In this document: piece after piece, positions 1-64,000 of the stretch
How positions within the stretch are numbered: position 1 is the stretch's first letter
Layout of the letters: each line of letters opens with the position of its first letter
Virus record (IMG/VR): IMGVR_UViG_3300017757_000001
Length of the DNA stretch: 64,000 nucleotides
From: a virus
Strand: one strand, 5' to 3'
Notes under the pieces: model-generated
Told to the model about the DNA's origin: nothing
The model's input: the letters and a program-made list of their open reading frames with translations, nothing else
Database searches by the model: none
Position numbers and translations under genes: made by a program

Positions 1-3000
1 TAGAACCTGCTGTTCCTGAAGAACCACTACCTCCTGAAGATCCAATGTTACCTGTAGAACCTGATTCTCCCGAAGTACCATCTGTTCCTGAAGAACTTGA
101 TAATCCTGAAGTACCTTCTGTACTTGAAGCTCCTGAAGTACCTGAAGTTCCTGTTGTACCTGATAAAGAACTAAACCCACTTGTTCCTGCTGTACTTGAA
201 GCTCCTGAAGTACCATCTGTACCAGAAGTACTACTGTTACCTGAAGTACCTGCTGTACCCGTAGAACCACTTACTCCTGATTGGCCTGAAACTCCTGAAG
301 AGCCTAAAACTCCAGAAGAACCTGCTGTACCATCTGATCCTGAAGTACCTGAAGAGCCACTTCCTCCTGATGAACCACTATTACCTGTTGATCCACTTCC
401 CCCTGAAGTTCCAGTAGTACCATCAGAACCTGATTCTCCTGTTGTACCTGAAGTTCCTGTAGAACCTGATTCTCCTGTTGTACCTGATGTACCATCTGAA
501 CCTGAATTACCTGTTGTACCTGCTGTTCCTGAAGAACCTGTTGTTCCTGAAGTTCCAGTAGTACCATCTGAACCTGAATTACCTGTTGTACCTGAAGTTC
601 CTGTAGAACCTGCTGTTCCTGAAGTACCTGATGTATCTGAATTTCCACTAACAGCTTCTACACATATTAGTTCTTTAACATTTCCTATTAAAGTAAATGA
701 TGATCCTGATGTATTAGATACAGTAAATACTGTAGTTGATCCACCTATAGATACTGCTGATGCTAAATAAGTATTTATAACACCTGTTGCTAGGTGTGTT
801 ATTGATAATACACTTCCAATCCCAGCACTAGTAACCCATGGGAATGCAGCATTAGGTAATTCAATACTTGTAATATTATTTGAATTAGTAGAATTTGCGG
901 TAAATTGAGGGGGTGAACCTACTGGGGATGAACTAACAAAATCAGCTATAACACACCCACCACTTAATCCTGAAGAACCTGCTGTACCAGTAGTACCTGC
1001 TGTACCACTTGATCCACTTTCTCCTGTTGTACCATCTGTTCCTGAAGAACCTGTTGTACCTGATGTACCAGTTGTACCACTAGAACCACTTTCTCCAGTT
1101 GTACCACTAGTTCCAGTAGAACCTGTTGTACCTGAAGTTCCAGTTGTACCACTTGATCCACTTTCTCCAGTTGTACCACTAGTTCCACTTTCTCCTGAAG
1201 TACCAGTTGTTCCTGTAGAACCTGATTCACCTGCTGTACCTGAAGTACCATCTGAGCCACTTTCTCCTGTTGTACCATCTGTTCCTGAAGAACCTGAAGT
1301 TCCAGTTGAACCTGAAGTACCATCTGAACCTGATTCACCTGAAGTACCTATTGTTCCTGAAGAACCTGATGTTCCTGTTGTACCTGAAGTACCATTTGTA
1401 CCTGATTGTCCTCCTGTACCTGAAGTTCCTGAAGTACCTGAAGTACCACTTACTCCTGATTGACCTGAAACTCCTGAAGAACCTAGAATTCCTGATGTAC
1501 CTGCTGTACCATCTGATCCTGAAGAACCTGAAGTTCCTGATTCACCTGATTCACCTTTTGTACCATCATTTCCACTAGTACCTGATGTACCAGATGTACC
1601 TGTAGAATTTGATTGACCTGTTGTACCTGCTGTTCCTGTAGAACCCGAAGATCCTGAAGTTCCAGTTGAACCACTTGATCCACTTTCTCCTGTTGTACCA
1701 TCTGTTCCAGATGAACCTGAAGTTCCTGTAGTACCTGAAGTACCATCTGAACCTGATTCTCCTGTTGTACCACTAGTTCCAGTAGAACCTGTTGTACCTG
1801 AAGTTCCAGTTGTACCACTTGATCCACTTTCTCCAGTTGTACCATCTGTTCCTGAAGAACCTGAAGTTCCAGTAGTACCACTTGATCCACTTTCTCCTGA
1901 AGTACCATTAGATCCAGTTGTTCCATGAGTTCCAGTTGTTCCTGTAGTACCTGCTGTACCTGAAGTACCATTTGTACCTGAAGTACCATCTGAGCCACTA
2001 TCCCCTGAAGTACCATCTGTTCCTGTAGTACCTGCTGTTCCTGAAGTACCACTTACCCCAGATTGACCTGAAACTCCTGAAGAACCTAAAACTCCAGAAG
2101 AACCTGCTGTACCATCTGTTCCTGAAGTACCTGAAGTTGCACTTTGTCCTGATGTACCTGAAGAATGTCCTGAACCTGAAGTACCTGCTGTTCCTGAAGA
2201 TGAACTTGCACCTGAAGATCCATGGTCTCCTGTTGTACCTGAAGTTCCTGTAGAACCTGCTGTACCATCTGAACCTGAATCACCTGAAGAACCATCATTT
2301 CCTGTTGATCCTGAAGTACCTGCTGTTCCTGCTGTACCATCTGAGCCTGATTCACCTGCTGTTCCTGCTGTACCATCAGAACCTGATTCTCCATTTGTTC
2401 CTGAAGAACCATCAGAACCACTTTCTCCTGCTGTACCATCTGTTCCTGTAGAACCTGAAGTTCCTGTAGTACCTGAAGTACCATCTGAGCCACTTTCCCC
2501 TGAAGAACCATCTGTTCCTGTAGAACCTGCTGTTCCTGAAGTTCCAGAAGTACCATCGGAACCTGATTCTCCGCTTGTTCCTGAAGTACCTGATGTTCCT
2601 CCTGTACCATTAGTACCTGAAGTGCCATCAGATCCTGAATTTCCGCTTGTTCCTGAAGTACCTGCTGTTCCTCCTGTACCATTAGTACCTGAAGTACCAT
2701 TAGATCCTGATTCACCTGAAGTACCTGAAGTTCCTTCTGTACCACTTGTTCCTGAAGAACCATCAGAACCTGATTTACCTGAAGTGTTGGATGAACCTGC
2801 TGTACCTCCTGTTCCTGAAGTACCATCTGAACCACTTACTCCAGTTGTTCCTGATGTACCATCAGAACCTGATTCTCCGGATGTGCCATCTGTTCCTGTA
2901 GAACCTGCTGTACCTGATGAACCCGAAGAACCATCAGAACCACTATCTCCTGAAGAACCATCTGTTCCTGTAGAACCTGCTGTTCCTGAAGTTCCAGAAG

Positions 3001-3545
3001 TACCATTTGAGCCACTATCCCCTGAAGTACCATCTGTTCCTGTAGAACCTGATGTACCTGATGTACCTGAAGAACCATCAGAACCTGATTCACCTGATGT
3101 ACCTGAAGAACCATCTGTACCTGAAGTACCTGAAGTTCCAGAAGTACCATCTGTTCCAGATATACCTGATGTACCTGAAGAACCATCTGAGCCTGAAGTA
3201 CCTGAAGTACCTGAAGTACCATCTGTTCCTGAAGAACCTGATGTACCTGATGTACCTGAAGTACCATCAGAACCTGATTCTCCACTTGTTCCTGAAGTAC
3301 CTGAAGTACCACTTACTCCATTTGTTCCATTTGTACCATCTGAACCTGATTCACCTGAAGTACCTGCTGTACCATCTGAACCTGATTCACCTGAAGTACC
3401 TGAAGTACCACTTGTATTATTTGTACCCGATGTACCTGCTGTACCACTTGCTCCTGAAGAACCTATTAATCCCGAAGTACCTGAAGTACCAGATTCTCCA
3501 GCTGTACCATTTGTGCCTGAAAAACCACTTGTACCTGATGTTACA
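1..3545 (-). repeat. 9-bp-period coding repeat (Gly-X-Y) with longer internal duplications, interrupted at ~650-960
   Basis: Period-9 acctgaagt/acctgctgt/accatctg units; near-identical blocks at ~1100-1180 and ~1765-1845, and at ~267-336, ~1446-1515 and ~2049-2117. Confidence 0.95.
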
Positions 3546-4087
3546 TTTACATATCCTAATATTCCTGTTACTGCATCATAAGTAACAATTGTAGGCATAT
3601 CTTGTGTTGGAAGAGTATTTATTTTAAAATTTTCAAAAACTGATCCAGGTTTTTCAGTTAATTGAAATGCTGCACTACCTGTTACTAAGAAACTACCTGT
3701 AATTTCTGCTGGGTGGTTAGGTAATGCTATTGTTCCTGATCCTGAGTATGGAAATGAAACACCTTGTGAATCGGTTATTTCTATGTTTATACCATTAGCA
3801 CCATTAGGAGTAATACTATTTATAGCATTACCAGTTAAATATACTTCTGTAGTATTAGACGTTATTACACTACCATTATACAAAAATTGTATACCACTAC
3901 CATAACCTGGCATAGTAGATAAGTCAATACTATGAGAATAATAAGATTGACTAGCAAAGTAAAAATTTATTTTACTACCTTCTAAAGAACTTGAAGCATA
4001 TAAAGATTGCCAGTTAGTATCAACTTCATACCAAGTTAATTCTGATCCTTTATTTATCCTTAATAATATGTCTGGTACAAATGGCAT
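1..4087 (-). CDS. Giant collagen-like (Gly-X-Y, Ser/Thr-rich) tail fibre protein, 3' end outside the window (>1360 aa)
   Basis: Not in the ORF track because there is no stop in the window. ATG at 4087 abuts the upstream TAA. Reads [29 protein letters not shown] (R-x-x-KGS-x-LT-x-x-E-x-D-x-N fibre attachment motif), then [12 protein letters not shown]... triplets; the same frame is read at position 2. Confidence 0.85.
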
Positions 4088-5029
4088 TTATTCTTTATTA
4101 TGTAAATCTGGGTTAATTTCTTTTCTATTTGGATCTTTAGCAAATACTTTTTCTATATCTTCGATTGCATACTCTTGTATTAAAACTTGTGTAGCATTAC
4201 TTATTTTTTTAACTGCTGATAGTTGTTTTTGTGTTACATCAGGAACTACATAACCATGTAATTTCATTGAAAATGTGCTTTTAACTATTCTTTCACCTGA
4301 TGGTGGTAGTATTGTATCAGTTGCTATAGAATTAATATTAGCTCTAAATTTAAATCTTTGAGGGTCACCCCAATAAGAATCAGATGCATAATTTATAGCT
4401 TCTACTAAACCATTCATTTGTTCTACATAATAGGTAGATATAATAAAATCATAATTTAAAGTCATATAATCTGGTATAACTACCGCATAATAATCTTTTT
4501 TAGGTATTCTATTTGTTAGTATATTAAAATTATCATATTGATTTTTTTTACTATATTTTTTTTCAAATAATTGTACGTTATTAGGAAAGTTAGCATCTAA
4601 TTTATTAGATAAATTTCTAACTTTTTCCATACTTGTTCTTTTAAAAGTAATAAGGGGCATCATTATTTTTCCCTTTTTATCTTGTAAATATCCTTTTTTC
4701 TGTACTTGAACCCATCTTTCAGGTGAACCATAATATAAAGGTACATTTAATTGTGCTCCGTTTTGCATTACTGTGGGTTTAATAACCTCATTTATATAAT
4801 ACATTACTGCTTCATCAATATCTTTTAATCCTAAACTAAAAGGTTTTGTATTGTCTCCCCTAAATGTTTTTTGATTTCCTCTATTTTTATTAGGAGGATA
4901 TGAAGTATTATTGGGATTACCAGTAGAAGAAAAACCAGGAGACCCTGCAGGAGGGTTGTATGGAGTTTGTTGAGAAACACTAATTTGTCTTTGTGTTTTT
5001 GGTATGGGTGTTTTTCCTTGTTTTGCCAT
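4088..5029 (-). CDS. Tail terminator / sheath stabiliser, T4 gp15-like
   Basis: VPLYYGSPERW...MPLITFKRTS resembles the gp15 VPL-x-YG...LPRMSF region; follows the neck genes. Confidence 0.65.
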   Translation of the reverse strand: MAKQGKTPIPKTQRQISVSQQTPYNPPAGSPGFSSTGNPNNTSYPPNKNRGNQKTFRGDNTKPFSLGLKDIDEAVMYYINEVIKPTVMQNGAQLNVPLYYGSPERWVQVQKKGYLQDKKGKIMMPLITFKRTSMEKVRNLSNKLDANFPNNVQLFEKKYSKKNQYDNFNILTNRIPKKDYYAVVIPDYMTLNYDFIISTYYVEQMNGLVEAINYASDSYWGDPQRFKFRANINSIATDTILPPSGERIVKSTFSMKLHGYVVPDVTQKQLSAVKKISNATQVLIQEYAIEDIEKVFAKDPNRKEINPDLHNKE

Positions 5030-5631
5030 TATATAAATCTTTCTCTTGTTATACCTACTTTATCAGCTGGGACATAATGTGTTTTAACTATAATTGAAGT
5101 ATTCCACCCATATTCACCTAATCCTGGGTTATATGGATTTGGTTCATTAGGGTAAGATGGATTTTTTCCAACAAAATATTGGTTAGCATCAATATCATCT
5201 ACTTCATAATATCCTTCTTGGTATAAGATAATATCACCTACTTCAGGAACTAAATCAGCTCCATAAGAACTAGTAACATTATTATTTACATATCCACTTC
5301 TATAAGTACCTTCAGTATAACTCATACTTATATTAAAATCTTCAGCTTTTCCTAATAAATCATCTCTTAAAAATTTAAAAGTAGTACTCCAAGCAAAATC
5401 CGTACCAAATTCTGTTTCTGGTTGAGACTGTTCATCTCTATCAACTACACAATTTAATAAAACAGGACCCATATAGTATTTTTCCTCAGCCGACTCTCCA
5501 TATAAATTTACTTTAGTTTCTTCTAACTTAAACTTATAAAAAGAACACTGTTGGGTGATAATATCACCCATCAATTCTCTATTTAAGTTTCTAAAGAGAC
5601 TAATGTCTCTTGCTGATCCAAACATTGCCAT
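5029..5631 (-). CDS. Neck / head-closure protein, T4 gp14-like
   Basis: NLYGE...K-x-Y and PEVGDII motifs; lies between the gp13-like and gp15-like genes. Confidence 0.65.
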   Translation of the reverse strand: MAMFGSARDISLFRNLNRELMGDIITQQCSFYKFKLEETKVNLYGESAEEKYYMGPVLLNCVVDRDEQSQPETEFGTDFAWSTTFKFLRDDLLGKAEDFNISMSYTEGTYRSGYVNNNVTSSYGADLVPEVGDIILYQEGYYEVDDIDANQYFVGKNPSYPNEPNPYNPGLGEYGWNTSIIVKTHYVPADKVGITRERFI

Positions 5632-5632
5632 A

Positions 5633-6820
5633 TTACCCTATATAAATTACTCGTGGAACCTTATCTAATTCTTTTTGAACAAAATCAGATTCCATTGTTC
5701 TTCTTTCTAATAACTTTTCTCTAGATGTTTCATCAAAAAATGCTCTTAGTTTTTCTAATAATGCTTCTTTTTCAGCTCGTGCAGCTGCTAATAAATCAGC
5801 TTGATTTAATGTAACTTCAGCACCTGGTATAGGTACTTGTGTATATTTACCCCTAACATATCCCAACATTTCTTTAGCAATTGCTAATGTCATTTCAAAT
5901 ATCCAAGCTCTACCTACTGAATTAATATCTGAATATTTTGGGTTTTTATAAGGTACTCCACTAACTGTTTTAATTTTTAAATATCCATCTTCAAATGATG
6001 CTGAATTTCTTTCTGAATTTAACATAAATTCAAACCATATACTACCTGCTGAACCTGAAGGATGTGCTCCTGGTACACCATTAACAGGTACATTTCTTGG
6101 GATTGGAAATACTCTTAATACATTGTTATGCATTTCAAACGAAAAATTAGATCTTCTAATAGTATCACTTAATTCTATAGCTTGAATTACTTGTGTATCA
6201 TAATTAAGGGGCATCATCATAAAATTAACAGCAGGAGAATAATTACCCCAACCAAAAGAATCCATCATATTCATCATTCCTGTACCTGATCCTACGTATG
6301 GGTCGAAAAATTTAACAATAGCTGGAGTATTCTCATAAAATACTCTCATTATTTCTATATCATTATCTTTATACCCATTTTCAATTGCCCAAGCATTTAA
6401 ATCATAATCTTGAACACTACCTGTTAAATGAATTCTTCCTTTATGCCATGGTACATTTCCTCCAGTTCCTGCTTCAGCTCCATATTGTTCTGATAATGCT
6501 ATTATACGTCCTAAATTAGGTGTTACAATAGTTTCATTTATATCAATTGAATCAGGTGTACCTTCTAATGATAAATAATTATCTCTTATTTTATAAGCAA
6601 ATAACTCATTACCATATAAAGTAACTGCTTCTTCAAAAGCAGCATAAAAATTTTTAGCTTGTAATTCAATTTCAACAATAGGATATCCCATTCTTCTAGA
6701 ACAGAAAACACAGACTTTAGGTGCATCTTGCTCAAATGCAGTATCATAATCATAAAATCCAAATGGTGTATCACCAGGATGAAATGAAGCCGAACCAGGC
6801 CATATAGGTATATTTGCCAT
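5633..6820 (-). CDS. Neck / head-tail adaptor protein, T4 gp13-like
   Basis: RRMGYPIVEIEL near the N-terminus; AKEMLGYVRGKY..PIPGAEVTLN near the C-terminus. Confidence 0.8.
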   Translation of the reverse strand: MANIPIWPGSASFHPGDTPFGFYDYDTAFEQDAPKVCVFCSRRMGYPIVEIELQAKNFYAAFEEAVTLYGNELFAYKIRDNYLSLEGTPDSIDINETIVTPNLGRIIALSEQYGAEAGTGGNVPWHKGRIHLTGSVQDYDLNAWAIENGYKDNDIEIMRVFYENTPAIVKFFDPYVGSGTGMMNMMDSFGWGNYSPAVNFMMMPLNYDTQVIQAIELSDTIRRSNFSFEMHNNVLRVFPIPRNVPVNGVPGAHPSGSAGSIWFEFMLNSERNSASFEDGYLKIKTVSGVPYKNPKYSDINSVGRAWIFEMTLAIAKEMLGYVRGKYTQVPIPGAEVTLNQADLLAAARAEKEALLEKLRAFFDETSREKLLERRTMESDFVQKELDKVPRVIYIG

Positions 6821-6832
6821 ATTTTATATTTT

Positions 6833-7888
6833 TTAAGCGTTAACAATTACATATTCAACATCAATACTTGAGCTAATAGCATAAACTGAAATAAATTCAA
6901 TATCTTGTCCAAAAGATCCAATAAACTGACTTCCAGTTACATTAGGACTTGAAAACATTAATGATGATGTTGGTAAGCAATCCATAGTCCAATAACTTCT
7001 AGATGTATTAGTAGTAAAATCTGTAGCACCTAAAGTAACTAATAAATCACTTGCACCTCCTAAAGTAGTAGTACCATTCATAGTAAGTATATCATTTACT
7101 GAGTAACCTGTTCCTTGATTATTTACTATAATACTTGTAGGTTCAATTTGTATATTACTTACACTAACTCTAACAACTAAATCACCAACTACAGTACCTA
7201 AATTACCATCGGCATTTAAAGCTGCTTCTGTAAAAGTTATAGTTTCGGTATTACTATATCCTTGCCCGTTTCCTTCAACTGTAACTTGACTTACTATACC
7301 ACCAAAAGTTGTAATTTTAAATTTTGCTCCAACTCCTCCTCCACTAGAACTATTTTGAAATAGAAAATTTGTACTACCTGCAGCTGTTGCAGTTATATTA
7401 CTACTAATACCAACAGTAGAATTTACTACTAATTTACCAGCTGAATTATTAGTTATAACATTAAATGTTGCTCCTGTACCTGTTCCTCCGGTAACAGGAA
7501 CACCTGCTCCTCCATTAGTATATGTTCCTGCTGTACCTTGTAAACCCCCACCAGTATATGAAGATGGATATAATTCTTTAGCAGGATATAAAATTCCACC
7601 AACACCTGCTGATGAGGTAAAATTAACAGCTAGACTATAAGTATCATCTAAATTAGTTATTCTACCATATTTTAAACTACTTGAAGGGAAAGTACCTGCG
7701 CCTGGATTTACACCATTTACATTAATTAAATCAATTGATGTTGTATTAGGACAAGTAACAACCCTTCTATCATAATTAGTCACATTATCTATTCTATAAA
7801 AGTTCTCATTTACAGTCCTTATATCACTAACTACGTGTGTTTCTTTAATTTTAATTGAAAAAACTGTTGGTTTAAGAGTTGATGCCAT
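6833..7888 (-). CDS. Virion structural protein with inserted Gly/Thr-rich beta modules
   Basis: GTGATFNV...GTGYSVNDILT and GVGAKFKI...GQGYSNTETITF modules; late motif upstream. Confidence 0.6.
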   Translation of the reverse strand: MASTLKPTVFSIKIKETHVVSDIRTVNENFYRIDNVTNYDRRVVTCPNTTSIDLINVNGVNPGAGTFPSSSLKYGRITNLDDTYSLAVNFTSSAGVGGILYPAKELYPSSYTGGGLQGTAGTYTNGGAGVPVTGGTGTGATFNVITNNSAGKLVVNSTVGISSNITATAAGSTNFLFQNSSSGGGVGAKFKITTFGGIVSQVTVEGNGQGYSNTETITFTEAALNADGNLGTVVGDLVVRVSVSNIQIEPTSIIVNNQGTGYSVNDILTMNGTTTLGGASDLLVTLGATDFTTNTSRSYWTMDCLPTSSLMFSSPNVTGSQFIGSFGQDIEFISVYAISSSIDVEYVIVNA

Positions 7889-7898
7889 ATCTTTTTGT

Positions 7899-7907
7899 TA
7901 TAAATAT
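7899..7907 (-). promoter_or_regulatory. Putative late promoter ATATTTATA
   Basis: Recurrent motif 10 nt upstream of the start codon. Confidence 0.65.
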
Positions 7908-7933
7908 TGGGAAAATATTCTCTAATTTAGAAA

Positions 7934-8599
7934 TTAGTGATATCCATTCAATAAATCCAATAAATCATCTATAGCATCATGTCTGTGTGAATCTTCTAGC
8001 ACACATTTAAATACATATTTTGAGTTTGTTAACTTAGCCATGTCATGATAAGCTGAGTAGTTTTTATCTTTTAAATCAATTTGGTATGAATCCCCACAAA
8101 ATATCATTTTTGAATCTTTCCCTAATCTACCAATACACATAGCTAATTGTGACCTAGTTAAATTTTGAAATTCATCTACAATAACTACAGCATTATCAAA
8201 TGTACGTCCTCTAAAATGGGCTAAAGATACTAATTCTATTTTTTCATCTTTTTCCATTTTTTCTAAAATTGGAGGTTTATTATAAATTTTTCTCATATTA
8301 GACCTAATAGGTACTAACCAAGGTTCCATTTTTTCACGTTCTGAGCCTGGGAGGAATCCATTATCTTCTGTTGCTATAGTAGGTCTTGTAATGACAATTT
8401 TATTATATTGTCTTTTAAAAAATTGATCTAATGCTACTTGTACAGCTAATAATGTTTTACCACTACCTGCTTTTCCCACAATAAAATTATAGGGTGATTT
8501 TAATATTGCTGTTTTTGCTATCTTTTGTTCTTCTGACAAAGAGAGGCTAAATCGTATACTACCTTTGGGTGGTGTTTTTTCCATATTAGATTTTGGCAT
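7934..8599 (-). CDS. phoH: PhoH-family ATPase
   Basis: GKAGSGKT Walker A, ITRP, GFLPG, FRGRTF, VDEFQN, GRLG, GD-x-x-Q-x-D, RH motifs. Confidence 0.95.
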   Translation of the reverse strand: MPKSNMEKTPPKGSIRFSLSLSEEQKIAKTAILKSPYNFIVGKAGSGKTLLAVQVALDQFFKRQYNKIVITRPTIATEDNGFLPGSEREKMEPWLVPIRSNMRKIYNKPPILEKMEKDEKIELVSLAHFRGRTFDNAVVIVDEFQNLTRSQLAMCIGRLGKDSKMIFCGDSYQIDLKDKNYSAYHDMAKLTNSKYVFKCVLEDSHRHDAIDDLLDLLNGYH

Positions 8600-9308
8600 T
8601 TGTTTTAATTTTTACTAATTTATCTAGTCCTGCATTTATATGCATGGTTTCATTCAACAATAATTCAAATGTATATCTGTCATCTAGAGGTAACACTAGG
8701 TCAACTTGAGAACCCCATCTAATTAAACTAAATCTTTCATTTTGAGTAACTAAATCTCCTTGATGTTTAAAAGGAGCTATAACATTTACATCTTCATCTG
8801 CTATTTGTATTATGTGATATGTGTAATCTAATGTAGGAATGTAAATTTGATTAGACATTCTTTCATTATATTTTAAATAATCCATATTATTAGGATTAAT
8901 TACTTTATTTAGTATATCTTTTTCTACAGCTAACATAGGTTTATTTGTAGATTCAATAGGTTCTAAATTTTTATATTTTAATACCCCTCCATAAGGAATT
9001 CTATAAATATGCACATCATAAAAAGACATAAATATCCCAATTACTAAGGAAGGTTTATTATAACTTTTATCTCCCATAACATCTTGAATAGTATAATCTA
9101 TACCTTTAATTTCAAGTACTTGTTCATTAGGTAAAACTGTTTTTTGATATAAAATAGTTCCATCTGCTGGGCTATAAAAATGTTCATGATCAATGTATGT
9201 TGGTCTTATTGGGTCTCTAAAAAAGAAAGTATTACTTAATACTCCTACAGGCATTTTAGATAATTCTGCAACTTCTCCATTTAACCAATCTTCTAATTCT
9301 TCAGCCAT
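8586..9308 (-). CDS. Phosphatidylserine-decarboxylase-fold pyruvoyl proenzyme, atypical and lacking a membrane anchor
   Basis: FFRDP, SPADG, IFMS-x-x-DVH, NER and IRWGSQVD (GS autocleavage) motifs. Confidence 0.85.
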   Translation of the reverse strand: MAEELEDWLNGEVAELSKMPVGVLSNTFFFRDPIRPTYIDHEHFYSPADGTILYQKTVLPNEQVLEIKGIDYTIQDVMGDKSYNKPSLVIGIFMSFYDVHIYRIPYGGVLKYKNLEPIESTNKPMLAVEKDILNKVINPNNMDYLKYNERMSNQIYIPTLDYTYHIIQIADEDVNVIAPFKHQGDLVTQNERFSLIRWGSQVDLVLPLDDRYTFELLLNETMHINAGLDKLVKIKTNAKI

Positions 9309-10222
9309 TAAAGGAGTGTTTTAAAATGATCTACCCTATTTAAATGCATTACCATACAACTTAACATTGCTCCTGATTTCATATATTCAGATAAGTTAAA
9401 TATTACAGGTTCCATTCCTTCATCAGAACATATTTTTTCTAATGAAGATATTTTATGTTTTTCTCCTTCATAAAATTCATCTTCTTTTTTCATTTCTGAT
9501 ATATTGGAAGCACACAAAATCATATTTCCTAATCTAACTGAGTTTGCCATCCCATACATTGAGTCGTCAGCATCTATGTCTATTATATTAGTATATTTGC
9601 TTAATTGCGCTAACTCTTCTTTTTCATATAACTCCGTACAAACCATTGTTGAGCGCGTATTTAACGGGAATATTGAACAATCTAAATGATACATATATTC
9701 ATCAACCATTTTAACTTTAATAACATTCATGTCAAAATTTTCTTCCATCCAATGGTAAGTTTTTATATCTGATCTAATATCAAACCCACCTATATAAACA
9801 TTATCTTTTAAATATTTTATATCTGCTTCACCTTCCCATTTATGGGGTGATATGTGAGTTTTATAACCCATTTGATTAAAAAACTTTTCACCTACAAATT
9901 CTTCACCCTGTCTTGGTGGAGAAGTATAATTAGATAATAAAATATGATTTTCATCTTTAATATGAGGTAATTGTAAACCTAAATTTGCTACATATATTAG
10001 ATCTTGAAAATTACCTTCTGCAGGTAACAAATGTACTAATGATTGACCTGCCATAAAGTTGTATAAATCCATAAATTGTTTATATGCCTTTGGCCTATTT
10101 ATAGATAATTCTTTTTCTGACATTTCTTTCATCCAAACATTATTTGGATCATTAGTAGAAAAGGTGTGGGGGAAATTCATCACATAACTTTGTATAGGTA
10201 ACTGTGAGGGTGTCTCTTTCAT
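9308..10222 (-). CDS. Pentein guanidino-modifying enzyme, ArgZ/AgrE-type arginine dihydrolase-like
   Basis: NVWM, DLIYVANLGL, RQGEE, WEGEAD, YHLDC and SEYMKSGAMLSC (catalytic Cys) motifs. Confidence 0.85.
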   Translation of the reverse strand: MKETPSQLPIQSYVMNFPHTFSTNDPNNVWMKEMSEKELSINRPKAYKQFMDLYNFMAGQSLVHLLPAEGNFQDLIYVANLGLQLPHIKDENHILLSNYTSPPRQGEEFVGEKFFNQMGYKTHISPHKWEGEADIKYLKDNVYIGGFDIRSDIKTYHWMEENFDMNVIKVKMVDEYMYHLDCSIFPLNTRSTMVCTELYEKEELAQLSKYTNIIDIDADDSMYGMANSVRLGNMILCASNISEMKKEDEFYEGEKHKISSLEKICSDEGMEPVIFNLSEYMKSGAMLSCMVMHLNRVDHFKTLL

Positions 10223-10251
10223 TTTAAAACTATTTTTAATTATTATTTGAG

Positions 10252-10260
10252 TATAAATAT
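10252..10260 (-). promoter_or_regulatory. Putative late promoter ATATTTATA for the pentein-PSD-PhoH operon
   Basis: Motif lies between the MCP terminator and the pentein start. Confidence 0.65.
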
Positions 10261-10289
10261 ACTACCTATTTATTAGGTAAACAAATAAC

Positions 10290-10318
10290 AAAAAAAAAGC
10301 CCCGCTAATGCGGGGCTT
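10290..10318 (-). terminator. Intrinsic terminator after the major capsid gene
   Basis: - strand AAGCCCCGC-ATTA-GCGGGGCTT followed by a T-run. Confidence 0.92.
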
Positions 10319-10340
10319 CTTAATCATTATGTATTAACTA

Positions 10341-12353
10341 TTAGATAGTGTTTAAACCACTTACCATAATCTTACCATAGAATTCTGGTCTAACCATTTT
10401 CTTCGCGTATCTAGTCAATAGACCTTTACGTGGAACAAAAGTGTTTGGATCATAAACCATTGGAGTCATGATTAATGGAATATACGGAGCAAATACAGCA
10501 CCAGCTTCTAAGAACTGACCACCTCTATATCCCATAAGAATTGTATTCTCTGTCATATAAGGGTTTTTGTAAACTGTATATCTAGAATTCATTTGTCCAG
10601 CTTTTTGTACTCCAAATGCATAAGACGCTTTTGAAGTGTCTCCATCTGAATTACTTGCAAATCCTGGAATTGATTCTAAAATAGTACCAACTGAAGGAGA
10701 GCAAACTAAGAAATTAGCACCACCTCTAAGAGTTCTTTGGTGAATAATATTACTTAATTTTTGCATCTTTGTTCCTAAAGTTTGGAACCATTGTCCTTGT
10801 GAGTTATAAAATCCTAAATCAGAATTTACAACACCACCTGCAGAAATTGCTAAATTGTTTTCTGCTGACCAGTACTCAGTACCTGCCGCTGCATCTTCAA
10901 TTAGCATTCCAAGAATTTCTAAATCAATTTCAAGTGAAATATACTCACTCATAATTGAAGTTAATTCAGCTTCTGCATCTAAAGAATGATAAGCATTTAA
11001 ATCTTGAGCAAACTCAGGAGTCCAAACAGCTTTCAATTTTTTAGTTTTAGCAACAATAGCTTCACTTGACATTTTAACATCAATTTCTGGAATGTCAAAC
11101 GTTGCGTTTGCATTGTCTCCATTTAAATTGGTGTTATCCCATTCGAAGTCACCTCTGTTGTTATCAGTTGGAGCTAGTACTTGAGATATTCTAACACCTG
11201 TTCCACCTACAAAGTTTCCTGCATTAAGTACGAATTGGATAAATGTACCTACTTCAGTAACACCTTGAATAGTGTAAACTAATGAAGCATAAGCAGCATT
11301 AGCACCAATAACAGGTAAAGAAGCTTTAGGGAATGTAATAGCATCACCAACTTTAAATCCAGCACCTGGATTAGTAGCAGTAATAGTTACACCTGCAGCT
11401 AAGTTAGCACCTGCAGCAACTACTGTAAATACAGCACCTGTTCCAGTACCATTTGTAGTCCAAGTAGAAACACCTGCATCAGTTCCTGCAACAGTAGTAC
11501 CACCACCAGTTACAGATCCTGCACCACCTAATCCAGCAATACCTAGGTCTAAACCTATTCTTAATCCATCAGTAGTTACTTTTGTAAATGCTGGGTATTG
11601 GTTAGCACCAACATCACCTAATCCTGTGTTTGCTGCACCACCTGCATCACCTGCTAAAGCTGGCTTCAAGTAGAAAGCTGAAACCGCTGTTGGGTCCCAA
11701 ATACCTGCACCTGCTGCATCTTGAGCTAAGTTAGTAGTTAAAGTTTGAGCTAATTGTAAGTTACCTGCTAAAAATGAAGCTGAAACAGCACCATCTGCAT
11801 TACAATCTCTAAACCAATCAACATTACCTGCTGTCATTCCAGCTTGAGTAAATGACTCAGTATCTTGTGTTGAATATGAAAATCTACCTGCACCATAAAG
11901 ACCACCTTTTGCAGCATTACCAAAAGTATTTGCTGGATCAGTGTCACCATAAAGTGAAGTATTTTGTGCAAATGGAGTCTTAGCAGTTCCGTATTGGAAA
12001 TCTAAGAAAAATACTAGACCAGAAGGTAAGTTCATTGGTTGAACCGAAACAAATTCTTTTGCTGCGATTTGACCAAATACTTTTCTTACCAATGGTAAAG
12101 CAACTCCTGCCCATTGTGCACCTCTACCAGGAGAGAAAGTACCAGATCCAGCACCACCACCTGTGTTACTGTCCTCTGTTACTAATTGTTTAGCTTGATT
12201 TTCTAAGATCATAGACATATTATTTTTGTCTGTCTCAGAAGCTAAACCTTCAAGTAGGCCTGTTTTGCCCCACTTGGACGCTAACCTTGCAGCATCACTT
12301 TGTAGTGACTTGTAAGGATTTGCGGATTCTAAAAGTGAATTTAATTGACTCAT
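10341..12353 (-). CDS. Major capsid protein, T4 gp23-like, with an enlarged insertion region
   Basis: LPLVRKVF, VSVQPMNLPSGLVF, AKTKKLKAVWTPEFAQDLNAYH-x-LDAEAEL, APYIPL, PRKGLLTRY. Confidence 0.97.
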   Translation of the reverse strand: MSQLNSLLESANPYKSLQSDAARLASKWGKTGLLEGLASETDKNNMSMILENQAKQLVTEDSNTGGGAGSGTFSPGRGAQWAGVALPLVRKVFGQIAAKEFVSVQPMNLPSGLVFFLDFQYGTAKTPFAQNTSLYGDTDPANTFGNAAKGGLYGAGRFSYSTQDTESFTQAGMTAGNVDWFRDCNADGAVSASFLAGNLQLAQTLTTNLAQDAAGAGIWDPTAVSAFYLKPALAGDAGGAANTGLGDVGANQYPAFTKVTTDGLRIGLDLGIAGLGGAGSVTGGGTTVAGTDAGVSTWTTNGTGTGAVFTVVAAGANLAAGVTITATNPGAGFKVGDAITFPKASLPVIGANAAYASLVYTIQGVTEVGTFIQFVLNAGNFVGGTGVRISQVLAPTDNNRGDFEWDNTNLNGDNANATFDIPEIDVKMSSEAIVAKTKKLKAVWTPEFAQDLNAYHSLDAEAELTSIMSEYISLEIDLEILGMLIEDAAAGTEYWSAENNLAISAGGVVNSDLGFYNSQGQWFQTLGTKMQKLSNIIHQRTLRGGANFLVCSPSVGTILESIPGFASNSDGDTSKASYAFGVQKAGQMNSRYTVYKNPYMTENTILMGYRGGQFLEAGAVFAPYIPLIMTPMVYDPNTFVPRKGLLTRYAKKMVRPEFYGKIMVSGLNTI

Positions 12354-12385
12354 TTCTTTTAATTTTAAAGTTTAATTATTATTTT

Positions 12386-13504
12386 TTAAATTATACCAGC
12401 AAGTTTTTTAAATCTATTCACCATTTCATTAGACTCAACAATAGGTTTTTTAGTAGTATTTGACTTACCAACTATTGTTTTAGAAGCACGACCCAAGTTA
12501 ACATTTTCAGTTACTGGTTTTTTAGTATTTTTTAATCCTCCTTTAAGAGTTTCAAATACTAATTTTACTTCTTTAACATTTTCAGCTTTGTCAAATGCTG
12601 TTAATACCTTTACCTTTTGAGCTTCAGTTAGGTTTTTAGCTTTAAATATCTTATTTGAATATAACAATTTAGCGTTAAGAATATTAATTTCGTTTAATTC
12701 TGATCTTAGTGTTTTAATAGTAGCATAAGCTTCTTTTAAATCTTCATCATCCTTACCTTCTTTCATATCCTTTTTAGCGTCTGCTTTAGCGTCTTTGATA
12801 CCATCTTTGTATCCTTCTTCTTCAGCATCTGTTCTTTTGTCTTCAGCTAAATCAATATCTACGTCTACAGATTCATCATCTACAACTTCAATATCATCTT
12901 CAACTTCAACATCTACTTCTTCATCGTTAGCCATTTCAACTGCATCACCACCAGCTTCTAACTCACCAGCAGTAACCATGTCTGCAATTACATCTTCGAT
13001 AAATACTTTAAGATCTTCGTCTGACATATCATCAAGATCAATATCTTCATCTTCCATGTCATCCTTCTCGTCCTTCATACCGTCTTCGTAGCCTTCTTCC
13101 TCAGCATCCGTACGTTCGTCCTCTTTCAAGTCCTCTTTTTCGTCCTTCATACCGTCTTTGTAGCCTTCTTCTTCAGCATCTGTTCGAGCATCTTCTTTTA
13201 ACTCATTTTCTAATTCTGCTAAGACTTCGTCTAAATCAGAACTATCTTCTTCCTTAATTTTACGCATTTTTTCAGTTTCAAGCTCTTCAGCATTGTCACC
13301 TTTTAAACCTTTACGCATTACGGGATCAGACATTTCTTCTTTAACTTCTTCATCTTTATTATCCATTTCTTCTAACTTTGCAGCAAGCATTGTTTTAAGT
13401 TGTGGAGTAAAAGATTCTTCTAAAGCAGCCTTAGCATTTGCAATTGCTGATTCTTTAACAGCTTTTGCATCGGCGATAGCCTCTTTTAAAAATTCTCTGT
13501 TCAT
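12386..13504 (-). CDS. Prohead core scaffold protein
   Basis: Acidic coiled-coil protein between the protease and MCP genes; many L/I-x-E sites; RTDAEEEGY-x-DG repeat x3. Confidence 0.8.
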   Translation of the reverse strand: MNREFLKEAIADAKAVKESAIANAKAALEESFTPQLKTMLAAKLEEMDNKDEEVKEEMSDPVMRKGLKGDNAEELETEKMRKIKEEDSSDLDEVLAELENELKEDARTDAEEEGYKDGMKDEKEDLKEDERTDAEEEGYEDGMKDEKDDMEDEDIDLDDMSDEDLKVFIEDVIADMVTAGELEAGGDAVEMANDEEVDVEVEDDIEVVDDESVDVDIDLAEDKRTDAEEEGYKDGIKDAKADAKKDMKEGKDDEDLKEAYATIKTLRSELNEINILNAKLLYSNKIFKAKNLTEAQKVKVLTAFDKAENVKEVKLVFETLKGGLKNTKKPVTENVNLGRASKTIVGKSNTTKKPIVESNEMVNRFKKLAGII

Positions 13505-13635
13505 TTTTCCTAAATTTAATTTGTTTGTTGGGAAAGTACGTTTATTATAAAACGTAATAGATTAACTCTTGTTATCGATGTCATATAAGAAATGACATAT
13601 TATGATAATACGTATATGAAGATTATTTAAAGTCG

Positions 13636-13676
13636 CAAAAAGTGAAAGAGGCGACTAATTAAAGAACGCCTCTCTC
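13636..13676 (-). terminator. Probable terminator after the prohead protease gene
   Basis: - strand GAGAGAGGCG...CGCCTCTTTC stem followed by ACTTTTT. Confidence 0.55.
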
Positions 13677-13697
13677 GGGGTACAAGGGGTAAAATTT

Positions 13698-14306
13698 TTA
13701 TTTAATAGGACAAAATCCTTTGGCACATAAAATTTCTGTAATAATAGAATTTACTTTTGTATAATTTTTTTGGTTTGAAAAATCTAATCCTTCAGTTACT
13801 AAATGCATAAATGAATCTGGATTTGAGGGTGTTGAAACAAAATCCCAACATAATAATTCAAAATCATCTTGTACTTCTTGTACTTCTCCCATTGGTTTTA
13901 AACTCCCCATCCCTCGAGAAGAAACACCAACTGTAATTCCATTTTCAATAAGTGCTTTTAATATATTTCCTGCTGGTGTTGGAAGTAATTCTATTTTACC
14001 CATTACTTTATCTCCATCCCACCACATATCTGTTATATTATGAGATACATTTTTTAAGTTAATAACTGTAGAATCAGGATGATCTAATTCGCCCATTGCT
14101 CTATGTTCTTTAACTAATACATCATACTTGTCAATTTCTCTTTCCCATAATTCTTTAGAATAATAACGACCATTACCGTTTTTAACCTCAGCAGTAGCTA
14201 ATATTCCTTCTACTAAAGGGTTACCTCTATCAGATGTATTATTTTCATTTAAAATATTTTTAGTAATATTAAATGCTTGTACTTCTACTAACTGTTGCTT
14301 GGCCAT
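13698..14306 (-). CDS. Prohead core protease, T4 gp21-like
   Basis: KNGNGRYY, GELDHP, VSH, GVSSRGMGS, DFVSTPS; start placed at MAKQQ (14306) rather than the track's 14363. Confidence 0.95.
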   Translation of the reverse strand: MAKQQLVEVQAFNITKNILNENNTSDRGNPLVEGILATAEVKNGNGRYYSKELWEREIDKYDVLVKEHRAMGELDHPDSTVINLKNVSHNITDMWWDGDKVMGKIELLPTPAGNILKALIENGITVGVSSRGMGSLKPMGEVQEVQDDFELLCWDFVSTPSNPDSFMHLVTEGLDFSNQKNYTKVNSIITEILCAKGFCPIK

Positions 14307-14310
14307 ATTA

Positions 14311-15399
14311 TTATTTATTTTCTTCTTCTTCATTCCTTGGAGCCCAATCAGCACCCATACCATTTTGCTCTTTCCAAGCTTCAGGATCCATTTCTGTTAC
14401 TACTTCTTGTGCTGTGTATTTTTTTCCACTCATCTTTTCATACAACTTTTCCATTTTTAATTTACGTTTATTTAAATCTTTAATTTCACGTTGCATTAAT
14501 TTAATTTTTTTACTATCAACTAACTCAGATAAACTTTCATCTTCACTAACCATATTTAATCTAGTTGTTTTTGACTCAATAATTTCATCAATAGTTGCAA
14601 TTTTTGTTTCCATTGCTACAATTTGAGATGCTTTATCAATTTCAGCTAATTTATTATCTAATGTTTGTTTTTTTTCTTTAATTGGTTTTCTTTTTTTAGG
14701 TGGTGTTGCTCCTAATGGGCCTTCTACTAAACTTACTAATGATATCATATTATTTTCTTTATTTTCATTTATATCTAAATAACCTGTTCCAATTCTCCCA
14801 TCAGGAAAATCTTTTTTGGTTGAGTCACCATGACCACTTGAAGCATATTTACCTTTAATTTCCTTGGGTTTTAAAGAAACAGCATCCTCTGTATAACCTA
14901 TACCTTCTATCCCAAATTGAGCTTTTTCAACATAATACATTGGATCTTTTTCAAGATTTTTTCTTACTATATCTTTTAATTCTTGTTCTGTTTTTTTAGC
15001 ATTTTTAGGATTTCTTAATTCTGTGTAGTATCCTCTTAAAAATTCTTCAAAATTCATATTATCGATAACAGCTTTATCTTTATAATCATACCCAGCTGTT
15101 TCTAAATCAACTACTTCTTTAGTTGGTTTTTTTTCAATAGCTTTAGCTTCTTCAGCTATTACATTCATATTTTCATCAAATATACTAAACCAATCAGGTT
15201 TTTCATTACTGGTATTAGCTACCATAATGTTTTCTGATATAACAGAACGTTGTTTTAATATTTTAGTTGCCTCAGAGAAAGTAGATGCACTACTAATCAT
15301 ATTGGGGTATATTCTTTTAGCTTCTTTTAAAAAGATAGATTTATTACCTTTACCTTTTTGAAGATTATTATATTGCTCTTGTAGTGTTTTTTGTTTCAT
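14311..15399 (-). CDS. Probable internal head / core protein
   Basis: K/E-rich, in the head module, multiple I-x-E sites, internal MISLVSLVE. Confidence 0.5.
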   Translation of the reverse strand: MKQKTLQEQYNNLQKGKGNKSIFLKEAKRIYPNMISSASTFSEATKILKQRSVISENIMVANTSNEKPDWFSIFDENMNVIAEEAKAIEKKPTKEVVDLETAGYDYKDKAVIDNMNFEEFLRGYYTELRNPKNAKKTEQELKDIVRKNLEKDPMYYVEKAQFGIEGIGYTEDAVSLKPKEIKGKYASSGHGDSTKKDFPDGRIGTGYLDINENKENNMISLVSLVEGPLGATPPKKRKPIKEKKQTLDNKLAEIDKASQIVAMETKIATIDEIIESKTTRLNMVSEDESLSELVDSKKIKLMQREIKDLNKRKLKMEKLYEKMSGKKYTAQEVVTEMDPEAWKEQNGMGADWAPRNEEEENK

Positions 15400-15404
15400 T
15401 ATTT

Positions 15405-15758
15405 TTATTTTAATAAGTCCTTTATATCTTTTATATAATCTAATACTAAATCTGTAGGTTTTACAACAGCATAAGACTTAGGATTGTTTGTATAGTAATC
15501 ACTTGTTTCATTTCTAGCGTTGGACAACATTTTATAAATATCATTCATTTCTTTCTCAATTAAATCAAATGCACCTATTCTTTCTTTATGAAAATTATTT
15601 AATGATTCTTCTTCCCATAATTTTTTTACTACTATACCGGATCCTTTAATTTTATCTGGTACTAATTTATATCCAAAATCTTTTGTATAGGTATTATTTT
15701 TAACACCATCCTTACCTGCTTTTGGACCTGGTCCTAATGTCGCACCTGGATCTTTCAT
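15405..15758 (-). CDS. Hypothetical head-module protein
   Basis: ORF coupled to its upstream neighbour by an ATGA overlap. Confidence 0.55.
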   Translation of the reverse strand: MKDPGATLGPGPKAGKDGVKNNTYTKDFGYKLVPDKIKGSGIVVKKLWEEESLNNFHKERIGAFDLIEKEMNDIYKMLSNARNETSDYYTNNPKSYAVVKPTDLVLDYIKDIKDLLK

Positions 15759-16369
15759 TTTTTCTTTTTCTTTTTCTTAAATGCATAAGGTGTTGCATAT
15801 TGCATTCCTGTACCTGCTGAAAATGTTGCTGATCCTGCTCCACCACCAGTTGAAGACATTTCATCTAATCCCCCACCTAATTCTCCTTTTAATCCTGTTG
15901 ACTTTAAAATTAATTCATATTCTGCAGGGTAATTTTTTCTTAAATGAGTTCTATAATCATTAAATGTTTTATTTAATTTATCAAAAATTTGAGCAAATTT
16001 AGGATCATTAGCTACATCTTTATTTTTAGAGATAAATTTTACATCATCTCTCATTTCTGTAAAATTTCTAAATATTTTAGAAAAGGTAGGTAATCTATAT
16101 TGAGTAGAAACTGATCTACCTCCTGTATTTACTTCACCACCATAATCTGGGTTTAATTTTTCCCAATACATTGAGAAATTACCTGTAAAATAACTTCCTT
16201 TTGGAATTGGTCCAAATTTTTTTTCAATTTTCTTTAAAAATGATTCTGGAATTCTTGGATCTTCTACATAAATAACCCCACTAAACTCATCAGACTTTTT
16301 TTTAAAGTCTTTTTCATCTTGGGGTTCTACAAACTCTACTTCTTTTATGTTATATTTAAATTTATCCAT
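15755..16369 (-). CDS. Hypothetical head-module protein with a basic C-terminal tail (YATPYAFKKKKKK)
   Basis: ORF in the operon. Confidence 0.55.
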   Translation of the reverse strand: MDKFKYNIKEVEFVEPQDEKDFKKKSDEFSGVIYVEDPRIPESFLKKIEKKFGPIPKGSYFTGNFSMYWEKLNPDYGGEVNTGGRSVSTQYRLPTFSKIFRNFTEMRDDVKFISKNKDVANDPKFAQIFDKLNKTFNDYRTHLRKNYPAEYELILKSTGLKGELGGGLDEMSSTGGGAGSATFSAGTGMQYATPYAFKKKKKKK

Positions 16370-17219
16370 TAGCTTTTGATAATTCTTCTAAAAGACTATG
16401 ATATTGAAGTAAGTCAACTAGATGGTTTGATTTTATGTTAGTTCTTTTACCTGCTTCTTTAATTAATTCTTTTACCTCATTAAGTTTAATTTTAATAGCT
16501 TTATCTTTTATAATATCTATTTGTTCATCAATTTGATTTTTAATAGATATAACTTCTAAATTATAAAATTCTTTTAATTTTGAAGTACTATCAACTGTGT
16601 TTATAAATTCTTTTAAGATTAATTTTTGTTTATCATTTAAATCAGAATATTTATCATTAAATTTTTCTAATAATACTCTATAAGTTAATATACGAACATC
16701 TTTAGGATAATTTTTAAATTCTTCTATAATATCTTCTTTAACTGTATTTTTATTTACTTCTTTAGATGTTAAATGTTCTAATAATGTAACTTTATTATCT
16801 ACAATTTGATTAGGATTAACTACTTTTTCTGTATTATAAATTTCTATTAAAGAATATAATGAAGCTTGGGCTTTATAATTTGTTAATTTTGTTTTAAATA
16901 GATCTTCTAGATTATAATTTCTTTTTAATTCTTTAATTAAATTATATTTTTCTCTTTTTAATCTAGTTCTATTCATCTTTTTAGATGATTCCAAAATTGT
17001 ATTCAATATAGCAGATGCTCTTGATTCTGATATTCCCTTAGATTTAAATACTAATTCGTATAATTTATACTCTTTTCCTAATTCTGTGTTTACAAAATTT
17101 TCTTTAAGTATTTTAATAGCTTTTGATTCTGTTCCCGCTAAGGTATCCGCTGTAATTTTTCTAACTAAGATTTCGAACAAAATTCCAGTGTTCTTATATT
17201 TTGAGTGTTTGATATACAT
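16362..17219 (-). CDS. Head-module protein immediately downstream of the portal gene (core-like)
   Basis: KHSKYKNTGILFEILVR N-terminus, helical composition; late motif at 17235-17243. Confidence 0.55.
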   Translation of the reverse strand: MYIKHSKYKNTGILFEILVRKITADTLAGTESKAIKILKENFVNTELGKEYKLYELVFKSKGISESRASAILNTILESSKKMNRTRLKREKYNLIKELKRNYNLEDLFKTKLTNYKAQASLYSLIEIYNTEKVVNPNQIVDNKVTLLEHLTSKEVNKNTVKEDIIEEFKNYPKDVRILTYRVLLEKFNDKYSDLNDKQKLILKEFINTVDSTSKLKEFYNLEVISIKNQIDEQIDIIKDKAIKIKLNEVKELIKEAGKRTNIKSNHLVDLLQYHSLLEELSKANG

Positions 17220-17253
17220 CAATATTTATTTTTTTATAAATATATTAAAATTT

Positions 17254-19158
17254 TTATTCCTTTATATTTGATTCATCTAATAATGAGTCTTCTTTCCCTT
17301 TTTGTTCAAATACCATTTGTTTTTTAGTAGGTATTGAATCTAATACTTTTTTATTAGTTAAAAAATGAGTATTTCCTTCAAGAGCTAGAGGTGATTTATT
17401 AGTATCATTTACATCTTTTTTCATACCAGATGCTCCTAATCTATCTTTTCCAAAATTATCATCTTGACTATTTCTTTTCGATACTTTTTCTTGTGGTCGT
17501 CCTAATGGATTTTTATCTTTATCTTTATCATAACCAGGAGGTACATTTGATGGATCTGAGTACATTCTTCCTTTACCATAAAGTGAAGCTAAATCATGAG
17601 GAGTACCATATGATTCTCCTGTTTCTACAGGATCATTTCCTTCTGCTTCTAATTGTGCTAATCTAAATTTACGTTTAGCATCTTCTCTAATTAAATCTCT
17701 ATACTCATCAAATTGATCTTCACTTAAATGGAATATATTTTCATAAATCCAATCTGTTGGTAATAACGCTCCATCCTTCATTTGATTAGCTAATTCTACT
17801 TTTTCTTTTAACAATGCTATTTTTTCTTGATCATATATGATTGAAGGAGTTGTTAAATTTAATTCAAAATTTCCTAATTGTTCATCTCTATAACCTTGAG
17901 TATATAAATGAACTAATGCTATTTTATATAGTTCTGAAACTACAATTCTTTGGATACGTTCAATAGTACGTGCAAATCTAATATCTTGGGCTGCTAATGT
18001 AGCTTTACCATCAGTATTTTCATCATACCCCATAAATGCTTTTGGAACTTTTAAAGCAGCAAATAATTTATCTCTTAAATATTCAACATCTTCAATTCCA
18101 TCCCACTGTAAACCATTTAAATTTTCTATCTTAGTAGCATTATCATTTCCTCTTACAGGTATATAAAAATCTTCTAATATATTTTGTAAATTGTATTTAA
18201 GATTATATTCTCCTGTTTGTTCATCCATAAATGGAGTACGCTTTAGTTTACCTAATGTTTTTTCCATAAATGCATCTACTTCATTAGGTGGAATTGATCC
18301 TACATTCATATAAAATATACGTTTTTCAGGAGCACGAACAATTCTATGAATTAACATAGCATCTTCCATTAGAATATATTGTTTAAATAATTTTCTAGCT
18401 GGTTCTATGTAAGATCTACCATAAGGCATAAAATTAATGTCTGTTAATAATCTAAAGTGAGCCATCTCATAATTATCAAATATAATATCACTTCCATTAG
18501 CAAATGCTTGATTAGGTACATTGTAATACCCATAATCGGATGCTGCTATACCATCTGGAGAGTATCTAAATCTAATACTTTGATCAAATTTTGTTGGGTC
18601 TTGATCTTCAGGCATCATTCCCTCTAATCTTTCGATATGAAATGCTGTGTAAGGAATAACATTGTATACTCCAAATTTTTCAGCAATTTCTAATTTTAAG
18701 AAAAAATCACCATATTTACACATATTTCTAACCCAAGGCCAAAGATTAAATTCTACATTTAAAACATCATAAAATAAATTATATAGGATTTTTTGAATAT
18801 CTTCATCTGGTGATTTTATAGAAATAACTTCACCCATATCATTTTTAAGGGTAGATTCATCAGCAACTATATCTAGGGCAGAAGCTATAATAGCATCAGT
18901 ATCCATTGCATCATAATCTGAATATAACTGTGGTCTTAATGTTTGATAATTTATGGCATTCTGTTGACCATATAATGAAGTTGTTGTAGTAGTAAAAATT
19001 CTATTAAATCTATCTATTAAAGAGTTTGTTTCAATATCTCCAGATTGTTGAATTTTATTTACATCAAAAACTTTTAATTGATTACCACCAACATTCTGAA
19101 TAATTACATCAGTTGAAAATAATCTTTTTAATCTTGAAAATAAATTTGTATTTGCCAT
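17254..19158 (-). CDS. Portal vertex protein, T4 gp20-like
   Basis: LMEDAMLIHRIVRAPEKRIFY, EDFYIPVRG, IEDVEY..LFAALKVP, DIRFARTI. Confidence 0.97.
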   Translation of the reverse strand: MANTNLFSRLKRLFSTDVIIQNVGGNQLKVFDVNKIQQSGDIETNSLIDRFNRIFTTTTTSLYGQQNAINYQTLRPQLYSDYDAMDTDAIIASALDIVADESTLKNDMGEVISIKSPDEDIQKILYNLFYDVLNVEFNLWPWVRNMCKYGDFFLKLEIAEKFGVYNVIPYTAFHIERLEGMMPEDQDPTKFDQSIRFRYSPDGIAASDYGYYNVPNQAFANGSDIIFDNYEMAHFRLLTDINFMPYGRSYIEPARKLFKQYILMEDAMLIHRIVRAPEKRIFYMNVGSIPPNEVDAFMEKTLGKLKRTPFMDEQTGEYNLKYNLQNILEDFYIPVRGNDNATKIENLNGLQWDGIEDVEYLRDKLFAALKVPKAFMGYDENTDGKATLAAQDIRFARTIERIQRIVVSELYKIALVHLYTQGYRDEQLGNFELNLTTPSIIYDQEKIALLKEKVELANQMKDGALLPTDWIYENIFHLSEDQFDEYRDLIREDAKRKFRLAQLEAEGNDPVETGESYGTPHDLASLYGKGRMYSDPSNVPPGYDKDKDKNPLGRPQEKVSKRNSQDDNFGKDRLGASGMKKDVNDTNKSPLALEGNTHFLTNKKVLDSIPTKKQMVFEQKGKEDSLLDESNIKE

Positions 19159-19179
19159 ATTATTTTATTGTTATAAATA

Positions 19180-20751
19180 TTATAATAACCAGTCTATGTT
19201 CTCTTTTTTCCCATTTACTTCCATATTATATGGGTTTTGAACATTATTGGCACTATATCCACCACTATATTGTACTTTATTACTTTTTACACTACCTAAT
19301 GCCGCCCTAGCCATGTCTAAACTTTGTTGTTGAAATTTTAAAGAAGTATCACGTAGAAACATACCAATTCCAAATGACATAACCAAATCATCATTATAAC
19401 CACTTTGAGCTTCTGGTCTGCCATTTTTCCAAATAAATACTTTCATTTCTTCTATTAAACGCTTTGAACGAATAACTACAGACTTATCACCAACAAATTC
19501 TCTAAATTTATTAATACAAAGAGGTCTTGTTCTCATTGACATAGTAAATCCAGGAACCATTTCAGCATTACCTTCATATACTCTTAAATAAGATTCTGCT
19601 GTTAATTGATCAGATTTGGGGGATTGGTATAAATTTTTATATCCTCTTTCTTGTATAGCATCTAATGTAGCCCATCCAATATTTGCATTTTCTACTACTA
19701 ACATTGCATTATTATATTCTGTAGCTAAACCAGTTAAAAAATAGCCAAATTCTTTTGGGGGTAATTGACCTCTATATTCTGCTACTTGTGTATTAGTTGC
19801 AATATCAATAACATGACATGCTGAATAATCTTTTCCATCACCTCTAGCAACATCAGCTGATATCATATACTCTCTAGAGTAATCAGCTGATTCCCACACC
19901 CATAAATTTTGATCAGCTCCTCTTCTTTCTAGTGGATTTTGTACTGTAGATTGTTCTAAAAACTCAATCCATTCAGAATAAAATACTATATCACCTGATG
20001 TACTAAAATCACAATCACACTCTTGAGATGCTAATCTAGGATCACCTAATAATTCATCTTGTCTATTTCTCCATGTTTGATCTCTTTCTGGATGAACACT
20101 CCAAGGTAATCTTATAGGTAAAAAATCATTTTCATTATTTTCAGCTGATACCCAGGTTTTATGAAACCAATTTCCAGTACCATATGGGGTACTTAAAACA
20201 ATAGCTCCACCTCCAGTTGCTAAAGTTTGTTGTGATGATGCCCAAATTTCTCCAATATTATCAATAAAGGCTGCCTCATCAATTAATAATAAAGATACTG
20301 CTTCTGATCTACCAGCATCGCTACTTGCTGATGTTGCTTTAATTATTGAACCGTTACTTAATCTTAAACTTAATTTGTTATTTTCTTCAGCTGTTATTTT
20401 TAACCATGAAGGTAAATTATCATACATAAATTTTACCTTTGTAACCATATTACGTGCTGTTTCTTGTTTGGTTGCAATACATAATACATTTTTATCTTTA
20501 TGAAATAACATTAACCATAAAGAATAACCTGCTGTTAATGTAGATATACCTAATTGCCTTGATTTTAAGATAATTGAATATGGATTATCTTGCATTAAAT
20601 GCAATACTTTTTCTTGGAAAGGATATAAATTAAATAATATTCTACCTCTTTGAGGATGTTGAATATTACAATACTTTTTCATAAAATGAACTGGGTCTTT
20701 AGCACATTTTAAGTATTCTTGTCTTATTATTTTTTTTAAATCCTGACTCAT
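19180..20751 (-). CDS. terL: Terminase large subunit, T4 gp17-like
   Basis: KSRQLGIST, LLIDEAAF, STPYG, QECDCDF, DVARGDGKDYSA, DDLVMS. Confidence 0.97.
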   Translation of the reverse strand: MSQDLKKIIRQEYLKCAKDPVHFMKKYCNIQHPQRGRILFNLYPFQEKVLHLMQDNPYSIILKSRQLGISTLTAGYSLWLMLFHKDKNVLCIATKQETARNMVTKVKFMYDNLPSWLKITAEENNKLSLRLSNGSIIKATSASSDAGRSEAVSLLLIDEAAFIDNIGEIWASSQQTLATGGGAIVLSTPYGTGNWFHKTWVSAENNENDFLPIRLPWSVHPERDQTWRNRQDELLGDPRLASQECDCDFSTSGDIVFYSEWIEFLEQSTVQNPLERRGADQNLWVWESADYSREYMISADVARGDGKDYSACHVIDIATNTQVAEYRGQLPPKEFGYFLTGLATEYNNAMLVVENANIGWATLDAIQERGYKNLYQSPKSDQLTAESYLRVYEGNAEMVPGFTMSMRTRPLCINKFREFVGDKSVVIRSKRLIEEMKVFIWKNGRPEAQSGYNDDLVMSFGIGMFLRDTSLKFQQQSLDMARAALGSVKSNKVQYSGGYSANNVQNPYNMEVNGKKENIDWLL

Positions 20752-20752
20752 A

Positions 20753-21133
20753 TTATCTTGGTAAAGAATAATCTATTACATGAATTGTAACTAAAGTACC
20801 TAATACTCCTCCTACAACACCCACCCATGGTTTTTTATACCATTTATCTACAACTTTTAATCTATCATTATATAATTTAATTTGATTATTTAATAATAAT
20901 ACTTCTTGATTTTTAAAACTAAGAATTAAACTATCTTGTTCTGATAGAAGTTTATAATTTTTTAATTGTAATTCTAAATCTTGTATTAAAACTAATTTTA
21001 AAGAATCTTGCTGTTTTAGGGTATCAATAGCTAAAAAAAATTCCTCTAATTCTTCTTGGGGAATTTCTATTATATTTTGGCCATAACAATTAAATGAAAA
21101 AGCCATTAATAAACTAAATAATATACTTTTCAT
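20753..21133 (-). CDS. Secreted/membrane coiled-coil protein (possibly spanin-like)
   Basis: Signal peptide MKSILFSLLMAFSFNCYG/Q, coiled coil, C-terminal hydrophobic helix. Confidence 0.45.
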   Translation of the reverse strand: MKSILFSLLMAFSFNCYGQNIIEIPQEELEEFFLAIDTLKQQDSLKLVLIQDLELQLKNYKLLSEQDSLILSFKNQEVLLLNNQIKLYNDRLKVVDKWYKKPWVGVVGGVLGTLVTIHVIDYSLPR

Positions 21134-21137
21134 ATTA

Positions 21138-21431
21138 CTATTTTCTATATTTTTTCTCAAAATTATCTACTTTTGCTTTTGCATTTTTAGTAGGTTTAAT
21201 TTTTGCTTTTGTTTTTTTGATTGATGATGAAGTTTTTTTTATTTTTGCTTTTGTTTCTTTTTTCTTTTTTGAAACTTTAGCACTTTTAGATTTAACTTCA
21301 TCTAACTTTTTTTCATTATCTTTAACATTTTTTTTAAATTCTTTTTTACTTTTATCTTGTTTTGAAGATAATACTAAAATCCCAGCAATAAATCCTCCTA
21401 TTGCTAGCAATATTTTCCAAATTTTTCCCAT
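21138..21431 (-). CDS. Membrane-anchored Lys-rich coiled-coil protein (possibly i-spanin-like)
   Basis: N-terminal TM segment ILLAIGGFIAGILVL followed by a K-rich helix. Confidence 0.45.
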   Translation of the reverse strand: MGKIWKILLAIGGFIAGILVLSSKQDKSKKEFKKNVKDNEKKLDEVKSKSAKVSKKKKETKAKIKKTSSSIKKTKAKIKPTKNAKAKVDNFEKKYRK

Positions 21432-21433
21432 GT

Positions 21434-21937
21434 TTATTTTTTAATTTCTAATAAAGATTCGATTTCTTTTTTAATTTTAGTTAAAGTTCTTAATCTATCT
21501 TTTAATTTTTCTTTTTCCTCACCTTCAGCTTTTTTCCATTTTTTTGCTGTTGATTTTAATTCAGAAGAAGTTTGTTGGAGTTTAGTTGCTAATTTAGATA
21601 CAGAATCTCCTTTTAATTGTTTAGCTGTTGGTTCTTCATCTTCGTCTTCTAACATCATATCTTCTGTATCATTATGAATATACTTATCAGTAGTATTATC
21701 AGTTGCTCTAGCTTCAGGGTCATCAATATGATATTCTTCACCACTTTCAGAAGATCCATCTGGGCCTTGTGTTGCAGAATCTTCAGATAAGGCATCTCCT
21801 AAATCATCAGCATGACCTTTAGTAGTTTCTAATTCTTTATTTAGATCCTGTTGAGCTTTAATATCATCAGCATCTGCCTCAGATAAAATATCAATAATTT
21901 GTTCTTTAATGTGGGTTTTTAATTCTGATCTTTTCAT
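21434..21937 (-). CDS. Probable internal head protein
   Basis: MKRSELK..IKE leader, L-x-E sites; late motif at 21955-21963. Confidence 0.5.
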   Translation of the reverse strand: MKRSELKTHIKEQIIDILSEADADDIKAQQDLNKELETTKGHADDLGDALSEDSATQGPDGSSESGEEYHIDDPEARATDNTTDKYIHNDTEDMMLEDEDEEPTAKQLKGDSVSKLATKLQQTSSELKSTAKKWKKAEGEEKEKLKDRLRTLTKIKKEIESLLEIKK

Positions 21938-21962
21938 TTTATAAATGTTTTATTTATAAATA

Positions 21963-22484
21963 TTACAGAAGAATTGTTTCTTCAATTTTATTAATTCGTT
22001 CTTTTGTACTTCCTTGAAGTGTAGTAAATTTAACTGAATTATTATCAAGTATATCAATTATTTTTTGGTTGATTTGATCCCTATATTTAGAATCTGTTGT
22101 TCTTACCCCATTATCTTCTATTTTTACACCCACAGGAGAAACATAAAATAAATGATCATAATCATGTACTAAATTTGCTAATGTAGCATTTAAAAAATAT
22201 GATTCAGCAGCCATCATTGACTTAGATAAAGCACTAAATGCCATAACATCTATAACTGTTCTATCTGTAATTATATTGTCTGTAAGTAATTCACTTGCTC
22301 GTTCAGCTGCAAATACTAATTGACCTTTTAATGTTGAATCAGTATTTAAAGGAATACCCATTTCCATTAAATATTTTGAACGTTCTGTTCTAAATGTATA
22401 ATCTTTAAATTTAGGTAGTTCTTTTAATGCTTTTACTAAAGTAGTTTTACCTACTGACATTGTTCCACAAAATCCTATTTTCAT
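21963..22484 (-). CDS. P-loop nucleotide kinase, NadR/Ttd14 AAA-like
   Basis: GTMSVGKTT, DRTVID, YDHLFY, EDNGVR. Confidence 0.8.
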   Translation of the reverse strand: MKIGFCGTMSVGKTTLVKALKELPKFKDYTFRTERSKYLMEMGIPLNTDSTLKGQLVFAAERASELLTDNIITDRTVIDVMAFSALSKSMMAAESYFLNATLANLVHDYDHLFYVSPVGVKIEDNGVRTTDSKYRDQINQKIIDILDNNSVKFTTLQGSTKERINKIEETILL

Positions 22485-22502
22485 AACTTATTATTTTCTA
22501 TT

Positions 22503-22532
22503 AATATACAAAATTTATTCTATAATTCCAAA
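22503..22532 (-). promoter_or_regulatory. Bipartite early/middle promoter TTTGG-N18-GTATATT
   Basis: Same motif and 18-nt spacer at six sites. Confidence 0.75.
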
Positions 22533-22537
22533 TTATA

Positions 22538-22945
22538 TTAAAAAGGTAAATCCTCAGGATCTAATTGTGATGATCCTTTTCCTACCCTATAACTGTCACT
22601 ATCAAAATGTTGTGTTGATACTTCAAATATAGTAGCTCCTTCTTCAAGAGCCAACATTTGGTGAGGTTGTCCTGGCATTAAATGAATGCAATCCCCTTCT
22701 CTAACTATTCGGAAATTTATTTCTGCTGTTTCAGTATCAATCCAACCATATTGAAATTCACCTTTAGAAATATACCATGCTTCATCTTTTAGTAGATGGT
22801 AATGCATAGAGAATTTTTTATCCTTTTTAAATACTAATAACTTACCACAGTATTTTTCGTTATTAATAATCCATAATTCATGCCCCCAAGCTTTTTCATG
22901 AATTTCTCCTTTATAGGGCATTGCTTGTAATGTATGTTCTCTCAT
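22538..22945 (-). CDS. Cupin protein (mannose-6-phosphate/sugar isomerase-like)
   Basis: KAWGHE, SMHYH..KDE, PGQPH, EVST metal-binding cupin motifs. Confidence 0.8.
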   Translation of the reverse strand: MREHTLQAMPYKGEIHEKAWGHELWIINNEKYCGKLLVFKKDKKFSMHYHLLKDEAWYISKGEFQYGWIDTETAEINFRIVREGDCIHLMPGQPHQMLALEEGATIFEVSTQHFDSDSYRVGKGSSQLDPEDLPF

Positions 22946-22946
22946 A

Positions 22947-23219
22947 CTAATTTCTATTTGTAACTCCTTTAGGAGAGGATTGTTTATACCAAGGTAATCC
23001 TTCTCTATTTTTCATAATATCTTGATAAGTTTCTAAATCATACTCAATTCCAGACAAAAAATATCCTTTTTTCCATTTACTATCTCTTCTAGTAGGTTCA
23101 ATAGCAGGTCCATCCCACCTATGATGGATATAATGTTCTGCTCCTTGATGTTTAATAAGATAATGTTTTGCTCCCTCGTTTGTAATTACTCTTTGCTCAT
23201 ATAATTTTTCGTCGCTCAT
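22947..23219 (-). CDS. Hypothetical protein with an HR-x-DGPA motif
   Basis: HRWDGPAIE...YFLSG. Confidence 0.55.
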   Translation of the reverse strand: MSDEKLYEQRVITNEGAKHYLIKHQGAEHYIHHRWDGPAIEPTRRDSKWKKGYFLSGIEYDLETYQDIMKNREGLPWYKQSSPKGVTNRN

Positions 23220-23222
23220 AAT

Positions 23223-24650
23223 TTATATTTTATTTAGTTCTTCTTGTATTTGTTTTTCTAATAGTTCTACATTATTTTCTAAATCTTTTGCTTTTATTAT
23301 TTCACCATTAAGTAATTGCTCAGCTACTAGTGTTCCTTGTGCTCCTGATACTGTAATGCCTCTTGCACTTAAAGCATCACCTACAAAATGTACATTAGGG
23401 TATGTTGTTAAACTTAAATTATTATAATTTACTAATGGTTCAGGTGACAAATATTTTACTTCAGGTACATAAATCCCCCAATCATCTTTAAGTGTTGGAA
23501 ATACTTTTTTCATATCTTCAATAAAATCTTCTATATAATCATAATAACCTTGAAATGCATCTTTAACTTTATCTAATGATTTAATAGACATGGCATCAAC
23601 TTTTATACCTTCACTTGTCATTCCTGCTTCACGAGTAGGTGAATAATATAAACCCGTATGAGTTTTACGAGCATATCTACCTTGACCCTTACTATTATCA
23701 AACCATGTTTCATTCACAGCTTTAACTAATTCTCTTGACCAAGTAAAAGGTTCATCAATGCCTTGAATCTCCATTAAGATACCAAAATTAGTCATATTAT
23801 TTCTATGCTCTTCTCCTTTTTTAGCATGCCCATTGTAGCTAACATCTCCATACGTTTGCTCAACGGCAACATAAGCTGCGTTGTTGTTAGTACAGAATGA
23901 ACGTAATGATACTCCTTTGTCTTCGAATTTGCGATACAATTTAAAATCATAACTTACATCAATTAATTTTTGAAAGTGTTTTTGTGGTGCTTCAAATCTA
24001 ACACCTATTTGTACTGGTTTAGATTCAGTTGGAAGATCATATTCCTCTGCTAATTGTTTACCAAAATCAATACCACTTTTACCTACACCAAATATAAGTT
24101 TATCATACCTACGTTCATATTCTAAATCTTTAATTAATGATTTACCTAATACCCTTTCATTTACAAAATCAATAGCATGTACTTTAGTTTCCCATAAAAA
24201 TTCTACACCACCCTCTACTAAAAAGTCATACCAATTTTTACCTATTTCGTGTAAATAATCAGTACCAACGTGCCATACTGGGAATAATCTTAAACCAAAA
24301 TATGGTTTAATAAAATCTGGTTCTGCTATAGGATTTGAACATTGTACTTCTTCTGGTTTAGGGTGAAAGCGTTTAAAATTATTAATTACTTGATCAAATA
24401 ATTCCATTGCTTTTTCTTCACCTACATATTTACTTAAATGACCTCCAATTGATGTGTGGTATGTTAATTTACCATCAGACCAACCTCCAGCTCCTAAAAA
24501 GCCTGTCATTACTTCTTCATAAGGTCTTAAATATGGATCTTTACCCATATCAATAATGGTAATTTTACCATTAAATCCCTCATCAATTAATTTAGTAGCA
24601 GCATTTACATTTGCTACTCCTGCTCCAACCATTACTACATTTGTACTCAT
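23223..24650 (-). CDS. FAD-dependent oxidoreductase (uncharacterised COG2509-like family)
   Basis: VGAGVA dinucleotide-binding motif, GAGGWSDGKL, GVRFE, RSFC, PEVKY, VGDA..RGI. Confidence 0.85.
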   Translation of the reverse strand: MSTNVVMVGAGVANVNAATKLIDEGFNGKITIIDMGKDPYLRPYEEVMTGFLGAGGWSDGKLTYHTSIGGHLSKYVGEEKAMELFDQVINNFKRFHPKPEEVQCSNPIAEPDFIKPYFGLRLFPVWHVGTDYLHEIGKNWYDFLVEGGVEFLWETKVHAIDFVNERVLGKSLIKDLEYERRYDKLIFGVGKSGIDFGKQLAEEYDLPTESKPVQIGVRFEAPQKHFQKLIDVSYDFKLYRKFEDKGVSLRSFCTNNNAAYVAVEQTYGDVSYNGHAKKGEEHRNNMTNFGILMEIQGIDEPFTWSRELVKAVNETWFDNSKGQGRYARKTHTGLYYSPTREAGMTSEGIKVDAMSIKSLDKVKDAFQGYYDYIEDFIEDMKKVFPTLKDDWGIYVPEVKYLSPEPLVNYNNLSLTTYPNVHFVGDALSARGITVSGAQGTLVAEQLLNGEIIKAKDLENNVELLEKQIQEELNKI

Positions 24651-24674
24651 TTTATCTTAAGTTTTATTGGTTAC

Positions 24675-24704
24675 AATATACGAAAACAAAATGTGACCTC
24701 CAAA
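24675..24704 (-). promoter_or_regulatory. Bipartite early/middle promoter TTTGG-N18-GTATATT
   Basis: Motif upstream of the oxidoreductase. Confidence 0.75.
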
Positions 24705-24716
24705 TTGGAGGCCACA
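24683..24716 (-). terminator. Intrinsic terminator overlapping the downstream promoter
   Basis: - strand TGTGGCCTCC-AATTT-GGAGGTCACA followed by TTTTGTTTT. Confidence 0.7.
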
Positions 24717-24765
24717 GATCTCTATTTATTTTGAAAAAACACCCGGCTATGAATCGAGCTATAAA

Positions 24766-24831
24766 TTAACAATTACAACATGAACAATCACATGATTTTC
24801 CACATTTACATTTTTGACAATTACATTCCAT
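24766..24831 (-). CDS. Metallothionein-like micropeptide MECNCQKCKCGKSCDCSCCNC
   Basis: 21 aa with 9 Cys in CxC/CC motifs; A-rich leader; below the ORF-track size cutoff. Confidence 0.7.
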   Translation of the reverse strand: MECNCQKCKCGKSCDCSCCNC

Positions 24832-24849
24832 TTTTATAATTTTTTATTA

Positions 24850-25695
24850 TTATCTACCATGTATCTTCCACCCATTATTACCCCCATTAACTGAACCAGC
24901 TGAAAAGGATGGTAAGGTTGAAACTAATCTAGTTCCTGTATAATCTACAGCCATATTATATACTGATATTCCTCCTCCAACAACTAAATCTATAACTGAT
25001 TTAGAAAATGGTTGACCAGTTGCTGGATTGGGAATGAATACACTTTTACATGGTAAACCTATATCATTAGCTAATTGGTCAAACCCTGCAGGATTTGTAT
25101 TATATACTAAAATATTACCATTATTTGAACCAAAATTTGTTGAACCTAATATTACAATACTCATTAGTTTAAAACCTGCTCCATTATTAACTCTATGCCA
25201 AACAAAATCTTGTTTATCATCAGTCCATTCATGTCCTCCTTCAACCTGAAAATTATAACCATAATAGGGTTGAGAACCTGTATTAACTGTAGCATGAGAG
25301 CCACTATGTATAATTGATGCTGAAACATTGTATTTACCATTAAAATATTTTGTTGATTCACTTACAGCACATGAATCTAAAGAATAAGCTCCAGCCATAG
25401 TGTCATTGTCATTTCTTCCAGCATATTTTAATGGTCCATCTTCAATAGTTGTCGACCCATTTCCAAATCCAAATGAATGACTAGTATTTAAGTAATCTGC
25501 CTCTACTTGTAAAGAACCCGAAAAATAAGTAAGTACACCTCCACTATTTACTTTTGATTCCCACCACGTACTAATAAAATTTTGACCATACCAAGTTGGA
25601 GTATTATTATGAAGAGGAGGTGTCCACCCATTATTAATCTGCCCTACACTATGTAAAAAGCTTGATGATTTTGAAGTTATAGGTGTTGTTGCCAT
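24850..25695 (-). CDS. Hypothetical, probably virion-associated G/S/N-rich protein
   Basis: Composition resembles the structural proteins. Confidence 0.5.
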   Translation of the reverse strand: MATTPITSKSSSFLHSVGQINNGWTPPLHNNTPTWYGQNFISTWWESKVNSGGVLTYFSGSLQVEADYLNTSHSFGFGNGSTTIEDGPLKYAGRNDNDTMAGAYSLDSCAVSESTKYFNGKYNVSASIIHSGSHATVNTGSQPYYGYNFQVEGGHEWTDDKQDFVWHRVNNGAGFKLMSIVILGSTNFGSNNGNILVYNTNPAGFDQLANDIGLPCKSVFIPNPATGQPFSKSVIDLVVGGGISVYNMAVDYTGTRLVSTLPSFSAGSVNGGNNGWKIHGR

Positions 25696-25958
25696 ATTTT
25701 TAATTTTAATTTACCCGTTCCTTTAATGACACGATGCCATTGATGTCTTTTTATAAATATACGTTCGTTTAAGGAAGATGGTAATTTATTATCTAATTGT
25801 AACATCCAATCAGTTTTACCTATTATTTCAATAGATCTATCTTCATCATCACGATGCCAAAGTAATTCAATAGGATCTATATTTTCACTAAATTCTCTTA
25901 TAGTGTATTCTTTTGTAACCTCTAAGTCTTTATAAGGTTTTATTTTGTTTTCCCCCAT
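25677..25958 (-). CDS. Small cupin-like phage protein
   Basis: WHRD-x-EDR ... WHRVIKG. Confidence 0.6.
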   Translation of the reverse strand: MGENKIKPYKDLEVTKEYTIREFSENIDPIELLWHRDDEDRSIEIIGKTDWMLQLDNKLPSSLNERIFIKRHQWHRVIKGTGKLKLKIWQQHL

Positions 25959-26401
25959 TTTTTACCTTTACCTTTATCTTTACATTTAGAAGGAGTAGGT
26001 CTACAGGATGGATATTTTGCTCGTTTTTCACCTTCTTTTCTACCACAAGATTTATATTTCATCTTGCCTGTTTTTTTATCCTTTCTTCCAGTATTACAAT
26101 CAACCCATCCCCCTCCTTTACCTGGGGCTCCTTGTCTTTTAAACCATTTATTTAAGGATTCATCAACAACTTTTTGAAGTCTTTTATACCCTGAGCCATA
26201 AGGTGATGATTTTCCATCATGATTATCAACTACATTTTCTTTAACTCCCTTCCAGATATTTCCTTTTCTACACCTTACTACAGCACCTGATTTATAAGCA
26301 GAGGGTTTGTCAAATTTACGATCGGCGATACGTAAACATCTATCCCTTTTTTTCTTTTTTTCAAGAATTACTTCTCTTATTATGTTATTTAATCTACTCA
26401 T
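25940..26401 (-). CDS. Basic Cys-containing probable internal head protein
   Basis: ILE/VKE/VDE-separated basic modules (PSAYKSGAVVRCRK; WVDC..CGR..YPSCRP). Confidence 0.55.
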   Translation of the reverse strand: MSRLNNIIREVILEKKKKRDRCLRIADRKFDKPSAYKSGAVVRCRKGNIWKGVKENVVDNHDGKSSPYGSGYKRLQKVVDESLNKWFKRQGAPGKGGGWVDCNTGRKDKKTGKMKYKSCGRKEGEKRAKYPSCRPTPSKCKDKGKGKKWGKTK

Positions 26402-27171
26402 TACCAAAAACCACTAAATGATGATTTTAATCCTAATAATTTAGCATATCTAGGAAGTCTACAACTCCAATACCCTGCTTTTGTTCTGTCTTTTTTCTGT
26501 GAACATTTATGTCTTTTAGCAAATGCAGAACGTGCTTTTGAGTCATTTATTTTTGCTCTTAAACCACCAGATCCAAATCTAACAGTTTTAACTTTTTTAG
26601 TTTTAGGATCTTTAACATATACTTTATAAGCTTTTCCACCTGAAGATGAGCGCATTGGTTTTCCTATTGGTCTATTGTCTTTTTTCTTAGCTTTTTTCTT
26701 TTTTGCTTCTATAATATTAACTATTCTTTCTTCAATAGATTCAAATTTCATATTATCCATTTCATCACGAACCCATTCTTTCTCATTATCACCTAATTGG
26801 TCATAATCCATTCCGAATTCCATATTCGCTAACTCATCTTCAAGATCCATTTGCTCATTTAATTCAATAGGAAAATCTAATGGTACTTTTTCACCTTCAA
26901 ACATACCATAATGTCCTAAATCAGTTTCTATAAGAATTTCTTTATCATCTCCTATTACTTCAAGTATTCCTCTACTATATAATGACCTTGCTTCTGCAAA
27001 TAAATTAAAGTATTCTTGTGAACCTGCCCTATATAAATGTTCAGTTAACGGTCTATTATTGTCCATATGGAATTTTAATCCTTCAGACAATATAGCCTTT
27101 GGAGCTTTATTTTCATTAAGTACTAACGCAGTACTTTTAGTTTTACATGAGCCGCATCCACATTTACACAT
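26401..27171 (-). CDS. Probable internal head protein with a basic C-terminal domain of the type seen in T4-like marine phages
   Basis: KVYVKDPKT..VRFG..ARSAFAKRHKC..AGYWSC; N-terminal CKCGCGSC; LNE/LTE sites. Confidence 0.6.
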   Translation of the reverse strand: MCKCGCGSCKTKSTALVLNENKAPKAILSEGLKFHMDNNRPLTEHLYRAGSQEYFNLFAEARSLYSRGILEVIGDDKEILIETDLGHYGMFEGEKVPLDFPIELNEQMDLEDELANMEFGMDYDQLGDNEKEWVRDEMDNMKFESIEERIVNIIEAKKKKAKKKDNRPIGKPMRSSSGGKAYKVYVKDPKTKKVKTVRFGSGGLRAKINDSKARSAFAKRHKCSQKKDRTKAGYWSCRLPRYAKLLGLKSSFSGFW

Positions 27172-27178
27172 AATATTA

Positions 27179-28291
27179 TTAATTAAATTTGTTATAAGGT
27201 AAAGTTATGTTTTTACCTACTAATTTTCCATTTCTATATAATGATTTTTCAGTTTGAAGTAAAGCTCTTAAACCTCTTGTATTTCTTTTGGTCATATCAT
27301 GTCTAATATTTAATACAGGCATTGCTCCATCTTCTTTAACATCTTCTATATCTTCATATACTTTTGAAGCTTCAATAATTAAATCATCTCCTTGTAATGA
27401 AAAATCACTTTCTTTAAATGTACCCATAACAACTGGTACTTTATCATTACCAAATATAGCTTGATAAGTATCTATTTCAGGTAAATCACTAACTATAACC
27501 CCTGGGATTTTTTCATTTGTTACTTTATTCCACATTCTTATAATAGTATCATCTTCATTTCCTCTTTTATCTACTAAAGGTTTGTATGAAATTTCATCTC
27601 CTAATTTTCCTGATATAATAGCATCTAATAAATTCATTACTTCATCTTTAAATCTTACATCTGCTGATTCCCAATAAATAGCATTCATTTTCTTTAATGA
27701 TACACCACCTAAATCTTTTTCTCCTCTGTAAAAATTAGCATCTGATTTTGAATATGCTGTTGTTGAAGTTCCTGTTCCTTTTGTTTCAGTAACATCATTC
27801 CATTCTATTGATCTATTTCCATCTGTTATAATAATATTTTTAGGACCATCTTCAAGATATTTATTTATATTAGTTACAAATATATCTTCATTTTCTAATC
27901 CTGCTGATTTTTTACCTTGAATTCCTGATGGTTTAACAGCTATTTTTACATCACCATAAGATATATAACCTAAACTTGAAAATGAAGAAGGTTGGGGATT
28001 ATATTCAAATCCCTCTAATTTTTCTATATTATCAATGTATGATTGACGTTCTTGTCTAGGAACTAATAAGTGAAAATTTAAACCTTTATCTTTAAAAGCC
28101 TCATCATCTAATTTAAAAGTATCTTTTATTATTTTTATAGCTATGGCTTTATCTTCAGCTTTAGTTTCATTCATAATACCAGTTACCATTTCGAATAACA
28201 TTTTTTTATCATTAGGATCATCCATATCTGGGTATCCTTTAGGAAATTTATATGCTACACTATTTAAAAATGTAATTAATGGATCTATCAT
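27179..28291 (-). CDS. Putative PD-(D/E)xK-like endonuclease with an N-terminal leader
   Basis: AGLENE...KSDA...VSLKK arrangement; leader YKFPKGYPDM...MNE. Confidence 0.5.
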   Translation of the reverse strand: MIDPLITFLNSVAYKFPKGYPDMDDPNDKKMLFEMVTGIMNETKAEDKAIAIKIIKDTFKLDDEAFKDKGLNFHLLVPRQERQSYIDNIEKLEGFEYNPQPSSFSSLGYISYGDVKIAVKPSGIQGKKSAGLENEDIFVTNINKYLEDGPKNIIITDGNRSIEWNDVTETKGTGTSTTAYSKSDANFYRGEKDLGGVSLKKMNAIYWESADVRFKDEVMNLLDAIISGKLGDEISYKPLVDKRGNEDDTIIRMWNKVTNEKIPGVIVSDLPEIDTYQAIFGNDKVPVVMGTFKESDFSLQGDDLIIEASKVYEDIEDVKEDGAMPVLNIRHDMTKRNTRGLRALLQTEKSLYRNGKLVGKNITLPYNKFN

Positions 28292-28295
28292 ATTT

Positions 28296-28751
28296 TTATA
28301 CTTCTATGTCAACATCAACGTCTGTTTCTTCAGCAGGTATATCTTCACTACCCCCACCATCAACATTAACGTCTGTTTCTGATTTTGATTTAGGACCATA
28401 ACGTAAAATACGACCTATAGCTTCTGCTGCTCTTTCTTCTTCAGGTAAATTAAGTAAATAATATTTTTTACCCTCTATTTGAGCAATCCAACTTCTAGAA
28501 GAATAAATAAGATAAAATTCTTGATCATTTTTCAAATTAATTCTAAATGTTGTTGGTCTAGGTGATACCCAACCTATAGATGATAGAAAACTATCAAAAT
28601 CATAAGTTAGTAAATTAATAATTACTTCTTTTAATTCTGGAAATTTTGTAAGTTCATCATACTCAACTGCTGCAGCTTCTCCTTGCTTAACACTAGCATA
28701 GACTTGAGGAACTAATACTCTGATTTTCTCTCTTAACTCCGCTGCTGTCAT
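28296..28751 (-). CDS. Hypothetical protein with an acidic tail
   Basis: ORF; MTAAELREKIR leader. Confidence 0.55.
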   Translation of the reverse strand: MTAAELREKIRVLVPQVYASVKQGEAAAVEYDELTKFPELKEVIINLLTYDFDSFLSSIGWVSPRPTTFRINLKNDQEFYLIYSSRSWIAQIEGKKYYLLNLPEEERAAEAIGRILRYGPKSKSETDVNVDGGGSEDIPAEETDVDVDIEV

Positions 28752-28753
28752 TT

Positions 28754-30208
28754 TTACTTTTGTTTTGCTGTTGGACCTTTTCCTCCGCCTTTTGATTTAT
28801 ATGATGCTACTGCTCCTGCTATTGCTGAAGCTGCTTTTTTAGATTTACCTTGTTTTCTAATTTTTTTAACTAATGAATCATATGATTCTTCAATATCCTC
28901 TTCATAATCTCCATCTGCTAATTCACCACTATCAAAAGGATCTCGACTACTTTCAGCATCTCTTCCTTGCATGTGTTTGTCTGCTCTTGCGTAGGCGTCT
29001 TCTTTAACATCTTTTTTACCATCTTGATTTTCATCTTCAGCATCGATTTTTTTATCCCAAAATCCTTTAGGTAAACCTTCTAATATTTTTGAAATTCTAT
29101 CTTTAGTAGTATTTTCATTTACTTTAGCAGCATCAAAATATTTTGCTGGTTTAATATCTACTATTCTTTGCACACCTGTGTCAAACCATTTTCTAATTGC
29201 ATCATCAACATTTTTTCCACCTAAAAAGAAACTTAACATATCTTCTAAACCTTTAGATCCTTCTTTTGTAAAGTTATCAAATTCTTCATCTGAGCCAAAT
29301 TCCATTTTATCATCAGATGTAAATAAATATTCTGGTTTATTTTGCATATTAGACATTGAAAATGGCATTGCACTACCTTCATGCCCACCCATATGTCTTT
29401 CTCTTAAACTAACTACATCTGCTCTTGGTGTTTCATTATATCTAAAGAAAATAACATATCTCTTTTTATTACCCATTCCATCTTGTGCTAATACTACTTT
29501 ACTTGCAAATGCTTTTCCATTATAAGCACGGCGCCATTTATCCATATTCATATTTTCTGTAATTTTTTCATTTTCATCAATAGCATCTGTAGCTATATCT
29601 ACTACAGCATCAATTTGTGGTTCTTTAATTTCAAAATCAAGGTAATGTTTAGCCCCAACTAATGCATCTTTTGCCTTGAATACTTTTGCTTGCCACCATG
29701 ATGGGAAATCTACTTCTCCCATACCATCAAATTTATCTATCATACCATATAACTCCATAGCATATTTACCAATTCTATATAAATCAGCTTTTAACATATG
29801 GGGTTCATTATCTTCATGACCTATATCTAAATCTTCTTCTAAGTTTGAAACGTCATGTTTTTTATATTTGTCACCATCTTTTCCTTTAACAACTTTTTCT
29901 TTAAGATTTTTTTCTATGGCAGCACCTCTAGTTTTTTCATAATCTGATAATTTGCCATCTTTATTTAAATCTGCTTTTTTTGGATTTTTTAAAGAGTCTT
30001 TTATTAATTCTGTAAGTCTATTAGGTTTTGCTTTCATTGATTCTGTTTTGTTTTTTACCATATTAGTAGCACGACCATACATTACTGCTTCGGCATCTTT
30101 ACCATACTTTTTAACAAGACTACGTTTATTATCCTTCATTTTCATGATAATATCTTCACGGTCTTTTACCTCAGCAGGTGTAAGTTTGCGTTCGTGTACT
30201 TTATCCAT
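28754..30208 (-). CDS. Modular probable internal head protein
   Basis: Segments bounded by LKE/LEE/ITE/VNE/ILE/IEE; EF-hand-like DLNKDGKLSDYE. Confidence 0.5.
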   Translation of the reverse strand: MDKVHERKLTPAEVKDREDIIMKMKDNKRSLVKKYGKDAEAVMYGRATNMVKNKTESMKAKPNRLTELIKDSLKNPKKADLNKDGKLSDYEKTRGAAIEKNLKEKVVKGKDGDKYKKHDVSNLEEDLDIGHEDNEPHMLKADLYRIGKYAMELYGMIDKFDGMGEVDFPSWWQAKVFKAKDALVGAKHYLDFEIKEPQIDAVVDIATDAIDENEKITENMNMDKWRRAYNGKAFASKVVLAQDGMGNKKRYVIFFRYNETPRADVVSLRERHMGGHEGSAMPFSMSNMQNKPEYLFTSDDKMEFGSDEEFDNFTKEGSKGLEDMLSFFLGGKNVDDAIRKWFDTGVQRIVDIKPAKYFDAAKVNENTTKDRISKILEGLPKGFWDKKIDAEDENQDGKKDVKEDAYARADKHMQGRDAESSRDPFDSGELADGDYEEDIEESYDSLVKKIRKQGKSKKAASAIAGAVASYKSKGGGKGPTAKQK

Positions 30209-30218
30209 TATTAAAGAT

Positions 30219-31082
30219 TTATTTTATTAGCCCTGCTAATTTTTTAAATCTTTGTACTTCTTGTAAGTTTAATGCAGATTCAGCATCTAATACTCCAGCT
30301 ACATCACTTTCACCTCCAGTAACATCTAATTCTACTTCATTAGTAGCAACAACGTGTGCTCTAGTGTAATAAGTAATTGTATTTCCAATTTGGTCAAGTA
30401 ATTTTTCATCACCCATACCTTTAGCTTTTTCTTGGGCCTTAGTTAATAATCCTAATACAGCTGCTGTTTCTGAATCTTCTCCAGCTAATTCTGAATCTAC
30501 TTCAATTTCTGATTTGTCGGATACATCATCAACAGTAACGTCATCTTCTACATCTACGTCAACATTAACATCATCTTCTACATCTACATTAACATCTTCT
30601 TCTTCTGCTTCTTTAAGATCATCTTCTTCATAAGTAGAACCACGCATTCCTTCATCTATCTCTTCACCACGCATTGCTTCATCTACTTCCTCACCACGCA
30701 TTGCTTCATCTAAATCTTCTTCATTTAATCTTTTCTTCATTGCCACCACAAATTTTTCGATCTTTGTAAGATAATCTTCATGATCTTCACGTGGTAATCC
30801 TCTCATAAAATTAGCAATTTCTCTCATCTGTTCATTGTAATCTTTTCCATCACCGAATTCATTTAATGTAGTTTCATTAACATCATCTTTAAAGTCTTTT
30901 TTAAGTTTAGATAACTTATCTTCATTATCTTTAATATCTTTTTCAAGATCTTTAATATGGTCTCTATCATCACGGATAGCACCTTCCATACGTTCTTGTT
31001 CTTCTTTGTTTCCTTTTTTAGAATCTTCATCTTCTCTAAGTAGAGATGACTTGATAAATTCTTTTAATTCAGATTTTTTCAT
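30219..31082 (-). CDS. Acidic scaffold-like core protein
   Basis: MKKSELK leader, DEAMRGEE repeats, C-terminal RFKKLAG shared with the scaffold. Confidence 0.55.
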   Translation of the reverse strand: MKKSELKEFIKSSLLREDEDSKKGNKEEQERMEGAIRDDRDHIKDLEKDIKDNEDKLSKLKKDFKDDVNETTLNEFGDGKDYNEQMREIANFMRGLPREDHEDYLTKIEKFVVAMKKRLNEEDLDEAMRGEEVDEAMRGEEIDEGMRGSTYEEDDLKEAEEEDVNVDVEDDVNVDVDVEDDVTVDDVSDKSEIEVDSELAGEDSETAAVLGLLTKAQEKAKGMGDEKLLDQIGNTITYYTRAHVVATNEVELDVTGGESDVAGVLDAESALNLQEVQRFKKLAGLIK

Positions 31083-31134
31083 TATTTTTATTTTAGTTGG
31101 GTTTATTTATAAATATATAAAAATTATTAATCGT

Positions 31135-32412
31135 TTATTTTTTATTATTTTTTTCTTTTAGTTGATTTTTGTAAACTTCTTTTACTAGTTTTTCTAACTT
31201 AAGTAAGTCAGGACCTGCTGGTTTTTTTCTTGGTTTTCCATCTGGTGTATAACCACATGAACCTTCATTGATTTGACTTATTATATAATCTAAAGCAGCC
31301 TCTTTATCTCCATTGTGTAATTGATCAACAACTTTTTGACCTATCTCTGCATATTCACCATTAGTCTGTGAAGGACGTTCTCCAAACTTACTTTTAATAT
31401 CTAAATATCCTGAACCAATTATAACTAAGTCCTCATCTGGATCGTCTAGATCTTCATTTAATCTATCAAATTTTGAAGATTTTTCAAATTCATCTCTAGT
31501 TATTGGATTTATCTTAATATAATTTTTTACACCATTTTTACCCATAGTATAAGTACCAGTTTCATCAGTTATTTCTTCTCTACCTATTGCTTGATCATAT
31601 GTAAGTTGTGCTTTTTCTTTTCCTTTATTTTTTATAAATCGAATAGCTTCTTCGTGGAAATGAATTTCATCAGCATATTGGTCTGATATAGGACCACCTT
31701 CTGGTTCTGCTTCCTGTTCCATATCTCTATAAAGTTGTTCAAGATTTCTTTCTAAATCTTCTAACTCATACCCATCAACTAAATCTGCTGATTTTTGGTG
31801 TAATTCTTTTATAATATATTTTGTTCCTGATTCTAAACTATTAAAATCATCTAATTTTTTTAATTCTTTTTCTTTTCCATCTTTATCAACTGCAATTACA
31901 GAATCAATAGTAGATTTACCCATTCCATCATCACGTTTGCCTGCTAATTTTTGTTTTAGTTCAGATTTAGCTCTTCTTTTACTAACAAAGGCTTCTTTTA
32001 TTTCTTGAAGTTCTTTAGGGGTTGCAAAAAATGAAACTGAAGCTGCCCATGATCTATCATCATCAATATCGGTTTCATAATCAGAAACACTTCCATACTC
32101 ATAATCAAATTTATTAGTTATTTTATTTACTTTTTCAAATGCTTTTTGTAATTTTAAAATATCATCATTTTCAAAGTAATGATAACCTCTACCTGACATT
32201 CTTATATAATATCCTTTTCTACCATCTGACATAGAGCCTCTAACTCTATCATCAAATTCTAACCCTGTTTCATCATTTATAGTTTTTACTAATTTTTTAA
32301 GATCATCTTCTTCTTCCATTTCATAAGGAGAAAGAGAATTTTCATTTAATTTAGAATATGATTCTTCTAAATATTGTTTTTTTAAATAATTATGTATACT
32401 GAATTTTTCCAT
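31135..32412 (-). CDS. Modular probable internal head protein
   Basis: LNE/IKE/INE-bounded segments; late motif at 32433-32441. Confidence 0.5.
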   Translation of the reverse strand: MEKFSIHNYLKKQYLEESYSKLNENSLSPYEMEEEDDLKKLVKTINDETGLEFDDRVRGSMSDGRKGYYIRMSGRGYHYFENDDILKLQKAFEKVNKITNKFDYEYGSVSDYETDIDDDRSWAASVSFFATPKELQEIKEAFVSKRRAKSELKQKLAGKRDDGMGKSTIDSVIAVDKDGKEKELKKLDDFNSLESGTKYIIKELHQKSADLVDGYELEDLERNLEQLYRDMEQEAEPEGGPISDQYADEIHFHEEAIRFIKNKGKEKAQLTYDQAIGREEITDETGTYTMGKNGVKNYIKINPITRDEFEKSSKFDRLNEDLDDPDEDLVIIGSGYLDIKSKFGERPSQTNGEYAEIGQKVVDQLHNGDKEAALDYIISQINEGSCGYTPDGKPRKKPAGPDLLKLEKLVKEVYKNQLKEKNNKK

Positions 32413-32448
32413 TATAGGTATGTTTTATATTGTATAAATATATAAGAA

Positions 32449-33033
32449 TTATTTAGCATTATTAATTTTTAAACTCTTTAAATATTCAATCATTTTCTCA
32501 AGACCTAGATCTACTCTTTTATCATCTGGTTTTCCTACCCAAGTTTCTATATCTCCTTGTTCTGTAATAAAATTGTCATTAGTTACTAACATTTCTTCTT
32601 TTACCCATAAACTAAATTCAGAAATTAAATTATCAATTTCTCCATTATGTATTTTATTATGGTATTCTTCCCATACCCCATTAGCTTTTAAATCATTTTC
32701 AAATTGAATAACACAACCCCAACACATTTTATGTAGTTTATAATAATCATTATCAAACCTATGCTTCATTACTGTGTTACAGTTAGGACAAAAAATTGGA
32801 GTTTTTCCTAATTTTTTTATTTTATCCAACTTAGTAATATTTTGTTTTATACCTTCTTTAATAGTCCAAGTTTTACCACTTTCTTCCCATATATCTCCTT
32901 CTTCATAAAATGATTGTTTTTTTGAATAACCAACCCCTTGAGTTGTTTTTTCTCCTGTATTTCCTGTAATTAAATTTCTAGCTCTTTGAACATCCTTTTT
33001 ACTCCATTCTTTTCTTAAAACATTATCTGACAT
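32449..33033 (-). CDS. Hypothetical Zn-finger protein
   Basis: CPNC...CWGC. Confidence 0.6.
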   Translation of the reverse strand: MSDNVLRKEWSKKDVQRARNLITGNTGEKTTQGVGYSKKQSFYEEGDIWEESGKTWTIKEGIKQNITKLDKIKKLGKTPIFCPNCNTVMKHRFDNDYYKLHKMCWGCVIQFENDLKANGVWEEYHNKIHNGEIDNLISEFSLWVKEEMLVTNDNFITEQGDIETWVGKPDDKRVDLGLEKMIEYLKSLKINNAK

Positions 33034-33038
33034 AGCTT

Positions 33039-33845
33039 TTATTTTTTATATCCTACTGCTAGGGTGTTTATTTTATCTTTTGGTTTTTGTTCTTTTACTT
33101 TAGGTAATTCAGGTAATTGAGTTAAATATAATATTGATACTTCTTGAATTATAAAATTTAATTGTGTATGTGATAATTTTTCATCACTATATAAAGTTTT
33201 AATAAATTCATATGTTTTATTTAAAAAAAATGACATTGGGGGATTAACAGAATTAGAATTTTGTTTTAATTTTAATAAATACATTTTAAAATTATCTAAT
33301 TCATCTTTTGAAAATTTTCTATCTAAATAATAATCTTTTATTTTATTTATAATTGATTTTAATTCTTTAGCTTTTACTAAATTATTAATAACTTTTTTTA
33401 CTTTTGGGGTTCTAACATTATTTGATTGGGGAGTTGGTAATGATGAAATTGTTTCATTTTCAACAGGTAATGTATTATTATCTTCTTTTATAGGGTATAT
33501 ATTTATTTGTTCTAAACCCTTTATTACACATTTTAAATATAAATTATTAATTTTATCATCACTATATAAATTTTCAATAGCTGAAATAAATTTATTTGTA
33601 ATTATACCTGGTGTTAAAACTTGGGCTCCCATCATATTAGTACCAGTTTCTAATGTTTTACATCTATTTATTATAAATTTTAATTCTTGTATTGAAATAG
33701 TATTTTTTAAAAATTGTTGTTCTATAACATTAATTAACTTTTCTGCATCTGTTAAATCATATATTTTAGGTGATTTAGTTGGTTTGTATTCATTCCTGTT
33801 TCTAGGAGAACCACCATTATACCCTATATTATTAATAATACCCAT
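33039..33845 (-). CDS. Hypothetical protein with duplicated helical segments
   Basis: Repeated LYSD(D/E)K and Q/D-EL-x-F/N-(I/F) segments. Confidence 0.5.
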   Translation of the reverse strand: MGIINNIGYNGGSPRNRNEYKPTKSPKIYDLTDAEKLINVIEQQFLKNTISIQELKFIINRCKTLETGTNMMGAQVLTPGIITNKFISAIENLYSDDKINNLYLKCVIKGLEQINIYPIKEDNNTLPVENETISSLPTPQSNNVRTPKVKKVINNLVKAKELKSIINKIKDYYLDRKFSKDELDNFKMYLLKLKQNSNSVNPPMSFFLNKTYEFIKTLYSDEKLSHTQLNFIIQEVSILYLTQLPELPKVKEQKPKDKINTLAVGYKK

Positions 33846-36742
33846 TAAAGTCCTAATTTTTTTAATTGAGAAATAGTATCAGCAGCAGATGTATGTAGTA
33901 TTCCTATACCCCCCTGTGATATCCATTGATCTATATTTGATTTTCTATCATCAATTAATATGTGATTAGGAGCAGCATAATTTTGTTTATGTGATGCTTG
34001 TGCTAATGTTAATTTTATACCAGGCATATTATTTCTTACCCATAATCTTTTACCTAATCTAGATGTTGAAGATCTTGAAGGAGAAGATAATAACTCTGTA
34101 TCATAATCTTTAATATAATCCCAATATTGTTTTCCATCTTCCATCCAAGGCATTCCTACCCAAAATCCAACTTTACCAGTTCCATCAATTAACTCCCAAA
34201 ATTTTTCTTTACCGAATTTTTTTTCATAATCTCTAGGTGCTATTCCTTTTGAATATTTTTTAAATGATTCATCAAAATCAGTTAATACTCCATCCATATC
34301 AGAAAATATTTTATAATTTTCTGACTCCACTATTGGGTGATCCATTTCAATATCTTTTGCAAGCATATCACTATTAATAGCTTCTTCTAAACCCATAGCT
34401 AATTCTCTAGCATATGCATTTAAACCAAATGGATCTTTTGTTTTTTTCTTTTCCTCTATACTAGATGTAATATCGCCATCTAAAGAATCAGTCCAATTTC
34501 TAAATACCATATTACCTTCTTGATAAGCTTCTCTTTCAATTGCATCTAAATCTTCACTATCATTAGTATTATTAGTATTAATGTTATTTAATCTATCTTC
34601 TAACCATTGAGTATGGTGAACCATTTCATGAGAAAATGATCTTACTATATCTTTTGGATGTCTACCTTCAGTATATAAAGCTATTATTTGACTATTAGGA
34701 TCATAATAAGCAGTTTTTCCAAAAAAATCTTTAGCATTTTCATTATCCCCATCTATAAATTCTATTTTAGGTAAAGGTTCTATATTTCTACCCTTTTCTA
34801 TCATATAATTAGTTAAATCTTGAATCATTTGTTTATAATCAATATAATCAGAATATGTAGCATTTTCATTTAAATATTCTTTATCTAATTGTGGGTGATA
34901 TCCTAAATATACATTTTTAATATCCCCAAATGACTCACCGTCACCTCTTAATTCTGCAGGAACAATATTATCAGGTGTTTCATACCAATATTGTACATCA
35001 TACCCTCCATCACTTTTCCAAGTAACAATTAAACCTCTTTCATATTTTTCTGAATCTGCTTGTAATATTACTGGTTCATCTACTGGTAATACAATATTAT
35101 TTTCTTTTATTAATTTTATTATTTTTTCCTCTAAAGCAATTACAGGTGTTGATGTTTTAAAATCTTTTTTTCTCATAACAGTTTTTGCAACTAAATCAAT
35201 ATCATTAGGCATTACATTTATAGCAAATGGAATGTTAATGTTACTATTAAAATCTTTTACTACAGCATCAAAGTCATTATCAATTTTAGATAAAGATTTA
35301 CCATGTTTTTTATGTAAACGTTTAAACATACCTATGAGTTCAGCTACTGATATAGGTTTATTATTACGTTTATCATTTAATCTATCTAAAAAATGTTTTG
35401 TAAATTCAATATCAATTCCTAATTTAGCAAATAATTTATCAGCATAATCTTCAATACTATCTAATTGAGTTTTAGTTACATTTTCATTTATACTCATCAT
35501 CATATCATATGATTTTGTTTTTAAATCATTTAATTGTCCTACAAAATCAGTTCTTCTTAAAACTTTAAAAGCTAAATTTTCTACACTATACTCTCCTCCT
35601 TTTAAAAGACCTGATGATCTCATATTTCTTAATCTTTCTTTTATTGAATTAACTAAGTCAATTACTTTTTGATATTCACCCCTATTAAATAATATTTCAA
35701 TTTGAGGTAATTGAGTTAAATATCCTTCAGCTTTTGATTTAATATCCTCTTTATCTATAACAATTTTATTTAAAACAGGTTCATTAATCCATTCATCATT
35801 TAATATTGAATACAATCCTGAAGCTGTATGATCATCGTTTTCATCCTCAACATAAACTTCAACTGGGTACCCAAACATATCTATATCATGTGTTTGGTTC
35901 CAAATTGATTTTTTAGCTAAAAAGTAATCTCTTGCAAATTCTTCATTATCTGCTATTTGGGAATAATCTAATACTAAATGTAAATCAACATCTGAAAATT
36001 TAGACCAATTATAATTTGCTAAACTCCCAGTTAATTTAATATCTTTTAATATTGTACCTTCAGGTAATTCTAATGAATCAAAAAAATCTTGAGCAATAAC
36101 TAATAATTTTTCTCTAATTTCAGGTTTTAATTTATTATCCTCCCAAACATCTGCAACTAGTGTGTCTTGTATATTAAATGAGTTTATAACTTCAGAAGGT
36201 ATATCTTCATTTAATTTTTCAGCTGGTTTTAGTATATTATAAACTTCAATTTTTTCATCTATTGTTAATTCAAACGGAAGATATTTAATAAATTCTTCTT
36301 GAGATGTTGTTAATGCTTTTCTAGCATTTGTACCGCTCATATTTGGATCATAAGTAGGAATAACTTTAACTTCAATATTAGGATATTTTTCTTTTAAATT
36401 TCCTGTTCTAGCTGCTACATCCAATAAATCATCATCTCTTCCTTCTCTATAACCAATAACAAAATAAATAGTATCTTGTGGGTTATTTTTTGCTAAACGA
36501 AGAATATCTCCAATAGGTTGTTTAACTGGTTCTATTTTAACCTTATTTGCTAAATAGTTGTGGTATATATCCCATACTAAAGTAGATTCTTCTTGATCCA
36601 TTCCTTCTCTTTCTTTAGCACCTACATAAATAATAAATTCATCAATTTCAGGATAATCATCTAATGCCTTTTTTACTATAGCAAAATGTCCTGCTGTTGG
36701 AGGTTTAAATCCTCCCCCGTATGCTGCTAATACTTTACCCAT
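33845..36742 (-). CDS. Six-domain polyvalent enzyme: HIGH nucleotidyltransferase + Pol-beta NTase + BECR-like RNase + unknown + HExxH metallopeptidase + HAD 5'(3')-nucleotidase
   Basis: GGFKPPTAGH..SGT; TGSLANYNW..SDVDLH; FTKHFLDRLNDKR..KTVMRK; HEMVH..E-x-EA; DMDGVL..LIDDR. Confidence 0.8.
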   Translation of the reverse strand: MGKVLAAYGGGFKPPTAGHFAIVKKALDDYPEIDEFIIYVGAKEREGMDQEESTLVWDIYHNYLANKVKIEPVKQPIGDILRLAKNNPQDTIYFVIGYREGRDDDLLDVAARTGNLKEKYPNIEVKVIPTYDPNMSGTNARKALTTSQEEFIKYLPFELTIDEKIEVYNILKPAEKLNEDIPSEVINSFNIQDTLVADVWEDNKLKPEIREKLLVIAQDFFDSLELPEGTILKDIKLTGSLANYNWSKFSDVDLHLVLDYSQIADNEEFARDYFLAKKSIWNQTHDIDMFGYPVEVYVEDENDDHTASGLYSILNDEWINEPVLNKIVIDKEDIKSKAEGYLTQLPQIEILFNRGEYQKVIDLVNSIKERLRNMRSSGLLKGGEYSVENLAFKVLRRTDFVGQLNDLKTKSYDMMMSINENVTKTQLDSIEDYADKLFAKLGIDIEFTKHFLDRLNDKRNNKPISVAELIGMFKRLHKKHGKSLSKIDNDFDAVVKDFNSNINIPFAINVMPNDIDLVAKTVMRKKDFKTSTPVIALEEKIIKLIKENNIVLPVDEPVILQADSEKYERGLIVTWKSDGGYDVQYWYETPDNIVPAELRGDGESFGDIKNVYLGYHPQLDKEYLNENATYSDYIDYKQMIQDLTNYMIEKGRNIEPLPKIEFIDGDNENAKDFFGKTAYYDPNSQIIALYTEGRHPKDIVRSFSHEMVHHTQWLEDRLNNINTNNTNDSEDLDAIEREAYQEGNMVFRNWTDSLDGDITSSIEEKKKTKDPFGLNAYARELAMGLEEAINSDMLAKDIEMDHPIVESENYKIFSDMDGVLTDFDESFKKYSKGIAPRDYEKKFGKEKFWELIDGTGKVGFWVGMPWMEDGKQYWDYIKDYDTELLSSPSRSSTSRLGKRLWVRNNMPGIKLTLAQASHKQNYAAPNHILIDDRKSNIDQWISQGGIGILHTSAADTISQLKKLGL

Positions 36743-37532
36743 TTAAAAATTGTTTTAATCTCATTTGTGCCTCTTCTTTAGATATAGTGTATTCAACTAC
36801 ATCATATATAAAATCATCACTTAACATAGCTTGGATTTCTTCTTTATCTTTAGCCTTTCTTTCATCAGATTTTTTCTGTTGTGATGGTGTTTTAGGTTTT
36901 GTGCCCGTGGGTTTGAATGGTTCAAGATATTTATCTATGATTTTATCTATATCTTGCATTCTATCATCTAAGGTATTAGCTACAGCAACAAAATTATCAC
37001 CAAATAAATCAGCATATTTAGGTAAATTATCTGTTACACTTTTCCAAGTACGCATTACAATAGCAGGTGCTAAACTTCTATCTTTACCCTCTGATTTTTC
37101 ATATCTATCTTGGTTTTGACTTAGGGAACGTTGTAAATCTGTATAAACATAAAGCATAAATACTTCATATCCTGCTTCTTCTAATTCATTTTTTAATTTA
37201 GATGTTGCATTATATGAAGCTCCTGTACCGTCTAAAATAAATGATTCTTTTCCATCTATAGTAGCATCTACATCACCTTTGAATTGTTTATTTGCTGCTG
37301 CCATTTGTTTAGCTTGCTCACTTCTTTCTTCAGGAGTAGCATTTTTTAAATCTAGAGTAACATTAGCTTTTTTTAATAAAGGAACATAAATATCATCTAC
37401 ATTTAATATTTTTATACCTCCTAAATCTAAACCCCGTAATATATAGCCTTTACCTGCTCCTGGGGCTCCTGCTAATATAATGGCTTTTGGTTTATTTATT
37501 GCTTCTTTTAAAATGTTAATTAAGCTTATCAT
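36735..37532 (-). CDS. P-loop kinase, zeta-toxin/AAA_33-like
   Basis: AGAPGAGKG, NVDD, ILDGTG, MLYVYT..S..N..R; MISLINILKE leader; late motif at 37546-37554. Confidence 0.8.
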   Translation of the reverse strand: MISLINILKEAINKPKAIILAGAPGAGKGYILRGLDLGGIKILNVDDIYVPLLKKANVTLDLKNATPEERSEQAKQMAAANKQFKGDVDATIDGKESFILDGTGASYNATSKLKNELEEAGYEVFMLYVYTDLQRSLSQNQDRYEKSEGKDRSLAPAIVMRTWKSVTDNLPKYADLFGDNFVAVANTLDDRMQDIDKIIDKYLEPFKPTGTKPKTPSQQKKSDERKAKDKEEIQAMLSDDFIYDVVEYTISKEEAQMRLKQFLNG

Positions 37533-37553
37533 AATATAATTTTATTATAAATA

Positions 37554-38324
37554 TTACAATTTTCTTTTAGCTGTAGTTTTAAATTCAGTAAATATAGGAG
37601 AATGTCTTGGATTTTCTAAATCAAATAATTTTTTTACTGTTTTAAATATATCTATGTTGTCTTCTTGTGAACGTTTTGATTCATACATTTCCCATCCTTT
37701 ACCTTGCATTGCGCCTTCCTTAGGTCCTCGTTTTGAGGATTTTAACCATAGTATACCATAATGGTCTGCTTTTTTACCATAACATTCTTCATAACATTTT
37801 CCATAAACTGCTGTTTGTAAATCGTAAGTTGTTTGTAAATGATTTGATGTTTTAAAATCAATAATCCATAATTTACCATCTATTTCACATACCATATCAC
37901 AAGTACCTGCTACTTTTAATTCATCAGAAAATAAATGTACTTCGGTTTCAATTAAAGTTGGATTATAGGTTTCCCACCAATCTACAAACTTTAAAAACAT
38001 TTGCCATACGTCAGGATTATACATTGGAATTCCATTTTGTAAAAAATTTAATTCTTTACCATTAAGATAATCTTCACACATTTCATGTACTTGAGTACCT
38101 TCTTCTCCTGCTTTTCTAACAATCCAATCTGCACTATATCCTACTTTTTTTAGCCAATCTTGAAAGAATTTACCTTTAGGGTAATAACTTAAAACATATG
38201 TTATTGATGGGTAATATTTACCATTTCTTCTATAATATCTAGAATCAGGTAAGGTAATTTGTTTTGCATCTTCAGAAATTTGTAATATTCTGTTATAAGA
38301 TTTTTTTATTATTTTTTTCGTCAT
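37554..38324 (-). CDS. PD-(D/E)xK exonuclease (RecB/Cas4-like phage exonuclease)
   Basis: YPSIT, GTQVH, AGTCD, IIDFKTS, LQ-x-A-x-Y. Confidence 0.88.
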   Translation of the reverse strand: MTKKIIKKSYNRILQISEDAKQITLPDSRYYRRNGKYYPSITYVLSYYPKGKFFQDWLKKVGYSADWIVRKAGEEGTQVHEMCEDYLNGKELNFLQNGIPMYNPDVWQMFLKFVDWWETYNPTLIETEVHLFSDELKVAGTCDMVCEIDGKLWIIDFKTSNHLQTTYDLQTAVYGKCYEECYGKKADHYGILWLKSSKRGPKEGAMQGKGWEMYESKRSQEDNIDIFKTVKKLFDLENPRHSPIFTEFKTTAKRKL

Positions 38325-39250
38325 ACTGAGAATAACTTCTTTTCCATTAAATTATATTGTGTTAATGGGGTTGTATTTTGGATTAATTTTGTAAAATGAT
38401 TAAATCCCATTTCACTAGGGTCTTTCCCTTTTAATTCTACTAAATATACTTCTTTACCTTCATTTATAAATTCTTCAGCAAATCTAATTGCTTGTTTTAT
38501 AGCATCTGTATCTAACGCTATGTATATTTTTTTAACTGTTGATGTTACTATCTTTTTCATTAAATTAGATTGAATATTTTTACCTAATAAAGGTATTGCA
38601 TTTCTTTTTATAGCAATAGCATCAAACATTCCCTCACATAATACAAGAGGTAAATTCCAATTTATTAAATGTTCATTAGGGATTATATTTCTTGAGGAAT
38701 CTGGGTTTCTAAATTTTATATATGGTTCTTTTTCAAATGAACGTGCTGTAAAATAATTTAATTTTCCTAAATAATCATAAGATGGAATAATAATCATATT
38801 ATGATAATTTCCGTATTCACAATACCCTATATTATATTTTATAATATCGCTATCTGTAATACCTCTACTTTTTAAATAATAATATGCCTGTTTCCATGTT
38901 ATAGTTTTATCATCTGGAAATATAGGAACAAATTCTTCAGGTAATTTTACATCTATTGTTTTTTCTATTATTTCATATTCTGTTTCTTCTGCTACTAATT
39001 TATATAATTCTGTAAATTTATCTGGTGGGGCTTTTACTTGTTTAAATAAATTTGATATTCTAGTACCTTTTTTATTACATACCCAACAATGCCATGGATT
39101 ATATCCTTTTTTATTTTCTGAAAAATTAACTTCTAATTTAGGTTTAGTATGATTACAAAAAGGACAATGGTAAGATTGATTACCCCTTGCAGTACGTTTA
39201 CCGTTGCCTAATACAGAATTAACTAGGTTAACTAATAGTTCATTTATCAT
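38321..39250 (-). CDS. DNA primase (Zn ribbon + TOPRIM)
   Basis: CPFC..HCWVC, YLKSRG, CEGMFDA, LDTDA, KDPSE. Confidence 0.92.
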   Translation of the reverse strand: MINELLVNLVNSVLGNGKRTARGNQSYHCPFCNHTKPKLEVNFSENKKGYNPWHCWVCNKKGTRISNLFKQVKAPPDKFTELYKLVAEETEYEIIEKTIDVKLPEEFVPIFPDDKTITWKQAYYYLKSRGITDSDIIKYNIGYCEYGNYHNMIIIPSYDYLGKLNYFTARSFEKEPYIKFRNPDSSRNIIPNEHLINWNLPLVLCEGMFDAIAIKRNAIPLLGKNIQSNLMKKIVTSTVKKIYIALDTDAIKQAIRFAEEFINEGKEVYLVELKGKDPSEMGFNHFTKLIQNTTPLTQYNLMEKKLFSV

Positions 39251-39256
39251 ATGGGG

Positions 39257-39286
39257 AATATACGGAAATTATTTTATGTCTCCAAA
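39257..39286 (-). promoter_or_regulatory. Bipartite early/middle promoter TTTGG-N18-GTATATT
   Basis: Immediately upstream of the primase, implying a near-leaderless transcript. Confidence 0.75.
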
Positions 39287-39727
39287 GTCACGTGTAAAAA
39301 ACTTACCTAATATATTATCATTAAAATACTCATCTGGTTTTTGTAGAACTTCATATAAAAATTGATATTTAGTTTCAAAATAAGTTAAAGATTTTTTACT
39401 AGTACATAAATGCAATATTTCTCTTTTAAAATTTTTTTTATCTTCTTTTTTTAAGAGTTCTGTAAGTTGTTTATTGGATCCAAAATATGTTTTCCAATCA
39501 GATTCTTTTGAAACTATTTTAAATTTAGGAGGTCTACCTTTTTGACCCTCAAATATTTTTAATTCTTTTTTACCTAATTTTTGTTTACGAGTAAAAACAA
39601 GAAATTTTTTACCAATATATTTTTTATTTGAAGGGATATGGGTTGTAACATATACAAATCCCATTATGTTAGTATCAAAATCATTAATGGAATTTATTTC
39701 TTTATTTCTATATATCCACTTATCCAT
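39269..39727 (-). CDS. GIY-YIG (Seg-like) endonuclease-family protein
   Basis: GFVY...KKYIGKK...WKTYFGS...E..YQ...FN. Confidence 0.8.
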   Translation of the reverse strand: MDKWIYRNKEINSINDFDTNIMGFVYVTTHIPSNKKYIGKKFLVFTRKQKLGKKELKIFEGQKGRPPKFKIVSKESDWKTYFGSNKQLTELLKKEDKKNFKREILHLCTSKKSLTYFETKYQFLYEVLQKPDEYFNDNILGKFFTRDFGDIK

Positions 39728-41115
39728 TATGAAATATCAAAATTAACTAATACAGTTGTATCTGAAAATTTAGATATAGGTGTTGGGTTTGATAGTTTAC
39801 CTACAGCTAATAATTGTTTATTATCATCATATAAACCTACAGTAGTTAAGTATGGAGAAAAATAAGATCCAGTCATATCATTTCTATAAGTAGATTGATC
39901 AAATGAAAAATTAGTAAAAGCTTCTGGTTGGAGTTCTAACTGTATTTGAGGATAACCTGCTTGAATCATACCTACGGGTTGACCCGGTGTATAGCCTTTC
40001 CAAGAATTATCTGAATTATTTGGTGTAGAAGGAAAGCCTGCATATTGGACTGTTATTGAATCTAAAGTAAGATTTTGAATTGTACCTCCAACTACTATAG
40101 TTGCTGTAAATTGTGGGCTGACTACATTAGGATCTAAAGAACCACCTGTAAATTGAAATAATAAATCTGTATAAGTACCAGGTGAAAAGTTTACATTACT
40201 TTGAAAATAAGTTATACTTGATAATAAAGCATCTTTTTCTGTTGATAATACTGATTTATTTAATAATGACGTTGGGTTTTGTGTATAGGTAAATTCATTT
40301 TCTCCTGCTGTACATTCATAAGAATGTTCATATAATCTATATGATGATGAATAGAATAAAAAATTATTATCTAATCCTGATGATCCTAATCCACCATCTA
40401 AATAACCATTCATTTCTTTTCCAAAATTTTCTAATCCACCAGATGTAAATGTAATTATACCATGAGAATAAAAAATATTACCTACATATATAACTTTATT
40501 TCCTTGACCTGATAATGATTGAGAATAATATAAATTTCCTTCTCCATCATCTTTTACATCCCATCTTCCTAAAATATTATTCATAGTCATTCCTGATCCT
40601 GTGTATCTCATTTCAAAAGTAGTAGGTACTATATTTTCTCCATATAATTTAGAAGGAATTGAAATAACAGAACATGAAGGGATTGTATTATTATGAAACG
40701 AACTTTGTATGAATCTTACTTGAGGTATAGTAGATTGTAAATAATTTTCATATCTAGGATTAGTTAAAACCCCTACAGTTCTATCTGAATCTATATTTGG
40801 ATCTTGTACTCCTGGGATTAATACAGGTCTTTGGATTGTTGAAACTGGAGTAGAACCTGATGCATCTTGAGAAGATGAAATATAATTAGTATAATACATT
40901 TGTTTTACACTATGGTATACTCCTACTACTGATTTTTTAGATGTTTGACCTGATGTATTGGTTTCATTACCTATGTAAGGCAAATCATAACCTTGATAAA
41001 ATTCTACTTGAGTAGTGGATCCAGTGCACTCATTAGGGGATAATCCAAACCCCTTCATAGCATCAAATGGAGTAATTACTACATCCTTAGTTGTTAATTG
41101 TTTGTATGCTCTCAT
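39727..41115 (-). CDS. Baseplate/tail structural protein (paralogue of 41121-42176)
   Basis: DDGEGNL, GNIFYSHG, EFTYTQNP, PYLTTVGLY..LLAVGKLS-x-P. Confidence 0.65.
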   Translation of the reverse strand: MRAYKQLTTKDVVITPFDAMKGFGLSPNECTGSTTQVEFYQGYDLPYIGNETNTSGQTSKKSVVGVYHSVKQMYYTNYISSSQDASGSTPVSTIQRPVLIPGVQDPNIDSDRTVGVLTNPRYENYLQSTIPQVRFIQSSFHNNTIPSCSVISIPSKLYGENIVPTTFEMRYTGSGMTMNNILGRWDVKDDGEGNLYYSQSLSGQGNKVIYVGNIFYSHGIITFTSGGLENFGKEMNGYLDGGLGSSGLDNNFLFYSSSYRLYEHSYECTAGENEFTYTQNPTSLLNKSVLSTEKDALLSSITYFQSNVNFSPGTYTDLLFQFTGGSLDPNVVSPQFTATIVVGGTIQNLTLDSITVQYAGFPSTPNNSDNSWKGYTPGQPVGMIQAGYPQIQLELQPEAFTNFSFDQSTYRNDMTGSYFSPYLTTVGLYDDNKQLLAVGKLSNPTPISKFSDTTVLVNFDIS

Positions 41116-41120
41116 TCATT

Positions 41121-42176
41121 TTAAAAATCTAACTTAACTCTTACTAACATTTCTTTAGTAAAATCTTTTGGCAATGGTCTTGATAATTTAGCTACTGCTA
41201 ATAATTCATCAACATCATTATATAATCCTACTGTTGTAATATAAGTTTGTGGGTTATTTATAAATGAATTAAATACTACTTCACCTGTTGATCCCGAAAT
41301 AAATGATGGATTTTCAGAATAATTAAATTCACTATTTTGGGCTCTAACAAAAACAAAATCAGAAGATAAAGCTTCTTCACTATTTAAAGTCCAACCTGAT
41401 GAAGCTGAATATGCCATTCTTTGTAAACCTTCAATTACTTTAGCTGGGTTAGTATCATTTGTATTGGAGTTTCTTCCTGTTCCTAACGCTATACCAAATG
41501 AGTTAGCCATAGGAGCATCTAAAGCTGCGCCATTTAATAGTATCATTGATATATCCGGTAAAAACCAACCATATGAACCTGATGCTGATGATGTTCCACC
41601 TGCCCATCCATTAGGATTTTGTGATGTATTAACTGTACCAGCAGAACCTGAAACTAAATTAAATACTCTACCTGCATCTGTAAATGTTACTGATGGAGCT
41701 ACTTTACTATCATCTGTTAATGTTAATTTTGATGTACTTGTAGATCCTGATATTTGGAAGGTTGTTGTTCCAGGAAGTAGTGATTGTTTATATCTAGCTC
41801 TTTCTATTGGTAATGCATAAAAATATGATGCTGAATAGTTACCAAATACAAATGAAGCGTTTTCATCTCCTAATATTAAAGTTCTATATTGACCATATGA
41901 AGTTCTTGAAGGTGAAATTCCAGGAACTAATGCATTATACCACAAACTTCCACTACCTTTAGAATCACAATAAGCTACATCAAATTGTAATGCTGATTCT
42001 GAATTAGATGTTACTAAATTATATACTGAATAATAAAATTGTGCTGTAGTAGTTGCTACTTGTACTGATGAAGTAAAGTATGTTTGTAGTGTTGGATTAT
42101 TATTACTCCATACCGTAGCTGTAACTGAGTCTGTACTTATTACTAAATCTTCTGGTGTTAATGCTTTATATCCCAT
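41121..42176 (-). CDS. Baseplate/tail structural protein
   Basis: EFNYSENP, TYITTVGLY..LLAVAKLSRP. Confidence 0.65.
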   Translation of the reverse strand: MGYKALTPEDLVISTDSVTATVWSNNNPTLQTYFTSSVQVATTTAQFYYSVYNLVTSNSESALQFDVAYCDSKGSGSLWYNALVPGISPSRTSYGQYRTLILGDENASFVFGNYSASYFYALPIERARYKQSLLPGTTTFQISGSTSTSKLTLTDDSKVAPSVTFTDAGRVFNLVSGSAGTVNTSQNPNGWAGGTSSASGSYGWFLPDISMILLNGAALDAPMANSFGIALGTGRNSNTNDTNPAKVIEGLQRMAYSASSGWTLNSEEALSSDFVFVRAQNSEFNYSENPSFISGSTGEVVFNSFINNPQTYITTVGLYNDVDELLAVAKLSRPLPKDFTKEMLVRVKLDF

Positions 42177-42187
42177 TTTTTATTTTT

Positions 42188-42853
42188 TTAAACTGCTGTT
42201 TTTGTTATCATAATTGGTACTTGTAATCTAGCTCCACTATCTCTTCCTACAATTGTTAATGTACCATATAATGTAGTTTGTGTACCAAATAATGTATTTA
42301 CTCCTGTAGCTTGTAATGACAATGTAGTCCCAATTACTGTTTTAGAAACATTAGTTCCCATTGTTTGAGTTGAATTCATTGCTTGTGCTTGCGGAGTATC
42401 TATTCCAGTACCTACAAATCCATTTTCAGACATTAATCTTACATCTGATATTGTAAATGAATAACCTGATGATTCATTACTTGTTGTATTACCTAAATAA
42501 TTTAATGTTGAAGGTGTAATTCCATCTTCATCTAATTGAGGCATCGATATATTAGTTCTAGCTATAGAAATTATAGGCATTTTAGCTGTTCCTCTAGGTA
42601 AAGTAGCTAATTTATATTTCATTACTTGAGTTTCATTAGGAAATGCTTCCATAAGAGGCATATTTTCAATAGCTTCTCCATAGTAAGCAGAGCCAGAGGG
42701 GTGAGTTGGATTATAAAGAGTATAATCTATTTCATCATCTGCTAAAGCAAATTGTGTTATTTTAAAAGAACCATCTCCTTTAGCTAGTAATTCCCTTCCT
42801 TTATTTGTCAAGATAGCATCTACTGTTATTACTTGATTATTTAAATATCCCAT
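42188..42853 (-). CDS. Tail/baseplate protein with a tail-collar-like N-terminus
   Basis: AILTNKGRELLA..ITQFAL-x-D, similar to P2 gpH-type N-termini. Confidence 0.6.
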   Translation of the reverse strand: MGYLNNQVITVDAILTNKGRELLAKGDGSFKITQFALADDEIDYTLYNPTHPSGSAYYGEAIENMPLMEAFPNETQVMKYKLATLPRGTAKMPIISIARTNISMPQLDEDGITPSTLNYLGNTTSNESSGYSFTISDVRLMSENGFVGTGIDTPQAQAMNSTQTMGTNVSKTVIGTTLSLQATGVNTLFGTQTTLYGTLTIVGRDSGARLQVPIMITKTAV

Positions 42854-42872
42854 TATGTTAGTGTATTTTAGT

Positions 42873-42906
42873 TATAAATATATGTATTTTTAATTTTCAC
42901 TCCAAA
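42873..42906 (-). promoter_or_regulatory. Overlapping early-type (TTTGG-N18-ATATATT) and late (ATATTTATA) motifs
   Basis: Both motifs superimposed upstream of 42853. Confidence 0.55.
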
Positions 42907-42924
42907 TTATATTTTTCTTTTTTT

Positions 42925-45900
42925 TTATTTTGAAGGTTTTATATTATCATTCGTAAAGTTTCTTTTAGATTTTAATTGTTTTATTAAAGTCTGTGTGTTT
43001 TTTAATTGTTGTGGTGATAAATCATCTGGTATTAAATATCCATCACCTGTTGGAGTATTTATTCCATATGAACCTGATGGTTGTTTAATATCTACAACTA
43101 CTCTATCATCTGCCTCTACTCTTTTTCTAATAGTAGCAGCAAATATTTGACCTAATGATCCTGATTTATTTGCATTTATTGGTAATTTCAATGTTCTTGG
43201 ATCTGGATGTACTATAAATCTATTTGATTGAAGTCCAGCATCAGCTGGGATTGCACCATAAACAGATGTAGCATATGAAGCAGTATTTAGAAATGATTTC
43301 CAACCAGGTGTAGTACCACCTGATGAGAAATCGTTTGTTGGTGGCCATAAAGATGATGATAAACTATAATTTCCTATAAATTGATTTTGGTAAAATACCA
43401 TATGAGTTGGATCAGTTGCTGAGTAACTAGGTAATAGACTCATTGAAATTTGTACTGCAATACTTCCAGATGAATTATATACACCACTAAAATAAGGGGA
43501 TGTAGGATCAGTTGATTCTAAAATTCTAACATCCATTATAGAACCACTACCTGTTCCTGGCTGACCATCTAAAAAATAATTACCAGATAATCCTGTTCTC
43601 ATAAAAACTTGACCATTAGTAGTACGTTTAGCATGAAAATTATTTGCTGTATAATTACCTACACCTGACATATCTCCTCTACTTTCAGTAGCCATCATTT
43701 GAAGTCTTTTATATAATTCTTCAGCTGAATATATACCTTCTTGGGGCAAAGCTGAACATGTAAACCATTGTGTTTCACCTTGTGAAACCCAATCTGATGT
43801 TGGAACTGCTTCAGTCCATATTGCTGGGGTTGGTTTAAAAATATCTACAACTGTAAAATCTTGATCAATAGTATTAACTTGTTTTGGAGCAGATCCTGTT
43901 GGAGAATATCGATATGTTACTCTAATTTCATCACCTACATCAACTGAAAGTGGTATATTAAAATCTTCGTAAGCTCCGACTTGAGATTCTGAGTAATTAT
44001 ATGAAAATAATTGTTTGGGATCATTAGGATTTTTTAAATTAGGCATTTGTTGATAAAATGCACTATAAGCACTACCTGTATTAAAATAATGAATATCTGT
44101 AGTATTATTAACATTACCAAATTTAATTGTTGGAGTTGAAAAATTTGCTTGAGAAAAAGCTCCTACAGCCCAACCTAGCAAGGCATCATAAGGGTAATTA
44201 TAACCATTAGGGCTTTGTAAATATCCATATGATGCATTACTACCAGTTCCTTCAGACACAAAACCCCCGGATTGTACAAGATTATTAATGTCATTCATTC
44301 CTTGTAAATTAGGACCAACCCAATCATATAATGATGATACATCTTCAAATGCGATAGCAGGACCTTTTAATTCTAATATTCCTAAATCTTCTCCAGAAGC
44401 TGGTTCTTGTAAGAAAGATTGGTTAACTACAATTATAATTTCACCTGTTCCTCCTGGGGATGAAAATGCTGAATTTAATGTTGCTTCGTTAAATGTAATT
44501 GTATCACCTATTTTATATCCTTTACCTAATAAATCTGGGGTATCTATAATATTACCTGAAGAATAATTACTAATTTGTCTAATAAATCCAGCTCCACCAC
44601 CTTGTATTGAAAATTTAAATTTACCTCCAATTCCTGCTCCTGATGTTGAAGAAGGAAGTACAGCAATAGGACTTGTACCAGGTGCACCACCATTATATCC
44701 TGTTGTATTATTTTTAATAACTATATCAGTAGCACCTGTATATATCATTTGACTCCATCCAGCTTTAAATGAATTAGGACAATATTTATAATCTCTTACT
44801 TCAAATAATGCATTATGTTGATTTTGACTACCAATGAACTTTCTTAAACCTTGACGTTCGTCTGGTTGAGCACCACTAATATCATCTATTCTTCCTCCAA
44901 AAATATTTAAACTTTCAGATGCTTCACTTTGATAATTTTTCACTTCAGGAGTATTTCCAAATCCTGTATACCATATAGGGATTGAAAAAGATTGGGTTAC
45001 ACATAATGTTGATGGTGTAATTTGATTTGTAAATTCTGTTTGAAATTCTGTTGCTCCTGCTATAATTTCATTAGATCCTACATTTAAAGCTGTATAATTA
45101 ACAGTTACTTTTGATTCTGAATTTGATAAATCCCAATCAGCAACATCATAAAGAATTGAAGAATTATTATAAACAACACCAACTTTTCTAGTTTCCCAAA
45201 AAGTTGAGGATACATCTAATAAATTTTCATTATTACCATTTAACTGAATGATTTCAGCAGTTGGATTTCTCAATTTTGTTATTGATGATGTTGGAACTGT
45301 TATTAATGAATCTATAGCAAATGTAGTAGATCCAAAATATTGATCTGATTGGTGAGATGTTTTAAAATGAGCAAAATAAATAGGACGATAATCAATTACT
45401 GCTGTTTTACCAAACGATTTATCACCTTCATAACTTCCAGTATTTCCTGACTGAAATTTTATTTTATTTTTCTTTAGTAATTTATTGGATAAAAGTGGGC
45501 TTTTTACTCCTCTAGCATATTTAGCAGGCATTCTAGTTTTTCCTTGAAAACTTGCTGATGGTATCCCTGTATAAAAATTATAATCTACACTATATAATTC
45601 ACATCCATTATATCTTGGATCAATTACTCTTCTAGAAGTATAATTACTATCTGGTACTGCTGCTTTAATTGCTGTATTATCTATAATTTCTACTATGTTA
45701 ACTGGAACTGTTGGTGAAAATGAAAATAAATTAGATGTTTGAATTATACCTGGGTTATTAGTTATACCACCTGTACCTGAAGATACTGATGATGCATTTA
45801 ATTGTGCTTGTGTAAATGTAATTGCTTGACCTGCATAATAATTTTCAGATGCTCCATTATTAGTTGATACCCTTATTGCTTCTACAGATTGGAATGTTCC

Positions 45901-47187
45901 TCCTGCTCCAATTGTTATATCAAATCTACCTCCTGTTCCTATAACACCACCATTAGATGTAACTGTTCCTTCTACATTAGTAAGTACTCCTACATCATAA
46001 CCATTAATTAATCCATTAGGAAGTATTCCATTTGCCCCCACTAAACTTGATGATGGTTTTAATTTGTTAGTAGTTGTACCCCCATCAGCTTGGTTATAAT
46101 CAACATCCATTAAAAATGAACTAGGTCTACCAATTATTGCATTATTTTGTAAAACATCAGCATCACTATATCTAAATGGATTTGAAGTACAAGCTTCTAT
46201 TCCACCTAATGCTCCTCCAGCTTGTTGTGCTAAAGTTTGAGCATTTTGGGATGCTGAATTTTCAAATGCAATTTGTCCTGCTGTTGTATTAAATTTTGGT
46301 GCTATTGAGGTTGAAGGATATGTTAGTGAAAATGTAACATCTTTAATTTCATACATTCTATCTCCAGTTTCAGCGCTTGATTGATACGCTGCTCTAACAG
46401 CAGGCCAATAAGCTGATTGTGAATTAAAATCTGAAGGTTCAAATGTTCCTGATATATGAAAACTTGTCCACATTGCATAAAAAACAGGAACATTTCCAGT
46501 TCCTGAAGATGTTGGACCATCAGATTGAGAAATACCCCAAGAAAACTTTCCCATTTTAGGATCTGTTGATACACCATAAGAAGCAGCATAATGTTCTATC
46601 CAGCTATTTACTACTGATAAATTTGGTTTATTAACTGTTACTAACCCAAAATTCACCGACCAAGGATTTGAATTAGGTCCCATAATTCTATGAGAGCCAG
46701 ATAATTCAAATGTTATTGGAACGTTTGGTGTTCTACCAAAAGTATAAGCACGATTTGAACCAAGGTTTGCCGGGGAGTGAGATTTAAATTCATCAAGTCC
46801 ATTAGATGGAGGAGCTACAGAAGTGTCAGTTAAACTTAAAGTATGCCAAGTATTATTACCAATATTGGTAGTCTTTTCTAAAGTATGAGTTTTTACAGCT
46901 GTTCCATTATTATATGTAAAATTATAATTATCAACTGCTGTTAATTCTACTATTTTATTTGTTGCTCCTGAACCTGGTGATTCATATACATTAACATAAA
47001 AATAATTTTTACCATTTTCATTTCTTGTTTCATAACCAGAAACATAGAATTCTGCAGTAGCTCCCCCTGAACTTAAAAATTCTAAGGGAACTTGTTGTTG
47101 AAGAGCTTGTACTAGTATCGATTCCTCAAATTCAACCCCATTATTATCTCTAGTTGCTATTCTTAATGTTTGTATATTATTTGCCAT
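42925..47187 (-). CDS. Large baseplate/tail-associated structural protein (1420 aa)
   Basis: G/S/T/N-rich, VPDSNYT..PRYNG segment, two inserted beta modules. Confidence 0.65.
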   Translation of the reverse strand: MANNIQTLRIATRDNNGVEFEESILVQALQQQVPLEFLSSGGATAEFYVSGYETRNENGKNYFYVNVYESPGSGATNKIVELTAVDNYNFTYNNGTAVKTHTLEKTTNIGNNTWHTLSLTDTSVAPPSNGLDEFKSHSPANLGSNRAYTFGRTPNVPITFELSGSHRIMGPNSNPWSVNFGLVTVNKPNLSVVNSWIEHYAASYGVSTDPKMGKFSWGISQSDGPTSSGTGNVPVFYAMWTSFHISGTFEPSDFNSQSAYWPAVRAAYQSSAETGDRMYEIKDVTFSLTYPSTSIAPKFNTTAGQIAFENSASQNAQTLAQQAGGALGGIEACTSNPFRYSDADVLQNNAIIGRPSSFLMDVDYNQADGGTTTNKLKPSSSLVGANGILPNGLINGYDVGVLTNVEGTVTSNGGVIGTGGRFDITIGAGGTFQSVEAIRVSTNNGASENYYAGQAITFTQAQLNASSVSSGTGGITNNPGIIQTSNLFSFSPTVPVNIVEIIDNTAIKAAVPDSNYTSRRVIDPRYNGCELYSVDYNFYTGIPSASFQGKTRMPAKYARGVKSPLLSNKLLKKNKIKFQSGNTGSYEGDKSFGKTAVIDYRPIYFAHFKTSHQSDQYFGSTTFAIDSLITVPTSSITKLRNPTAEIIQLNGNNENLLDVSSTFWETRKVGVVYNNSSILYDVADWDLSNSESKVTVNYTALNVGSNEIIAGATEFQTEFTNQITPSTLCVTQSFSIPIWYTGFGNTPEVKNYQSEASESLNIFGGRIDDISGAQPDERQGLRKFIGSQNQHNALFEVRDYKYCPNSFKAGWSQMIYTGATDIVIKNNTTGYNGGAPGTSPIAVLPSSTSGAGIGGKFKFSIQGGGAGFIRQISNYSSGNIIDTPDLLGKGYKIGDTITFNEATLNSAFSSPGGTGEIIIVVNQSFLQEPASGEDLGILELKGPAIAFEDVSSLYDWVGPNLQGMNDINNLVQSGGFVSEGTGSNASYGYLQSPNGYNYPYDALLGWAVGAFSQANFSTPTIKFGNVNNTTDIHYFNTGSAYSAFYQQMPNLKNPNDPKQLFSYNYSESQVGAYEDFNIPLSVDVGDEIRVTYRYSPTGSAPKQVNTIDQDFTVVDIFKPTPAIWTEAVPTSDWVSQGETQWFTCSALPQEGIYSAEELYKRLQMMATESRGDMSGVGNYTANNFHAKRTTNGQVFMRTGLSGNYFLDGQPGTGSGSIMDVRILESTDPTSPYFSGVYNSSGSIAVQISMSLLPSYSATDPTHMVFYQNQFIGNYSLSSSLWPPTNDFSSGGTTPGWKSFLNTASYATSVYGAIPADAGLQSNRFIVHPDPRTLKLPINANKSGSLGQIFAATIRKRVEADDRVVVDIKQPSGSYGINTPTGDGYLIPDDLSPQQLKNTQTLIKQLKSKRNFTNDNIKPSK

Positions 47188-47211
47188 TTATATTTAAATT
47201 ATTCATTTTCA

Positions 47212-50200
47212 TTAAAACCCTACAAAAGGATATGGTTGATTTTTTGCTACTTTTTGAAGTCCTCCTTGATCTACTCCTGAAAAGAATTGAATTTCTCCAG
47301 TATCTGGATTGGAATACCCCATATTTAATACATTTACATCTGAATAACTACCTGATGCAAAATATAAACTATAATCATATAAATTTCCCCCAAATTGAAG
47401 AAAACAATTATCAAATAAAGATTGTGTTGTTGCTGGAATTGAACTACCACTAAATTCTCCATCATAAAATTCATGGGAATTTATTGCTATAAATTTTACA
47501 TCCCCTGCTATGGTAGATTGAGTAAATGGATAAGTTTGTGCAAAATCACTATCTGTTCTATTTACATATCCTTCTTGATAAAAGAAAGCTCTTGCTTTTA
47601 CATCAACACTCATACCTGCAAAAGGTTTAACAAATATTTTAAAATTAGTAATTTGTCCTACCTCAACAGCTTCTGGTGTTATAAAACTGGTTGTAAATTG
47701 ATTAGCGAATATTCCACTTTCAGGAGACATTTCATTTGTTGGAGTAAAACTAATATCTTGATAAGTTGTAGTAAAATCATCTTGAGATGATGACCATCTT
47801 ACATCAACAAAATCAATATCATCATCCTGCTGCACATATAAATCTAATCTAACTCTAGCTTTTACTGATCCTGAATTTACATTATTTAATAATTCATATG
47901 AAGGATTACCTGTACCAGTAGATGTAACATTATTGAACCACATAGATCCAAAATTAGAAAATGATGAACCAGATACTGTTCTAAAACCAGAACCAAATTG
48001 TAAAGGATTATAAACATTATCAGTAAGTGTATCTGTATAATCACCTCCAAAATCCAAAAAGTATTGAACTTCATTAAATACATTAAGTGATCCTCCTGTA
48101 CTACCTGTTATATTAACTATTTGTGGAAGTATTACTCTTGGTACAGAATTAGGATTATTTGGATTAGGATTATAAGCAAATCCATTATTAGGTATACTTT
48201 GAGATAATGCAATATCTATATAATCTATAGGACTATTCCAACTTTCTGAAGGTGATACTACTCCATGAGGTGTTGAACCTGTTTCTGGAGTAACTGCTAA
48301 TTGTGTATGTGAATTAATTGAAGCTGGTACTACCCTACTACGTTCTAATAAATGTTGTTTTATTACTATTCCTGTTGTAATACTTGAACGTGCAGGAACA
48401 TAATTTTTAATTGCTTTAAATAATGAATTATCAAAGTATTTTATTAATCTAAGATAATCATATGGATTTCCTTGAGTATATTTTTCAAAATATATATTAG
48501 CTGTTCGTCTTAATGCTGGATAGTAATCTGGTGCATTTATTCCATAATATAAATTTCTTGGATCTGCTATTGCGTCAGCTATAACTCCAAATCCATATGT
48601 TTGTATAATATCATCATCTACTTCATCTTGAGGTGAAAATGCTACTTCTATTCTATTAATATCTTCAGTATAGCTTCTACTTATTTGATAATCTTGCTGT
48701 ATACTAGTTTCTCTCATTAAAACATTACCATAATATTCTCCATCATCAATTTGGATCTTATTAGTAATTCTATTTCTTACCCCCATTGCAGGTTGATCTA
48801 ATAAATAAGTTTCAACATTAGTTTCACTAAATGTTCTTTTTGAATTATTACCATAATATACTACATAATAATCACTGGATGTATTATTTGTAGATGTACC
48901 ACTACTACCTGATACAAATGATGATGTTGTTAAAAATGCTGCTTCAGGAGCTACAGCAGGGTGTACTGATGTTAAAGGTTCTACATATGAAGTACTTATT
49001 GATGAAGTAAAGAAATGTTCTAATTCATTACCTAATGGTGCTCTAAAATTAACCATTCCAAATGAACTATGGGATCCTGTTATTTCTGTTCCTTCAATTG
49101 ATTCAGGATTCATTGTAAAGTCATGGAATCTTGGTTCATTTAAAGTGAATGGTGAAACTTCTGTCCCCAACCCAAAACGATAATATCTTAATTCTTGAAG
49201 TGATCCTGAAAATATTTTTCCTGGGGCTGTAAATGTTTTAGAACCTGAAACTGCTGAAGGATTTCCTATACGAGTTCCATTTTGAAGTCCTCCTATATAT
49301 AAACCAGAAGCTGAACCTGATTCATTCCATCCCATATCCCATGCAGGCATATAATAATTTAAATTTCCTGGATATGATGCACTTGTAACTAATACAGTTG
49401 AACCTGTAAATCCTACTGCATTTCCATCAAATCCATCATATATTTTATTAGCTGCAGCTAATGTATAATAAAATTTACCACCCGCCATAGTACCTTCAAG
49501 TTTAAACTTTACAGGTGATGTAATTGTTGTCCCCTCATTTGACCCCAATCCATCTAAAATATTTAATATATTTGAACTAATTGTTACAGGTGGTTGTATT
49601 GGGGTTTGGTTTGTAAGTAAAACTACGACTACAACTGGGGTTCCATATGCTTGTAATTTTAATGGACCTCCTCCAATTGCAGCTGCTGAATTAATAGCTG
49701 CTGCAAGATTATTATGTTTAGTTAATCTGGAAGTCATATCACTAAGCCAAACATATTGATTTGTTGTGCCAGATATTAAATCTCCATTTGTTAATCCTGA
49801 AGCTGTGTCTGTTGCACAAATGTATGCTACATTTCCTTGATCATCTTCTATTTTAATAGCTTCTGATGTACCTGGAGCTAATAATCCATACCCTGCAGAA
49901 TTACTAAAAATAAATTGAAGTGAAGGAGTATTATAATCATCTTTTGGACGTGTATGTCCATTTTCTGGGTTATAATATGTTCTTTGTAAGATAACACTCC
50001 ACCAACCTTCATCAAAATATGGTAAATAAATTGGATCTGATTCTACTACTTCATAACCTGAATCTGATCCTGTTCCAAGTGAAGATGAAACAGCAAATGT
50101 TAATTCAGCCCAAAGTCTATAATCACTATCTGATGATCCAGAATATGATCCTGATGTTGAACCTGTATAATTTAAATTAATTGAAAAATCAGTTAATCCA

Positions 50201-52689
50201 GAATAGGGAGAATTTAATACTCCTCCTGTTTCTAATTCTCCTGCATCATGAATTTTAGCTACTAGTGATTGAGAATAAAATTCTCCAGCTTGAGATGATG
50301 AAGGATATCCTGTTGTTTTAAATCTAAAAGCTAATCCATTTGGACATCCCCACTGATCAAAATTATTTGTTTTATCTAAAACATTTGATTGCAGTTGAGT
50401 CCATGGAACTACTATAGATGAACTAGCTACATTTTGATTAGCTATAGGTTTATAAGCATAACTATATCTTTTATACCACAAATCATAATCATCTGAATTA
50501 TCTTTATTTTTTCCACCAAATTCATTTATTCTTAATATAGTACTAGGTATACCCCATATATTAATTAATTCTCTTAATCCTGCTATTGTACCTTTTTTCT
50601 TAACTAAATAAGACATATTATGGAATAATCTTTTGAAGATTTCCTTACTTACTCTATCTATAGCATAAGGCCAACCTGGGGATTCTATAGACTCTACATA
50701 ATCATCCCATGAATAATCATCTTGCCAATAATTAATAATTTCTCCTTTATTAATAGCAATATAATTAGTAATTAATTCACTACCTGTTGGAGGAACATAT
50801 ACCCCATTATCTTCTCCTGTTAATCCAATAAAATTATCTTGGTCATTGTAATTATTTCCAAAACCATCATATCCTAAAGCAGCTATAGCATCATCTGCTA
50901 ACTGTAGAGGAATTCCTTGATCTAATTGATTTGTAGTATTGTATCTTTCAGATAATGCTTTTGTATATAACCATAATTCATCAAAATGCTGACCTGTCAT
51001 ATTAACAAAATCTAAATAATTTTCATTTTGTTGGTTATCTCTTATGAATTCAGGTACAGTATAATATAACCAGTTTGGATTACTTTCATCAAAGAAAGAA
51101 GCTGATAAATAAACTCCACCATAAACTGAACTTGTATTTTCAGTACTTCCTAACCATTCAGAAGCTGATACACTATTAGTTGGATATAAATCATAAGGGT
51201 AAGAATATGATGATGAATTTATTCCTATTTTAGGATAAGAAAGTGATGATGTATTATAATATAAAAAATATTCATATCCATCAAAGTTTGTTATTATATT
51301 TTCTACTTTATTATCTAATGTAGATATACTTTGTGAATTTAATGTTTGATTTGGTATTACAGCAGCATAACCGCTACCTGCAGTGGTAGCATTTATTGAA
51401 GTAACAGTATTACCAGATACAATTATAGACAAAAAAGCACCTGATCCTTGTCCTGTATTTGAAGGACTTATTCCAATATAACTTCCATTAGTTGCCGTTG
51501 AAGTTTGTTGGGTTATTGAATTTGCTAAATTACCAAATGTTCCTGCACCCCCAGTATTTTGAGCATATATTAAACCTCCATTTGCGTTATGATTATCTAT
51601 ATCACTTTGTTGTAAAGTAATTATAACATCATTATCTCCACCAATTATATTTTTTGAAATTGTTAATTTATCTCCAGTTACACCTGATAAAGTTTTAATA
51701 TCTGATTGGTATGATAATATTGTTGTCAACTTTTCTGCAAAATTTCTAACTCGTGCTTGGGCAGATGAGAAATTTACAAACTCCCCAAAATTATTATAAG
51801 AATAATCGGGTTGTAAATAAACTCCTTTTCTATTTAAAACAGCTTGAAGTTGAAATTCAGATGCAGTTGATGGAGAAGTAATTAAATCATTTTTAGATTT
51901 TAATTCTGTTGAATTATTTATATAATTACTTAATTTTACATTAGTATTTGGACCCTGTATATAATCAACATCATCTAAAATAATATCATCAATAACAAAA
52001 TTTACTTTATATGCTTGAGACTCAGCTACTTTTGTTGCAACATAAAGTGTATCCTTTAAAGAATATTGAGATGGTAACCCATCATATAATTTAATTAAAA
52101 CTGAATATTGTTCTTCTGATGTATCTAAATCACAATTAACACATATATGATATTCATTTTGCCCAAATGTAATATAAAATTCATCAAAATACTCTGAATT
52201 GTCTAAAGTACTTCTAAGAATATCATAAGATTGTTGTAATTCTTGATTAGAAATAAAATTAGATTTTAACCTTAACTCAGATCTGTCTGATGATATTTCT
52301 GATATATAAAATAATTTATTATATGAACTATTTAATTCTAAATTAATAAAATTATATAAAGCATATATTGTATTGTTTTGGTATCCTGCTTTATAAACAT
52401 CTTGTACAGGAGTAATAGTTAATTGATTAGTACTTGTTAATGTAGAATTGTCTGTATTAACATTATCATTTATACCCCATTCATTAAATTCATAATTAGA
52501 GGTTAATACATTATAATTTTCATCATAAACATAAAATTCAACTGTATTTATTCCAGGTTCAAAAGAAGATGAGAAATCAAAACTTGGGATTATGTTTTGA
52601 TCTGATAACTCAAACCCTTCACCATATAATAACTGTGGAGTTACTTGTTGTACAGATGAAGATATAATATTTTTATTATCAAACTGCAT
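47212..52689 (-). CDS. Large baseplate wedge protein, gp7/P2 gpI-like core (1825 aa)
   Basis: GQHFD..W, KKKGTIAGLRELINIWG (KGT motif), VPARS; follows the gp6-like gene. Confidence 0.65.
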   Translation of the reverse strand: MQFDNKNIISSSVQQVTPQLLYGEGFELSDQNIIPSFDFSSSFEPGINTVEFYVYDENYNVLTSNYEFNEWGINDNVNTDNSTLTSTNQLTITPVQDVYKAGYQNNTIYALYNFINLELNSSYNKLFYISEISSDRSELRLKSNFISNQELQQSYDILRSTLDNSEYFDEFYITFGQNEYHICVNCDLDTSEEQYSVLIKLYDGLPSQYSLKDTLYVATKVAESQAYKVNFVIDDIILDDVDYIQGPNTNVKLSNYINNSTELKSKNDLITSPSTASEFQLQAVLNRKGVYLQPDYSYNNFGEFVNFSSAQARVRNFAEKLTTILSYQSDIKTLSGVTGDKLTISKNIIGGDNDVIITLQQSDIDNHNANGGLIYAQNTGGAGTFGNLANSITQQTSTATNGSYIGISPSNTGQGSGAFLSIIVSGNTVTSINATTAGSGYAAVIPNQTLNSQSISTLDNKVENIITNFDGYEYFLYYNTSSLSYPKIGINSSSYSYPYDLYPTNSVSASEWLGSTENTSSVYGGVYLSASFFDESNPNWLYYTVPEFIRDNQQNENYLDFVNMTGQHFDELWLYTKALSERYNTTNQLDQGIPLQLADDAIAALGYDGFGNNYNDQDNFIGLTGEDNGVYVPPTGSELITNYIAINKGEIINYWQDDYSWDDYVESIESPGWPYAIDRVSKEIFKRLFHNMSYLVKKKGTIAGLRELINIWGIPSTILRINEFGGKNKDNSDDYDLWYKRYSYAYKPIANQNVASSSIVVPWTQLQSNVLDKTNNFDQWGCPNGLAFRFKTTGYPSSSQAGEFYSQSLVAKIHDAGELETGGVLNSPYSGLTDFSINLNYTGSTSGSYSGSSDSDYRLWAELTFAVSSSLGTGSDSGYEVVESDPIYLPYFDEGWWSVILQRTYYNPENGHTRPKDDYNTPSLQFIFSNSAGYGLLAPGTSEAIKIEDDQGNVAYICATDTASGLTNGDLISGTTNQYVWLSDMTSRLTKHNNLAAAINSAAAIGGGPLKLQAYGTPVVVVVLLTNQTPIQPPVTISSNILNILDGLGSNEGTTITSPVKFKLEGTMAGGKFYYTLAAANKIYDGFDGNAVGFTGSTVLVTSASYPGNLNYYMPAWDMGWNESGSASGLYIGGLQNGTRIGNPSAVSGSKTFTAPGKIFSGSLQELRYYRFGLGTEVSPFTLNEPRFHDFTMNPESIEGTEITGSHSSFGMVNFRAPLGNELEHFFTSSISTSYVEPLTSVHPAVAPEAAFLTTSSFVSGSSGTSTNNTSSDYYVVYYGNNSKRTFSETNVETYLLDQPAMGVRNRITNKIQIDDGEYYGNVLMRETSIQQDYQISRSYTEDINRIEVAFSPQDEVDDDIIQTYGFGVIADAIADPRNLYYGINAPDYYPALRRTANIYFEKYTQGNPYDYLRLIKYFDNSLFKAIKNYVPARSSITTGIVIKQHLLERSRVVPASINSHTQLAVTPETGSTPHGVVSPSESWNSPIDYIDIALSQSIPNNGFAYNPNPNNPNSVPRVILPQIVNITGSTGGSLNVFNEVQYFLDFGGDYTDTLTDNVYNPLQFGSGFRTVSGSSFSNFGSMWFNNVTSTGTGNPSYELLNNVNSGSVKARVRLDLYVQQDDDIDFVDVRWSSSQDDFTTTYQDISFTPTNEMSPESGIFANQFTTSFITPEAVEVGQITNFKIFVKPFAGMSVDVKARAFFYQEGYVNRTDSDFAQTYPFTQSTIAGDVKFIAINSHEFYDGEFSGSSIPATTQSLFDNCFLQFGGNLYDYSLYFASGSYSDVNVLNMGYSNPDTGEIQFFSGVDQGGLQKVAKNQPYPFVGF

Positions 52690-52690
52690 A

Positions 52691-53086
52691 TTAAGAATTA
52701 TTTGCTATTTCTCTTTGTACTTGTACTTGTGCTTCTCTAATTTCTCTAGAGTTTGTCATTATATTTGCCATATCTGTTCTCAATGTTAAATTTTCTTCTC
52801 TTAATTCAGCAATTTCATCAAGTAAAGCTTGTACTTCAATATTATTTGCTAAAAAATCTACATATTCACCACTTTCAGCAGCTAAAAATTGGTGAGAATT
52901 AACATCACCTTGTTTAGGAATTTCATAAAATAACTTGTTGTATAAATTAAAAAAATCTTCTACAGTAGCCAAATTTAGATCAAAAAATTGTAAATCAGAT
53001 TTATCTAATAATTGATTAAATCCTGTGTCTACAGTTTCATTAAATTTATTTTTATCAAATACTTGTCTATTTAAAATTATATTCAT
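52691..53086 (-). CDS. Baseplate-module hypothetical protein with a C-terminal coiled coil
   Basis: ORF in the operon. Confidence 0.55.
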   Translation of the reverse strand: MNIILNRQVFDKNKFNETVDTGFNQLLDKSDLQFFDLNLATVEDFFNLYNKLFYEIPKQGDVNSHQFLAAESGEYVDFLANNIEVQALLDEIAELREENLTLRTDMANIMTNSREIREAQVQVQREIANNS

Positions 53087-53088
53087 AA

Positions 53089-54504
53089 TTATCCATTTAC
53101 TACTTTAAATCTCATATCTTCATCAAATACTTGTGTTACTCCTCCAATTACAGTTTTTATTAAAATTGTATAATCTCTTTCAGGTTCTAAACCATTCATG
53201 TATACTGTAAAATAACTACTTTCACTATCAGCACTTATTTTAGTATATGTGCTGTCAAAGTCTATAATCATTTCATTAGTTTCACTATCTTTAATAGCAT
53301 ATAATGATGTATCTTCAGGTAAAAAATAATTTACTCCAAATTGAGATGCTGTTTGAAATACTCTAATTGGATATTGAGGCATAGCGGCTACTCTAAAATC
53401 AACAATACTTTGAGAGTAATATACTTGTTGATTGTTATATATAGACATTAATGCTTGATTATTTTTTAATACAGTATTAGTACTAGACCCTGTTGAAAAA
53501 TAATAATTATCCCATTTCATTTCTAATTGTGGGGGATATATAGTATTTGTATCTATTGAAAAAAATCTAAATGTAGCTTGTGTATTTATATCATTTAAAA
53601 ATTCCTGACTTCCTGATTGTTTTACAATAAAACCTTCATTTTTCTGACCAATAAGTGGATCTTTGTAATAATCTAATTGTTCTACAATTGAAGGTTTAAC
53701 ACTAACATTTAAATCAATAGGATTAGCATAAGTATAATCTTGTTTAAAATTATAAATTGTTCCATTTGAAGTAGCATAATACCATGCTGCTCCTCCTTCT
53801 TGCCCAGATACCCATGATGCTGTTACATAAGGAGAACCTACTGCAAATCCGGATGTCTGCCATTTTGTAGAACCTGAAAATGTATTCCAAGTCCAACTTG
53901 CACCATTTTGAGTTTGAGGAGAATTATAATATTTTCCTGTACCCATATCCCAACTTTGTGATATAGGATATACTTCTAAAGCTGCATCTTGACTTAGTCC
54001 ACTTACTACTGCTGCAAATAATCTAAAATTACTATCAAAATCTAAATTTTTAGTTATTACATTTAATGATACTTGGGATGAACTTACTCCTAAAGCTCCT
54101 GGTTTTATAGTATTTCCACTATCACTATAACTTGATCCTGCTTGGGTAACAAAGATTGATGTAATCGCACCCGTTCCATTTATTATTACTGTAGCTAAAC
54201 CATCTTGACCCTTACCACTTGATTCAATAGGTACATTAGTATATGTTCCTGGTGTACCATCGCTAATATTTGGAGAAAAAGTTATAAAAGAACCTACTAA
54301 TAAGCCTGTTCCTTTTATTATATAATTACTCCAAACATCATTTATTTCCTTATCTGAAAATTTTACAATAGATCTAGCCACTTGTCCCGTACCATCAGCT
54401 ACATAAGTTGAACAGTCTAGTATTTCATCTATACCAGTATTCATACTCTTAGATATAGAATATAATGTTGTGTCTTTTTCGGGAAATAATTTATATATGG
54501 CCAT
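53089..54504 (-). CDS. Structural protein with a DNRLRE-like beta-sandwich
   Basis: KDTTLYS..N-x-G, RSIVKF, SWDMGTG, N-x-GFIVK, FFS..PQLE. Confidence 0.6.
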   Translation of the reverse strand: MAIYKLFPEKDTTLYSISKSMNTGIDEILDCSTYVADGTGQVARSIVKFSDKEINDVWSNYIIKGTGLLVGSFITFSPNISDGTPGTYTNVPIESSGKGQDGLATVIINGTGAITSIFVTQAGSSYSDSGNTIKPGALGVSSSQVSLNVITKNLDFDSNFRLFAAVVSGLSQDAALEVYPISQSWDMGTGKYYNSPQTQNGASWTWNTFSGSTKWQTSGFAVGSPYVTASWVSGQEGGAAWYYATSNGTIYNFKQDYTYANPIDLNVSVKPSIVEQLDYYKDPLIGQKNEGFIVKQSGSQEFLNDINTQATFRFFSIDTNTIYPPQLEMKWDNYYFSTGSSTNTVLKNNQALMSIYNNQQVYYSQSIVDFRVAAMPQYPIRVFQTASQFGVNYFLPEDTSLYAIKDSETNEMIIDFDSTYTKISADSESSYFTVYMNGLEPERDYTILIKTVIGGVTQVFDEDMRFKVVNG

Positions 54505-54515
54505 TTTTTATTTTT

Positions 54516-56378
54516 TTATAATGCTACTACTCTACCTTTTATATCTGATGTAGGATTTTTTAATTCAAAAATCATTGGATCAATAGATGGGTAAATAACT
54601 TCATCTATAGTAGCACTTTCTACATCATAAGCGTATTTACTATATCCTAAATTTTCACCAGTTAAATTATTAACTGTTACATTTTTAACAGTTTGAACTC
54701 CTTCTACCTTATCTAATAAAATATATAAATCTTTCATTATAATAGGTTCATTTATCTGCCATTTATCAATATGGAAATACTCTGATAGAGCATCTATACA
54801 TGCTGTTAGTACTTTATTATTATTATAATTTGGTAAAACAATTATATTAAATAATACTTCTATATTAATAATAAAAGCATTTTTAATTTTAATTGAATCA
54901 TTTATCATTCTATATTGTGAAAGATAAGTCATCAAATTTCTTTTTAAAGCTTTTGATGCTGTTCTTAACTTATTGTTTATATCTTTAGTTAAAACATACA
55001 TATCTAATATTGTTGGTATTTCTCCAGGTTGATATTCTGCTATTTTAACAGGTTGAGTATATGCTTTAGCTATTGAACCTAAATTAGAAGGCATAGACGT
55101 TGCTCTAATTAAATAATCTTGTTCAGTTACTGTTCTTAATTGATTTTGAAAATTACCTACTGCATTTTGTCTTAATTCTTCAATAGTATCTCCATCAGAA
55201 CCCCCATCAGCAGCTAAAGAGTTATTAGTAGCTAATGAATTAAATATTTTATCAGCTAATGCTCCATTTGATAAATTTTTATTTAAAAATACTACATTTG
55301 TATCATCTACTATAGTTAATACATTAGAATTAACATTAGCATCTACTCCACCTCCTGTTAGATACCTTATTGTTAAAGTAGTATCAGTAGGAACTATTCC
55401 GTAAGTATCAGTAAACACAAAATTAAGAGGAGAAAATGCTGTTGTTAGTTTATTTTTTTCAAATGGTAAACCTAAACCTACATTATCTGGATTAGGAACA
55501 ATTTCTTCATCAGTTGTCTTTTGAGTACCTGCTCCAAATTGTAATTCTAAAGAACCAGAATCTAAAAATCTAGTTGCAAATCTTCTTTGAACTTGTTTTA
55601 ATCTTAATAAATAAGGAACTTCAGTATCATCTGAATAATTTGGATCATTAAATGATGTATTTCTAATGGTGTCAAACACACTTTCTTGTGCTAAATTAGG
55701 TACTTCATACCATTCATTTATATCAGAATCATATACATCTAATATTCCTATAATATCAGCAGCATTAATAGTTCTAGTAACAAACTTATCAGGTGTTGTA
55801 AAAGTTAAATTTTGTATATTAATTTTAGCTGATATAGCTTTTCTTGTCTTTTTTAATAAATAATAAGTAGGGGTTTGATTTGCTATTTGATATACTGTTA
55901 CTTCTGTAGGATCCATAGAACTTGAAGAAGAAAAATCAATTACATCTTCTACTAAAAATTGCATACTATCATCTTCATTAGATGTAACTTGTGTATTTTC
56001 AGGAATTAATAAGCAATAATCATAATCTGGTACTACTATACTACCACTTAATTTTGCTGGTACTTGTTGGTAAAAATCAATATCAACATGAGCTGCTGTT
56101 GTAACTTTAGGAACATACCCCAACATATAAGATATATGAAACAAATTTTCTTGTTGTCTGGCATATTGTATAAATGTTTCTTGGATTTGATTATCCATAT
56201 AGAAAGATAAAACATCTCCTACATAAGAAGCCATTTCCATAAATAACATACCTGTTGAAGTATCTGTAAAATCATTATAAGTATCAGGAAAGTATGTTTT
56301 TGAATATTGGATTAAAGAACTTCTAAAAGTTCCAAAATCTCTATTTAGATATCTTATATCTCTATTTATATTAGCCAT
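54516..56378 (-). CDS. Baseplate wedge protein, T4 gp6 / baseplate-J-like
   Basis: RDF..R..L, GMLFMEMASYVGDVLSFYMD, LQFGAG, GGSD-x-D, RTVTEQDY. Confidence 0.9.
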   Translation of the reverse strand: MANINRDIRYLNRDFGTFRSSLIQYSKTYFPDTYNDFTDTSTGMLFMEMASYVGDVLSFYMDNQIQETFIQYARQQENLFHISYMLGYVPKVTTAAHVDIDFYQQVPAKLSGSIVVPDYDYCLLIPENTQVTSNEDDSMQFLVEDVIDFSSSSSMDPTEVTVYQIANQTPTYYLLKKTRKAISAKINIQNLTFTTPDKFVTRTINAADIIGILDVYDSDINEWYEVPNLAQESVFDTIRNTSFNDPNYSDDTEVPYLLRLKQVQRRFATRFLDSGSLELQFGAGTQKTTDEEIVPNPDNVGLGLPFEKNKLTTAFSPLNFVFTDTYGIVPTDTTLTIRYLTGGGVDANVNSNVLTIVDDTNVVFLNKNLSNGALADKIFNSLATNNSLAADGGSDGDTIEELRQNAVGNFQNQLRTVTEQDYLIRATSMPSNLGSIAKAYTQPVKIAEYQPGEIPTILDMYVLTKDINNKLRTASKALKRNLMTYLSQYRMINDSIKIKNAFIINIEVLFNIIVLPNYNNNKVLTACIDALSEYFHIDKWQINEPIIMKDLYILLDKVEGVQTVKNVTVNNLTGENLGYSKYAYDVESATIDEVIYPSIDPMIFELKNPTSDIKGRVVAL

Positions 56379-56794
56379 TATTGTAATGATATATTTAACT
56401 CATCTTCTATTCCAAAATTTTGTATTTGATATATTAAGTTAAACTGAATTACATTTCTATCAGTTTGACCATTTTCTTTATCAAATTTTATTTCTTTTAC
56501 TTGAACAGTTGGAAAGTATGTGTTAATACCTTCTTGAATTATTGTTATTAATTGATCTTCAGTTATTTCATCTATTTGTTGAAAAAATAATGTTCTTAGA
56601 TTTCCACCAAAGTTAGGATTAAAAACTCGCTCACCTTTATTAGTTAAAATAAAGTTTAATAGATTTGCTTGAATTTGCTTCCTAGTTGTGTAAGTTGGTA
56701 CAAACACAGCATTCCCATCTAAAGGAAAACCAAAACCAATGGCTTTTCTTTTTTGAGAGTCTAAAGGATATCTATTATTAATTATTTGAGCCAT
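56378..56794 (-). CDS. Baseplate protein, gp25/GPW family
   Basis: NLLNFILTNKGERVFNPNFG. Confidence 0.9.
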   Translation of the reverse strand: MAQIINNRYPLDSQKRKAIGFGFPLDGNAVFVPTYTTRKQIQANLLNFILTNKGERVFNPNFGGNLRTLFFQQIDEITEDQLITIIQEGINTYFPTVQVKEIKFDKENGQTDRNVIQFNLIYQIQNFGIEDELNISLQ

Positions 56795-57156
56795 TATTTT
56801 TTATTCATTAATCCCATTATTTGATTCATGTCAACTTCACCTGCAGGTAATTGACCATTTGCTGTATCCATTGCTGGGTTTGGTCTAAAAGATTGTGCTT
56901 GTGAAGAATTAAATGCTCCACCTTGAGATGTTTCTCCTAAAATATTTTTATATGCTAATCTTTTTTCTGCTTCTGTCATTTGTGGTTGTGAAACATTTGG
57001 AGATGATATATTTTCTTCTATCTTTACATTTTGTGATGGAGAAGATGTAATTATATTAGGAGATTTAACAGCCTCCAGTAAAATATCCTTTAATTCTTCT
57101 TGAATTGCTTCTTTTACTGATTCTTTAATTAATTTTTTTAATGCTGATGTCTTCAT
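56794..57156 (-). CDS. Hypothetical protein with an MKTSALKKLIKE leader
   Basis: Late motif at 57163-57171. Confidence 0.55.
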   Translation of the reverse strand: MKTSALKKLIKESVKEAIQEELKDILLEAVKSPNIITSSPSQNVKIEENISSPNVSQPQMTEAEKRLAYKNILGETSQGGAFNSSQAQSFRPNPAMDTANGQLPAGEVDMNQIMGLMNKK

Positions 57157-57190
57157 TTTATTTATAAATATTAAATTATTTAACTTTTTA

Positions 57191-58867
57191 TTAACTTGTA
57201 GTCATTTCTCTTGATACAAAATTCCACTTATAATAAAAATTATTCCAATTATAAGTATCTTGTACAGGAAGTCCATTTTCATTTACTGTATTGTTTACTT
57301 TTGATTCAGATATAGATCCTGTTGTATTAAAAGGTTCTAAATTAGGAGTATAAATATCCCAACTCTGACTTGGTGGATTCCATTGATAATAATATGGTGT
57401 GTTTATGGATGATGTAGGAGATAATTTGTTAGAAGCATAGTTTATTCTAACTTGTTTTAAATTATCTATACCTGTTGTACCAAATGGAGAATACTGCATT
57501 AATTCTTCTGTATCCAACATAATAGGATCAATTTGAACTTCTGCTCGTGATTCTAAAGAAGCACTTATATCTGATGTTATTAAAAATTCTCCTGTTCTTT
57601 TTTCTATTAATGAAAAATCTTTTGGATAACCATAATAAGATCTATGACCTTTCCATTCTGCTCCTGTTATTGCTCTAGTATCTCCATTAACTTTAGTATA
57701 ATAAACAGTACCACCATCAAATGATGTATCTTCATACATCCAATATTGTCCTTGTAATGTTCCTCTACTACCAGCTGCTGTAGTAATTGAAGATGAAGCT
57801 GCCAATTCAGTATCTACTGTAACAGCTCTAGCTGCAGGAAGTAAATCTATTACAAAAAATAATTCTTCAACTAATACTTTAGTAGAAGAAGAATAAGAAT
57901 ATCCTCCACTTATGTTATATACAGTTTGTTCAAAATTATTTTTTAAACCTTGACCAGATATCACAATACTTTCTTCATTTCTTACTCCTTTTGTTCTTCT
58001 TGAAGGAAATGAAAATTCATTTTCTGGGTCACTTTCTATAGTTATTTTAAACCCTTTATAATATAGGGGATTATCAGAATTAGGATTTAATCTATCTAAT
58101 AAATCAGCATCTTCTATTTGGTTAATACTAATATCATTAAAATCTCCTACTTCAGTTAATGCAAAATTAATATCACTAAAATATTTATCTTTTACATTTG
58201 ATTCTGTTGTTTCTTCCCACCATTCAAACCCAGATGTAGATGGATTATGGTTTAAATTTCCACCCCCACCTTCAGATCCTGATCCTGCTAAAGACCCATA
58301 ATATAAACCTTCATATGTAACATTATCTCCAAAAGAATAATCTACAATATCAGACCATTCTTGACTATCTTCTAAAAACTGTTCATTAATACACATAGTA
58401 AATAATCCATCTACTTCTGATAGTCTTGATAATACATTTTTAACTTGGTCATTAATAATTTTTACAGATTCAGGTATTACTCCTACTATTCCTTTTCCTT
58501 TTTTTATTAATTCCCCAAGCATATCTAATGAATCAGCAAATATTGTAATTATATTAACTGGAATACCTACACCAGGAGGAACTGATGTTGGTAAGGGGAT
58601 TGCTTTAATTACTTTTACAGCTGCACTTAAACCTTTTAATAATTTACTTGTTGAAGTACCTACTTTTTCTAATGTAGTTAATGTTGCTGATAGTGCTTGT
58701 AACCCATTACTAATTTGATTTTTCTTTTGGATTAAAGCTAATAATTCAGGTTTAGGAGGGCATGCCTCTTCAAATTTTGCAATAAGGTCATCAATAGCTA
58801 CATCAAACTTAGTTGTTGCTTTTGCGGAACGTAGTACTGAACTTAATATAATTTTGTCTAAACCCAT
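57191..58867 (-). CDS. Baseplate-hub-region protein with a CBM5/12-like insert
   Basis: W..DYSFGDNVTYEGLYY..N..P..WW motif. Confidence 0.55.
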   Translation of the reverse strand: MGLDKIILSSVLRSAKATTKFDVAIDDLIAKFEEACPPKPELLALIQKKNQISNGLQALSATLTTLEKVGTSTSKLLKGLSAAVKVIKAIPLPTSVPPGVGIPVNIITIFADSLDMLGELIKKGKGIVGVIPESVKIINDQVKNVLSRLSEVDGLFTMCINEQFLEDSQEWSDIVDYSFGDNVTYEGLYYGSLAGSGSEGGGGNLNHNPSTSGFEWWEETTESNVKDKYFSDINFALTEVGDFNDISINQIEDADLLDRLNPNSDNPLYYKGFKITIESDPENEFSFPSRRTKGVRNEESIVISGQGLKNNFEQTVYNISGGYSYSSSTKVLVEELFFVIDLLPAARAVTVDTELAASSSITTAAGSRGTLQGQYWMYEDTSFDGGTVYYTKVNGDTRAITGAEWKGHRSYYGYPKDFSLIEKRTGEFLITSDISASLESRAEVQIDPIMLDTEELMQYSPFGTTGIDNLKQVRINYASNKLSPTSSINTPYYYQWNPPSQSWDIYTPNLEPFNTTGSISESKVNNTVNENGLPVQDTYNWNNFYYKWNFVSREMTTS

Positions 58868-60099
58868 TATTTATCTACAATTGCTGTTTTTGATTTATAT
58901 CTTTCTATTTTATTTAACATAGTATTAGCTGCTGATTGTAATTGTACAGCAGCTGCAGGAACAGCTGGATTTGGAACCCCCGGTGCAGGTGTTCCTATTG
59001 GTGTTTGTAATGCTAAACTTGTTGTTATTATTTTTGCTACTAATTTTTGGAAATCTCTTAAAAATTCTTTTCCTAAAATTACTGGTTCTTTACCATTTTT
59101 ATCTCCTAACATAATTTTATCAGAGGATATTATTGTTTCTTTAGTATCAATATTAATACTATTTATCGAATTTAAATTTATTGATTCTTTTGAACTAAAT
59201 AAAATAGAATCTGTTTTTGAATTAAATAATAATCTTCCTGAATTTAAAATTATTTGATTACCATTATATACATTTGTTCCTATAGGTTGAGTACTATATG
59301 AATCATAATCTTTACTTGCTACTTCTATAGGTAAATCTTGTGTTGAAGTTAAATATATACTTGATTTATCTTCATTTATATTTTCTAATATAGGAATCCA
59401 TGGATCTTGATCTTCTTCAGTTTGTCCATTTCTTATTATAGTAAGAGGATCACCATTTTCCCCTGAATCAGACCATGGGTTTGGTATATTTGCTTCTTTT
59501 ACAGTTGAACCAAATCTTATACTTTGACCCCATCTTCCCTCATGAAATATATCTCCCTCATAAGGTTGTAAATTTCTAATATCTAAACGTTCTTCAAATG
59601 TATCCCCTAAATCTATTTCAGTTCCTCCATCTGTTACTCTTCTAACAGCTCCAGCTTCAGTTTGTTGATAATCAGATTGTTGAGCTGCTGGTAATTCTTC
59701 ACCATTAATTGGATCTGGTATTGCATTGTGGTGGGTACTTCCCCAAATATTAATAGGTTGAAAATAATAATAACTTGTAGAACTTACATTTGATTGAACA
59801 TTAGAACTAGGTAAAGCTATAATATATACTACTTCATTTTCTAATGGAAAATTTTTGTTACTAGGAAATAATGGTCTTGCAAAGTTATCAGTTGAAAAAT
59901 TTCCAGGATTAGGCGCTCCTAGTCGTGTATAAAATATACATCCTATAGATGCCCACTCACCAAAATCTTTAAAAACTTGTGGTTCAGTTTTATCATCTAA
60001 AACACAATATCTTACCCTACCAGCAAATACTCCTTTACCTGAGGATTTTTGGTTTGATTTTGAATTTGCTGAACTTAAACCTGTAGCTCTTCTAGCCAT
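58867..60099 (-). CDS. Baseplate hub / spike protein, gp5-like
   Basis: OB-like N-terminus (PLENEVV..YYF), EGRWGQSIRFGST, beta-repeat C-terminus, EPVILG. Confidence 0.65.
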   Translation of the reverse strand: MARRATGLSSANSKSNQKSSGKGVFAGRVRYCVLDDKTEPQVFKDFGEWASIGCIFYTRLGAPNPGNFSTDNFARPLFPSNKNFPLENEVVYIIALPSSNVQSNVSSTSYYYFQPINIWGSTHHNAIPDPINGEELPAAQQSDYQQTEAGAVRRVTDGGTEIDLGDTFEERLDIRNLQPYEGDIFHEGRWGQSIRFGSTVKEANIPNPWSDSGENGDPLTIIRNGQTEEDQDPWIPILENINEDKSSIYLTSTQDLPIEVASKDYDSYSTQPIGTNVYNGNQIILNSGRLLFNSKTDSILFSSKESINLNSINSINIDTKETIISSDKIMLGDKNGKEPVILGKEFLRDFQKLVAKIITTSLALQTPIGTPAPGVPNPAVPAAAVQLQSAANTMLNKIERYKSKTAIVDK

Positions 60100-60440
60100 T
60101 ACTCTTCTTTATTATTTTGTAATTTTTCCATTTCTTCAAGAAGTTGATTTTTTTCTTCATCACTAATTCCAAACCCACCATCTTCATCTACATTTTGAAG
60201 AGCACGTTGAACTATTGTTGCCATTTTAATAAGTTGTTCATCATTTTTGACACCAATTTCCATATACTCCTTAATAAGAGGTACAATAAGTGTTGCATCT
60301 CCTATTTCTTGAACTAATGGTTTTAATTCTGAAATTAAAGTAGTAACTTGGTTTTGTTTTGTTTTTTGATTAGTGTAGATTTCTTCAAGTATATCCGAAA
60401 ATTTTTTCTTACCAAAAACTATTGAATCTAATTGTCCCAT
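60099..60440 (-). CDS. Hypothetical helical protein
   Basis: ORF with late motif at 60449-60457. Confidence 0.55.
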   Translation of the reverse strand: MGQLDSIVFGKKKFSDILEEIYTNQKTKQNQVTTLISELKPLVQEIGDATLIVPLIKEYMEIGVKNDEQLIKMATIVQRALQNVDEDGGFGISDEEKNQLLEEMEKLQNNKEE

Positions 60441-60479
60441 ATTTTATTTATAAATATACATAAATAAAAAGACTAGGAT

Positions 60480-61295
60480 TTACTTTTTAGGAAAATAACC
60501 ATATTCTAAATAAAACATATATTTTTCTTTAAAAATACCATGTAATACATTAGCTATTTTTGTAATTTTAGGAGTTTTTACATCAACCATTTCACGAATG
60601 TAAATATATAATGCTTTTTTATTAAAAACATCTATATTTTGTCTTTTTCTAAATAATTCTAAGATACAATCTGCTATTTTAGCATCATATTCTTTAGGAA
60701 ATAATTCAAATATATTATCTGTTACATATTCAACATATTCATCTATAAATATTGATAATTTATCTTCATATTTATAACCTTGCATTGCTAAATCATCACC
60801 CTCAAATTCCTCAGCTTTAAATTTATTAATTCCTTCTTCCATTTTAGAAGATCTAATAAAATTAGGATCATCTGAATCTTGGTTTCCATAATTATTAATA
60901 TCTGTTACTTGAACATTATTAATTTTTTTAGTATAATTTTTTTGATTATAAACTATTAACCATCTTTTTACTATGGTACCAAAATAAGAATAAGCTTTAG
61001 CTCCATTTTCTGGGTTAAATAGATGAATTTTTGATAAAAGAAATACCATAATTTCATGTTGTAAATCTTCTAAATTTTCAACTCCATCTGTATAATAAAA
61101 TTTAAATGTATGAATTATATTTTGAGTCAATTTATAAAAGGCATAATGGACTTCTTTTTGGTATATATCACTACGTTGCTCAGCCTCTAATTTTGGATCA
61201 AGGTTATTATATCTAACAATAGCTGCCTCAGTATCTTTTGTAAAATAGTTTCTTTTTTGCCTTTTTTTCTTGGCATTTCTAATAACCGAATCCAT
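60480..61295 (-). CDS. Phage sigma factor, T4 gp55-like
   Basis: NYF..., KLTQNII..F, EDL..E, FNPENGAKAYSYFGTI (gp55 region-2-like). Confidence 0.75.
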   Translation of the reverse strand: MDSVIRNAKKKRQKRNYFTKDTEAAIVRYNNLDPKLEAEQRSDIYQKEVHYAFYKLTQNIIHTFKFYYTDGVENLEDLQHEIMVFLLSKIHLFNPENGAKAYSYFGTIVKRWLIVYNQKNYTKKINNVQVTDINNYGNQDSDDPNFIRSSKMEEGINKFKAEEFEGDDLAMQGYKYEDKLSIFIDEYVEYVTDNIFELFPKEYDAKIADCILELFRKRQNIDVFNKKALYIYIREMVDVKTPKITKIANVLHGIFKEKYMFYLEYGYFPKK

Positions 61296-61573
61296 TATTT
61301 TATATTTTTAATATTAAACTCATTTAATATATCTTGTATGTTTTTAATGGTTTTAAAGAAATGTCCTACCTCATCATCCCCCTCAAAAGAACCTTTAATG
61401 TCTACTTTTTTAATTTTTTCATTTGAAATTTCTATTATTCTTGATATTCTATCTAAATATTGGAGATATCCTACTACAATATCTTCTTGTCTTTCATTTT
61501 TTCTTAATAGATTAATAGTCGTAAATCCTAAGACTACGACTATTATTGATAGTATTATTATTGTAATTATCAT
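61295..61573 (-). CDS. Small membrane protein
   Basis: N-terminal hydrophobic helix. Confidence 0.6.
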   Translation of the reverse strand: MIITIIILSIIVVVLGFTTINLLRKNERQEDIVVGYLQYLDRISRIIEISNEKIKKVDIKGSFEGDDEVGHFFKTIKNIQDILNEFNIKNIK

Positions 61574-62361
61574 AAATTATCTAACATATTTTTTAATCCT
61601 TGACTTTTAATATTTCCTAAAGCTTTAGATTTTGTTGAAGTACTTTTATTAGTACTTTTTGAATTTGACCCCAATGTAAAATTCTTTTTACTGGTATCCA
61701 AGTTATCTTTAGAAAACTTAGGTAACCATTCTTTTTCAAATTCAATTCTAGCTGCCATCATATCAGCTTGATGTAATATAAATGTTAATGATGTTCTTGG
61801 TTTTTGTTCAGGCATCCATCCTTTTAAATATTTATCATTTGCTGAATCATATAATCCATCATGAGTTTGAATTGCTACCATTTCATTAAAAGTATATTTA
61901 ATATCATATTGCTGTAATAACCACAATCCTCTATCAGGAACAGATGCAAAAGGAACTTTATTATTAAACATATAATCTTCTCCTAACTTATCTCTTCTCC
62001 ATTTATCTGTCTGGGGAATATATGAGTCTTGTTCTTCATCTCCCATTTTACCTAAATCATGGTTAATTGCTGAAAATACTAATTCTTCTTTTGTAAATGT
62101 AGACATATCACATCCTTCAGATTTCCAAAGATCAGATTGTTTAAGAGCACAACGAACTACTCTATTAACATGATCAATGTATCCTCCTGGAAATGCATTA
62201 TGATACTCTTTTTTATGAGCAGCAGGCATTAATATAAGACGATCTTCAAATTTTTTATAAAATGTAAGTAATTTTTCTTTTCTATCCCCTGAGATGTGTT
62301 CTTCAATGTTAGTTAAGAACATTTCCCAATTTGCTTGGATTATATCTGCGGTTAATTTCAT
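61570..62361 (-). CDS. HD-domain phosphohydrolase (YhaM-like)
   Basis: H-x-AFPGG..H, HDLGK, HDG, HQAD. Confidence 0.88.
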   Translation of the reverse strand: MKLTADIIQANWEMFLTNIEEHISGDRKEKLLTFYKKFEDRLILMPAAHKKEYHNAFPGGYIDHVNRVVRCALKQSDLWKSEGCDMSTFTKEELVFSAINHDLGKMGDEEQDSYIPQTDKWRRDKLGEDYMFNNKVPFASVPDRGLWLLQQYDIKYTFNEMVAIQTHDGLYDSANDKYLKGWMPEQKPRTSLTFILHQADMMAARIEFEKEWLPKFSKDNLDTSKKNFTLGSNSKSTNKSTSTKSKALGNIKSQGLKNMLDNL

Positions 62362-62379
62362 AACTTTTATTTTAAATTT

Positions 62380-62574
62380 TTAAACGTGTCTAAACACTTC
62401 ATCATCTTTTTCTAACATATTTTTGATGTATGCTAATGTTTCTTCTGCGTTTTTTATTCCATCCTGGAATTGTTGTGCTGTTCCTTGTCCTTTTGTAAGA
62501 AAAGTTAGTTGTTTAAGTTGACCTTCTAATTTTCGAACTTTTTGGTCAAGTAACTGTTTATTGCGTATTGCCAT
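62380..62574 (-). CDS. Hypothetical protein
   Basis: ORF downstream of an early-type promoter. Confidence 0.55.
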   Translation of the reverse strand: MAIRNKQLLDQKVRKLEGQLKQLTFLTKGQGTAQQFQDGIKNAEETLAYIKNMLEKDDEVFRHV

Positions 62575-62674
62575 TGTGTGTTATTTAATTAATATTAATG
62601 TTATTTCCCCTTATCCCCTTATATCTTAATCCCTTATTCCTCATTTCTCTTTATTTCCTTAACCCTGTATTTCC

Positions 62675-62704
62675 AAGATACCAAAGAAAAATGGTGTAAC
62701 CAAA
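62675..62704 (-). promoter_or_regulatory. Bipartite promoter TTTGG-N18-GTATCTT
   Basis: Same 18-nt spacer as the other copies. Confidence 0.7.
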
Positions 62705-62710
62705 TTAAGT

Positions 62711-63169
62711 TTAAAATTTTTTTGAGATTTCTAGAATTTTATTGAGTTGAGCACATTTTTCATACTCTTCAGTTTCAATAAAGAATGAAATACCTAATTC
62801 TAGAGAGGTTTGAAGATATTCATCAGTATAATATTGTATAGCATCAATATGTTCATCGATATTTATATCAATATTTTTTATATATGACCATGCTTTATTG
62901 TATGTAATGTGTTCACCAGCTTCTTTCACATCTTGTATGTCAAATTCACCGTTCATTTTACTAAACATTTGTAGTACTTTCTTATTAAAATTAATATGAT
63001 TTAATACTAATTTTTTATACATTCCTATAAAGTAAACAGGTGAGTCTTTTATATCTAATAAAGCAGCATTATCGTATTGTGATACATCACTATCATCATG
63101 GTTAGATGGAAAAAGTGGAAATATGTTTTCTATATTTATCATACATTTATACATATCCCCAACTTCCAT
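62711..63169 (-). CDS. Hypothetical protein with a C-terminal UVR-like motif
   Basis: ETEEYEKCAQL. Confidence 0.55.
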   Translation of the reverse strand: MEVGDMYKCMINIENIFPLFPSNHDDSDVSQYDNAALLDIKDSPVYFIGMYKKLVLNHINFNKKVLQMFSKMNGEFDIQDVKEAGEHITYNKAWSYIKNIDINIDEHIDAIQYYTDEYLQTSLELGISFFIETEEYEKCAQLNKILEISKKF

Positions 63170-63182
63170 ATTTTAACCTTTT

Positions 63183-63374
63183 TTAATGTTTTTTATCTTT
63201 ATTGTATTGTTTAATTACTTTTTCATATGCATAAGACCATTTATCTCTAACTTCTTTATATTTATGTTTGTCTTGACTTCTCATTTTTTTTAATTGAGCA
63301 TCAAATTCATTTTTTAACCCTTTAGATTCAATAGATTCTGTGATTTCATAAAAAAGATCTTCATACATTCCCAT
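63183..63374 (-). CDS. Hypothetical protein
   Basis: Coupled ORF. Confidence 0.5.
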   Translation of the reverse strand: MGMYEDLFYEITESIESKGLKNEFDAQLKKMRSQDKHKYKEVRDKWSYAYEKVIKQYNKDKKH

Positions 63375-63751
63375 CAGTAAATATTTTTAGTGGTGCTACT
63401 TTGTTCTGCTTTTTTTATTAATTCTAACATAGTTTTAAATTCTGTTGAATTTCTCCAACTATTTAAATACTTTTTAGTTGATTCTTCAACATTTAAATCA
63501 CCAGATGTAATTTTATTTGATAAATTAATTTGAGATTCACTTATTTCTGTTTTTAAATTATAAAGCTTTTTATTATAATTATGTTCAAATTTATCAAACT
63601 TTTGATTTACTTTATTGTGATCTAATTTATTGGCATTTTTTAATAATTCAACATTATATTCTAAATTATTAATAGTTTTAATATTTTTTCTAATAATATT
63701 TCCTAATAGAGCTATTATTAATAATGATGCAGATGATAAGATTATTCCCAT
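63374..63751 (-). CDS. Membrane-anchored coiled-coil protein
   Basis: N-terminal TM segment. Confidence 0.5.
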   Translation of the reverse strand: MGIILSSASLLIIALLGNIIRKNIKTINNLEYNVELLKNANKLDHNKVNQKFDKFEHNYNKKLYNLKTEISESQINLSNKITSGDLNVEESTKKYLNSWRNSTEFKTMLELIKKAEQSSTTKNIY

Positions 63752-63769
63752 AGTTAGTGTTTTATTTGT

Positions 63770-63799
63770 AATGTATAAAATAAATATGGGTAATCCAAG
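63770..63799 (-). promoter_or_regulatory. Variant bipartite promoter CTTGG-N18-ATACATT
   Basis: Same geometry as the other copies, upstream of 63751. Confidence 0.55.
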
Positions 63800-63805
63800 T
63801 TATGT

Positions 63806-64000
63806 TTATCTTAAAATAGTAAGATGTCCTGATTTTTGGTAAATTTCTGGGGAGTTAAATTTTCTAGCATAAAAACTGTAAACATAAACTCCATCTACTA
63901 CATAGGAGGGACCTCCTTGCATACTACCATCCCAATAAGGATATGAGCCATAATCATCACCATAACCCTCAAAAACTAAACCACCCCATCTATTATAGAT
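63806..64000 (-). CDS. 3' end of a protein with a T9SS type-B (gliding-motility-associated, CHU_C) C-terminal sorting domain
   Basis: IYNRWGGLVF...YWDG...DGVYVY...SGHLTILR*; not in the ORF track because it is truncated by the window edge. Confidence 0.85.
   Translation of the reverse strand: MYNRWGGLVFEGYGDDYGSYPYWDGSMQGGPSYVVDGVYVYSFYARKFNSPEIYQKSGHLTILR

Follow-up and report, generated by a model that had tools for sequence, protein, structure and literature searches.

A cassette of three coupled genes was found directly behind the major capsid gene of a marine T4-like phage. Two of its products, a stand-alone pentein and a soluble enzyme with the phosphatidylserine decarboxylase (PSD) fold, have about an even chance of forming a self-contained two-enzyme module from L-arginine to putrescine, in which a dihydrolase step would be followed by decarboxylation of ornithine. 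The sequence analysed (the window) is a stretch of 64,000 nucleotides from IMG/VR virus record IMGVR_UViG_3300017757_000001. Upon comparison of 24 kb of the window with phage records by megablast, no close cultured relative was found, and the remainder of the phage gene content was judged from four relatives that are 97–100% complete.

The three genes and the capsid gene are located on the minus strand. The capsid gene gp23 (10341–12353) is closed by an intrinsic terminator at 10294–10321, with a 12-bp stem containing seven GC pairs, a 4-nt loop and a T-run. A late-type promoter-like motif, TATATTTATA, is present at 10252–10261, 39 nt 5' of the pentein ATG. The cassette consists of the gene for an ArgZ/AgrE-like pentein of 304 aa (9308–10222), a candidate arginine dihydrolase, the gene for a PSD-fold pyruvoyl-type enzyme of 240 aa (8586–9308), a candidate ornithine (or arginine) decarboxylase, and the gene for a PhoH-like ATPase of 221 aa (7934–8599; PF02562, E 1.2e-48). 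The pentein gene ends and the PSD-like gene begins within a common TAATG, and the PSD-like gene overlaps that of PhoH by 14 nt. Seven copies of TATATTTATA were counted on the minus strand and none on the plus strand, each about 10–55 nt 5' of a minus-strand ORF start in the structural region, and we infer that the motif is a promoter. A related late-type motif, ATATTTATA (7899–7907, minus strand), precedes the next gene; it appears to open the following structural operon and so to bound the cassette. The preliminary description, made from the sequence, had reported three overlapping genes with their own late motif right behind the capsid terminator, and the coordinates, the hairpin and TATATTTATA agree with this.

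Throughout the marine phage group, PhoH is located 3' of the pair, in two divergent versions with identities of about 48% and 89%. It was absent next to the pair in the bacterial loci and in the Campylobacter phages. PhoH is probably co-transcribed with the pair and not part of its chemistry.

The pentein was found to be closest to the arginine dihydrolases by both sequence profile and structure. In the PDB, only AgrE and ArgZ were matched, with E 1e-14 for the single sequence and E 1e-28 to 1e-24 for the family profile. A Foldseek search with the AF2 model (pLDDT 92) gave TM scores of 0.77–0.81 for AgrE/ArgZ (E 1e-20), 0.70 for DDAH (E 1e-12) and 0.58 for the agmatine deiminase of C. jejuni. 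The motifs NNVWM, QDLIYVANLGL, RQGEE, EGEAD, YHLD and SCMVMHLN are invariant or near-invariant among 57 relatives. Residues N22, D65, N71, R90, E93, E118, R139, H168, D170 and C264 of AgrE correspond to N28, D74, N80, R104, E107, E130, R150, H179, D181 and C289 of the pentein, respectively. All aligned AgrE/ArgZ catalytic residues are thus retained and are invariant or near-invariant among the relatives, with C289, H179, D181 and N80 invariant in a set of 36. The resemblance of the motif set to the ArgZ/AgrE dihydrolase domain, noted in the preliminary description, is borne out by profile, fold and aligned residues.

The residue roles are taken from PDB entry titles, alignment and analogy with DDAH. 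The ArgZ study reportedly showed that Asn71, in a TAN motif replacing the acidic pair of DDAH, defines the dihydrolase chemistry. R104 and R150, which align with R90 and R139 of AgrE, are kept in 53–56 of the 57 relatives; they also align with the arginine pair of DDAH that binds the alpha-carboxylate of the substrate, and may have the same role. Because both of these arginines are kept, arginine is favoured over agmatine as the substrate of the pentein. Against NCBIfam model NF052232 (arginine dihydrolase domain) the pentein scored 81.6 bits and a bacterial pentein partner 90 bits, with a cut-off of 450.

The PSD-like protein matched PF02666 with 93.6 bits (gathering cut-off 22) and E 1.6e-26. 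The self-cleavage residues D49 (SPADG), H100 (DVH) and G199-S200 are conserved across its family; all 80 bacterial copies have G199 and S200, as do 78 of 80 representatives. This Gly-Ser pair (8709–8714, minus strand) coincides in the alignment with the PsiD G-S site, and from conservation and alignment the protein is predicted to cleave itself at Gly199-Ser200, the serine site being the pyruvoyl precursor. The AF2 model (pLDDT 91) resembled E. coli PSD with Z 11 and an rmsd of 4.5 Å over 167–173 aligned residues, PsiD with Z 10.4 and Ao-ADC1 with Z 9.6 over 176 residues.

The protein differs from lipid enzymes at the N terminus and in one strand. With a pI of 4.98, its highest Kyte-Doolittle mean over 19 residues was 1.07, and it therefore has no transmembrane segment; the N-terminal hydrophobic stretch seen in the canonical short PSDs of two bacterial genomes is missing. 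Where these canonical enzymes have QIAGLVARRI or QIAGLIARRI, the family alignment places the acidic strand QIADEDVNVI (residues 168–177; 8778–8807, minus strand). D171 is invariant and D/E173 near-invariant across the family, and the strand reads QIADYDVD in bacterial copies. In a weak match (E 0.04), A170-D171-E172-D173-V174 aligns with G-M373-T374-E375-I376 of PsiD, of which M373, T374 and I376 are substrate contacts (PMC11929908). The alignment agrees with the earlier observation that the Asp, His and Ser are kept, that the anchor is lacking and that an acidic segment has replaced the QIAGLIARRI one. The best score against an NCBIfam PSD equivalog was 79.4 bits, with a cut-off of 183, and the protein stayed below the cut-off in all 15 models. 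Since both proteins score far under the NCBIfam equivalog cut-offs, substrate specificity cannot be transferred to either of them.

The two genes are strongly linked. They were adjacent in 80 of 80 related IMG/VR contigs, in three (43%, 37% and 33% identity) of five distant phage-like contigs examined and in Bacteroides phages, and both occur together in 45–46 phage records, so that the co-occurrence across phage genomes proposed earlier as a check was indeed found. In bacteria, scanned with a 12-sequence alignment, the pair was adjacent in 73 of 80 loci from many phyla. More than 1,200 relatives of each protein were found (90%-identity protein clusters, mostly metagenomic), and more than 541 bacterial matches. 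No description of the pair or its route was found in the literature searched.

The pentein and the PSD-like protein probably form a physical complex, judging from structure prediction. The predicted complex scored 0.63, against 0.01 for the best of three controls; by rough counts, with our own alignments supplied, 58 of 80 solved complexes attain this mark, as do two of 110 mismatched pairs. Contact agreement between runs was at least 87% and the partner pLDDT at least 83. The predicted interface is mostly formed by the insert at about residues 240–276 of the pentein. To our knowledge, there is no solved complex like this one. Fusions of the two proteins were also sought, as Rosetta-stone evidence. 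The long PSD-like proteins had an intein insertion or were fusions to Acb1, an ADP-ribosyltransferase or unknown sequence, none to a pentein; among pentein relatives one was longer (659 aa), without a precomputed Pfam domain, which is weak evidence either way.

The bacterial pair is surrounded by genes of arginine and polyamine metabolism. A PotD-like binding protein is encoded near it in 11 bacterial loci, an agmatine-deiminase-like protein in six, ArgB in five and a SpeE-like aminopropyltransferase in three; ABC or MatE exporters are neighbours in 13. Five pair-bearing bacterial genomes were searched for related enzymes. Four of them also contain a canonical PSD (145–210 bits, with 80–92 bits for the PSD-like copy); the fifth, a Caulobacteraceae genome, has the PSD-like copy and no canonical PSD. 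In Ca. Glomeribacter and the Caulobacteraceae MAG, SpeA, AAT-fold decarboxylase, agmatine deiminase, arginase and agmatinase are all absent, and the pair is the only visible diamine route. Two of the genomes with the pair encode SpeA and AguA as well, and the pair is therefore not simply a substitute for the standard route.

In the reading given an even chance above, the pentein would hydrolyse the guanidino group of L-arginine twice, yielding L-ornithine, CO2 and two NH3. The PSD-fold enzyme would cleave itself at Gly199-Ser200 to generate its pyruvoyl cofactor and would then decarboxylate ornithine to putrescine, with the acidic D171/D173 strand holding the distal amine. The order, with the dihydrolase before the decarboxylase, is tentative. 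As the cassette lies behind a late-type motif among structural genes, putrescine would be made late, at the time of DNA replication and packaging; that this supply serves packaging is speculation. The original proposal of a soluble cationic-amino-acid decarboxylase which yields putrescine together with the pentein gained support from the linkage, the arginine and polyamine neighbours, the acidic strand aligned with PsiD and the coexisting canonical PSD, and stands in part, the sequence of steps and the packaging purpose excepted.

A wider version of this reading is put forward more tentatively. The two proteins could make up a dedicated heteromeric complex in which arginine is channelled to putrescine, a further and widespread putrescine route taken up by phages as a late polyamine supply. 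It would be the only putrescine route in some bacteria, such as Ca. Glomeribacter and the Caulobacteraceae MAG, and T4-like phages of Bacteroidota and Campylobacter, as well as other phages, would have acquired it.

The strongest alternative, unlikely in our estimate, reverses the order: the PSD-fold enzyme would decarboxylate arginine and the pentein would convert agmatine directly to putrescine, as an ‘agmatine dihydrolase’, or to N-carbamoylputrescine. Arginine decarboxylation has a precedent in the PSD family, Ao-ADC1 (PMC12904898), which the model matched at Z 9.6. A guanidinium group would be a suitable partner for the two to three acidic residues that lie on one strand face (D171, D173 and, in bacteria, D175). 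Genes for agmatine-deiminase-like proteins occur beside the pair in six bacterial loci; together with Ao-ADC1, they fit an agmatine route at least equally well and count against the ornithine one. In two Streptomyces genomes, PSD-like genes without a pentein adjoin NRPS genes, and the annotation of Campylobacter phage NCTC12673 notes similarity to an ORF of AF210249. We take AF210249 to be the bleomycin cluster, agmatine presumably being one of the terminal amines of bleomycin. The pentein itself argues against this order: an agmatine enzyme should not need R104 and R150, which are almost always kept, and the TM score of 0.58 with the C. jejuni agmatine deiminase is well below the 0.80 reached with AgrE/ArgZ. 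It also counts against this order that Ao-ADC1 is undetectable by sequence profile.

It is rather improbable that the pair makes another amine or guanidino product, be it decarboxylated lysine, diaminobutyrate, citrulline, S-adenosylmethionine or S-methylmethionine, or an exported or specialised metabolite precursor. Both proteins score far under every equivalog cut-off, as this would allow, and the Streptomyces NRPS neighbours would fit it. ABC or MatE exporters are located near or after the pair in 13 bacterial loci; they could mean a secreted product and not a housekeeping polyamine, which counts against the putrescine module. The AdoMet decarboxylase PF02675 was not found in any of the five pair-bearing genomes, and the single SpeE-like gene of the Hoeflea genome sits within the cluster of the pair, so that the PSD-like protein might be a substitute AdoMet decarboxylase. 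Decarboxylated AdoMet would, however, lack an aminopropyltransferase to use it in two pair-bearing bacterial genomes and in the four phage relatives (97–100% complete), where both SpeE and AdoMetDC are absent. Because the phages and most pair-bearing genomes have no aminopropyltransferase, this substitution is a minor rival only. The full ArgZ-type catalytic set of the pentein suggests a guanidino substrate, and the ArgB and PotD-like neighbours suggest arginine and putrescine or spermidine.

Modification of a macromolecule or lipid head group (phage DNA, capsid protein or an aminolipid) without any free polyamine is very improbable. Fletchervirus phages carry modified DNA, and NCTC12673, the record examined among the Campylobacter phage matches listed (genomes of 124–135 kb), is a Fletchervirus; the place of the cassette behind a late-type motif among structural genes could be read in the same way. 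The bacterial chromosomal pair, however, adjoins polyamine and arginine genes and not DNA-modification or lipid genes, and both proteins are small, soluble and single-domain, without an extra binding domain. DNA hypermodification was set aside because of these chromosomal contexts. That the gene encodes an ordinary PSD raising host phosphatidylethanolamine synthesis, with the pentein unrelated, is barely credible despite the PF02666 match and the name phosphatidylserine decarboxylase in GenBank records of Campylobacter phages, given the missing membrane anchor, an acidic strand where a basic one is expected, about 79 bits against cut-offs of at least 183 for every PSD equivalog, a canonical PSD coexisting in four of five genomes, a PSD-like copy in the Caulobacteraceae genome without a canonical PSD, and the tight linkage to the pentein.

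Phage replication depends on polyamines, which also neutralise packaged DNA, and the ways in which putrescine is made are regarded as well mapped. If the arginine-to-putrescine module is real, a very common gene pair constitutes an unrecognised route, in which an ArgZ-type dihydrolase is combined with a lipid-enzyme fold that has been adapted to a basic amino acid. The substrate-binding strand would be a clean example of charge reversal (RR to DxD) that redirects an enzyme for an anionic lipid towards a cationic metabolite. The present annotations, ‘phosphatidylserine decarboxylase’, ‘amidinotransferase’ or, in PHROGs 12670 and 12759, unknown function, would be corrected. The pair may also be counted as phosphatidylethanolamine or creatine metabolism in surveys of viral auxiliary metabolic genes.

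Among known enzymes, ArgZ (Synechocystis Sll1336) and AgrE (Anabaena Alr4995; PDB 6JUY–6JV1 and 6LRF–6LRH) share the pentein fold with the window protein (TM 0.80, rmsd 2.3–3.1 Å), at about 20% identity in the structural alignment. Asn71 and Cys264, both mutated in the deposited ArgZ structures, have their counterparts in the window pentein. ArgZ and AgrE are bifunctional with a C-terminal ornithine-cyclodeaminase-like domain, whereas the window protein is the pentein domain alone, with the family-specific insert they do not have and with Arg230 where ArgZ has Asn. Canonical short PSDs (PRK05305/TIGR00164 type) share with the PSD-like protein the length class, the fold, the Asp/His/Gly-Ser self-processing residues and the framework FFRDP...SPADG...H.NR.P...GS. 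The window family has neither their hydrophobic N-terminal anchor nor their basic QIAGLxARRI strand, and has about 15 extra residues between N122 and N148.

In their catalogue of phage-encoded polyamine enzymes, Li et al. 2023 (PMC9992855) mention neither PSD-like proteins nor arginine dihydrolases. The pyruvoyl ornithine and arginine decarboxylases derived from AdoMetDC that occur in phages (PMC10407285) are likewise recruited from another family, but with the AdoMetDC fold instead of that of PSD. The preliminary description knew of no PSD-fold polyamine decarboxylase; this was mistaken, as Ao-ADC1 of Aspergillus oryzae is a PSD-family arginine decarboxylase without PSD activity (PDB 9JER, 9JF5 and 9JFN; PMC12904898). 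It has the PF02666-family fold, cleaves itself at a Gly-Ser site and decarboxylates a free basic amino acid. This fungal protein is longer (483 aa against 240 aa), with an N-terminal helical region and an acid pH optimum; it is not reported as paired with a pentein, and a search with the PSD-like family profile did not recover it even at E 10. PsiD, which decarboxylates L-tryptophan in psilocybin biosynthesis (PDB 8X4Q and 8ZIA; PMC11929908), is also fungal, of about 440 aa, with an autoinhibitory N-terminus and a hydrophobic pocket that fits indole, in contrast to the acidic one of the window protein. By sequence, the PSD-like protein falls outside both fungal clades, and like PsiD and Ao-ADC1 it is a soluble PSD fold with a substrate strand altered from the lipid type.

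Nearly all long ORFs of the window lie on the minus strand, and the DNA is AT-rich, with a G+C content of about 25–36% past base 4000 and up to 43% in bases 1–4000. The major capsid protein gp23 (minus strand, 10341–12353, 670 amino acids) has its closest match, at 62% identity, in the T4-like Flavobacterium ‘immuto’ phages. A copy of the phage (NZWA01000018.1), with gp23, pentein and PSD-like proteins 74–90% identical, was found binned in a metagenome-assembled genome (MAG) of the Flavobacteriales. On these two grounds the sequence belongs to a marine T4-like phage, probably with a Bacteroidota host; the binning is a weak hint of the host or a contamination.

Directly 3′ of the capsid gene, a strong hairpin terminator (10321–10294) is followed by the motif TATATTTATA (10261–10252) and by three overlapping genes, all on the minus strand: the pentein gene (9308–10222, 304 amino acids), the PSD-like gene (8586–9308, 240 amino acids), coupled to it by a TAATG junction, and the PhoH gene (7934–8599), which overlaps the PSD-like gene by 14 nt. 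A shorter form of the motif, ATATTTATA (7907–7899, minus strand), stands ahead of the next gene, so that the cassette is bounded by two late-type motifs. Seven copies of TATATTTATA are present on the minus strand of the window (10252–10261, 17235–17244, 25752–25761, 31108–31117, 32433–32442, 42873–42882 and 60449–60458) and none on the plus strand, each a short distance 5′ of where an ORF of the structural region starts. The motif differs from the TATAAATA of T4 and may be the late-promoter consensus of this phage group. The preliminary description of three overlapping genes with their own late motif behind the capsid-gene terminator was correct. From position and motif, we infer that the cassette is expressed late and may have a role in DNA packaging.

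The gp23 protein matches other gp23 proteins at its two ends only. Its middle part, rich in Ala, Gly and Thr, looks like an inserted domain, and its motifs (GTGTGA-F-V ... G-GF/Y ... ITF) recur in a 351-amino-acid protein encoded just after PhoH (6833–7888). This sequence likeness suggests a common surface domain.

The pentein gave no Pfam match and scored about 80 bits against the NCBIfam models of dimethylargininase, arginine dihydrolase and ArgZ, far under their cut-offs. Its only sequence matches in the PDB were two solved cyanobacterial arginine dihydrolases, AgrE of Anabaena and ArgZ of Synechocystis, with E-values of 1e-14 for the single sequence and 1e-28 for the profile of the 36-member family. 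Upon structure comparison, the AlphaFold model (pLDDT 92) superposed best on the same two enzymes (TM 0.80, E 1e-20), with DDAH (TM 0.70, E 1e-12), the agmatine deiminase of C. jejuni (TM 0.58) and the amidinotransferases clearly behind. In the alignment with AgrE, residues N22, D65, N71, R90, E93, E118, R139, H168, D170 and C264 correspond to N28, D74, N80, R104, E107, E130, R150, H179, D181 and C289 of the pentein, and all ten are invariant among the 36 aligned relatives. According to the PDB entry titles, the residues mutated for the deposited structures of ArgZ and AgrE were C264 and N71. R104 and R150 align with the DDAH pair which we take to hold the substrate α-carboxylate, and are by analogy putative α-carboxylate binders.

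The PSD-like protein matches PF02666 (E 1.6e-26), far under every PSD equivalog cut-off of NCBIfam. Structural matches of its model (pLDDT 91) are the PSD of E. coli (Z 11), PsiD, a tryptophan decarboxylase (Z 10.4), and Ao-ADC1, an arginine decarboxylase of Aspergillus oryzae (Z 9.6). D49 (in SPADG), H100 (in DVH) and G199–S200 are conserved in the family; the protein has a pI of 4.98 and no hydrophobic segment was found in it. For comparison, it and its relatives were aligned with canonical PSDs of bacteria whose genomes also contain a PSD-like gene. Short-type canonical PSDs have an N-terminal hydrophobic stretch, whereas the PSD-like family has a short acidic amphipathic helix instead. Where the former read QIAGLVARRI or QIAGLIARRI, the family reads QIADYDVD and the window protein QIADEDVN. 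Of 80 metagenomic representatives 78 have D171, as do all 80 bacterial copies, and D/E173 is nearly as constant.

In a profile alignment this acidic strand falls on G-M373-T374-E-I376 of PsiD. In the PsiD–tryptamine structure, M373, T374 and I376 touch the side chain of the substrate (PMC11929908); the equivalent of the strand thus lines the pocket of a PSD-family enzyme that decarboxylates an amino acid. In the family of the window protein, two arginines, suited to an anionic phospholipid head group, have given way to two or three aspartates, suited to a cationic side chain. Ao-ADC1 belongs to the PF02666 family, is a pyruvoyl-dependent arginine decarboxylase without PSD activity and has been solved with agmatine on the pyruvoyl group (PDB 9JER, 9JF5, 9JFN; PMC12904898). 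With PsiD as another amino-acid decarboxylase of the PSD family, the concept of such enzymes is already established. The preliminary description had therefore gone too far in knowing of no PSD-fold polyamine decarboxylase (PMC12904898). Its reading of the two proteins holds: a pentein resembling ArgZ/AgrE, and a PSD-like protein that keeps the self-cleavage residues, is devoid of a hydrophobic anchor and has the acidic QIADEDVNVI for QIAGLIARRI, a canonical segment that it gave correctly.

The gene order gp23, pentein, PSD-like, PhoH was kept in all 80 related IMG/VR loci, with identities to the window proteins of 69–95% for the pentein and 78–89% for the PSD-like protein; PhoH occurs in two divergent versions (about 48% and 89% identity). 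Among GenBank phages, both genes of the pair were found in the same 45–46 records. The two genes are adjacent in Bacteroides phages (e.g. SJC03, DAC16 and DAC23) and about 43 kb apart in Campylobacter Fletchervirus, annotated there as ‘phosphatidylserine decarboxylase’ and ‘amidinotransferase’. Neither family has an assigned function in PHROGs. PhoH is in the transcription unit of the pair only in the phage lineage of the window. A search of 1.8 billion cluster representatives with the PSD-like protein yielded 97 clusters at E < 1e-30. In three distant members (43%, 37% and 33% identity) a pentein gene lies directly upstream, labelled DDAH-like by Pfam in the first two; in two others no pentein gene was found inside the short flanks. 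On one distant phage-like contig, the pair follows a 1342-amino-acid protein with an ART-PolyVal (ADP-ribosyltransferase) domain. Of three metagenomic PSD-like relatives (P0242, P0246 and P0247), one has its PSD-like domain interrupted by an intein bearing a LAGLIDADG endonuclease, a second is joined to an anti-CBASS Acb1 domain and a third to an ADP-ribosyltransferase domain, which may reflect genuine fusion or read-through in gene calling.

When a single genome per prokaryotic species was scanned, more than 541 PSD-like relatives emerged. The best 80 of these are 43–53% identical to the phage protein, except the copy of the window phage (L091, 89%), and span Actinomycetota, Verrucomicrobiota, Alpha- and Gammaproteobacteria, Campylobacterota, Acidobacteriota, Planctomycetota and other phyla. 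A pentein homologue adjoins the PSD-like gene in 73 of these best 80, usually about 100 nt downstream, and is mostly 44–53% identical (30–41% in a few actinomycete loci). A quick maximum-likelihood tree places the bacterial copies in a single tight clade, largely following phylum, with the phage copies outside it on longer branches. In two loci, from a Desulfobacula MAG (L097) and a Nanoarchaeota MAG (L120), the pentein gene precedes the PSD-like gene as it does in the phages; L120 branches outside the main bacterial clade beside the phages and L097 at its base. By gene order and tree position both may be viral too.

Genes near the bacterial pair encode an agmatine-deiminase-like protein (PF04371; six loci, in Alphaproteobacteria and actinomycetes), ArgB (acetylglutamate kinase; five loci, over the curated cut-off in the member tested), a PotD-like spermidine/putrescine-binding protein (11 loci, all in Verrucomicrobia), an ABC exporter (11 loci) and a MatE exporter (two loci); a SpeE-like polyamine aminopropyltransferase is located immediately 3′ of the pair in three loci. 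The cluster of Hoeflea sp. TYP-13 (L098, 5980–12363) comprises PSD-like, pentein, SpeE-like, ABC exporter and ArgB genes as well as two unknown ones, and beside it lies a divergent agmatine-deiminase-like gene. It holds the only SpeE-like gene of the Hoeflea genome, in which no AdoMet decarboxylase (PF02675) was found. In two Streptomyces loci (L122 and L139, 6001–12708) the PSD-like gene stands without a pentein beside an NRPS module (C-A-PCP) and may encode a decarboxylase that supplies the amine of a peptide natural product. In the annotation of Campylobacter phage NCTC12673, the phage protein is noted as similar to an ORF of AF210249 (GenBank).

Four of five pair-bearing bacterial genomes also have a canonical PSD (145–210 bits, versus 80–92 bits for the PSD-like copy); none was found in the fifth, a Caulobacteraceae MAG. 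In the draft genomes of this MAG and of Ca. Glomeribacter, no SpeA, AAT-fold decarboxylase, agmatine deiminase, arginase/agmatinase, SpeE or AdoMetDC was found, and the single PF02784 protein of each is suggested by its length to be LysA. The pair is thus the only visible diamine route in these two drafts. The Sulfurimonas and Sedimenticola genomes encode SpeA and AguA besides the pair, so that the pair does not simply substitute for the standard route.

Complex prediction from the two family alignments gave a score of 0.63 for pentein and PSD-like protein, against 0.01 for the best of three controls. Of 80 solved complexes 58 attained this mark, as did 2 of 110 mismatched pairs, counts that apply only roughly here, since our own alignments served as input. 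Runs agreed in at least 87% of contacts, with a partner pLDDT of at least 83. The predicted interface consists of a family-specific insert (258–266, 271–276) and helix 48–56 of the pentein, and of loop 34–43, just before SPADG, and residue 188, beside the invariant Q189, of the PSD-like protein. No solved complex of these two folds is known to us, which makes it unlikely that the predictor reproduced a memorised structure, and its confidence supports binding of the two proteins.

The most economical reading of the pair is a self-contained module from arginine to putrescine, in which the pentein would convert arginine to ornithine and the PSD-like protein ornithine to putrescine. This order is favoured because the pentein has every residue of the ArgZ/AgrE set, both putative carboxylate-binding arginines among them, and is much more similar to arginine dihydrolases than to agmatine deiminases. 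A serious rival, though a rather doubtful one, is the reverse order, with arginine decarboxylated to agmatine and agmatine converted to putrescine; Ao-ADC1 offers a precedent, agmatine-deiminase-like genes are among the neighbours of the pair, and the multi-aspartate strand would fit a guanidinium group. It is improbable that the substrate is another cationic compound or that the product is specialised and exported. Modification of a macromolecule is unlikely, as the bacterial gene contexts speak against it. That the PSD-like protein is a true PSD is hardly credible, contradicted as it is by four tested features: scores under all equivalog cut-offs, the absent N-terminal hydrophobic stretch, the basic QIAGLxARRI strand turned acidic and the coexisting canonical PSD in four of five genomes.

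No description of the pentein and PSD-like pair was found in the literature searched, and neither PSD-like proteins nor arginine dihydrolases figure in a catalogue of polyamine enzymes encoded by viruses (PMC9992855). By sequence and profile comparison, the PSD-like family is not a relative of the fungal Ao-ADC1 and PsiD clades. The pentein family differs from ArgZ in that its members are stand-alone proteins, in having Arg at position 230 instead of Asn and in an insert at about residues 240–276. The folds are known, as is polyamine synthesis by phages and bacteria as such; the undescribed part is their combination.

Follow-up and report, generated by a model that had tools for sequence, protein, structure and literature searches.

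An uncultured marine T4-like myovirus is the source of the 64,000-nt window analysed here (the whole stretch of DNA taken from IMG/VR record IMGVR_UViG_3300017757_000001), and it encodes a modular protein of 965 aa with a phi-x-E tripeptide (phi, hydrophobic; mostly L/I-N-E) in each linker, the motif that T4-type (gp21, Peptidase_S77) prohead proteases recognise. The explanation that we favour, tentatively and at somewhat less than an even chance, is that this protein is targeted to the capsid as cargo and that the prohead protease cuts it. The enzyme set is probably pre-packed, separated inside the capsid and then injected along with the DNA. We found no paper describing such a protease-punctuated enzyme polyprotein pattern.

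Short exposed linkers join five or six unrelated enzymes into the 965-aa protein, in the following order.

36215..36742, minus strand: D1 (aa 1-176), HxGH (TAGH)/SGTNAR nucleotidyltransferase with a PPAT/NaMNAT-like fold
36206..36214, minus strand: Junction 1, L-N-E (aa 177-179), pLDDT below 50 at 175-179
35492..36205, minus strand: D2 (aa 180-417), Pol-beta-superfamily nucleotidyltransferase, an optional insert
35483..35491, minus strand: Junction 2, I-N-E (aa 418-420), pLDDT below 50 at 416-422
35135..35482, minus strand: D3 (aa 421-536), virus-specific BECR-fold (RelE/RegB-like) module with H-F-x-D-R-x4-R, pLDDT about 95
35126..35134, minus strand: Junction 3, L-E-E (aa 537-539), breakpoint at q539, L537 nearly invariant
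34874..35125, minus strand: D4 (aa 540-623), small beta-rich module with a disordered linker after it, an optional insert
34865..34873, minus strand: Junction 4, L-N-E (aa 624-626), where the zincin module begins, E626 invariant
34460..34864, minus strand: D5 (aa 627-761), minimal gluzincin with HEMVH and a downstream Glu, pLDDT about 95
34325..34459, minus strand: spacer (aa 762-806) with I-E-E 762, L-E-E 785 and I-V-E 804
33848..34324, minus strand: D6 (aa 807-965), HAD-superfamily NT5C-type 5'(3')-nucleotidase with DMDGV, phrog_2643 at 8.9e-23

The six-domain architecture and the open reading frames, which an earlier note had proposed from the letters, were borne out by profile or structure matches for D1, D2, D3, D5 and D6. 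Both the 965-aa ORF (33845..36742, minus strand) and the 265-aa ORF (36735..37532, minus strand) are real, with an 8-nt overlap, and three metagenomic contigs, the longest of 144 kb, carry the 965-aa sequence letter for letter. D1 (pLDDT about 88, motif residues invariant) matched PDB structures in Foldseek with an E value of 2e-6 and TM scores by target of 0.74-0.81. D2 corresponds to phrog_36119 (1.5e-43) and contains the Pol-beta signature GS-x11-DVD; it is a separate gene in Maribacter Molly and Lak phages, and the commonest homologues (about 660 aa) are without it. Structural matches of D3 include RelE (Z 6.4) and T4 RegB (Z 6.1), its motif is kept in the Melnitz and phiM12 homologues, and in phages it also occurs stand-alone or fused differently. 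D4, with a pLDDT of about 60, is contained in few homologues, and a search for its relatives returned none that was reliable. The structures matched by D5 are Wss1 (Z 8.2), PprI/IrrE (8.0), SPRTN (7.5) and ArdC (6.8); its residues H705, E706, H709, E736 and E738 are invariant, and the zincin is the hallmark of 3462 clusters. D6 is a separate gene in Flavobacterium phage immuto, and Pfam NT5C was found in three family members.

The L/I-x-E sites listed in the earlier note, namely LNE177, INE418, LEE537/IKE545, LNE624 and IEE762/LEE785/IVE804, are all present, and the idea that they lie in disordered linkers agrees with the predicted structure, in which every proposed junction is a low-pLDDT segment without regular structure. 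Junction 3 falls between the last D3 strand and the next helix, with IKE545 within that helix, and pLDDT is below 50 across 592-633 around Junction 4 and at 755-769 and 773-807 in the spacer. The spacer stands in place of a Cys4 mini-module (DUF5661) found in most homologues, where the points matching its sites read TDSLNE, NTPLNE and KDINE. The caveat that such triplets are common is well founded, as the query protein contains (L/I)xE at chance (15 versus 13.2 expected).

Comparison of homologues bears out the suggestion of domain shuffling at the sites, as true module borders and L/I-x-E-type sites coincide throughout the family. Breakpoints recur at q176-178 (Junction 1, in most homologues), 417-418 (Junction 2, where E420 is nearly invariant), 539, 624 and about 789-806. 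Homologues may lack D2 and D4 and have other inserts at the same points, which indicates that the modules are independently mobile. The 43 non-redundant homologues compared contain 145 phi-N-E tripeptides, 82% of them at domain-shuffling breakpoints versus a background of 10.8%; phi-S/E/Q/K/A-E are also enriched there, and no enrichment was seen for phi-D/P/G/W-E. A phi-x-E directly precedes the zincin in 87/115 representative clusters (those with enough sequence upstream of it) and directly follows it in 60/80 (those in which the downstream anchor motif was found). In 50%-identity representatives, P3 and P1 are conserved and P2 is variable (N, K, T, E, Q), just as in the L/I-X-E rule for gp21 (PMC9026906).

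The candidate processing enzyme and the elements upstream of the polyprotein gene are as follows.

13698..14363, minus strand: candidate processing enzyme, a T4 gp21-family prohead serine protease (Peptidase_S77)
36735..37532, minus strand: kinase gene, zeta-toxin/AAA_33-type P-loop, upstream of the polyprotein gene and overlapping its start by 8 nt
37503..37532, minus strand: kinase leader MISLINILKE with L-K-E at 8-10, a candidate capsid-targeting sequence or propeptide
37546..37553, minus strand: promoter-like motif, TATTTATA in coding orientation, located 13 nt before the kinase start codon (ATG)

The protease gene to which the earlier note had pointed was identified as a gp21-family (S77) member with both Pfam Peptidase_S77 (9.9e-31) and phrog_207 (1.3e-60); the relative immuto also encodes a Peptidase_S77 protease. 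The proposed upstream kinase likewise held, given its overlap and a match to Pfam Zeta_toxin (PF06414; 61.7 bits against a cut-off of 22.3, 8e-17), and kinase-polyprotein synteny is kept in three relatives (L003-L005). The late motif claimed near the kinase needs correcting, as the literal TATAAATA is on the plus strand; in gene orientation it reads TATTTATA, itself a recurrent promoter-like element. Twelve minus-strand genes, the portal gene among them, have this element, often as TA-TATTTATA-A, at 6-60 nt before their start; it precedes tail genes too and was not found in front of the primase and exonuclease genes. The polyprotein gene comes directly after these two genes in a replication-type neighbourhood, a synteny that holds in all relatives examined. 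The position of the kinase gene behind the same motif as portal and tail genes counts for packaged cargo, and the neighbourhood, together with the leaderless state of the query protein, counts against it.

An N-terminal leader of 13-16 aa is present in 48/66 representative clusters with an N-terminal D1, and it ends in phi-x-E in 45 of these 48. The query polyprotein is without one because its D1 starts at residue 3 (HxGH motif from residue 16); its copy is one in which the leader was lost, and the route by which it would enter the prohead is thus unaccounted for. Leaders of this kind are also found on the MCP, the scaffold and neighbouring genes, and stand-alone modules (the NT5C and the NTase of the isolates immuto and Molly, and the kinase) have leaders of their own. 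In support of the leader that the earlier note saw on the kinase, this sequence resembles the scaffold leader MNREFLKE/AI and those of neighbouring putative internal proteins. In L005, LLKE/A is kept in the kinase despite a longer leader, and neighbouring genes share a family of kinase-like leaders; in another homologue (P0270) the kinase is an internal module with L-K-E at its junction.

Three other explanations were weighed. The D5 zincin might itself cut the junctions, in cis or in trans, in the cytoplasm or after injection, which would involve no prohead protease and make packaging unnecessary. An intact HExxH...E zincin is present in all of the best 120 full-length hits, which makes it an alternative candidate protease and counts against cutting by the prohead enzyme; the folds nearest to it belong to proteases that are regulated and site-specific (Wss1, SPRTN, IrrE/PprI and the ArdC MPTase), and autoproteolysis by MPTase is a published prediction for polyvalent proteins (PMC5512222). 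Moreover, no phi-N-E was found in the MCP of the query phage and the head proteins as a group show no phi-N-E enrichment, so that the strong Asn preference at P2 is more than gp21 specificity alone explains. We nevertheless regard self-processing as unlikely, since phi-x-E-ending leaders are carried by zincin-less proteins (the kinase, the immuto NT5C, the Molly NTase, neighbours, the scaffold and the MCP), and a hydrophobic P3 and a Glu at P1, conserved around a P2 that is free to vary, are the signature of gp21; zincin selectivity is usually on P1'. The conserved amphipathic leader also suggests targeting beyond mere cleavage.

It is similarly doubtful that the protein remains full-length in the cytoplasm as an unprocessed multi-domain nucleotide, NAD, CoA or RNA-end enzyme, for example as a NadR-like NMNAT plus kinase, or a PPAT plus kinase, with the nucleotidase, phi-N-E being conserved linker or helix-cap features left over from cassette shuffling. 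A specific tripeptide is rarely conserved in linkers joining unrelated domains, and here junctions that are not homologous, and N-terminal leaders as well, share one motif with synonymously varied codons; nor do a RelE/RegB-like RNase, a zincin, ARTs, NUDIX and plastocyanin make a single pathway. What such an enzyme would explain is the primase/exonuclease synteny, the pairing of a PPAT/NaMNAT-like D1 with an upstream P-loop kinase gene, the leaderless query and the chance-level total of (L/I)xE. Highly improbable is a DNA-level recombination signal, an A/T-rich microhomology like TTAAATGAA serving cassette exchange with no protein function. The genome is A/T-rich, the motif lies exactly at breakpoints and TTAAATGAA is its most frequent version, but among the 14 sites examined there are eight different 9-mers, and each of the three codons shows synonymous changes at frequencies that follow background codon usage, indicating that selection acts on the peptide. 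The trend in the codon survey is accordingly one of amino acids conserved without nucleotide conservation, P3 and P1 being kept while P2 varies, and the motif also terminates N-terminal leaders, where no exchange takes place.

As packaged cargo cut by the prohead protease, the protein would be comparable with several known systems. The diverse internal proteins of T4 have only the targeting sequence in common (PMC3012670; PMC9026906), and T4 Alt, an ART, is an injected head protein processed by gp21 (PMC9026906). The likeness to IPI-III and Alt comprises a T4-superfamily phage, a Peptidase_S77 enzyme, L/I-x-E-ending leaders on unrelated proteins, enzymes plausibly useful at injection and ART modules in the polyprotein family. 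In T4 each small protein has a leader of its own, whereas the query concatenates many cassette-shuffled enzymes with a protease-type site per junction and has lost its leader. Polyvalent proteins, known from phages and conjugative elements and predicted to be autoprocessed by MPTase (Iyer, Burroughs, Anand, de Souza and Aravind, 2017, PMC5512222), also hold many unrelated effector-type domains per polypeptide, and virion delivery is predicted for both. The overlap in domain types that had been pointed out is real (zincin, Pol-beta NTase and BECR-type RNase, with ART-PolyVal in family members), whereas conserved L/I-x-E junctions, targeting leaders and T4-like hosts were not described there, HxGH NTase and NT5C modules are atypical, and the Pfam matches reported for the query do not include MPTase-PolyVal. 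In phiKZ-like giant phages, ejection or inner-body proteins are cut at S/A-x-E by a gp21-related protease (PMC9026906; PMC10052503); these head-retained, ejected proteins share with the query multiple post-Glu prohead-protease cleavages, which in the query are predicted, but the phiKZ-like cuts are mainly propeptide removal from structural or inner-body proteins rather than enzyme strings with one site per junction. Cyanophage S-SZBM1, also a marine T4-like phage, has an HxGH nucleotidyltransferase (S-SZBM1_140, 'cytidylyltransferase') with the 9-aa, I-I-E-ending leader MRFRQFIIE/A, detected in CsCl-purified virions (PMC9146016) and encoded in a replication-gene region between helicase and primase genes. 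It differs in being a single enzyme of 362 aa, and with an hhalign E of 0.022 and a probability of 2% against D1 it appears to be only an analogue, a shared superfamily at most being demonstrated.

Under the packaged-cargo explanation, the kinase and the polyprotein would be driven by their own promoter and enter the prohead core, most family members via a 13-16-aa N-terminal leader acting like a T4 capsid-targeting sequence. During head maturation the prohead protease would strip the leaders and cleave all junctions, and the freed enzymes would remain in the head and be ejected alongside the DNA, where host RNA and proteins, as well as nucleotide or NAD-type pools, may be hit immediately, ahead of phage gene expression. 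Other family members carry ART-PolyVal, Tox-ART-HYD1, NUDIX and further modules, and the module repertoire of the family points, in more general terms than the RNA end repair or NAD counter-defence suggested in the earlier note, to a host-takeover or counter-defence toolbox.

The window derives from an uncultured marine T4-like myovirus, A/T-rich (~28-31% GC) and with nearly every gene on the minus strand. In the downstream direction, baseplate and tail genes are followed by a GIY-YIG gene, a primase, a PD-(D/E)XK exonuclease, a zeta-type kinase and a 965-aa ORF. A run of K/E-rich proteins comes next, and after it the terminase, the portal, small head proteins, a protease of the gp21 family, a scaffold-like protein and a major capsid protein (MCP) resembling gp23. 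Three metagenomic contigs, the longest 144 kb, carry the 965-aa sequence without a single difference, and it is therefore no assembly artefact.

Features of the window discussed in the text
38321..39250, minus strand, primase
37554..38324, minus strand, PD-(D/E)XK exonuclease
36735..37532, minus strand, zeta-type kinase
33845..36742, minus strand, 965-aa polyprotein ORF
30219..31082, minus strand, 287-aa acidic protein
13698..14363, minus strand, gp21-family prohead protease (Peptidase_S77, PF03420, E 9.9e-31)
12386..13504, minus strand, scaffold-like protein
10341..12353, minus strand, gp23-like MCP, 670 aa

Other parts of the window also deserve mention. The MCP of T4 has 521 aa compared with 670 aa here, a surplus that suggests an insertion domain; the N-terminal region of the window's MCP (…KWGKTGLLEGL…MILENQ…QLVTE/D; here and below a slash marks a putative cut) presumably resembles the gp23 delta-domain. 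The gene at 39269..39727 (minus strand) has phrog_447, named 'NAD synthetase', as its top PHROG match, a name that is probably misleading to judge from sequence comparison: homing-endonuclease PHROGs match too, and syntenic genes of relatives belong to Pfam SegE_GIY-YIG. In addition, a 1362-aa open-ended ORF (2..4087, minus strand) occupies positions 1..4087, where GC is 0.42-0.43 versus about 0.29 elsewhere.

The 965-aa protein is composed of six modules (D1 to D6, from the N- to the C-terminus), and the domain calls of the earlier note all stand, at least at the level of fold or motif. D1 (aa 1-176) combines the invariant motifs TAGH (residues 16-19) and SGTNAR (136-141), of the (H/T)xGH and ISxTxxR types of HxGH nucleotidyltransferases, with a Rossmann-like fold; its high-confidence model is of the PPAT/NaMNAT nucleotidyltransferase type (Foldseek, E 2e-6), and its Pfam score of 13.4 bits is under the cut-off. 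The whole-model Foldseek search gave matches for D1 only, the family profile searched against PDB sequences added nothing besides PPAT at E about 0.04, and among phage isolates tblastn with D1 gave matches in immuto phages only. D2 (aa 180-417) matches phrog_36119 (1.5e-43) and carries a Pol-beta signature, GS-x11-DVD, present as TGSLANYNWSKFSDVDLHL and following the superfamily pattern hG[GS]-x9-13-Dh[DE]h; its score against Pfam MTPAP-like (15 bits) is under the cut-off and its structure model is of low confidence. A counterpart of D2 is a gene of its own in Maribacter phage Molly and in Lak megaphages.

The model of D3 to D5 returned no Foldseek match at E <= 0.001, and the fold relatives of D3 and D5 were obtained with VIA-align. 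D3 (aa 421-536) folds at pLDDT ~95, and its top structural matches are RelE (Z 6.4 over 76 aa at 2.9 A, and 5.8) and the T4 endoribonuclease RegB (Z 6.1 over 110 aa, its whole length), Z values of 6.1-6.4 lying in the range where the tool cautions that a match may mean a common arrangement. The H...DR...R motif is conserved in D3, which is suggestive of a BECR-fold RNase like RelE or RegB. D3 is a virus-only module, found elsewhere alone or fused to different domains; it is contained in phiM12 gp159, which is too divergent to inform on junctions. D4 (aa 540-623) is small and beta-rich, and a search for its identity gave no reliable relatives. D5 (aa 627-761) is a minimal zincin metallopeptidase, with an HEMVH helix and an invariant downstream E736/E738 as third ligand; its closest folds are Wss1 (Z 8.2), PprI/IrrE (8.0), SPRTN (7.5) and the ArdC metalloprotease (MPTase; 6.8), with no match in the protein to Pfam MPTase-PolyVal. 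D6 (aa 807-965) is an NT5C-type HAD 5'(3')-deoxyribonucleotidase by profile (phrog_2643, 8.9e-23; Pfam NT5C seen in three relatives) and by motifs I (DxDx(T/V), here DMDGV at 815-819) to IV, with S886, K898 and DD931-932 invariant. The upstream kinase is of the Zeta_toxin/AAA_33 P-loop type (PF06414, 61.7 bits versus a cut-off of 22.3; Walker A GAPGAGKG).

This protein belongs to a very large family, mostly from marine metagenomes, with more than 3283 matches to the whole protein and at least 3462 clusters at 50% identity for the D3-D5 part. BLAST mapping of 120 homologues revealed cassette-like shuffling, with breakpoints at residues 176-178, 417-418, 539, 624 and ~789-806. The commonest architecture (~660 aa) is D1-D3-D5-(Cys4 mini-module)-D6; D2 and D4 are not always present, and inserts of other kinds occupy identical points. 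Among these is a plastocyanin/azurin copper-binding domain (PF00127, 3.6e-16), an electron carrier that normally needs export, which is inserted between hydrophobic-Asn-Glu (phi-N-E) sites in one homologue (P0119, aa 209-291). The mini-module, ~40 aa with four cysteines (CxxC...CxxC), lies between zincin and HAD domain in most members, for example at aa 424-464 of the homologue P0058, with a phi-N-E site on either side, and is Pfam DUF5661 in some; aa 762-806 of the 965-aa protein form a Cys-free spacer in its place. Pfam domains tallied in 46 divergent members include ART-PolyVal (PF18760; 2 of the 46, and absent from the 965-aa protein), Tox-ART-HYD1, NUDIX, NT5C, Pol-beta palm, Zeta_toxin, and DUF6782 and M78 peptidases. 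Taken with the RelE/RegB-like module and the zincin, this tally gives the repertoire the look of a toolbox for host takeover or counter-defence rather than of a single metabolic pathway.

Within the 965-aa protein alone, [LI]xE occurs at chance level (15 observed versus 13.2 expected), which bears out the earlier caveat that such triplets are common. A set of 43 non-redundant homologues contains 145 phi-N-E tripeptides, of which 82% are located at breakpoints versus 10.8% background, so that the shuffling of domains at these sites, which the earlier note had proposed to look for, was indeed observed. In the same homologues, phi-S/E/Q/K/A-E are also enriched at breakpoints (42-66%), and phi-D/P/G/W/V-E are not. 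A hydrophobic-x-Glu (phi-x-E) tripeptide immediately precedes the zincin in 87 of 115 divergent representatives with enough upstream sequence, its middle position (P2) being N in 69 and otherwise K, T, E, Q, R or M, and immediately follows it in 60 of the 80 in which the downstream anchor motif was found; the outer positions (P3 and P1) are thus kept, and P2 drifts. The junction contexts themselves are non-homologous (RPPVNE, MMSLNE, VIALNENA(T/S)Y, TDSLNE, NTPLNE, EGVLNEGKYD, KDINEQ), and the codons of the sites vary synonymously, which points to selection at the level of the peptide and speaks against a recombination signal in the DNA. In the 965-aa protein, the L/I-x-E sites at 177, 418, 537, 624, 762 and 804 lie in low-pLDDT linkers, and the segments holding sites (175-179, 416-422, 592-633, 755-769 and 773-807) are of low confidence and without regular structure in both models, in agreement with the predicted placement in disordered linkers.

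The same tripeptide ends short N-terminal leaders. Judged as a T4-type propeptide (~7-19 aa, ending in L/I-x-E), the start of the kinase, MISLINILKE/A, is a leader, as had been claimed for it, and LLKE/A is kept in the kinase of a relative's locus (L005) despite a longer leader there, which belongs to a family common to three downstream genes of unrelated sequence. The 965-aa protein begins MGKVLAAYGGGFKPP and has no such leader. Of the 66 representative clusters in which D1 is N-terminal, 48 have an amphipathic leader of 13-16 aa (for example MNQLTKFLVDGILNE/G and MSLVNELIKGLLPE/E), which ends in phi-x-E in 45 of these 48. Leaders of this style are also found in the window on the scaffold (MNREFLKE/AI), the MCP (MSQLNSLLE/S) and several neighbours, and in isolates on stand-alone modules, namely the immuto NT5C (…LLLEE/S) and the Molly NTase (MNLKTLVE/T). 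In the homologue P0270, which is a genuine member of the family, the kinase forms an internal module, preceded by ...NLKE/QTGKPK..., followed by ...VLKE/DESQ and then the HAD domain. The separate kinase ends, in the overlap at 36735..36742, in ...KQFLNG here and ...FLNS in relatives, where the fused version reads ...VLKE/D; from these endings, the two genes may have been split at a former junction. A frameshift fusion of kinase and polyprotein was considered and rejected, the polyprotein frame being +1 to that of the kinase and no slippery site fitting the overlap on inspection by eye.

The kinase is also preceded by a promoter-like motif. The late motif cited for it, TATAAATA, is read on the plus strand and requires correction to TATTTATA in gene orientation. 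The core of the T4 late promoter is TATAAATA, of which the window motif in gene orientation is the reverse complement. TATTTATA, often as TA-TATTTATA-A, is intergenic and lies 6-60 nt ahead of 12 minus-strand genes, among them portal, the kinase, several genes of the head and tail regions and two phi-N-E-rich genes downstream.

Plus-strand TATAAATA, 12 sites in the window: 7899, 10252, 17235, 19172, 21955, 25752, 31108, 32433, 37546, 42873, 57163, 60449

Since the motif precedes the kinase and structural genes and is absent before the primase and exonuclease genes, kinase and polyprotein look like a separate transcription unit with a promoter type common to structural genes; TATTTATA may be a late or middle promoter of this phage group.

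Several K/E-rich ORFs are also relevant here. Many of those at 26401..32412 and 14311..17222 (minus strand) start with short amphipathic phi-x-E leaders (MKKSELKE, MEKFSIHNYLKKQYLEE, MDKFKYNIKE, MTAAELRE) and contain further phi-N-E sites, and on these features the two stretches look like a large internal-protein (capsid cargo) locus. One 256-aa protein (26401..27171, minus strand) starts MCKCGCGSCKTKSTALVLNE/NKAP, a Cys-rich N-terminal peptide with a phi-N-E site immediately after it. The scaffold-like protein and the 287-aa acidic protein, 17 kb apart, have leaders ending in L-K-E and a common C-terminal end, RFKKLAG(L/I)I, which may be a core- or capsid-binding tag; the conserved QLKxLGL ending of the polyprotein is only loosely alike and was set aside as evidence.

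The diverse internal proteins of T4 have in common only a capsid-targeting sequence of 10-19 aa, removed by gp21 after L/I-X-E, and this sequence can also deliver foreign proteins to the head and from there to the host (PMC9026906; PMC3012670). The leaders of the polyprotein family, the kinase and the neighbours follow the same pattern. An Asp at the P1 position of the T4 leader prevents processing and leaves targeting intact. Like T4-type gp21 substrates, the 965-aa protein has L/I-x-E in accessible linkers in a phage with a Peptidase_S77 protease, but unlike them it lacks an N-terminal propeptide. Similarly, it resembles polyvalent proteins (Iyer et al. 2017), which carry several unrelated enzyme effector domains per polypeptide, in having five identifiable enzyme-type modules, and the domain repertoire of its family overlaps with theirs (PMC5512222). 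We propose that this cargo would be targeted to the capsid by a leader and loaded into the prohead as one polyprotein, that the prohead S77 protease would cut it at the L/I-x-E linkers into free enzymes, and that these would be injected and act as first-minute effectors.

That some protease cleaves the junctions is probable, and a polyprotein that works without processing is unlikely. In favour of the prohead protease, the junction motif has the gp21 form, phi-x-E also ends the leaders of zincin-less proteins, head proteins among them, and both this phage and its relative immuto encode S77. A further point is an analogue: purified virions of cyanophage S-SZBM1 contain S-SZBM1_140, an HxGH nucleotidyltransferase that has a leader and whose gene lies among replication genes (PMC9146016); homology of that protein to D1 was sought and not established. 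The polyprotein might otherwise process itself through its zincin, which is present in every close homologue, resembles site-specific proteases and is the candidate put forward in the literature for processing polyvalent proteins. No enrichment of phi-N-E was found in the head proteins of this phage, the MCP having none at all, so the motif is not tied to the prohead protease via known substrates; the absence of the P2 Asn preference there also speaks for the zincin. With the zincin-less leaders in view, we regard self-processing as improbable. The missing leader and the replication-type neighbourhood argue against packaging of this particular copy. The complete sequence of capsid targeting, S77 cleavage and injection falls slightly short of an even chance in our judgement, and its extension to a general 'plug-and-play' system of marine T4-like phages, in which enzyme cassettes with L/I-x-E linkers behind a leader would be packaged, cut and injected, is a little more tentative still. 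Overall, what the earlier note had observed was confirmed, and its interpretation is supported in part.

Our literature searches for the polyprotein family, its junction rule, pelagimyophage polyproteins and prohead-protease polyproteins found no description. If the proposal is true, the capsid-targeted internal proteins of T4 and the polyvalent proteins would be joined and extended in one concrete, testable mechanism, in which a tailed dsDNA phage loads and releases a whole enzyme kit through head-protease polyprotein processing. The leader and junction rules would make it possible to annotate the capsid cargo of uncultured phages by a simple sequence signature, and would suggest natural rules by which to design the packaging of foreign proteins in T4-like capsids. 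In addition, the ocean virome would hold a reservoir of first-minute effectors that is very large, quickly shuffled and as yet unrecognised, comprising RNases, ARTs, NTases, kinases, nucleotidases, peptidases and even plastocyanin, and a family of this size would offer a large, untapped supply of candidate enzymes for host takeover and anti-defence that act ahead of phage transcription.
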